27,085 nt of DNA from an uncultured Candidatus Binatia bacterium (GCA_965213675.1 CBDCAF010000011.1:1-27085), one strand, 5' to 3'. Positions 1-27,085 are shown, numbered from the stretch's first letter. Numbers and translations are program-made. Notes: a model not told the origin generated them from the sequence alone.

Positions 1-60
1 AGGACATCTTGCCCAAGGCTTGGGCCATTCGCGGAAGAACAGGGGATTTCCTGTCATACA

Positions 61-72
61 TGGCGGAGAGGG
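61..72 (-). repeat. Putative att site: 12-bp direct repeat of the tRNA-Ser 3' end
   Basis: TGGCGGAGAGGG at 61-72 is identical to 14096-14107 (tRNA 3' end including CCA), same orientation, and lies ~80 bp from an integrase fragment. Confidence 0.75.
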
Positions 73-152
73 GAACTGTAGAATACCGATTTCGACCGTC
101 CCCCTACGCCTCCCAATTTTCACTTAACAATCTAATAAATATGCGTTTTTTG

Positions 153-331
153 CGCATCCTCATCACGGGCGCCAGACCAACATCGGCCTTGGCAAGTACC
201 CTTCCGTTTCGCTCGCCAACGCCCGCGACAAGGCGCTCGCCAACATTCGCCTCGTGCGCAGGGGAGGTGATCCCCGACGAAGGGACCGGGCGGTTCCGAC
301 GGTGATGGATGTCGTTGAGAAGGTGATCGCG
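153..331 (+). pseudogene. P4-like tyrosine integrase fragment (arm-DNA-binding region only)
   Basis: Reads RILI-(frameshift ~165)-GRQTNIGLGKYPSVSLANARDKALANIRLVRRGGDPRRRDRAVPTVMDVVEKVIA, matching the LGxYPxvSLaeARxkA...GxDP pattern of P4-family integrase N-termini; no catalytic domain follows. Confidence 0.8.
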
Positions 332-827
332 CGCGCGCCTGCTCAGGCGTTCATCGTCGATCCGTGGACGCTTCGTGCACGCATGAACCGCACCAACTGT
401 GCCGACACTCGCATGGACTCCAGGTGCCAGCCCGCCGCCTGACATGCACACGACGCCGGACTCACGCGCCAACCCTTCGGGTCCGTCCACCACGTCGCGA
501 ACTTCGGGCTGGCGGTGGTCATCGGCGCGCCGGTCAGATCGCGGAAGCCGCTCGAACGGCAGCGCGCAGGAAACGCCCCGGACCTTGGACAGGTACGCAG
601 CGACAATTTGGTTGGGGTCGGGTTCCACGTTACTTCCGTCAGCACGGCGTAGCCGAGATCCGCCGACCCCGCCGACGGCCGTCACGCGACCGCCCCGAGC
701 CCGTTCTTCGTCGCCGGGTCAGGACCTCCAGCGGCACAACACACGATTGCCAACCGGCTGGAGAGAGTCGGAACCCCGACTCCGACTGAGCAAGCCGTAT
801 CGGTGGAGGGCATTCGAATCCTCCGCG

Positions 828-1215
828 TCATTCCCCGGCAAGGGGAGTGGTCCTCGACGAATCATCGAGCGGCCCGGTTCTGGGTGGAAGGAATCGGACC
901 TCGTCACCGGTTCGGGCTGCCGGAACCGCAAGCACGTCGCAGCCAAGGACATCGTCGATCCACGTCTGTGGCGCCGCATCGGTGTGCCTAGTGTGCCACT
1001 GACCGGTGTCGGTGCCGGTGTCACTCCGCCAGAACACCGGGACGCGGTCTCGGGTCGCGGGATCGTAGCGTAGCTCCCAAGTAGGACAACTTTTGGACTC
1101 GCATCGCGCGTGCCGAAGCACTTGCGATCTCGTGCCGTGAATTGGACATCGCGGCCGCCGCAGGCCGGGTCATGTGGCCAAAGCCTGCTGGCACACGATC
1201 TCCTCGTGCGCTGGT
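828..1215 (-). pseudogene. Frameshifted C-terminal Zn-ribbon tail, probably of the upstream McrC-like gene
   Basis: Across frames: AHEEIVCQQALAT-(C)PACGGRDVQFTARDRKCF-HARCESKSCPTWELRYDP...WIDDVLGCDVLAVP...stop at 828. Removing base 1170 turns ACA TGA CCC G into ACA TGC CCG (T-C-P); a second indel sits at ~1113. Confidence 0.55.
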
Positions 1216-1472
1216 CGACTACGGGGTGCTCAGGTCTTCGCCCGTGCGCATCAAGAAGGCGGTGTCGATAGACAGCACCATCGTCTTGCGCCATCCGTGC
1301 GATTCATATGGTTGCCGCGGATTGGCTATCACCTTCTCTCTCTCCCCTCGCTGAACCAGCAGCATGGCCGCGATCATGGACCGAGCGTACGTGGCGAGAG
1401 CCTTCTGCTCTCCCGCGCGACCCTCGCCAAACTTTCCTTTGAAGGGATTCCGGCGCTCCAACCGCTTCGACG

Positions 1473-3332
1473 TCATCTTCCTCGGATTCTTGGCGTCCGA
1501 TAGTGTTGTACGGCCTGCAGAAGGCCGCGTCTCTCGACGTTGGGACTACTTCTCCGCCCGTCTACACGGGCCTTCTTGAGCGCCTCCTGTGCGTCTGCTT
1601 GGTCTCGCACCAACTGGTCCCGATCCGAGCGAGCCTTCTGCAAACGCCCCTCGATGTTCAACTCCGAGAGCTCGTTTGGACGCGGAGGCTGCACCATTGC
1701 CCATGAGGACCCTCCACGGTCCGCTTGCCATGAGCCTTGTCGGGCCACGTTCACCATGTCCGGCTGCTGAATCGCCTGCAAGGTCGGCGGATACGCAAGC
1801 ATCCGGCGTGCGAGGGTCCCCCATCGGATCGCCCTGGACACCCGCTCGACGCTGTCAAGGGAGAACGGCGAGACTCGTATGAAGTCAATGGCTCCCGACA
1901 TCGACAGGTCCGGAGGGTTACCAATGCCTGCCAACAGGTCATGCGGCGGCTTGCCGGGGACGGCAGGGTGCAGGATGACGGTCCAGAGGGCCGCGTCGGC
2001 GACGTCACCGACAAGCGAGTCAATGCGCGCATTGGCCGCCTTCCGTGTCCTCGCGCGTTCGAGTGCGTGAGCCACCGGAATGAAGCGGACGACAATCTTG
2101 TCTACATCCGCAAGGGTGATTGAGCCATCCTCTTCCCATGCGACTCGGAAGCCTCCATCTAGTCGGATGCTGCACCCCGGCCGGATCTCCGACTCCAAAC
2201 CGTCGTCTTCGCCCGGGTCGAGCCTGAGCTGCGAGCAGGCCCGCACCACGAGGAGCATGCACCATGCGTCGAAGCCGCTACGCAGGTCCTGGTGCCGGAC
2301 GTACAGCTCGCGAGGGGACGGGGCACGCAGCGCCGCCAGTTGAGACCACTCATGCCAAAGTCGTGCGATGCCGCGGTAGTGGTCATCGTTGCGGAGAAGA
2401 TTGGTCATCCGCAGTGCGCGCGGCGCCGGGGCGCGCTTGGGGATGTGCCGGTACAGCCGGGAGTCCATCAAGCCGAGCGTGCGGTAGAGCAGGCGGTCGA
2501 GCCGTTTGAGCGTCCGCTCGGCGATCTCGCGGCCTTGGCTCGCGTCCCACACCTCGCCCCACATCCGGTAGATCCGATCGGCGCGGTGACGGGTTCCCGA
2601 GACCGATTCGCCGATGCTCCCCACGCGGGCCAGGATGTCGTCGAGGATGCGGCGTACCTCGGCGATTCGCCGACGCAACCAGGTGACGAGGTTGTCCACG
2701 AGGCGTACGGCGACCCGGTTCTCGTAGAGGTCCCATTGTTCCTCCCGCACCTCGGCGAGGATTCGGCGCGGCTGGATGCCGGAGATCTTTCGATGATCCC
2801 AGTCTTCCGTGTGGAAGGCGAGCCATGCCGGAGCGTTCGGCGCAATCCTCCGGGCGCGCGCCACGAGGACGCGCTCGGTCTCCACACGGATGTGGGTGCG
2901 GGGTTTGCGACAGACGGCCACGAGGTGGTCCAGCTCGGCCTCGATGCGGTCTTCGAATGGATCGGGCTTTACCGCTTTGTCCAGCCCGGGCGCGAGCGGA
3001 CTGGTCTCGCTCCACTCCAGCCAGCCACCCTTCGCCTTCTCGGCGTCTCGCAGCCGTCTACCAAGCTCCCGCACGGCCTCGACATCCTGCTCGTCGGGCA
3101 GGGGATCGGCGAAGAAACGCCCTCTCGTCGGGATGGTGTCGCCGGGCCGGGTCAGCGCGCAGTCCCCGGCCGCTCCCGGCGTCAAAGCGTCTCCGGCATC
3201 TGCCGGCCATCCGTTGATGCGCACCGCTCCGGCCGCGTCGCTCGGATCGAAAAACCAGCACCCGAAGAGCATCCTCTCGGGCAGTTGCTCCGCCTCGACC
3301 GATCGGCCCGAGATCCGATTCCTGAAGCTCAT
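1473..3332 (-). CDS. DUF2357/McrC-like protein (CnuC-like), probably 3'-truncated
   Basis: 619 aa; WDLYENR and TNLLRNDDHYRGIARLW segments typical of DUF2357/McrC N-domains; ATGA overlap with the McrB-like stop; short coiled coil near the end. Confidence 0.8.
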   Translation of the reverse strand: MSFRNRISGRSVEAEQLPERMLFGCWFFDPSDAAGAVRINGWPADAGDALTPGAAGDCALTRPGDTIPTRGRFFADPLPDEQDVEAVRELGRRLRDAEKAKGGWLEWSETSPLAPGLDKAVKPDPFEDRIEAELDHLVAVCRKPRTHIRVETERVLVARARRIAPNAPAWLAFHTEDWDHRKISGIQPRRILAEVREEQWDLYENRVAVRLVDNLVTWLRRRIAEVRRILDDILARVGSIGESVSGTRHRADRIYRMWGEVWDASQGREIAERTLKRLDRLLYRTLGLMDSRLYRHIPKRAPAPRALRMTNLLRNDDHYRGIARLWHEWSQLAALRAPSPRELYVRHQDLRSGFDAWCMLLVVRACSQLRLDPGEDDGLESEIRPGCSIRLDGGFRVAWEEDGSITLADVDKIVVRFIPVAHALERARTRKAANARIDSLVGDVADAALWTVILHPAVPGKPPHDLLAGIGNPPDLSMSGAIDFIRVSPFSLDSVERVSRAIRWGTLARRMLAYPPTLQAIQQPDMVNVARQGSWQADRGGSSWAMVQPPRPNELSELNIEGRLQKARSDRDQLVRDQADAQEALKKARVDGRRSSPNVERRGLLQAVQHYRTPRIRGR

Positions 3333-5794
3333 TCGTCGTTGTCCTCGACTTGACCCAGGCGCCGGAGCTCGGAGCGCAGCAGATCGAGGGCGCGGAGAGG
3401 TGGCGAATTCTCGTCGAGACCGGGCCAGGACTCCTCGATTAGTTGCTTCAGAGTCTCGATGTGCTCCGGTCGGTTGTCGTGACGGTTCCTGAGCTTGCGG
3501 AGAAGACGCATCGCCAGCATGTGGTCCGTCGCTTCCCCGACGCTCCCGCCGGCGGCGACTACGACCGGGATGTACCGATGTATCTGCCGCTCCAGGCGGG
3601 GACCCCAGCCTATGTCGAAATCGCTCTTGAGCTGATCGCGGATGTTGGAATCGAGGAATTCGATTGCCTTGTTCGCGGATTGCTTTCCTCTCTGCATTGC
3701 GGTCCGGAACGCCGTTTGTAGAGCTCTGAAAGAAACCGGGTGGCGCGGCAGCGGTTTGTCGACAGGGAATTGCTTCGGACGATGCGGAAACTCCATGACG
3801 TGGGACCGATCATAGGTCTTGTCCGCGAAGTCCATGGTCGTCTCGTCGTGATTGGCGGTTCCGACAAACCACACGTTCGGCGGGATGCGCAGCCCGCGCC
3901 CTTCGATGAGCCGCGACGGGGCCGGCTCCACCGGATGCGTCATGAGCACCAGACGCCGGTCCTCCTGTGTGAGTTCCAGAGCGGACAGCAGATCGGAGAA
4001 GTACTGCTCCGGATGGGAGAGGTTCATCTCGTCCAGCAGCACGATCCGGATGGTGTCCTTCCATCGTGGCGTGCCAGCTCGGTACAGTGCCTGGAGGAAC
4101 TCCTTCTCGTAGAACCTCCTCTCGAAGGCGTTGTAGTGGCCAACGAGGTCCTGTGGGTCGCGCCAGCCGGCCTGCACCTCGATAACGTCGGCCCTCGTGC
4201 CGACCGCACGTGCGAACGCCATGGGAAGGCTGGTCTTGCCGGTCCCGCTGATGCCCTGGAGAAGGAGCAACGGACCCATGGCGAGTCCGCCGAGGAAGCT
4301 GCGAAGGTCGGCCAGCGTGTAATAGAGGGTGTCGTCGGGTCGCGTCGGATCGGACGCGATGCGGTGCTGCAGATCCTCGACGAACGCCTTGAGATCGCCA
4401 ACGTCGTCGGACATTGGCTCGGTCGATTGGAGGGCAGCATCCGCGTCCATGGCAGTGCATGCGGGGAAGGGCGACTTGGCCTCGTTGCGGCTCACCAAGT
4501 CGTCGATCTCCGATCGGACTTGCTCATGTGCTGAGTGGAGCAATTTCCGCCGGCTCTCCAGCGATGCGATGACGTCGCGCTGATCCTCTCGCTCGTTGGC
4601 ATCGGCGTCGGAGTAGGCCAGGCGTCTCTTCAACTCGGAAACCTGTCGGCTCAGCTCGACGCGATCGGCGTGCCATGTTTCCTGCTCATGCTCGAGTTCC
4701 GCGAGGCGGGCGGCGGCTTCGGCGTCGGGACGCTCGGCCAACTGTGTCCGAAACTCGTCGTTCCGGGCGCGTAGCGTCTCGTTCTCATTCAACACCTCGT
4801 CCGGCGTGCGCTGGCCGAATTTGCGATCCGCCTCCACACGTCGCTGAAGAGCCGATTCGAGGGCGTTACGGCCATCCTGCGCATGCTCGAGCTGGTCTTC
4901 GAGGGACCGGATGCGCTGCTCCAGCTTCTCCCGAATGCCCGCCGCCAGTTGCTTCGCCCGATTGCCGAGGTCAACACGCAACTCCGCAAGATCTTCCGCC
5001 TCGAATCTGAGTCGCCGCTTCTCGTTCTCCAGATCTCTCCGTTCCTCGGCGACCAAGGCTTCGCGGTCGTCCAGAGCCTGTTCTCTCTCCGTCAGCCGCG
5101 CTTCGTTCGCCTCTCGTTCCTTCGTGAGCTCTGCCTGGGATGCCTCGCGTTCCGCATCGAGCTGCTTGCGGAGACCGGCGCGCGCCGTCCGTTCCTCCTC
5201 ATGCCACGCATCGCGCATCTCGGCGACTTCGTGTTCCGTCTTCCTCGACTCCGCCCGACGCTCGGCGAGCGACGCTTCGAACTTGGACAGCATCGATCGC
5301 CGTTCGGCATCGAAGCCATGCTCGGCGTTGACCTCTCGCCGGCGGAGATCGACTTCCCGTTGTGTGAGGGCGGCCTCCCGATCGGAAACCTTGCTTTCGT
5401 GTTCGCCCGAGGCCGCAAGACGGGCCGCGAGCTCGTCTTCCTGGGCGTCGATCTGCCTGGTGCGCTCGACAAGCGAAGCCTTCGTCTCGGCGATCTTCGA
5501 TTCCCGTCCGTCCAGTTCTTTGGCACGACGTTCGTACCGGTCCTTTGCTGAGCGGAACATGTCGCGGGTCTCCCGGACGATCTGCGACATGGAATCGAGG
5601 TCCGCGCCCGCGGGTCTCGGATCGTCGGAGATTGCGGACATGTCCTCGTCGGTCGCGATTCCCGTGGCCTCGTCGTGTGCGGCCTTGATCTCCTCCACCC
5701 GTGATGGGGCCGCTGCTTGCTCCGGTTGCTTGGCGCGGGACCGAGATGCGCGGCTCCCGGTGCGTCCTTGCTTCCCGCCCTTACTCCTTGGCAT
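3329..5794 (-). CDS. McrB-like AAA+ GTPase with long N-terminal coiled coil (CnuB-like)
   Basis: 821 aa; Walker A GISGTGKT, VQAGWRDPQDLVG, Walker B VLLDEMNLS, GTANHDETT (NxD), KTYDRS; residues ~70-435 are E/R/A/L-rich heptads. Confidence 0.9.
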   Translation of the reverse strand: MPRSKGGKQGRTGSRASRSRAKQPEQAAAPSRVEEIKAAHDEATGIATDEDMSAISDDPRPAGADLDSMSQIVRETRDMFRSAKDRYERRAKELDGRESKIAETKASLVERTRQIDAQEDELAARLAASGEHESKVSDREAALTQREVDLRRREVNAEHGFDAERRSMLSKFEASLAERRAESRKTEHEVAEMRDAWHEEERTARAGLRKQLDAEREASQAELTKEREANEARLTEREQALDDREALVAEERRDLENEKRRLRFEAEDLAELRVDLGNRAKQLAAGIREKLEQRIRSLEDQLEHAQDGRNALESALQRRVEADRKFGQRTPDEVLNENETLRARNDEFRTQLAERPDAEAAARLAELEHEQETWHADRVELSRQVSELKRRLAYSDADANEREDQRDVIASLESRRKLLHSAHEQVRSEIDDLVSRNEAKSPFPACTAMDADAALQSTEPMSDDVGDLKAFVEDLQHRIASDPTRPDDTLYYTLADLRSFLGGLAMGPLLLLQGISGTGKTSLPMAFARAVGTRADVIEVQAGWRDPQDLVGHYNAFERRFYEKEFLQALYRAGTPRWKDTIRIVLLDEMNLSHPEQYFSDLLSALELTQEDRRLVLMTHPVEPAPSRLIEGRGLRIPPNVWFVGTANHDETTMDFADKTYDRSHVMEFPHRPKQFPVDKPLPRHPVSFRALQTAFRTAMQRGKQSANKAIEFLDSNIRDQLKSDFDIGWGPRLERQIHRYIPVVVAAGGSVGEATDHMLAMRLLRKLRNRHDNRPEHIETLKQLIEESWPGLDENSPPLRALDLLRSELRRLGQVEDNDE

Positions 5795-7400
5795 TTCGAA
5801 TTTCCTTCAAAGCTTCCTCCATGGGCCGCACCGGCAGGTCCAGCAGCAACCCGACGATCTCCAACGTGTCCTCAACGGTGGCGGTGGCCGAGGCCATATC
5901 GAACTGCCCACCTTCGTTGTTGTGGGCTGCTTCCCCGCCATGTTTCGTCACGCGCTCGACCCTTGCGAGAAGGTCCGGTGCCTTTCTGGCAGCCGAACGC
6001 AGCGGGTGCTGCTCTTCGGTCCTCGCACGCAGCAGGGTTGCTGCGACGAGTGGGCGAAGGCGCGGGCTGTCAGGGTAGTCGCTAACCGACTGCACCAACC
6101 CATGTCTGACCCGGCATATGGCCTTGGGAACCGCCAAATCCGCAAATCCAACATCGACCGCCGCCGCCCGCAGCACCTTGGCGTTCACCTCTTTGTCTTC
6201 TCGGGAGAGCCCTGCTGCGACGCCGGCAAGCGGCCACGCCACTGCGACGTCACGGAAGAGCCGTTCGAGCGTTCTCCGGCAAGAGGTCAGGACGTTGCGC
6301 CGGTGCCGCCGGCCCGCGGCGTCGCCAAGGTCTCGCAGCTCGAGCCACCCTTCAAGCGTCTCCGTCAACGGCTCCACGACGCCGTGGTGGTGTACGTCCA
6401 TCGTCAGCGCCCACTCCGCCAGCCGGCGGGCATGGCTCTCTCGACTCCTTGCCGCGCGTCTGAACGTGTCGAAGTCGCCGTGCGGTGTGCGGCCGAGCAG
6501 TCGGTTCAAGCGCCGCGCGAGATGCGGCTCCTTCTCCTCATCGGCCACTCGGACGACAAGCCGCCGCAACCCCGGGTCGCTGCCCCGCCCGAAGAAATCG
6601 CACGCATGCCAATCGGCGTCGTCTTCGTCCTGGGGGACGTACAGGAAAGAGACCAGGAACACGGGCTCCGGCTCCGGCTCGATGACGGAGATCCGGTTGA
6701 AGTCGAGCCCCGAGACGCCGGCAGCCTCCGTATCGTCTTCGTTCTGCCACTCGTCGAGCCGTCGCGAACGCTGTGCACGTCGCTTGTGCCGGCGTACGGC
6801 GCGCAGAATCTCGCGGGCGTCGGGGGGGTCGGCGCCGCCGGACCCGCCGTCGGACAACTCCCCGCCGCGCCCGCCGGGCGGGAACTGCATCCATGCCGAC
6901 TGTCGCCAGGGTCTGCCGGTCGAACCGAACATAAGGACGGGGTGGCCCCTCTCGTCCAGCTCGGTCGGCGCGTACTCCAGGGAGGCCGCCACGAACGGCC
7001 ACAGGCTCCCGTTCCACGGATCTCTGAACACCCAGCCTGGCGCCAGCTTCGTCGAATGCTCGTGCTCCTCCTCGAGCACCTCGATACCGCGCCCGGTGAC
7101 CGTCCATGTGTCGTCGATGCGACCCTGGGTGTGCAATTCCATGGCGACGAACGCCGCGAGTTCGGGATGTACGCCCAGACGAGCACCGAGTTCGTCCGCG
7201 GTGAGCCGGCTGGCCCGCAGCACACCCAACACCGCCTTTTGCAACAGGTTGACGCCGTGCGGCCGAAGCTCCGGCGCCACCACCCGGAAGGCACGGGCCG
7301 GCCAGAGCAGCCATTCCCGGTCGTTGCGCCGGCCGGGGTTCGCGTGGGGGCGCGGTCCATAGGAGAGGACCGGCGTCTCAGGTCCGAACGACGTGGCCAT
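5781..7400 (-). CDS. wHTH + HEPN-like protein (CnuE-like)
   Basis: 539 aa from ATG 7400 (GAGGGA upstream, overlaps helicase end). N-terminal winged helix (NLLQKAVLGVL...TADELGARLGVHPEL...LHTQGRID...TVTGRG); C-terminal helical domain with CRRTLERLF and terminal GGEAAH where an RxxxxH motif would be expected. Confidence 0.7.
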   Translation of the reverse strand: MATSFGPETPVLSYGPRPHANPGRRNDREWLLWPARAFRVVAPELRPHGVNLLQKAVLGVLRASRLTADELGARLGVHPELAAFVAMELHTQGRIDDTWTVTGRGIEVLEEEHEHSTKLAPGWVFRDPWNGSLWPFVAASLEYAPTELDERGHPVLMFGSTGRPWRQSAWMQFPPGGRGGELSDGGSGGADPPDAREILRAVRRHKRRAQRSRRLDEWQNEDDTEAAGVSGLDFNRISVIEPEPEPVFLVSFLYVPQDEDDADWHACDFFGRGSDPGLRRLVVRVADEEKEPHLARRLNRLLGRTPHGDFDTFRRAARSRESHARRLAEWALTMDVHHHGVVEPLTETLEGWLELRDLGDAAGRRHRRNVLTSCRRTLERLFRDVAVAWPLAGVAAGLSREDKEVNAKVLRAAAVDVGFADLAVPKAICRVRHGLVQSVSDYPDSPRLRPLVAATLLRARTEEQHPLRSAARKAPDLLARVERVTKHGGEAAHNNEGGQFDMASATATVEDTLEIVGLLLDLPVRPMEEALKEIRNAKE

Positions 7401-10400
7401 CGGGTCCCTCGCAGAGCTTTCTGAACGCACACAGCGCCGGCACGGACGATTCCGCGTCGGAACCGGCGGCCATCGCGCCGTCGCCGACGACCACCAGCAA
7501 TCTGTGCTGGCGGCTCATCGCGACACAGAGCCGGTTCTCCAGCAGCAGGAAGCCGTATCGACGCCGCCGCGTGGCCTCGTTCTTCACTTGCGTGCGGTTC
7601 GAACGGGTCAGCGACAGGAAGACCACGTCGAATTCCTTGCCCTGGAACGCATCGACGGTGCCGATCCGGAGCCGCTCGCGGCCGTCGCTCGTCCTGCGCC
7701 ACCGATCTCGGACCCGGAATCCGCCCTCGTCGTGTGGCTCCGTCAGGTCCACGCGACGCATCGCGTCCAGGATCTCGTCGCGTTGCGCTGCGTAGAATGT
7801 GACGACCCCTACACTGAGCTCGGGATGGCGGGAGACGACCGCGTGCGCCTCGTCCGCCACGCGGCGCGCTTCGACCGGGCGGCGCTTGCTGCGGCCTGTG
7901 CTCTCGGGTCCACGATCGACGGACAGTTCGATCCAGACGGCCACCTTGCCGGCCAGCGAGACACCGTTCTTCAGGATCACGTCGTGCGCGAACTCGCCCT
8001 CGTCGCGACCGGAGTCGAACTCCTCTCCGTGGGGCTCGTAGAACTGCTCGCTGACGAAACGGCCCAACCGGGGATGCATCCGATACTGCGTGTTCAGGGT
8101 CACCGTCCGCTTGACCCCGTCATTCTTCTCGTGCCGGCGCAGGTCGGTGAACAGCTTCTCGAATAGGCTCTGGCGCAGCGCGGATTGCGTCTCTTCCCGA
8201 CCCGACTGCTCGAGCTCGCGCTCGACGTCCGGCTCGAGGATGTGCGGAAGCTGCCGGTGATCGCCGACGAGAACGATTCGCCGCTCCGCGAGCGCCATGG
8301 GGATCAGAAGATCGAGAGGATTCGACCTCGCCGCCTCGTCCACGATCACGGTGCGGAACACCGTGTCGTCTCCCAGCCTGGCGTCCGCCATCCACCGGCT
8401 GACCGACTGCTGGCAGGTCGCCGCGAGCACCATCGAGTAGTGCCGGATGGTCTCCCGGATCCCTGCGGCGTCGTTCTCCAACCTGGAGAGCCACTCGGCC
8501 ACCGCGACATCCGCGCCGGCTGCCGTCTCCTTCGCCCTCTCCGACAGCGCGTCGATCACACGCATGACCACGCTCTCCACGTCGGCGTGGGTACGCGGGG
8601 CGGCTGGGCTGTCCGCGGCCGGCTGCATCCGATCGATCAGGGCATCCCTTGTCGCCCGGAGACGGCCCAGGAGGTCCTCTCCCGCCGCCGAATCGGGGGG
8701 AACGTCGTGCGCCTCCTCGAGGCACGACCTCTCCTCGCAGGTCAGCGTGAAGCCGTCGACGCGTCCGAGGCGCCGGAGCGCCTTGTACGCATTGGCGGGA
8801 CCGTCGTCCGAGAACGGCACCGCGTCGGACCGAATCGCCCTGACCGCTTTGAGCGCGAACGCGCGGTCGTCGTCGGCGATGTGGACCGGCAGGGACCCGG
8901 ACAGCTTGGCTTGGAGTTCACTCATCGCCGCTGCCAGCTCTCCCGGCAACCAGGGGCCGGCCACATCCGATACGCGGCGAAGTACGCGGGTCGGCTCGTC
9001 CCGGCCGCTCGTCGCCTTCAGGTACGCCACGGCAATCTCGCTGACCGAACGAAGCGCCGCATGGACCGAATCTTCAGCCGCGCCATGGACGCGGGCCGCG
9101 CCCACCGTCTTGGCCGTCTCCGTCCTCCATGCCTCGACGCCGTCGCGTGCCTCGTCCGAACCGCGGCGGTACCCCACCTTGACGGCGGGGAGGCCCATGA
9201 CCCGGGTGGCGGCGGCCGCGTTCTCCACCGCGTCGTGCTGGAAGCTGGTCAGGAGCGTGCTGCCCGAGAGTCCACCGGGATCGACGCCCTCGTCCGGCTC
9301 TGCCAGACGGGCCTGCAAAGCGGCGATCACGCGGGTCTTGCCCGTCCCCGGCGGCCCCTGCACGAGCGCGATGTCCGGTGTGTTCAGGGCGATGTCCAGT
9401 GCGAGCCTCTGGCGGTCGTTGGGATTCGGGAACACGTCACGCACCGCCTTCGTGACCGGCTTCAGACGGCGACCTCGCCGGTCGCGGACCGGCTGCCCCT
9501 CGAGCATCATCCCGAGCTGAGGCATCGGATTCGCGCAGCCCCGGATTCGCTGCCATGCGAGGCGACGTCGGTCGATGCGCATTTCGTCGCCGCCCAGACC
9601 GAGAAAGATGAACCCCCGGGAGGGCGGCTCGCGGTCTTCCTGCTCCGGGGGCGGATGAAGGGTCAGACTGTGGTCCCGCTTCGCCACGAGATCGCCCGTG
9701 AACGGCCGCCGGTGTCCTTCCAGCGCATCTTCGCCATCCGCTCCCTGAATGACCGCGGGGACCTCTTCGCCCGCCTGCAGCTGCTCCCGGTCCAACGCCT
9801 CGAGCCGTCGCCGAAAGTCGACCGCCTTCGCCCCTTCGAGGTCGAGGTCGAAGCGCCACTCTCCGCCGGGAAGCTGTTCCCGGCGGGAGTAGCGCGCCCA
9901 TCCAAGCTCTCGCGCCCGCCGCAGGATCGCCTCGCGCTCCCTGTCGTTGTACGCCTGCCACAGCCCGAGGTAGCTGTCCGCCTGCGCGACGAGGCTGTCG
10001 AGCTCGGTGCGTGCTACTCCCCTGAACTCGCCCGCTACGGTCGCATCGCAGAAGCTGATCTGCCCGGTCGCGAGAAATATCGGCCGGTGCTCGTCGCCTT
10101 CGATCGCGTGCCGCACCGAGACGACGCGGTTGACCCGAAGGCGGTCGTCCGATCCACGCTCGACATCCACCGCGAACCTGTCGCCGTAGAGCCGGAAGGC
10201 GGTCTTCTTGCCGGCGTCGGGTCGGGCCGACCCGGACAGCAGCGCTCTCGGCGGTCCATCGGGATCGCGGGAAGGAAGCAACATGCGTTCCGTCAGCCAT
10301 TGCACGACGCTCTCGACCGAGACCAGGCGTCCCTGGCGCTTGCGCATGTCGTCCACGACCCTGTCGTCGACGCCGATGTCCATAGGCTCGTCCCAGACAA

Positions 10401-10701
10401 AAGCGGTCGGGAACTCGTGAACCTGGACGAGGAGACGGGCGGCGGGACCCTGGGCGGGCGTGGCCTGTACCAGCCAGGCGAGCCGGGGCAGGCCGATCCG
10501 CCGGAGGGTGTCCACATCCGGTGGATCGACGCCTTCCACCCCCCATGCATCCTCACCCACCCGGATCCGAAAACGGTCGTACTCGCCGCCCGACAGGAAC
10601 ACCTCGGATCCCTTGACAAGACCTTCGGGAAAGCGGTCCCCGTCGGCTCGGCGCAGATCCGTGGTCGCCATGCGGCCGTGAATCACGTCGGAGACCTTCA
10701 T
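7378..10701 (-). CDS. Superfamily 1 helicase, UPF1/DNA2-like (CnuH-like)
   Basis: 1107 aa from ATG 10701 (ATGA overlap with kinase stop). Motifs: NDRQ, QGPPGTGKT, IVDEAAR, VGDHRQLP, SLFEKL, LNTQYRMHP, VTFYAAQ, TVDAFQGKEFDVV, NRLCVAMSR. Confidence 0.93.
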   Translation of the reverse strand: MKVSDVIHGRMATTDLRRADGDRFPEGLVKGSEVFLSGGEYDRFRIRVGEDAWGVEGVDPPDVDTLRRIGLPRLAWLVQATPAQGPAARLLVQVHEFPTAFVWDEPMDIGVDDRVVDDMRKRQGRLVSVESVVQWLTERMLLPSRDPDGPPRALLSGSARPDAGKKTAFRLYGDRFAVDVERGSDDRLRVNRVVSVRHAIEGDEHRPIFLATGQISFCDATVAGEFRGVARTELDSLVAQADSYLGLWQAYNDREREAILRRARELGWARYSRREQLPGGEWRFDLDLEGAKAVDFRRRLEALDREQLQAGEEVPAVIQGADGEDALEGHRRPFTGDLVAKRDHSLTLHPPPEQEDREPPSRGFIFLGLGGDEMRIDRRRLAWQRIRGCANPMPQLGMMLEGQPVRDRRGRRLKPVTKAVRDVFPNPNDRQRLALDIALNTPDIALVQGPPGTGKTRVIAALQARLAEPDEGVDPGGLSGSTLLTSFQHDAVENAAAATRVMGLPAVKVGYRRGSDEARDGVEAWRTETAKTVGAARVHGAAEDSVHAALRSVSEIAVAYLKATSGRDEPTRVLRRVSDVAGPWLPGELAAAMSELQAKLSGSLPVHIADDDRAFALKAVRAIRSDAVPFSDDGPANAYKALRRLGRVDGFTLTCEERSCLEEAHDVPPDSAAGEDLLGRLRATRDALIDRMQPAADSPAAPRTHADVESVVMRVIDALSERAKETAAGADVAVAEWLSRLENDAAGIRETIRHYSMVLAATCQQSVSRWMADARLGDDTVFRTVIVDEAARSNPLDLLIPMALAERRIVLVGDHRQLPHILEPDVERELEQSGREETQSALRQSLFEKLFTDLRRHEKNDGVKRTVTLNTQYRMHPRLGRFVSEQFYEPHGEEFDSGRDEGEFAHDVILKNGVSLAGKVAVWIELSVDRGPESTGRSKRRPVEARRVADEAHAVVSRHPELSVGVVTFYAAQRDEILDAMRRVDLTEPHDEGGFRVRDRWRRTSDGRERLRIGTVDAFQGKEFDVVFLSLTRSNRTQVKNEATRRRRYGFLLLENRLCVAMSRQHRLLVVVGDGAMAAGSDAESSVPALCAFRKLCEGPDGHVVRT

Positions 10702-12107
10702 CGGGCAGTCCCCTGGCTGAGATCGAAGCGTATGACGCGATGAAGGCCGTCCGCGGGGCCGGCATGGACCATCCATGTCGCTCCCGCGCCGCTGATTGCG
10801 ATATCCACCGGTCCTCCCTCGATCCATCGCTCCCGCTGGCCATCCGGCGAGGCTAGACGCCAGCGTTCGCCGTCGAGTGGCTGCAGCGTAAGCCGATCCC
10901 CCGAGAATTCGACCCGCAGCTTCGGCTTCGACCCGGAGGTGCCTTGGGTCATGCGTTCGGTCAGCTCGGTGGGCTCGTCGGCGGAGATGGCCAGTGCATC
11001 GACGACCCGTGGCTTGCCGCTCGGATTGCGCACGATCCCGGGCGCGGATTCCAGCTCGCCGACGCTGCTGCCTCGCAGTTTCCGCCGATCCGGGTCCCAT
11101 AACAGGACCGCCGCAAAGACGAAGCCGGGACGTGGGGCGTCGCACCAAGAACAGCAGGGTAGGTTGCAGAAATAGCTGCCGGAGCACTCGGGGCAGGTCA
11201 CGGTTCGATCCGCGGCCCCATGGAGTCGCTCGGCCCAGCGCGACAGTCCGGGACGTGCGCGGGGATCGGACAGCCCCGCACCGAAGGTCAGGCCGAAGTC
11301 GTCTCGGAGCCTGAGAGACAGCACGATGTCGCGCGGGATGCCGGCGCCCGACCGGTTGCGGTCGTCTTCCGGTTCATCAATCCACGGCAGGTGGCCGGCG
11401 AGCGCCTGCTCCTCCAACTCCGGCTCTCCGTCCCGCACCGCGTCTCCCAGCAGGGGATGTACGAGCGCCAACGTCTCGAAGGCCATCACCGCGAAAGCAT
11501 GCGCATCGCTGAGAGAGCTGGGCATTCCGGTCTCTCGGACGATCTCGGGGGCTCCGTAGCCCGGCGTGAAGAGCGCACCGCCCGCCTGTGTCGCCGCACG
11601 CAAATTGTCCGTGTCGATCAACCGGACTTCGCAAGCGTCCGTTTGGCTGGAAACGAGGATATTGAAGGGCGACGGATCAACGTAGACCAGCCCGCGACCG
11701 TGGATCTCGGACAGCACCTCCGCAATTCGTGCAAGCAGCCGGAGCCGGCGGCGAAGCCCGCCGCCCTCGAAGTACCATGTGCAGACCGACGCAACTCCTC
11801 TCGGGGGACGGCCCAGCGAACCGAGGGACGTCATGCCGGTGAACAGCTCCATCACGTAGCCCATGTGCGGCGGGCGAAGCTGCTCCAGTGGACGGGCCAC
11901 GGCCAGACCCGCCAGAGGCAGGCGTCCCACCATGGCGAGCTGATCGCGGAGTCGCTCGCCTGCTCCGGCGGATCGGTCTCGCAGCAGCTTGACCGCTCGG
12001 CGATCTCCCTCGACCGCGAACACCGTGCCCTGACCGCCGCGCCCGAGCTCGGGGCCGAGGCGGTATCGGTTTCCGTGGATGGACGTGACGGCATCCGGCT
12101 TGCTCAC
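10698..12107 (-). CDS. TerY-P-type Ser/Thr protein kinase with Zn ribbon
   Basis: 469 aa from GTG 12107 (GGAGG RBS, GTGA overlap with PP2C stop). LGRGGQGTVF, AVK, GYVMEL, YVDPSPFNIL, IDTDN, TPGYGAPE, then CPEC...CSWC. Confidence 0.9.
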   Translation of the reverse strand: MSKPDAVTSIHGNRYRLGPELGRGGQGTVFAVEGDRRAVKLLRDRSAGAGERLRDQLAMVGRLPLAGLAVARPLEQLRPPHMGYVMELFTGMTSLGSLGRPPRGVASVCTWYFEGGGLRRRLRLLARIAEVLSEIHGRGLVYVDPSPFNILVSSQTDACEVRLIDTDNLRAATQAGGALFTPGYGAPEIVRETGMPSSLSDAHAFAVMAFETLALVHPLLGDAVRDGEPELEEQALAGHLPWIDEPEDDRNRSGAGIPRDIVLSLRLRDDFGLTFGAGLSDPRARPGLSRWAERLHGAADRTVTCPECSGSYFCNLPCCSWCDAPRPGFVFAAVLLWDPDRRKLRGSSVGELESAPGIVRNPSGKPRVVDALAISADEPTELTERMTQGTSGSKPKLRVEFSGDRLTLQPLDGERWRLASPDGQRERWIEGGPVDIAISGAGATWMVHAGPADGLHRVIRFDLSQGTAR

Positions 12108-12826
12108 GATGCGCCTCCAACGGGTTCGGCAAGGACCGCCACGGTCTTGTCGTCCACGTGGCCGGGAACGGGCCAGTCCCGAAGCGCCGCGCAGAGGTGT
12201 CGCCAGCGGACCGCGGGGGCGAGCCGACCGACCTCGGTGGACAGCCAGTTCACGAACACGTCCAGCCGCTTCGGGTCCAGATCGTCCGCTACACCGTCGG
12301 TGGCGAGGATCACCAGCCGGCCGGAATCCGGTGGCCTGGTCTCGATCCACCAGTCGTCGATTCGATGCGGCGCTCCCAGCGCCAGCGTCTCGTTTCCGAA
12401 GCAGCCCGGGCTTCGTCCACCGAAGGTCGTCGTTTCTCCATCCCTACTGTGTACAAGGGCGAGCCCGTCGCCGAGACCGGCGAGCAGCAGATGACCATCG
12501 GGCTCCCGCAACGCGAAGAGACAGGTGCTCGCGCACTCCGCGGGGGAGCGAGGGGCCAGCGCGAGGCGCCAGAGGATCTCCACCAAGCGCACAAGGTGCT
12601 TCGGGTCCGCCGAGCATGCCGTGCCGGGCCATGTCGGCACTGCCTGCCGCAGTGCTCGGCATGCGGCTTGTGCGCCGGCTTCGGAGGCGGAAAGCGAGCC
12701 CACTCCATCGCATACGCCGATCAGGTGTCCAAACCTGCCGTCGGCCCGGATCCAGGCGTCCTGATTCGCCCGTCCTTCCCGCCGGTTGCGTGGACCGCGC
12801 ACCGACGCCCCGTAGGTCGCGACCAT
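12104..12826 (-). CDS. PP2C-family Ser/Thr phosphatase
   Basis: 240 aa from ATG 12826; NQDA, VCDGVGS, LGDG, LATDGV and DDKT metal-binding motifs. Confidence 0.9.
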   Translation of the reverse strand: MVATYGASVRGPRNRREGRANQDAWIRADGRFGHLIGVCDGVGSLSASEAGAQAACRALRQAVPTWPGTACSADPKHLVRLVEILWRLALAPRSPAECASTCLFALREPDGHLLLAGLGDGLALVHSRDGETTTFGGRSPGCFGNETLALGAPHRIDDWWIETRPPDSGRLVILATDGVADDLDPKRLDVFVNWLSTEVGRLAPAVRWRHLCAALRDWPVPGHVDDKTVAVLAEPVGGAS

Positions 12827-12837
12827 CTCCGGGATCT

Positions 12838-13500
12838 TCAGAAGTCGCCGTAGTCGTCGGGGTCGAGGGGAGCGACGTCGACGGTCTGATTGGGCGTTGC
12901 ACTCCGGGAGCGTGCGGTCACGCTCATCGTCACCCACTGGAAGAACTTCCGGATCTCGCGCGCCTCGTGTGCCTCGAAGACCCGCCCCTCCGGGTCGTGG
13001 AGGAAGGCGCGCAGCACGTCATGATCGGCGTCGGCACCGATGCCGAGGGCGAACCGTTGCGCTTTGGCGGCGCGCTCGGAGCCGAGCAACCGCTCGAGCG
13101 GTCCCTCCCACTCGTCGTTCGGGAGTCCGTCGCTCACGAGCACGATGGTGGGCCGGTACGCGCGGCTCGGGACACGGTCGCGGTCCTCGATCAAATCGGT
13201 GACGATATCCAGCGCAGCGCCCATCGGCGTCCGGCCATGGGCCTCCATCGGAGTCCACCGGACCTCCCTCGCGAGGGTCAGTGGTGTATGCAGGGCCGCC
13301 GTTCCTCCGAACGTCACCACGGCGAGGTGGATCTCCGCTCGCCCGTCGTCCTCTTCGGCGAAGGCGTCCCGCATCTCGGTCACCGCCGAGTTAAGTGCTT
13401 CGATCTTGCCGTCGACGCCCATGCTGCCACTCACGTCCGCCATCAGAACGACAGGGAGCGGGCGTGCGGATGCAATGGTGAAGTCTTTCGTGCTGGGCAT
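12838..13500 (-). CDS. terY: TerY-like vWA domain protein
   Basis: 220 aa; RPLPVVLMADVSGSM (MIDAS DxSxS), GRTPMG, PTIVLVSDGLPND, FFQWVTMSV; AAGGAG RBS upstream; first gene of the operon. Confidence 0.88.
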   Translation of the reverse strand: MPSTKDFTIASARPLPVVLMADVSGSMGVDGKIEALNSAVTEMRDAFAEEDDGRAEIHLAVVTFGGTAALHTPLTLAREVRWTPMEAHGRTPMGAALDIVTDLIEDRDRVPSRAYRPTIVLVSDGLPNDEWEGPLERLLGSERAAKAQRFALGIGADADHDVLRAFLHDPEGRVFEAHEAREIRKFFQWVTMSVTARSRSATPNQTVDVAPLDPDDYGDF

Positions 13501-13692
13501 GTTTGGTCTCCTTGCCTGAGCCTAGGCGTACGCGGCTGCCTTGCAGCAGGGTTCTTCTGGTCCGATGTGTAAGCCGAAGTCGTGAGTCATCCGCGGAGCC
13601 CACCGCGCACTGGCCAACGGGTTGCCGGCTTTCCGGAAGCCGCTGGCTCCGGTGCAGTTCACCCTCCGCTCGTGCGTTGTTTTCGACGTCGT

Positions 13693-14085
13693 TGGAGTTA
13701 CCCCGCTTTCGTGGACAGTACAAGGCTGTCGCGAACAGGGTTGAAGTGGGCGGCAGCCGATGGAAACAAAGGCTTGTCGATCACCGAGGGAACGGTTTGC
13801 CCCGGAGGGTGGTGATGGATGTCGGACTGGCGGATCGGGAAGGCTCCAGGGCTGGTCTCGGTGTGCAGTCCGTCGTCGTGGTCCCTGGCAGGCACCATAG
13901 CGTCCGTAGCGGCACGTTCGAACTCGTTGGGGCTGCATAGCCCAAGGCGGAGTGGCGACGTCTGGTGTTGTACCAGCCTTCGAAGAACTGGAAGACGGCC
14001 ATGCGCGCCTCGACCCGTGTCCGAAACGCTCGCCGTTCGATCAGCTCGCACTCCAGGGTAGCGAAGAAGCTCTCGGCCATGGCGT
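13693..14085 (-). mobile_element. IS3-family remnant (3' end of transposase plus one terminal IR)
   Basis: AMAESFFATLECELI...FEGWYNTRRRHSALGY-(frameshift)-SPNEFE is the IS3 integrase-core C-terminus; TGGAGTTACCCCGCTTTCGTGGACA at 13693-13717 resembles an IS3 terminal repeat; the 5' part is missing. Confidence 0.88.
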
Positions 14086-14095
14086 ATGGAATGTC

Positions 14096-14185
14096 TGGCG
14101 GAGAGGGAGGGATTCGAACCCCCGTTACCCGAAGGTAAACCTGATTTCGAGTCAGGCGCCTTCAACCGGACTCGGCCACCTCTCC
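14096..14185 (-). tRNA. tRNA-Ser (anticodon CGA)
   Basis: 90 nt; acceptor stem GGAGAGG/CCTCTCC, discriminator G plus CCA, anticodon arm CCTGA-CTCGAAA-TCAGG, long variable arm TTACC-TTCG-GGTAA, T-loop GGTTCGAATCC. Confidence 0.97.
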
Positions 14186-14199
14186 GCAGTTGATTGTAG

Positions 14200-14228
14200 A
14201 GCGTAGCATGCCCTCTGGCGGTTGGGAA
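14200..14228 (-). promoter_or_regulatory. Possible sigma70 promoter of the tRNA
   Basis: TTCCCA - 17 bp - TACGCT, preceded by TG (extended -10), ending 14 nt before the mature 5' end; an alternative TACAAT lies at 14193-14198. Confidence 0.35.
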
Positions 14229-14352
14229 CTTGTAATCTGAACGACTGCGCCCGACCGGAGCAACGCGGCCCGCTCGGTCTCGCCTCCGCATTTGCCACTA
14301 CCCTTCATGGGTGTTAGGCCGTGGGGACGCCCCGCCGGCGTCTTCCACTGCC

Positions 14353-15387
14353 ATGAAACACAAGGTCCAGTATCTGCTCGGTCCCGAGCATATCGAAGTG
14401 CGTGAAGAGCCCGTGCCGGTGCCCGGTCCGGGAGAGCTGCTGGTGCGGATTCGGGCGGCTACCACCTGCGGGACGGACGTGAAGGTGTTTCAGCGTGGAG
14501 GGCATTCACGGATGCTGCGGGTGCCGACGCCCTTTGGGCATGAGTTCGCGGGATCGGTGGAGGCGCTGGGCGCGGGCGCGTCCGGTTTTCGGCCCGGCGA
14601 CCGGGTGGTGGTGGCCAACTCGGCGCCGTGCGGGCGCTGTTCGTACTGCGCGGCGGAGCGGGAGAACCTTTGCCGGGACCTCGAATATCTCAACGGCGCG
14701 TTCGCGGAGTACATCCGGATACCCCGGCGGTTCGTCGAAGTCAGCACGCACCATCTCGACCCGGACCTTCCCTACGAGGTCGCCGCGCTGGTGGAGCCGG
14801 TAGCCTGCGTGATTCATGGGATTGACGCCAGCCGGCTGGCGGACGGCGCCGATGTGCTGGTCCATGGAGCGGGACCCATCGGGCTGTTGCTTGCCGCCGT
14901 GCTGGCGTTCCGAGGGCACGATGTGGTGGTGGCCGACCCCAATCCGCACCGTCTCGACGCGGCGCGGACCCTTGGAGCGCGAGAGACGGTGGAGGTGGCC
15001 CGCGGCAGCGCCCAGCGCGATCGCCTGCGGCTTCGTTCAAGAGACGGCGACGGCTTCGACTGTGCGATTGACGCCACCGGCGTGCCCGCAGTGTGGCAGG
15101 ACGCGGTGGCGTGCGTACGCCCCGGAGGTGTGGTCAATCTGTTCGGCGGCTGCGCGCCGGGGACGAAGATTTCCCTGGACACGGCGTCGGTCCACTATAA
15201 CGAACTGACCGTCATGGGCGCGTATCATCACCGGCCGGCCACGGTGACGCGGGCGCTGGAAATGTTGAGCCGGAAGACCCTGGACCCGCGTCCCCTCTTG
15301 TCCGCCGACGTGCCGCTGGCGGACCTGGAGCAGGCGCTGCGGTCCATGATGGCGCGCCAGGCGCTGAAGGTCGTCGTGCGACCCTGA
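14353..15387 (+). CDS. Zn-dependent alcohol/polyol dehydrogenase (MDR family)
   Basis: CGTD, GHEFAG, structural Zn CGRCSYC...NLC, GAGPIG Rossmann motif; ATG 14353 preferred over the track start at 14311. Confidence 0.92.
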   Translation: MKHKVQYLLGPEHIEVREEPVPVPGPGELLVRIRAATTCGTDVKVFQRGGHSRMLRVPTPFGHEFAGSVEALGAGASGFRPGDRVVVANSAPCGRCSYCAAERENLCRDLEYLNGAFAEYIRIPRRFVEVSTHHLDPDLPYEVAALVEPVACVIHGIDASRLADGADVLVHGAGPIGLLLAAVLAFRGHDVVVADPNPHRLDAARTLGARETVEVARGSAQRDRLRLRSRDGDGFDCAIDATGVPAVWQDAVACVRPGGVVNLFGGCAPGTKISLDTASVHYNELTVMGAYHHRPATVTRALEMLSRKTLDPRPLLSADVPLADLEQALRSMMARQALKVVVRP

Positions 15388-15393
15388 CCCGCG

Positions 15394-16278
15394 TCACACC
15401 ACCCGCCGTCGCAAGAACGCGCTCAGATAATCCACTCCCGTCACCAGCACGTACAGGGCGATGAGCAGCGTCAGGAGCTGTTGCTCGAAGAACAGGCTCA
15501 TGGCGATGTGGATGCGCTGGCCAAGGCCGCCGGCGCCGACGAAGCCCAACACCGCGGCGACGCGGATGTTCACTTCCCAGCGATACAGCGTGTACGAAGT
15601 GAACTGGGGCAGAACCTGCGGCAGGATGCCGTAGAACAGGATCTGAATCTTGCCGGCGCCGGTGGACTGGAGGGACTCGACGGGCTGCAGGTCCACATCC
15701 TCCAGCACCTCGGCGAAGAGCTTGCCCAACACGCCGCCGGTATGGACGCCGAGGGCCAACACCCCGGGGAACGGTCCCAGCCCCACGAGAAAGACGAACA
15801 CCAGCGCCCAGAGCATCTCCGGGATGGTGCGCAGGAAGTTCAGGATCGCTTTGGCCGCGAGGTATGGAACGCGCCGCAACGCGTGAAAGCCGCCCCGGGA
15901 CTCCATTTCGTAGAGCAGGCCCGCGTACGCGAGATTGCGCGCGCCAAAGAAAGCCAGCGACAGCGCGATGACCGCCGACAGCACGGTGCCCGTGAGGGAG
16001 ATGGCCAGGGTCTCCCAGGCGCCGTCCACGGCATCGGCCACCACCTTGGGCGAGAAGTCCGGCGGAAAGAGGCGCGTCACGTATTCGGCGATGGCGCCGC
16101 CGCCGTCCGCGCTGAAGAGCATGCCGAGGTCGATCTCCGACCCCTGATAGCTCCATGCGAAGAGAGCCGCCAGGAGGCCGAGCATCACGCAGGTGAAAGC
16201 GCGCGAGCGATCACGCCCGGCAGCCCGGAGCGCCCGCACCTCGTCCATCGTAGCCGCGGTCCGGTTCACCGGAGTCAC
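15394..16278 (-). CDS. phnE: PhnE-like ABC permease (second copy)
   Basis: RTIPEMLWAL, GLGPFPGVLAL, GVLGKLFAE, LYRWEVNIR, LGFVGAGGLG; GTG start overlapping the upstream stop (GTGA). Confidence 0.9.
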   Translation of the reverse strand: MTPVNRTAATMDEVRALRAAGRDRSRAFTCVMLGLLAALFAWSYQGSEIDLGMLFSADGGGAIAEYVTRLFPPDFSPKVVADAVDGAWETLAISLTGTVLSAVIALSLAFFGARNLAYAGLLYEMESRGGFHALRRVPYLAAKAILNFLRTIPEMLWALVFVFLVGLGPFPGVLALGVHTGGVLGKLFAEVLEDVDLQPVESLQSTGAGKIQILFYGILPQVLPQFTSYTLYRWEVNIRVAAVLGFVGAGGLGQRIHIAMSLFFEQQLLTLLIALYVLVTGVDYLSAFLRRRVV

Positions 16279-17126
16279 AGCAGCGACCTCACCTTCGCAC
16301 TCACGTAGTCCGCTCCCGCCACCAGCGCGAATAGAATCAGCAGCAGGGTCGTGACCTCGTGAAAATTGAACATGCGGATGGAGATCTGGATCTGCTGGCC
16401 GATGCCGCCGGCGCCGACAAGTCCGAGGATGGCCGACGTGCGCACGGCGCACTCCCAACGATACAGGGTGTACGAGGTGATGTTGGGCAGCACTTGCGGG
16501 AACCAGCCGTAGAAGAACACCTGCAACCGCCCGGCGCCGGTGGCCTGGATGGCCTCCAAGGGCCGCTCGTTCACCGACTCGAATATCTCGGAGTACACCT
16601 TGCCGAGCATGCCGCCGTAGGCCACGCCGATGGCGAGCACGCCGGGAAACGGCCCCAGGCCCACGGCGCGCACGAACATGAAGGCCCAGACGAACTCCGG
16701 GATACAGCGGAACAAGCTCAGCAGCGCCCGCGCCAGGCCATACAGGGCGACCTTGAGGCCGTGCCGCAGCCCGGCGTCGCGGAATCCGGTCTCGTGGAGG
16801 ATGCCCTGGAAACTGAAAGTGCTGGTGGCCAGCAGCCCCAAGGGAAACCCGATGACCACGGCGATCACCGTTCCCATGACCGAGATCTGAACCGTCTCGA
16901 TGGTCGGCCGGACCATCAACGCCAGAAATTCCCAGGAAAGCTCCGGCGGATACATCCCTGTGACGAACTGCCACAGGTGCTCCCGCCCCTCGGGCTCGAA
17001 GAAGATCCCCGGGTTGACCTCCGCCCGGCGCCAGCTATCGGCGAGAAGGACCAGGAACAACCCGCCGAAAACGTACGGGAAGAGGGATCGGGAACCCGGT
17101 GATCGGGACGTGAAGCTCGGGGGCAC
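16275..17126 (-). CDS. phnE: PhnE-like ABC permease (first copy)
   Basis: RCIPEFVWAF, GLGPFPGVLAI, GMLGKVYSE, LYRWECAVR, LGLVGAGGIG; exact start uncertain. Confidence 0.9.
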   Translation of the reverse strand: MPPSFTSRSPGSRSLFPYVFGGLFLVLLADSWRRAEVNPGIFFEPEGREHLWQFVTGMYPPELSWEFLALMVRPTIETVQISVMGTVIAVVIGFPLGLLATSTFSFQGILHETGFRDAGLRHGLKVALYGLARALLSLFRCIPEFVWAFMFVRAVGLGPFPGVLAIGVAYGGMLGKVYSEIFESVNERPLEAIQATGAGRLQVFFYGWFPQVLPNITSYTLYRWECAVRTSAILGLVGAGGIGQQIQISIRMFNFHEVTTLLLILFALVAGADYVSAKVRSLL

Positions 17127-17190
17127 CAGGAGCCTGTCGGGTTGATCGACTCGTAGCGAGAGTCAGAGAAGGGCCGGTTTCAACAGGCTC

Positions 17191-18006
17191 CTAGACCGCG
17201 ACCCGGCCTTGCGGCGCCGGCTGGGGCGCCCGGGCGGCGCCTATCCTGGCGGGAACGTGGCCGGAATAAAGTTCCCGCAACAGCTCCGGTGTCACCTGGG
17301 CGGCGGCGGTGTCAAAAAGCTTCACGCCCTGTTTCATGCCCACGACCCTGGGGAAGAAGGACAGCGCCAGATCGGTGCTGTGCAGGTTGACCATCAGAGT
17401 CTTGCGGGTGTCATCGCTGATGGTGATGAGCAGCTTGATGATGGTCTCGGCCAGGGACGGGTCCACCGACGAAACAGGTTCGTCCGCCAGGATCACTTCC
17501 GGATCCTGCATCAGCACCCGGGCGATGGCCACGCGCTGCTGCTGCCCGCCGGACAACTCGTCGGTGCGGCTGAAGAGCTTCTCCGCGATGCCCACGGCGG
17601 CGAGCGCCCGGTGCGCGGCCTCCAGGTGAGCGGGCCGCGCCAGGGACGCCAGGGAACCTGGCAACGACCAGCGCCCCAGCCGCCCGGAGAGCACGTTGTG
17701 GACCACGCGCAGGCGCGGCACCAGGTTGTGCTGCTGGTAGATGGTACCGATGCGGCAGCGCATTTGCCGCAGACGCCGGCCGTACAGGTCGCGCACTTCT
17801 TCACCGTCGATGCGCAGGCGGCCCGAGGTGGGACGAATGGTGCAGTTGAGCATGCGGAAGAGCGTGGTCTTCCCGGCTCCGCTGGGCCCGATGAGCGCAA
17901 CGCGCTCGCCCCGGGCGACCTCGAGGTCGAATCCTTCCAGCGCCACCTGTTGGCGTCCGAACACCTTGCGGACGCCCTCCAGGTGGTATTGTGGCGGCGC
18001 GATCAA
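17191..18006 (-). CDS. phnC: PhnC-like ABC ATP-binding protein
   Basis: GPSGAGKT, LSGGQQQRVAIAR, ILADEPVSSVDP, H-loop VNLH; TTG start overlapping the binding-protein stop. Confidence 0.9.
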   Translation of the reverse strand: MIAPPQYHLEGVRKVFGRQQVALEGFDLEVARGERVALIGPSGAGKTTLFRMLNCTIRPTSGRLRIDGEEVRDLYGRRLRQMRCRIGTIYQQHNLVPRLRVVHNVLSGRLGRWSLPGSLASLARPAHLEAAHRALAAVGIAEKLFSRTDELSGGQQQRVAIARVLMQDPEVILADEPVSSVDPSLAETIIKLLITISDDTRKTLMVNLHSTDLALSFFPRVVGMKQGVKLFDTAAAQVTPELLRELYSGHVPARIGAARAPQPAPQGRVAV

Positions 18007-18866
18007 TTGATCTTGAGCATGCCGGCCGCGATGGCCGCCTTCCTGATGCCGTCCCAATCCGAGTCCTTGGCGGGAATGAACTTGCGCGTGCGCTGCAGGT
18101 CCATGATTTCCTTGTGTGCGGGCTTGGCGTAGTCGAGCTTCAGGAGCGCCTGCTTGAACTTCTCACGCGTCTCCTCGGAAACGCCTCCACGGGCAACCCA
18201 CACATAGTCCACGTAGGGCGGCGTGGTCCAGAAGACATGAACCTTGCCGGTGTCGATCTTCTTGTTGTCCACCAGCTTCTTCCAAACCAGGAAGTTGAGA
18301 GCGCCAGCGTCCACCCGGCCCGCCGCTACCCACGCCGCGGTGGCGTCGTGGGCCCCGCTGAAGCCGAACTTCTGGAAGTCCCGATCGGGCTCCACGCCAG
18401 CGGCCTTGAGAAAGTGACGCGGCATCAGGTGTCCGGAGGTGGAACTGACGCTGCCGAAGGCAAAGGTCTTGCCCTTGAGGTCGCCCAGGTTCCGGATGCC
18501 TGAATCCGTGCGCGTGACGAAAACGCTCTTGAAGCTCGCGTCCTCCTCGCGCATGGCCAGCCGCGTGGCGCCCTTGGCGCGCTCCACCGCCTGAACCGAT
18601 GTGAAGCCTCCGTACCAGACCATGTCGAGGCGGTTCGCGGCCAGCCCTTCCACGGTGGCCGCGTAATCCACCACAGGCACGAACTTGACCGGGCGCCCCA
18701 CTTCCTTTGCGATGTAGTCGGTGAAGGGCTTGTACTTGCGCAACAATTCCTGCGGGTCCTCGTCCGGGATCGCGGAAAGGCGCAACGTGTCCGCCGCCGC
18801 GACGCCCGCCACAAGGGACGAAGCGAACAGAATCAGAAACAGCCACCGGGCCGGTTGTCGTTTCAT
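18003..18866 (-). CDS. PhnD-family substrate-binding protein (putative selenate clade)
   Basis: Signal peptide, AIPDE, DYAATVE, VWYGGFTSVQA, FGSVSSTSGHLMP, FSGAHDAT, TPPYVDYVW; ATG 18866 with GGAGG RBS. Confidence 0.88.
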   Translation of the reverse strand: MKRQPARWLFLILFASSLVAGVAAADTLRLSAIPDEDPQELLRKYKPFTDYIAKEVGRPVKFVPVVDYAATVEGLAANRLDMVWYGGFTSVQAVERAKGATRLAMREEDASFKSVFVTRTDSGIRNLGDLKGKTFAFGSVSSTSGHLMPRHFLKAAGVEPDRDFQKFGFSGAHDATAAWVAAGRVDAGALNFLVWKKLVDNKKIDTGKVHVFWTTPPYVDYVWVARGGVSEETREKFKQALLKLDYAKPAHKEIMDLQRTRKFIPAKDSDWDGIRKAAIAAGMLKIN

Positions 18867-19044
18867 CGATGCCTCCGGATAATGGAATTCCACCAAATGG
18901 ATAACATCGGAAGCTATATGTCAAATGGACCTTGCCATCCGGCAGGTCCTGCCATGGATGCGCGCGCGGCGCCCGGCCCGGAAACCGGGAGAACGCGCGC
19001 GATGAACGGCTGTTTGAATCCGTTGCCATGAGCCGCCAACCCGG

Positions 19045-19209
19045 CTAGTGTGGTGTCTGGTTAATTCGCGTCATAATCTGCGGAGGATTTTTTGTTGTCG
19101 GCAAGGCGCGATGACGAGCAGTGGCGGGTACCACGCGAGGAAGAGCAACGCAGCCGACGGCGAAAAAGACCCGCAGATTATGTCGCGTATTATCCAGACA
19201 CCACACTAG
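19045..19209. repeat. 165-bp palindromic MITE/REPIN-like element
   Basis: Terminal inverted repeats of 39 bp with 3 mismatches (CTAGTGTGGTGTCTGG...CATAATCTGCGG), extended inward by G:U-compatible pairs; CTAG at both ends. Confidence 0.85.
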
Positions 19210-19308
19210 TGTGGAGTTTGGGAACTGCGTGGACCCGGTTGCGCAGGACTTTTCGTCGCGAGCCAGGCGCGCTGACGCGCATGCATGGGAACGCGGGTTG
19301 TCGCAAGC

Positions 19309-20391
19309 ATGAAGCACTCCGCCCTTCACGACTTTCACCACGCCAACGGCGCCGCCTTCATTGAGCGCGCCGGGTGGTCGCTGGCGGATCACTTCGGCGA
19401 CACCGCCGCGGAGTACGACGCCGTGCGCGCCCGCGCGGGCTGGCTCGACACGGCGGATCGCGCCGTCCTGGAGGTGAACGGACCCGACAGCGCGACGTGG
19501 CTCCAGGGGATGCTGTCCAACGACGTTCAGGGCCTGGACGCCGGCGCGGGCGTGCTCGCGGCGGTGTTGAATATCCAGGGCAGGATCCTGGCGGACGTTT
19601 GCGTACTGCGCACGGAGGACGCATTCCTGGTGTTGCTGGACGAACCCTTGGCGGCGGGGGTGGTCGAGCACTTGAACCGCTACCTGATTGCGGACGAAGT
19701 CGAAATCGCCGACCTGTCCGCGGAAATCTCCGTGGTGTCCCTTCAGGGGCCGGAGGCCGCCGCCGCCCTGGCGAGCGTTTCGGACCTCGACGCCCTGCCG
19801 GCGGAGCGGCTGTCCCACGCGGACGCGCAGTGCGCGGGCGAAAATCTTCGTGTCATTCGCGCTTCGCATGGCGAGTGCGGGTTCGATCTCGTCTTGCCCG
19901 GGAGGCATCTCCGGCGCCTGGCCGAGTTGCCCGCGTCCCGCGCGATTCCGTGGATCGGCATTCGCGCCCAGGAGACCCTGCGCGTCGAGGCCGGCGTTCC
20001 CCGTTACGGCATCGACATGGACGCGGAGACGCTGCTGCTGGAGACCTGTCTGGACGACTCCGTGAGCTTCACCAAGGGTTGCTATCTCGGGCAGGAGACC
20101 GTGGAGCGCATCCACTCCCGCGGCCACGTGAACCGCAGACTCACGGGCTTCAAGCTGGAAGGCGCCGAGGCCCCCGACGCCGGCGCCCCGGTCCTCGACG
20201 GCGACCGCGCCGTCGGCCGGATCACCAGCGCCGTCGTTTCCCCCCGCTTCGGCCGCCCCATTGCCCTGGGCTACGTACATCGGGACTACCTGGAGCCGGG
20301 AACCCCGGTGGTCATCGCGCACGGCGGACAGACCATCCAGGCCGCGGTGCAGGCCCTGCCCTTCCAAACCGCCGTCCCGCGCTCCGCGTGA
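19309..20391 (+). CDS. ygfZ: Folate-binding YgfZ/GcvT-like protein
   Basis: Signature KGCYLGQE; GcvT-like N-terminus (WLQGMLSND) and C-terminus (GRITSAVVSP...IALGYV). Confidence 0.9.
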   Translation: MKHSALHDFHHANGAAFIERAGWSLADHFGDTAAEYDAVRARAGWLDTADRAVLEVNGPDSATWLQGMLSNDVQGLDAGAGVLAAVLNIQGRILADVCVLRTEDAFLVLLDEPLAAGVVEHLNRYLIADEVEIADLSAEISVVSLQGPEAAAALASVSDLDALPAERLSHADAQCAGENLRVIRASHGECGFDLVLPGRHLRRLAELPASRAIPWIGIRAQETLRVEAGVPRYGIDMDAETLLLETCLDDSVSFTKGCYLGQETVERIHSRGHVNRRLTGFKLEGAEAPDAGAPVLDGDRAVGRITSAVVSPRFGRPIALGYVHRDYLEPGTPVVIAHGGQTIQAAVQALPFQTAVPRSA

Positions 20392-20507
20392 GGCGTGGGT
20401 CGGCGGAGAAGATGTCCACGTCCCCCAAGGCACACCGGCGGCGGGGCACTGTCCCGGCTGGCCCCGAACTGGAGTTCATCCGCCGCTTGGAGCCCCGCGT
20501 GCGGCAC

Positions 20508-20540
20508 AAGAAAAGGGCGACGCCCATGCGCCGCCCTTTC
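20508..20540 (-). terminator. Rho-independent terminator after the peroxiredoxin
   Basis: Minus strand GGGCGGCGC-ATGG-GCGTCGCCC followed by TTTTCTT, ~35 nt after the stop codon. Confidence 0.75.
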
Positions 20541-20572
20541 GTCGTGCCAAGTCTTGCCGCGAAGGCCGCCGG

Positions 20573-21031
20573 CTACAGCTTGTCGAGCTCGGCCAACAGG
20601 TCCTTGTTCTCGGGAATGCCGCTTTCGTAAAGCTTGGCGTAACGCACCGCTCCCGCTTTGTCGATGATGAAAACCGCCCGCTTGGGAAAACCCTGGGGGC
20701 GCAGGCAGTCGTACTGTTCGCACACCGCCCCATGGGGCCAGAAATCGGAGAGCATCGGGAAGCTGATGCCGCCCATCTTCTCCGCAAACGCCTTGTGGGC
20801 GAAAACCGAATCCACGCTTACGCTCAGCACCTGAGCGTCTTTGGCCTCGAAGCTGCCCTTGTCAGCCTCGAAGTTGCTCAACTCCTGCTGTCAACCGCCG
20901 GTAAAATCCAGCGGATAGAACGCCAGCACGACGTTCTTCTTGCCCGCGTAGTCGCTCAGGGACACCTTTTCGTCCCGGGACACCGGCAGGCTGAAGGCGG
21001 GCGCCTTCTCTCCCACGCTTGGCATTGCCAT
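20573..21031 (-). CDS. Selenocysteine-containing peroxiredoxin (AhpC/TSA, AhpE-like)
   Basis: AAGGAG RBS, then [15 protein letters not shown]...[21 protein letters not shown]...SVSVDS...SDFWPHG...[14 protein letters not shown] (20891-20893, codon 47) sits exactly at the peroxidatic Cys of PxxxTxxC; 152 aa with readthrough. Confidence 0.9.
20831..20881 (-). promoter_or_regulatory. Candidate bacterial SECIS hairpin
   Basis: Begins 10 nt after UGA: lower stem UUGAGC/GCUCAG, upper stem CUUCGAGGCUG/CAGCUUCGAGG, loop ACAAGGG starting ~29 nt from UGA. Paired by eye, not folded computationally. Confidence 0.6.
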
Positions 21032-21069
21032 CTAACGGTCTCCTTTCCGAGTATGTGTTGACACGCGGC

Positions 21070-21630
21070 TTAACACATTTGCCCCGGCCAATAAAGGCGG
21101 CCGAAATCCTTGAGGGCTGCGGCGGTGCTGTGGAAGGCGAGATCGTCCCAGGGAATGCGCGAGGCCGGGAAGACGCCGGCTTCGGTGCTCTCGTCCCCGG
21201 CGGTCAGGGCGCCGCCAACGACGTCCGCCACGTACACGATGATGACGTTGGGATTTCCGGGATAGGAGTAGACGCCCAGGAGCGAACGGGTCACCACCTC
21301 GAGGCAGCTTTCCTCCAGGGTTTCGCGCACCGCGGCGTCCGCGGTGCTTTCGCCGCGGTCGACATACCCCCCGGGGAACACCCACTTGCCTATGGCCGGC
21401 TCGATGCCGCGGCGCAACAGCACGACACCGCCGTCGAGCACGCACACGGTCCCCGCCACGACCTTGGGATCCTGATAGAAGATAAAGGAGCACTTGTCGC
21501 ACACCAGCCGCTGAGGCTCGTTCTCCTTGAGCGCGCGCGCCGACAAGGTTCCGGCGCAACGCGGGCAAAAGCGGTAGCCGCGGCCTCCGTGGTGATGATG
21601 GTGGGGGTCATGATGGTGATGCGTCGCCAT
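21070..21630 (-). CDS. NUDIX hydrolase with N-terminal His tract and Zn ribbon
   Basis: FCPRC...CDKC..IFYQDPK ribbon; Nudix box GGYVDRGESTADAAVRETLEE; start (MATHHHH) is my preferred choice. Confidence 0.85.
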   Translation of the reverse strand: MATHHHHDPHHHHHGGRGYRFCPRCAGTLSARALKENEPQRLVCDKCSFIFYQDPKVVAGTVCVLDGGVVLLRRGIEPAIGKWVFPGGYVDRGESTADAAVRETLEESCLEVVTRSLLGVYSYPGNPNVIIVYVADVVGGALTAGDESTEAGVFPASRIPWDDLAFHSTAAALKDFGRLYWPGQMC

Positions 21631-21786
21631 GATCTTCAATCCCGGGTGACGTTGGCTGGAAGGTCCCGCGAATTCCTGCGGCGCAAGCTCCTGGGGATCG
21701 ACGGAAACCGTCCCATACATTCCTCCACAAGCTCTTCCCTCGTCCTGAGCCCTTCCACAGGGCGTCGCGAAGTCGCAGGACGCGCC

Positions 21787-22554
<768 letters not shown>

Positions 22555-22558
22555 GCGC

Positions 22559-23251
22559 TCACTCCGGCTTGGGTTCGTCGTCGCCGCCGAACCCGGCGCG
22601 GCCAACGGGCGCCTCGGAGGGAACGAGGGCCGGCGCCAATGTGGCCGTGGCGGCTTCAGCGCTCAAGCCGGCCGCCGCCGTATCCCCCGCCGGGCGATCT
22701 TCGGGGGACTCGTCGCCGTTCAGCGCCTGGGTCATGTCCTCCATCTCCCGCAGCGTGGGAAGGCTCGCCAGATCCTTCAGATTGAAGGCTTCCAGGAACT
22801 CCCGGGTGGTGCCGTACAGAAACGGCTTGCCCGCCACGTCCTTGCGCGCCACGATGCGGATCATGTGGCGATCCAGCAGCGTGGCCACGACGCCGCCGGC
22901 GTTGACGCCGCGGATATCTTCGATCTCCGCGCGGGTCACCGGCTGCTTGTAGGCAATGATGGCCAGGGTCTCGAGGTTGGCCCGGCTCATGCGCGCCGGC
23001 CGGACCGCGGTGAGCCGGCGGACAAACTCGGCGTGCTCTTTGGCCGTACGCAACTGGTAGCCGTTGGCGACCTCCGTCAGGCGCAGGCCCCGGCCCGCGC
23101 ACTCGTACTCGTGGCGCAACGCCTCCAGCGCGCCGGCGATGTCCTTGCGCGAAACCTCGCCCACCGCATCCCGCAGCCGCTCCGCCGAAACCGGCCCGTC
23201 GGCGGCGAACAGCAGGCTCTCGAGAACCGCCCGAAGTTCCTCACCCTCCAT
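22559..23251 (-). CDS. scpB: SMC-Scp complex subunit ScpB
   Basis: LESLLFA, GYQLRT, ETLAIIAYKQPVTRAEIEDIRGV, LYGTTREFL. Confidence 0.95.
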   Translation of the reverse strand: MEGEELRAVLESLLFAADGPVSAERLRDAVGEVSRKDIAGALEALRHEYECAGRGLRLTEVANGYQLRTAKEHAEFVRRLTAVRPARMSRANLETLAIIAYKQPVTRAEIEDIRGVNAGGVVATLLDRHMIRIVARKDVAGKPFLYGTTREFLEAFNLKDLASLPTLREMEDMTQALNGDESPEDRPAGDTAAAGLSAEAATATLAPALVPSEAPVGRAGFGGDDEPKPE

Positions 23252-23268
23252 GCGCGTGTCCTGTCCGG

Positions 23269-24027
23269 TCAGTCCCCATAGACCACCTCCGTCTCCAGGG
23301 CGGCGCTGGCCTCGGCCAGCGACAGCATGGGCTCCATCACGATGGGACCCAGGCGCTCCTTCTGCACCGCGTGCACGGCGCGGATGCGGATGAGTTCCAG
23401 CAGCGCCAGAAAGGTGGCCACCACATCCAGGCGCGAGCGCGCCGCGTCGAACAACTCGCGGAATTCCACCGACGACCTGCGCTGCAGGGTATCGAGGATG
23501 TGGGTCATGCGTTCACGCACGGACGCGGTTTCCTGCACCACCCGGTGCACCGACGGTCCCGGAAACCGTTCCAGCACCTGTTGCAGCGCCGACACCAGAT
23601 CGAACACCGAAAGCTGCTCGAAGCTGACCTCGGTGACCGGTGCGGACCGTGCCTGGCGGACGAAGACGTCGCGGTTGAGAACGTCACGCTCTGCGAGCTC
23701 CCGTGCCGCGTCCTTGAAGCGCTCGTACTCCAGCAGGCGGCGGACCAGCGCCTCGCGACTGTCAAGGGGCTCGTCGTCGTCCTCACCCTCCTCCTCTTCC
23801 GGCGGCAGCAGGGTCCTGGACTTGATGTGGAGGAGCGTCGCCGCCATCACCAGGTACTCGCCGGAGAGATCCAGGTTGAGCCCCTGCATCAACTCCAGGG
23901 CGGCGAGGTACTGCTCGGTAATGGACGCGATGGGAATATCGACGATGCTGAGCTCGTTCTTGCGGATGAGATGGAGCAGCAGGTCCAACGGGCCCTCGTA
24001 AATCTTGAGTTGGACGTTTACCGCCAT
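23269..24027 (-). CDS. scpA: Segregation/condensation protein ScpA
   Basis: YEGPLDLLLHLI, EYLVMAATLLHIKSRTLLP, TFLALLEL; ATG 24027. Confidence 0.95.
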   Translation of the reverse strand: MAVNVQLKIYEGPLDLLLHLIRKNELSIVDIPIASITEQYLAALELMQGLNLDLSGEYLVMAATLLHIKSRTLLPPEEEEGEDDDEPLDSREALVRRLLEYERFKDAARELAERDVLNRDVFVRQARSAPVTEVSFEQLSVFDLVSALQQVLERFPGPSVHRVVQETASVRERMTHILDTLQRRSSVEFRELFDAARSRLDVVATFLALLELIRIRAVHAVQKERLGPIVMEPMLSLAEASAALETEVVYGD

Positions 24028-24093
24028 GGGACCCTCTCCCTGTCCGCCGCGCGCGTGCCGCGATGGGTCTGCAAGCCGCACCCGCGCGCACGA

Positions 24094-25071
24094 TCAGAGC
24101 GTCAATGCCGAGCGCACTTCGTTCATGGTCGCCGCGGCCTGCTCGCCGGCCACGCAGTTGCCTTCCTCGATCACGTCGCGGATGTCGTCCGGATGTTTCT
24201 CGTACTCGGCCTTCTTCTCCCGGAAAGGTGCGAGGTCGTCGACCACGTGCCGGATCATCACCTTCTTGCAGTCCAGACAGCCGATGCCGGCCGTGCGGCA
24301 ACCCTCGGAGACCTCCTGGATCTCGTCCGGCGTGCAGTAGATCTTGTGCAGATTGAAGGCCGGGCACTTCTCGGGCTCACCCGGGTCGGTGCGGCGGGCG
24401 CGCGCCGTGTCGGTCACCATGCGGCTGAGCTTGCGGTCGATGGTCTCCGGCGGGTCCGAAAGCAGCACCGAGTTGCCGTAGCTCTTGCTCATCTTGCGCC
24501 CGTCGAGGCCCGGCAACCGCTGGGTTTCGGTGAGCAGCACCTCGGGCTCGGGAAACACGGGACCGTAGAAGCTGTTGAAGCGGCGCACGATTTCCCGCGT
24601 CAACTCCACGTGGGGCGCCTGATCCACGCCCACGGGCACCCGGTGGGCCTTGTACATGATGATGTCCGCGGCCTGAAGCACGGGATAGCCGAGGAAGCCG
24701 TAGGTGGAGAGGTCGCGGTCGCTCAGCTCGCGCACCTGTTCCTTGTAGGTCGGGTTGCGCTCGAGCCACGACACCGGCGTCAGCATGGACAGGAGCAGGT
24801 GCAGTTCGGCGTGCTCCTTGATGTCCGACTGGCGGAAAATGGTGCACCGGGCAGGATCGAGGCCGACGCTCAACCACTCCGCAACCATCGCCCGAGTGCC
24901 TTCCCTGAGACCCTCCGGTGACTGGTAGTCGGTGGTCAGCGCGTGCCAGTCGGCCACGAAGAAGAAACAGCGAAAGCCGTCCTGCAGTCCGACCCAGTTG
25001 CGCAGGGCGCCGTGGAGATGACCCAGATGAAGCAATCCGGTGGGGCGCGCCCCGCTTACGATGGTTTGCAT
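24094..25071 (-). CDS. trpS: Tryptophanyl-tRNA synthetase
   Basis: SGARPTG, HLGH (HIGH), YPVLQAADI, VPVGVDQ, KMSKS. Confidence 0.97.
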   Translation of the reverse strand: MQTIVSGARPTGLLHLGHLHGALRNWVGLQDGFRCFFFVADWHALTTDYQSPEGLREGTRAMVAEWLSVGLDPARCTIFRQSDIKEHAELHLLLSMLTPVSWLERNPTYKEQVRELSDRDLSTYGFLGYPVLQAADIIMYKAHRVPVGVDQAPHVELTREIVRRFNSFYGPVFPEPEVLLTETQRLPGLDGRKMSKSYGNSVLLSDPPETIDRKLSRMVTDTARARRTDPGEPEKCPAFNLHKIYCTPDEIQEVSEGCRTAGIGCLDCKKVMIRHVVDDLAPFREKKAEYEKHPDDIRDVIEEGNCVAGEQAAATMNEVRSALTL

Positions 25072-25081
25072 GCGCTCCAGC

Positions 25082-25738
25082 TTACACCACTCCGACGATG
25101 ACGGCCAGAAACCAGACCACGAAGTCCATGATGGGCACCAGCGTGTAGGTCAGCGCGCCGGTCATCAACAGCGCCACCACGATAATGAATCCGTAGGGCT
25201 CGATGCGGGACACTTGAGAGGCCTGGGGTTCCGGCAGCAGACCCACCAGTACCCGGCCCCCGTCCAGCGGCGGCACGGGCATGACGTTGAACACCGCCAG
25301 CATGACGTTGATGCGCACGCTGGTGAGGCCCATGTACCAGAGATACGACGACACCGTGCCGTCGACGGTGCTGCCGCTCATGATGATGATCTTGACCAGT
25401 ATGAGGCTCAGCAGCGCCAGGATAATGTTCGCCCCCGGCCCGGCCAGGGCCACGCGAATCATGTCCCGGCGCGGGTCCCGGAGGTTGTCGAAGTTCACCG
25501 GCACGGGCTTGGCGTAGCCGAACACTGGCCCGCCCGCCCAGATGAGCAACGCGGGCAGCAGCACCGTGCCGACGATGTCGACATGCGACAGGGGGTTGAG
25601 CGTCAGCCGTCCCATGATGGCCGCCGTGGGGTCTCCCAGGCGGTAGGCCACCCAACCGTGGGCCACCTCGTGGAAGACGATGGCCACGAGGACGGGAAAT
25701 GCCCACACGGTGAGCTGCCACAGGAAGTCTTGGGACAT
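25082..25738 (-). CDS. Site-2 protease (M50 family)
   Basis: HEVAH, LGDPT, VALAGP, FNVMPVPPLDG; several hydrophobic segments. Confidence 0.93.
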   Translation of the reverse strand: MSQDFLWQLTVWAFPVLVAIVFHEVAHGWVAYRLGDPTAAIMGRLTLNPLSHVDIVGTVLLPALLIWAGGPVFGYAKPVPVNFDNLRDPRRDMIRVALAGPGANIILALLSLILVKIIIMSGSTVDGTVSSYLWYMGLTSVRINVMLAVFNVMPVPPLDGGRVLVGLLPEPQASQVSRIEPYGFIIVVALLMTGALTYTLVPIMDFVVWFLAVIVGVV

Positions 25739-25783
25739 CGGACTTTTTTAAGGGACGGACCGGGAAAACACAACGTACCCTGC

Positions 25784-26701
25784 TCAAGGGTCGGTGTCCG
25801 GGTTCTCGCGCGGGTGAAAACGCCGGTGCACCTGCTTGATGCGGCCACGGCTGACGTGGGTGTAGATCTGGGTGGTGGCGATATCCGAATGGCCCAGCAT
25901 GGATTGCACGGCGCGCAGGTCGGCGCCGCCCTCCAGGAGGTGCGTGGCGAAGGAGTGGCGCAGGGTATGGGGGGTCACCCGGTACTGGAGGCCCGCGCGC
26001 ACGGCATGGCCGCGCAGCAGCTTCCAGAACCCTTGGCGCGTGAGCGGCCTGGCCGAACGCGAGAGGAACACATGGTCGCTATAGCGGCCGCGCAGAAAAT
26101 GCGGGCGCACGTCGCGCAGGTAACGCTGGAGGCACTCGCGCGCATGGCGGCCGAAGGGGACCAGGCGCACCTTGGCGCCTTTCCCCTTGACGGTGACGTA
26201 GCCGCCATCGAGGTTGACTTGCGGCAAGGTCAGGGAAACCAGCTCCGAAACCCGCAGCCCGCTGCCGTAGAGCAGTTCGAGCATGGCGCGGTCCCGCGCC
26301 CCCAGCGGCTTCGCCTCGTCCGGCTGGTCCAGAAGCGCGCGCATGTCCTCCGTGCCCAAGGTCCCGGGCAGGCGCCCGGCGGCGCCGCGGGACGAGAAGT
26401 CGGGCACCGGATCGGCCTCGATCACCTCTTCCTTCAGCAGGAAACGGAAGAAGCGCCGCATGCTCCCCAGCAGCCGCGTCACGGACAGCTCGCTCAAACC
26501 GGAGCCGCGCATCTCGGCGATGTAGGCGCGCAGGTCCCACCGGGTCGCGCCGCCCCATGCGGCCACGCCACGCCGGGCGAGGAAGTCCACCAGGCGGTTG
26601 AGATCGCGGCTGTAGGCCTCCAGGGTGTTGGCCGACAGCCCGCGCTCCACCGCGGCCATCTCCAGGTACTGGTCCACGTGCGCCGTCAGCTCATCCATCA
26701 T
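25784..26701 (-). CDS. xerD: Site-specific tyrosine recombinase XerD
   Basis: ERGLSANTLEAY, RDRAMLELLYGSGLRVSEL, GKGAK, TPHTLRHSFATHLL, LGHSDIATTQIYTHV. Confidence 0.95.
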   Translation of the reverse strand: MMDELTAHVDQYLEMAAVERGLSANTLEAYSRDLNRLVDFLARRGVAAWGGATRWDLRAYIAEMRGSGLSELSVTRLLGSMRRFFRFLLKEEVIEADPVPDFSSRGAAGRLPGTLGTEDMRALLDQPDEAKPLGARDRAMLELLYGSGLRVSELVSLTLPQVNLDGGYVTVKGKGAKVRLVPFGRHARECLQRYLRDVRPHFLRGRYSDHVFLSRSARPLTRQGFWKLLRGHAVRAGLQYRVTPHTLRHSFATHLLEGGADLRAVQSMLGHSDIATTQIYTHVSRGRIKQVHRRFHPRENPDTDP

Positions 26702-27085
26702 CCCGCGGCTCCAACTCCCTGTGCAGGGCCTCGCCCAGGCCGCGCAGGCGTTCGCCGTCCCGGACCTTCCGGCCGCGCGCGTCCGTCACATAGAAGACGT
26801 CGGCGACCCGGTCGACATCGGTGGAGATCTTGGCCAGATGGATGGCGAAGTCCAGCTTCGCGAGCCAATGGGTAATGGTGAAGAGCACCCCCGCGCGGTC
26901 CCCGGTGTAGACCTCGATGATGGTGAAGTCGTCGGAAGCCTCGTTGTCCCATTGCACCTGCGTCGATGCCTTGACCACCGGCCGCAGCGACAGCCGTCGG
27001 CGCGACCGGGCCACGAGTTCGGCGACGTCCACTTCGCCTCGCAGCACCCGTCTCAAGATCGACTCCATGCGCGTCCACTTGTCCG
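26691..27085 (-). CDS. glnD: Uridylyltransferase GlnD, C-terminal ACT domain (partial, runs off the window)
   Basis: DNEASDDFTIIEVYTGDRAGVLF...IHLAKIST...VADVFYV; the frame stays open to the window edge. Confidence 0.9.
   Translation of the reverse strand, partial: DKWTRMESILRRVLRGEVDVAELVARSRRRLSLRPVVKASTQVQWDNEASDDFTIIEVYTGDRAGVLFTITHWLAKLDFAIHLAKISTDVDRVADVFYVTDARGRKVRDGERLRGLGEALHRELEPRDDG

Follow-up and report, generated by a model that had tools for sequence, protein, structure and literature searches.

Seven co-oriented genes on a contig from an uncultured Candidatus Binatia bacterium raise the question of which defence system they encode and whether this copy could still act. A sequence-only reading of the window (the whole stretch of 27,085 nucleotides analysed here) had proposed a CoCoNuT of the type II/III branch coupled to a TerY-P module, and had called the operon the only intact cargo of its island. 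The identification was right, and domains, motifs and gene order narrow it to Type II. The claim of intactness is contradicted, as the seventh gene, cnuC, is broken and its C-terminus is displaced into two other frames. Our reading, to which we give a probability of about 0.85, is that of a Type II CoCoNuT defence operon with a TerY-P module, acquired horizontally and now in decay. The finding begins at position 828 because the missing C-terminus of cnuC sits at 1168-1106 and 1109-831.

The seven genes and their family

The ORFs occupy 1473-13500 on the minus strand and encode, in order, a vWA protein, a PP2C phosphatase, a kinase, a helicase, a wHTH protein, an McrB-like protein and an McrC-like protein, which bears out the gene content first proposed. 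With the ORF starts used, the six junctions are also exactly those given before (an 11-nt gap, GTGA, ATGA, a 23-nt overlap, a 14-nt overlap and ATGA), and both starts and spacing are repeated in the closest relative, locus L002. Domain labels are directly backed by Pfam, PADLOC or NCBIfam for six of the seven proteins, the McrC-like label coming only via homologues. Each of the seven genes was found only once in the assembly.

At the 5′ end of the operon sits the TerY-P triad of vWA, PP2C and kinase with a C-terminal zinc ribbon, which is frequent with Type II CoCoNuTs and placed outside the core by the authors who described them (Bell et al., eLife 2024; PMC11090510). The TerY-like vWA protein (12838..13500, minus strand, 220 aa; Pfam VWA 1.8e-11, PADLOC TerY weak at 0.0056) has the MIDAS motif DVSGS at residue 22 and is 94.5% identical to its L002 counterpart over the full length. 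The PP2C-type phosphatase (12104..12826, minus strand, 240 aa; Pfam PP2C_2 9.7e-28) carries DGV motifs at residues 40 and 177. The Ser/Thr kinase (10698..12107, minus strand, 469 aa; Pfam Pkinase 5.7e-9) uses a GTG start in the GTGA overlap and matches the PADLOC models PD-T4-6 (2.8e-12) and, over residues 5-222, MkoA; its zinc ribbon (CPEC at 305, CSWC at 319) is followed by a conserved tail of ~147 aa.

CnuH (7378..10701, minus strand, 1107 aa) is a UPF1/IGHMBP2-like SF1 helicase with Pfam AAA_11 and AAA_12 domains, and it matches PADLOC MkoA at 2.2e-80 and the NCBIfam IGHMBP2 family at 5.7e-36. Walker A (GPPGTGKT at 449) and Walker B (DEAA at 788) are separated by 339 residues, and the protein shares the Type II features of a UPF1-like helicase encoded directly upstream and a large insertion after Walker A. 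The N-terminus of Type II CnuH is described as an SmpB-like OB fold and a RelE-like (RTL) domain (PMC11090510); for residues 1-420 here, an Atlas feature search returned weak leads only, with a score of 0.86 (SMUBP-2 1B, ZNFX1).

CnuB (3329..5794, minus strand, 821 aa) joins an N-terminal coiled-coil region to an McrB-like AAA+ GTPase (Pfam AAA_5 2.8e-7), with Walker A GISGTGKT at 514 and Walker B LDEMN at 587. Between Walker B and the C-terminus lies the signature GTANHDE (residues 645-651), which is of the NxD form; Type II CnuB is distinguished by NxD, not NxxD, often with E or D next (PMC11090510). The coiled coil probably spans residues ~80-440, judging from composition and weak SMC-type matches: each 40-residue block of residues 81-440 has 0-3 Pro+Gly and 27-34 of E/K/R/Q/D/A/L, and NCBIfam SMC (SMC_prok_A) matches weakly (9e-4) over residues 173-445. 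The best PADLOC match is PDC-M26A (2.4e-35), with a weak one to JetC (0.005 over 31-432). As in canonical McrBC, an AAA+ GTPase gene is joined by an ATGA overlap to a downstream DUF2357 partner. That system was rejected, since the signature differs from NxxD and the 37 CnuC homologues have no McrC_C or nuclease Pfam match except one AHJR-like match at 0.097. Here, too, a coiled coil replaces the DNA-reading N-terminal domain, and the CoCoNuT partner is described as having no PD-(D/E)xK catalytic motif, with RNA as the predicted target (PMC11090510).

The fifth protein, CnuE (5781..7400, minus strand, 539 aa), had been called wHTH-HEPN-like, and the wHTH half of that label stands. CnuE itself has no Pfam match, but its relatives match MarR_2 (15 of 34) and wHTH-PRTase_assc (46 of 72), and Foldseek returned MarR-type wHTH matches only, over ~70-85 residues, at a probability of 1.00 but with E about 0.1. 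The AF2 model (pLDDT 83.7) predicts an elongated wHTH and, behind it at residues ~276-539, a C-terminal domain made up of helices only, which contains E379, R460-x4-H465 (R460-TEEQ-H465) and H493. The HEPN label was left unconfirmed by Pfam, PDB sequences, Foldseek past the wHTH and Atlas; the sole HEPN candidate in Pfam, DUF4145, a family of the HEPN clan, is unconvincing, with one of 34 family members at E 0.16 and one of 72 at 0.027. Of 72 diverse relatives, 70 retain H465, whereas an Arg at -5 to -7 is found in only 22 of these 70; in the published account of Type II, RxxxxH is conserved in most cases (PMC11090510).

The genes make up a TerY-P triad followed by cnuH-cnuE-cnuB-cnuC, an architecture already described as Type II CoCoNuT (PMC11090510). 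What is shared with that description includes the seven genes and their order, cnuE overlapping the start of cnuB, NxD and a coiled coil in CnuB, a UPF1-like CnuH, a CnuC family with DUF2357 and a zinc ribbon, and a CnuE with a wHTH and one C-terminal domain having RxxxxH. The RtcR-like and BrnT-like genes upstream are shared as well, in the relatives of the window's operon. The window copy departs from Type II in having neither of those two genes nor the promoter, and in its broken cnuC.

The broken cnuC and the replaced upstream region

The truncated cnuC ORF (1473..3332, minus strand) has 619 codons, compared with 723-766 aa in the ten best homologues. In tblastn with a 747-aa homologue (P0121), residues 1-611 map to 3332-1503 at 91% identity. 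The sequence then passes into 321 nt of foreign DNA (1186..1506), which replaces 72 nt of L002 (blastn). This insert matches C21:5933-6411, a region of this assembly that encodes DUF4096 and DDE_Tnp_1, colinearly and at 74-100%, and its sequence marks it as an internal piece of an IS5-family transposase gene, now decayed. Beyond it lies the cnuC 3′ remnant (831..1168, minus strand), which covers the zinc ribbon and the C-terminal domain in two frames: the stretch 1168-1106 corresponds to residues 640-660 of P0121 and 1109-831 to residues 659-747, the frame shifting near 1106-1109. In the remnant, the CPAC motif has lost its first Cys to a replacement. The window cnuC is interrupted by an IS5-family remnant and a frameshift, with the conserved zinc ribbon gone.

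Intact CnuC homologues are 700-767 aa long and end in a C-terminal zinc ribbon; of 37 homologues, 26 match DUF2357 and 16 a Lar-type zinc ribbon. In the AF2 model of P0121 (pLDDT 82.9), a beta N-terminus is accompanied by long helices, an alpha/beta domain, a hairpin of helices and a four-strand Cys-rich module, and Foldseek with this model gave no McrC or nuclease match. By its published description, Type II CnuC has a beta domain at the N-terminus, DUF2357, a nuclease-like domain that is inactivated and a zinc ribbon at the C-terminus, whereas Hsp70 and HEAT parts are absent (PMC11090510). By alignment and the P0121 model, the truncated protein still has the beta domain at its N-terminus, the helical region of DUF2357 type and the alpha/beta domain, and is predicted to break off within the coiled-coil hairpin, in its second long helix.

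Upstream of the vWA gene, the window shares a leader (13501..13690, minus strand) with L002, and homology to intact loci ends at ~13690 (blastn and alignment). The next ~400 nt (13691..14095) stand in place of the relatives' RtcR-like gene, sigma-54 promoter and BrnT-like gene, all of which are missing here. This segment is a repeat dispersed in congeners; 13700-14078 matches G012:C1:3262657-3263035 at 92% and other genomes at 71-88%. No RtcR orthologue was found in the assembly, where only 32-35% matches to the AAA+ core were returned. The segment is bounded by a tRNA-Ser(cga) gene (14096..14185, minus strand; ARAGORN, Rfam tRNA 60.1 bits), whose 3′ end is the junction of island and chromosome, as a 99.3% match of the window to the main chromosome contig (C1) begins exactly at 14096. 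The contig with the island is a strain variant; on the main chromosome contig the same site is free of it.

Relatives and origin of the operon

A CnuE profile found 15 related loci, several of them from Myxococcota. The sequence-only reading had staked its case on these genes recurring together in this order elsewhere, and they do: the complete seven-gene set in the same order is present in 8 of the 15. In five others the unit is cut by contig ends (L005, L006, L007, L014 and L015), and part of the triad is missing in L010 and L016.

All eight complete loci have an RtcR-like gene upstream, 59-78% identical to the L002 copy (NCBIfam RtcR 1.1e-57). All eight also have a TGGCAC-N5-yTCGCw site with 9-10 of 11 consensus positions, 411-571 nt 5′ of the vWA start, and a ~110-aa BrnT-like gene, with a DUF4258 match in all three copies scanned. 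The intact relatives' unit consists of nine genes, namely an RtcR-like CARF/sigma-54 activator, followed by a sigma-54 promoter and a small BrnT-like (DUF4258) gene, and then the seven. RtcR and BrnT-like associations are described as frequent, though non-defining, for Type II CoCoNuT (PMC11090510). The arrangement resembles the RtcR-RtcBA RNA repair regulon in that a CARF/sigma-54 activator and a sigma-54-type promoter precede the operon, but the controlled genes form a defence operon instead of RNA repair enzymes, and the regulator is absent from the window and from the assembly.

The nearest operon, L002, is 91.7% identical at the nucleotide level (blastn; window 1507-13690 against 14882-2699) and comes from a Pseudomonadales MAG with unrelated flanks. 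CnuE was absent from all 60 relatives of the genome searched, 27 of them of the same genus. These two observations support horizontal acquisition of the operon.

Proposed working and state of this copy

The system is no longer only an in-silico prediction, as the sequence-only reading had it, because defence has been shown experimentally for a homologous locus. This is Obs (Obangsin; obsA-obsG/cnuC) of Pseudomonas aeruginosa PMM16, a seven-gene locus that protects against RNA phages and that its authors, in a bioRxiv preprint of 2026, call "strongly homologous" to Type II CoCoNuTs (10.64898/2026.04.06.716636). The seven cloned obs genes protected against PP7, LeviOr01 and MPK7, and transposon insertions in obsC (the third gene) and obsG/cnuC (the seventh) abolished defence, although such insertions may be polar (10.64898/2026.04.06.716636). 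In the sources consulted we found no experimental evidence for this architecture besides the Obs locus, which is likened to ours through its authors' description and not by sequence, and which, unlike the window operon with its broken seventh gene, is intact and gives protection.

We consider the window copy most likely silent or non-protective, because the activator, promoter and BrnT-like gene are gone and cnuC is cut, without its zinc ribbon. There is a small chance, somewhat better than one in ten, that the operon still works, with a CnuC of 619 aa sufficing and an unrecognised promoter or read-through driving expression, as a natural variant that needs neither RtcR nor the zinc ribbon. 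No stop or frameshift interrupts the 12.0 kb made up of the six upstream ORFs and the initial 611 codons of cnuC, which is compatible with recent inactivation and likewise with continued function. Compared with L002, the first five genes have pairwise dN/dS values of 0.14-0.39, CnuB one of 0.72 and N-terminal CnuC one of 0.52; these cannot date the loss. The cnuC 3′ remnant is far more diverged from L002 than the rest of the operon (76% against 91.7% nucleotide identity), and if this reflects decay after the break, the rest was kept clean for some time; the dS of the remnant is raised too, however (0.38 against 0.11-0.23 elsewhere, over only 75 codons), so that its divergence may stem from recombination instead. 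The obs clone was protective from a plasmid, apparently without an RtcR gene as far as the published account goes, and the regulator would therefore be dispensable if another promoter drives the genes (10.64898/2026.04.06.716636). Against this, crude scans found no sigma-70-like site in 13300-14300 and, upstream of the operon, a best sigma-54-like match that agrees at no more than 7 of 11 positions. Residues that are near-invariant among the 37 homologues (C639, P640, C642, C656, C661, C666, W670, G710, C711 and D712) also went with the missing part of CnuC, and it was insertion in the corresponding gene, obsG/cnuC, that abolished defence in the homologue.

Much more remote is the prospect that the genes belong to another CoCoNuT subtype, Type III-A, or to a Mokosh-like helicase system that merely adjoins an McrBC pair. 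Type III-A likewise has the TerY-P triad, a CnuH with the same arrangement of domains, a CnuE of wHTH-HEPN type and, frequently, an associated RtcR, and Myxococcota, the source of several relatives, are a group mentioned for it (PMC11090510). Longer forms, of 722-771 aa and matching over two stretches, also occur in the CnuE family. Type III-A, however, is described with two HEPN domains and with a CnuC fused to Hsp70-like NBD/SBD and HEAT parts and lacking a zinc ribbon, whereas CnuE here is 539 aa with a single helical C-terminal domain, and the CnuC homologues have the zinc ribbon and show no Hsp70 or HEAT family in any of the 37, among the 25 families listed. Mokosh type I shares the helicase core, the N-terminal part of one MkoA model is matched by the kinase, and the wHTH of CnuE is weakly like MkoB (PADLOC, 5e-4). 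That match covers only residues 47-135, kinase and helicase are separate genes in the window, and an McrBC-type pair and vWA and PP2C genes are added. As no operon protein has a PLD domain in Pfam, the PLD-nuclease effector of MkoB is lacking and Mokosh type I was rejected; the 14-nt cnuE/cnuB overlap and an order fixed in relatives also count against mere adjacency to the McrBC pair.

For a Type II CoCoNuT with a TerY-P module, the published model and the domain content suggest how an intact unit would work. The RtcR-like activator would switch the operon on upon damaged RNA ends, and the triad of vWA, PP2C and zinc-ribbon kinase would serve as a phospho-switch. In the hypothetical scheme of the sequence-only reading, the coiled coil or the vWA protein would sense infection and the kinase/phosphatase pair would gate the response. 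The UPF1-like CnuH and the wHTH effector CnuE would act on RNA, and CnuB, as a coiled-coil GTPase of the NxD type, would supply the motor and scaffold together with the nuclease-dead CnuC. The outcome would be protection against RNA phages and some DNA phages, as reported for the Pseudomonas aeruginosa homologue alone. The operon in the window is then an ordinary member of this family, a degraded and probably disabled copy of a known seven-gene anti-phage system.

Gene content and class of the operon

The operon lies on contig C12, one of the 21 contigs in the assembly, and the window spans all 27,085 bp of it. Its seven genes are all on the minus strand and encode a vWA protein (12838-13500; Pfam VWA, 1.8e-11; MIDAS motif DVSGS), a PP2C phosphatase (12104-12826; PP2C_2, 9.7e-28), a kinase (10698-12107; Pkinase, 5.7e-9), the helicase CnuH (7378-10701; AAA_11, 1.5e-26, and AAA_12, 5.2e-33), the wHTH protein CnuE (5781-7400; no Pfam match), the McrB-like CnuB (3329-5794; AAA_5, 2.8e-7) and the McrC-like CnuC (1473-3332; no Pfam match). 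Start codons were picked to fit the junctions given in the sequence-only reading and agree with the gene starts in L002, the closest related locus, from a Pseudomonadales MAG. On these ORFs every junction (11-nt gap, GTGA, ATGA, 23-nt overlap, 14-nt overlap and ATGA) was reproduced exactly.

According to the sections of Bell et al. (eLife 2024, PMC11090510) that treat the type, a Type II CoCoNuT consists of a TerY-P triad (vWA, PP2C and a zinc-ribbon kinase), a UPF1-like helicase (CnuH) with a large insert after Walker A, an elongated wHTH protein with one HEPN domain (CnuE), a coiled-coil NxD GTPase without the C-terminal HTH (CnuB), and a reduced McrC (CnuC) that combines a beta-sandwich and DUF2357 with an inactive nuclease domain and a zinc ribbon; overlap of the cnuHE frames with the start of cnuBC is common. 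The window operon fits Type II. Motifs read from the kinase sequence are DPSPFN, DTD and then CPEC-x10-CSWC; the helicase, whose Walker A and B motifs lie at 449 and 788, falls in the IGHMBP2 (UPF1-like) family of NCBIfam (5.7e-36). In CnuB the Walker A and B motifs lie at 514 and 587, and the signature GTANHDE (NxD then E) at 645. Across its residues 81-440 Pro and Gly are scarce and charged residues, Ala and Leu abundant; together with weak SMC-type matches in PADLOC and NCBIfam, this fits a long coiled coil. PADLOC models of 2023 have no CoCoNuT entry; they matched the kinase to PD-T4-6, the helicase to Mokosh MkoA (2.2e-80), the McrB-like protein to the candidate PDC-M26A (2.4e-35) and CnuE weakly to MkoB, the last match being confined to the wHTH. 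The sequence-only reading had named CoCoNuT, and this was correct; it is a known kind of defence system, recently validated. We put the probability that the operon is a Type II CoCoNuT and that the window copy has decayed, taken jointly, at about 0.85.

Following its zinc ribbon, the kinase has a tail of ~147 aa (residues ~323-469) that is kept in every relative with a kinase (alignments reach 463-469) and has no family match. The published description of the Type II kinase, as far as the sections on this type go, gives a kinase and zinc ribbon only (PMC11090510).

Intact CnuC homologues are ~700-767 aa long, with DUF2357 detected in 26 of 37 and a Lar-type zinc ribbon in 16 of 37. The AF2 model of P0121, an intact 747-aa homologue (pLDDT 82.9), has a small N-terminal beta part, long helices, an alpha/beta domain, a hairpin of helices and a four-strand module rich in Cys; Foldseek with this model did not recover the McrC-type fold.

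Type III-A CoCoNuTs are described as having two HEPN domains, with Hsp70-like and HEAT domains joined to their CnuC (PMC11090510), whereas the window CnuE is 539 aa long and is modelled as a wHTH with a single all-helical C-terminal domain (AF2, mean pLDDT 83.7). The HEPN fold was sought in seven ways (Pfam three times, PDB profile, Foldseek, ESM Atlas and NCBIfam). Pfam gave no convincing HEPN match in the window protein, in 34 relatives or in 72 relatives; the CnuE profile had 0 matches among PDB sequences (E up to 10), a Foldseek search of the PDB with the AF2 model matched wHTH only, residues 270-539 had no usable match in the ESM Atlas, and the NCBIfam scan found no HEPN. Conservation was counted in 72 diverse relatives sampled from the 1038 cluster representatives of a profile search, and the near-invariant residues are E379 (70), H465 (70), P466 (68) and H493 (67). 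Of the 70 sequences with the His, just 22 also have the Arg of RxxxxH; the window protein has both (RTEEQH). Of modest use to those studying the family is that the near-invariant effector residues are E379, H465-P466 and H493, not this Arg. Separately, some CnuE relatives of 722-771 aa match the 521-position profile in two stretches (P0252, P0318, P0321, P0327, P0357, P0363, P0375 and P0387, among others) and may be the two-domain, Type III-A-like form.

Gene order and upstream region in related loci

A profile from 34 CnuE relatives, searched against a species-representative genome collection, gave 15 related loci, which were queried by tblastn with the window's seven proteins. Their hosts are Pseudomonadales and other Gammaproteobacteria, Myxococcota (including Archangium violaceum), Caldilineaceae, Deferrisomatales and others. 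The helicase gene directly precedes cnuE in 15/15 loci, cnuB follows cnuE in 13/15 (the remaining two, L005 and L015, stop less than 1 kb from cnuE) and cnuC is next in 12/15. All seven genes stand in the window order in eight of the 15 loci (L002, L003, L004, L008, L009, L011, L012 and L013); the outcome that would have refuted the sequence-only reading, a failure of the triad and the helicase-McrBC genes to occur together in this order elsewhere, did not arise. The sequence of L014 begins within PP2C and those of L005, L006, L007 and L015 within cnuH, while L016 gave no PP2C match by tblastn. A Caldilineaceae MAG (L010, 4565-14502) carries cnuH, cnuE, cnuB, cnuC and the C-terminal four fifths of the kinase; vWA, PP2C and an RtcR-like gene were not found there by tblastn, with 9 kb of upstream sequence at hand.

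Upstream of vWA, all eight complete loci share one layout (L002, 510-2888; same region in the other seven): an RtcR-like gene, a sigma-54-type site and a small DUF4258/BrnT-like ORF. The RtcR-like gene is co-oriented and encodes ~550 aa, with 59-78% identity to the L002 copy. In NCBIfam that copy best matches the RNA-repair activator RtcR (1.1e-57), and it has a Sigma54_activat domain. The site, TGGCAC-N5-yTCGCw, precedes the vWA start by 411-571 nt in 8/8 loci and agrees with the sigma-54 consensus at 9-10 of its 11 specified positions. Between site and vWA, an ORF of ~110 aa is found in the eight loci, with DUF4258 at 1.7e-6 to 1.8e-4 in the three copies scanned. RtcR and BrnT-like associations of Type II are described exactly so in the relevant sections of Bell et al. 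(PMC11090510).

Similarity between the window and L002 (91.7% nucleotide identity over window 1507-13690) ends at 13690. The best window match to the sigma-54 consensus is 7/11. The assembly yielded neither an RtcR orthologue nor another copy of any of the seven genes, and the small gene's 3′ end may survive as no more than a degenerate trace. The idea of a conserved structured leader RNA ahead of vWA was rejected, as the last ~330 nt upstream align poorly past the closest relative, barring the BrnT-like coding part. We also rejected as an integration site the 78-nt tRNA-Arg(ccg) called by ARAGORN at 13602-13679 on the plus strand, which scores below threshold with the Rfam tRNA model; this stretch belongs to the leader held in common with L002, where ARAGORN is silent, and is probably a false call.

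Island setting and the interrupted cnuC

Over 12,990 bp, window 14096-27085 and C1:1000154-1013143, on the main contig, share 99.3% identity; this region carries genes for an alcohol dehydrogenase, an ABC transporter, ScpB, a class I tRNA synthetase and a Xer-type recombinase. Because of this near-identity we take C12 to be a strain-variant copy of the chromosomal region, and the assembly therefore mixes two close strains; its contamination estimate of 8% is consistent with this. The identity starts exactly at the 3′ end of tRNA-Ser(cga), so it is at the tRNA end that foreign DNA joins the chromosome. The main contig has this tRNA-Ser site without the island, which is present only on the minor contig C12 and whose left end lies past the contig edge. 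CnuE was not found in any of the 60 relatives searched, 27 of them in the same genus, and L002 and the window have unrelated flanks.

The ~400 nt between operon leader and tRNA (13691-14095) are a dispersed repeat also found elsewhere in congeners. Its ~380 nt at 13700-14078 occur at 92% in G012, as two copies head to head, and at 71-88% in four other congeners (G003, G004, G013 and G016), and take the position of the regulator end in intact relatives. Another repeat, of ~165 nt at 19044-19210, matches C1 at ~90 sites, with several more on C4, C8, C17 and C19; most of these matches are 90-99% identical, and the repeat looks like a MITE or REP-type element.

At the other end of the operon, P0121, the closest CnuC homologue (91% identical), aligns by tblastn in three minus-strand pieces: residues 1-611 at 3332-1503, residues 640-660 at 1168-1106 and residues 659-747 at 1109-831, these last two in two other frames. 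Between the flanking cnuC matches there are 321 nt in the window (1186-1506) versus 72 nt in L002, and the insert is a colinear match, with deletions, to an element on C21 of the same assembly that encodes DUF4096 and DDE_Tnp_1, an IS4/IS5-type transposase. The full element (L023, G000:C21:5600-7000) sits between two ORFs; by eye, one resembles the C-terminal end of a cytosine-5 DNA methyltransferase and the other the beginning of a Vsr-type mismatch endonuclease. The truncated CnuC ORF stops within the second long helix of the hairpin, a near-invariant residue block including six cysteines is removed, and the CPAC motif in the leftover 3′ piece has another residue in place of its first Cys. 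The window copy is truncated at both ends. Among the sequencing runs listed for the window, none is of RNA. Four runs from three studies (X1, X4, X5 and X7; Logan contigs) contain exact pieces of the window at low depth, two of them (X1 and X4) having, for example, 346-954 and 10321-11415 with 0 differences, along with more abundant variants that are several percent different; among the matches listed, no piece spans 1186-1506.

Proposed working and state of the window copy

What the analysis itself shows is the set of components with their motifs, their conserved order and, in relatives, the conservation of regulator, promoter and small gene. Beyond this, following Bell et al. (PMC11090510, sections on this type), phosphorylation by the TerY-P triad would gate activity, CnuH would move along RNA and pass it to CnuE, and CnuB and CnuC would form a GTP-driven scaffold joined by coiled coils. 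In the homologous obs system of Pseudomonas aeruginosa PMM16, defence is lost when a transposon inserts in obsC or in obsG/cnuC (bioRxiv 10.64898/2026.04.06.716636). Since the window copy lacks regulator and promoter and its cnuC is truncated, in a gene whose disruption abolished defence in obs, we infer that it may well be silent or non-protective, and we lean towards loss of function without great confidence. The 12 kb of upstream coding sequence, which has no stops and no frameshifts, counts against it. A different and rather unlikely explanation is that the six intact genes, with a CnuC lacking its zinc ribbon, are under selection as a natural minimal CoCoNuT, independent of RtcR and read from another promoter. 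The obs clone is functional from a plasmid, with the regulator unmentioned in the available portion of that preprint (10.64898/2026.04.06.716636). Pairwise dN/dS against L002, in which the two lineages are inseparable, is 0.14-0.39 for the first five genes and 0.52 for CnuC, and is highest in the operon for CnuB (0.72 versus 0.14-0.52 in the others; window 3329-5794, L002 10595-13054). Dating the decay in this way was dropped, as the lineages are inseparable and the 3′ fragment has just 75 codons. If the minimal form were true, it would reveal which parts of the nine-gene unit are dispensable.

The window copy itself adds little. It serves as an example of decay after transfer in which the regulator end gave way to a repeat element and the last gene was struck by an insertion sequence. 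Across Gammaproteobacteria, Myxococcota and further lineages, the related loci confirm tight conservation of the published nine-gene layout (RtcR-like, BrnT-like, TerY-P, cnuHEBC). With 1038 cluster representatives reached by the CnuE profile, Type II CoCoNuTs are widespread, and a first report of their protection against RNA phage now exists in preprint form (10.64898/2026.04.06.716636).
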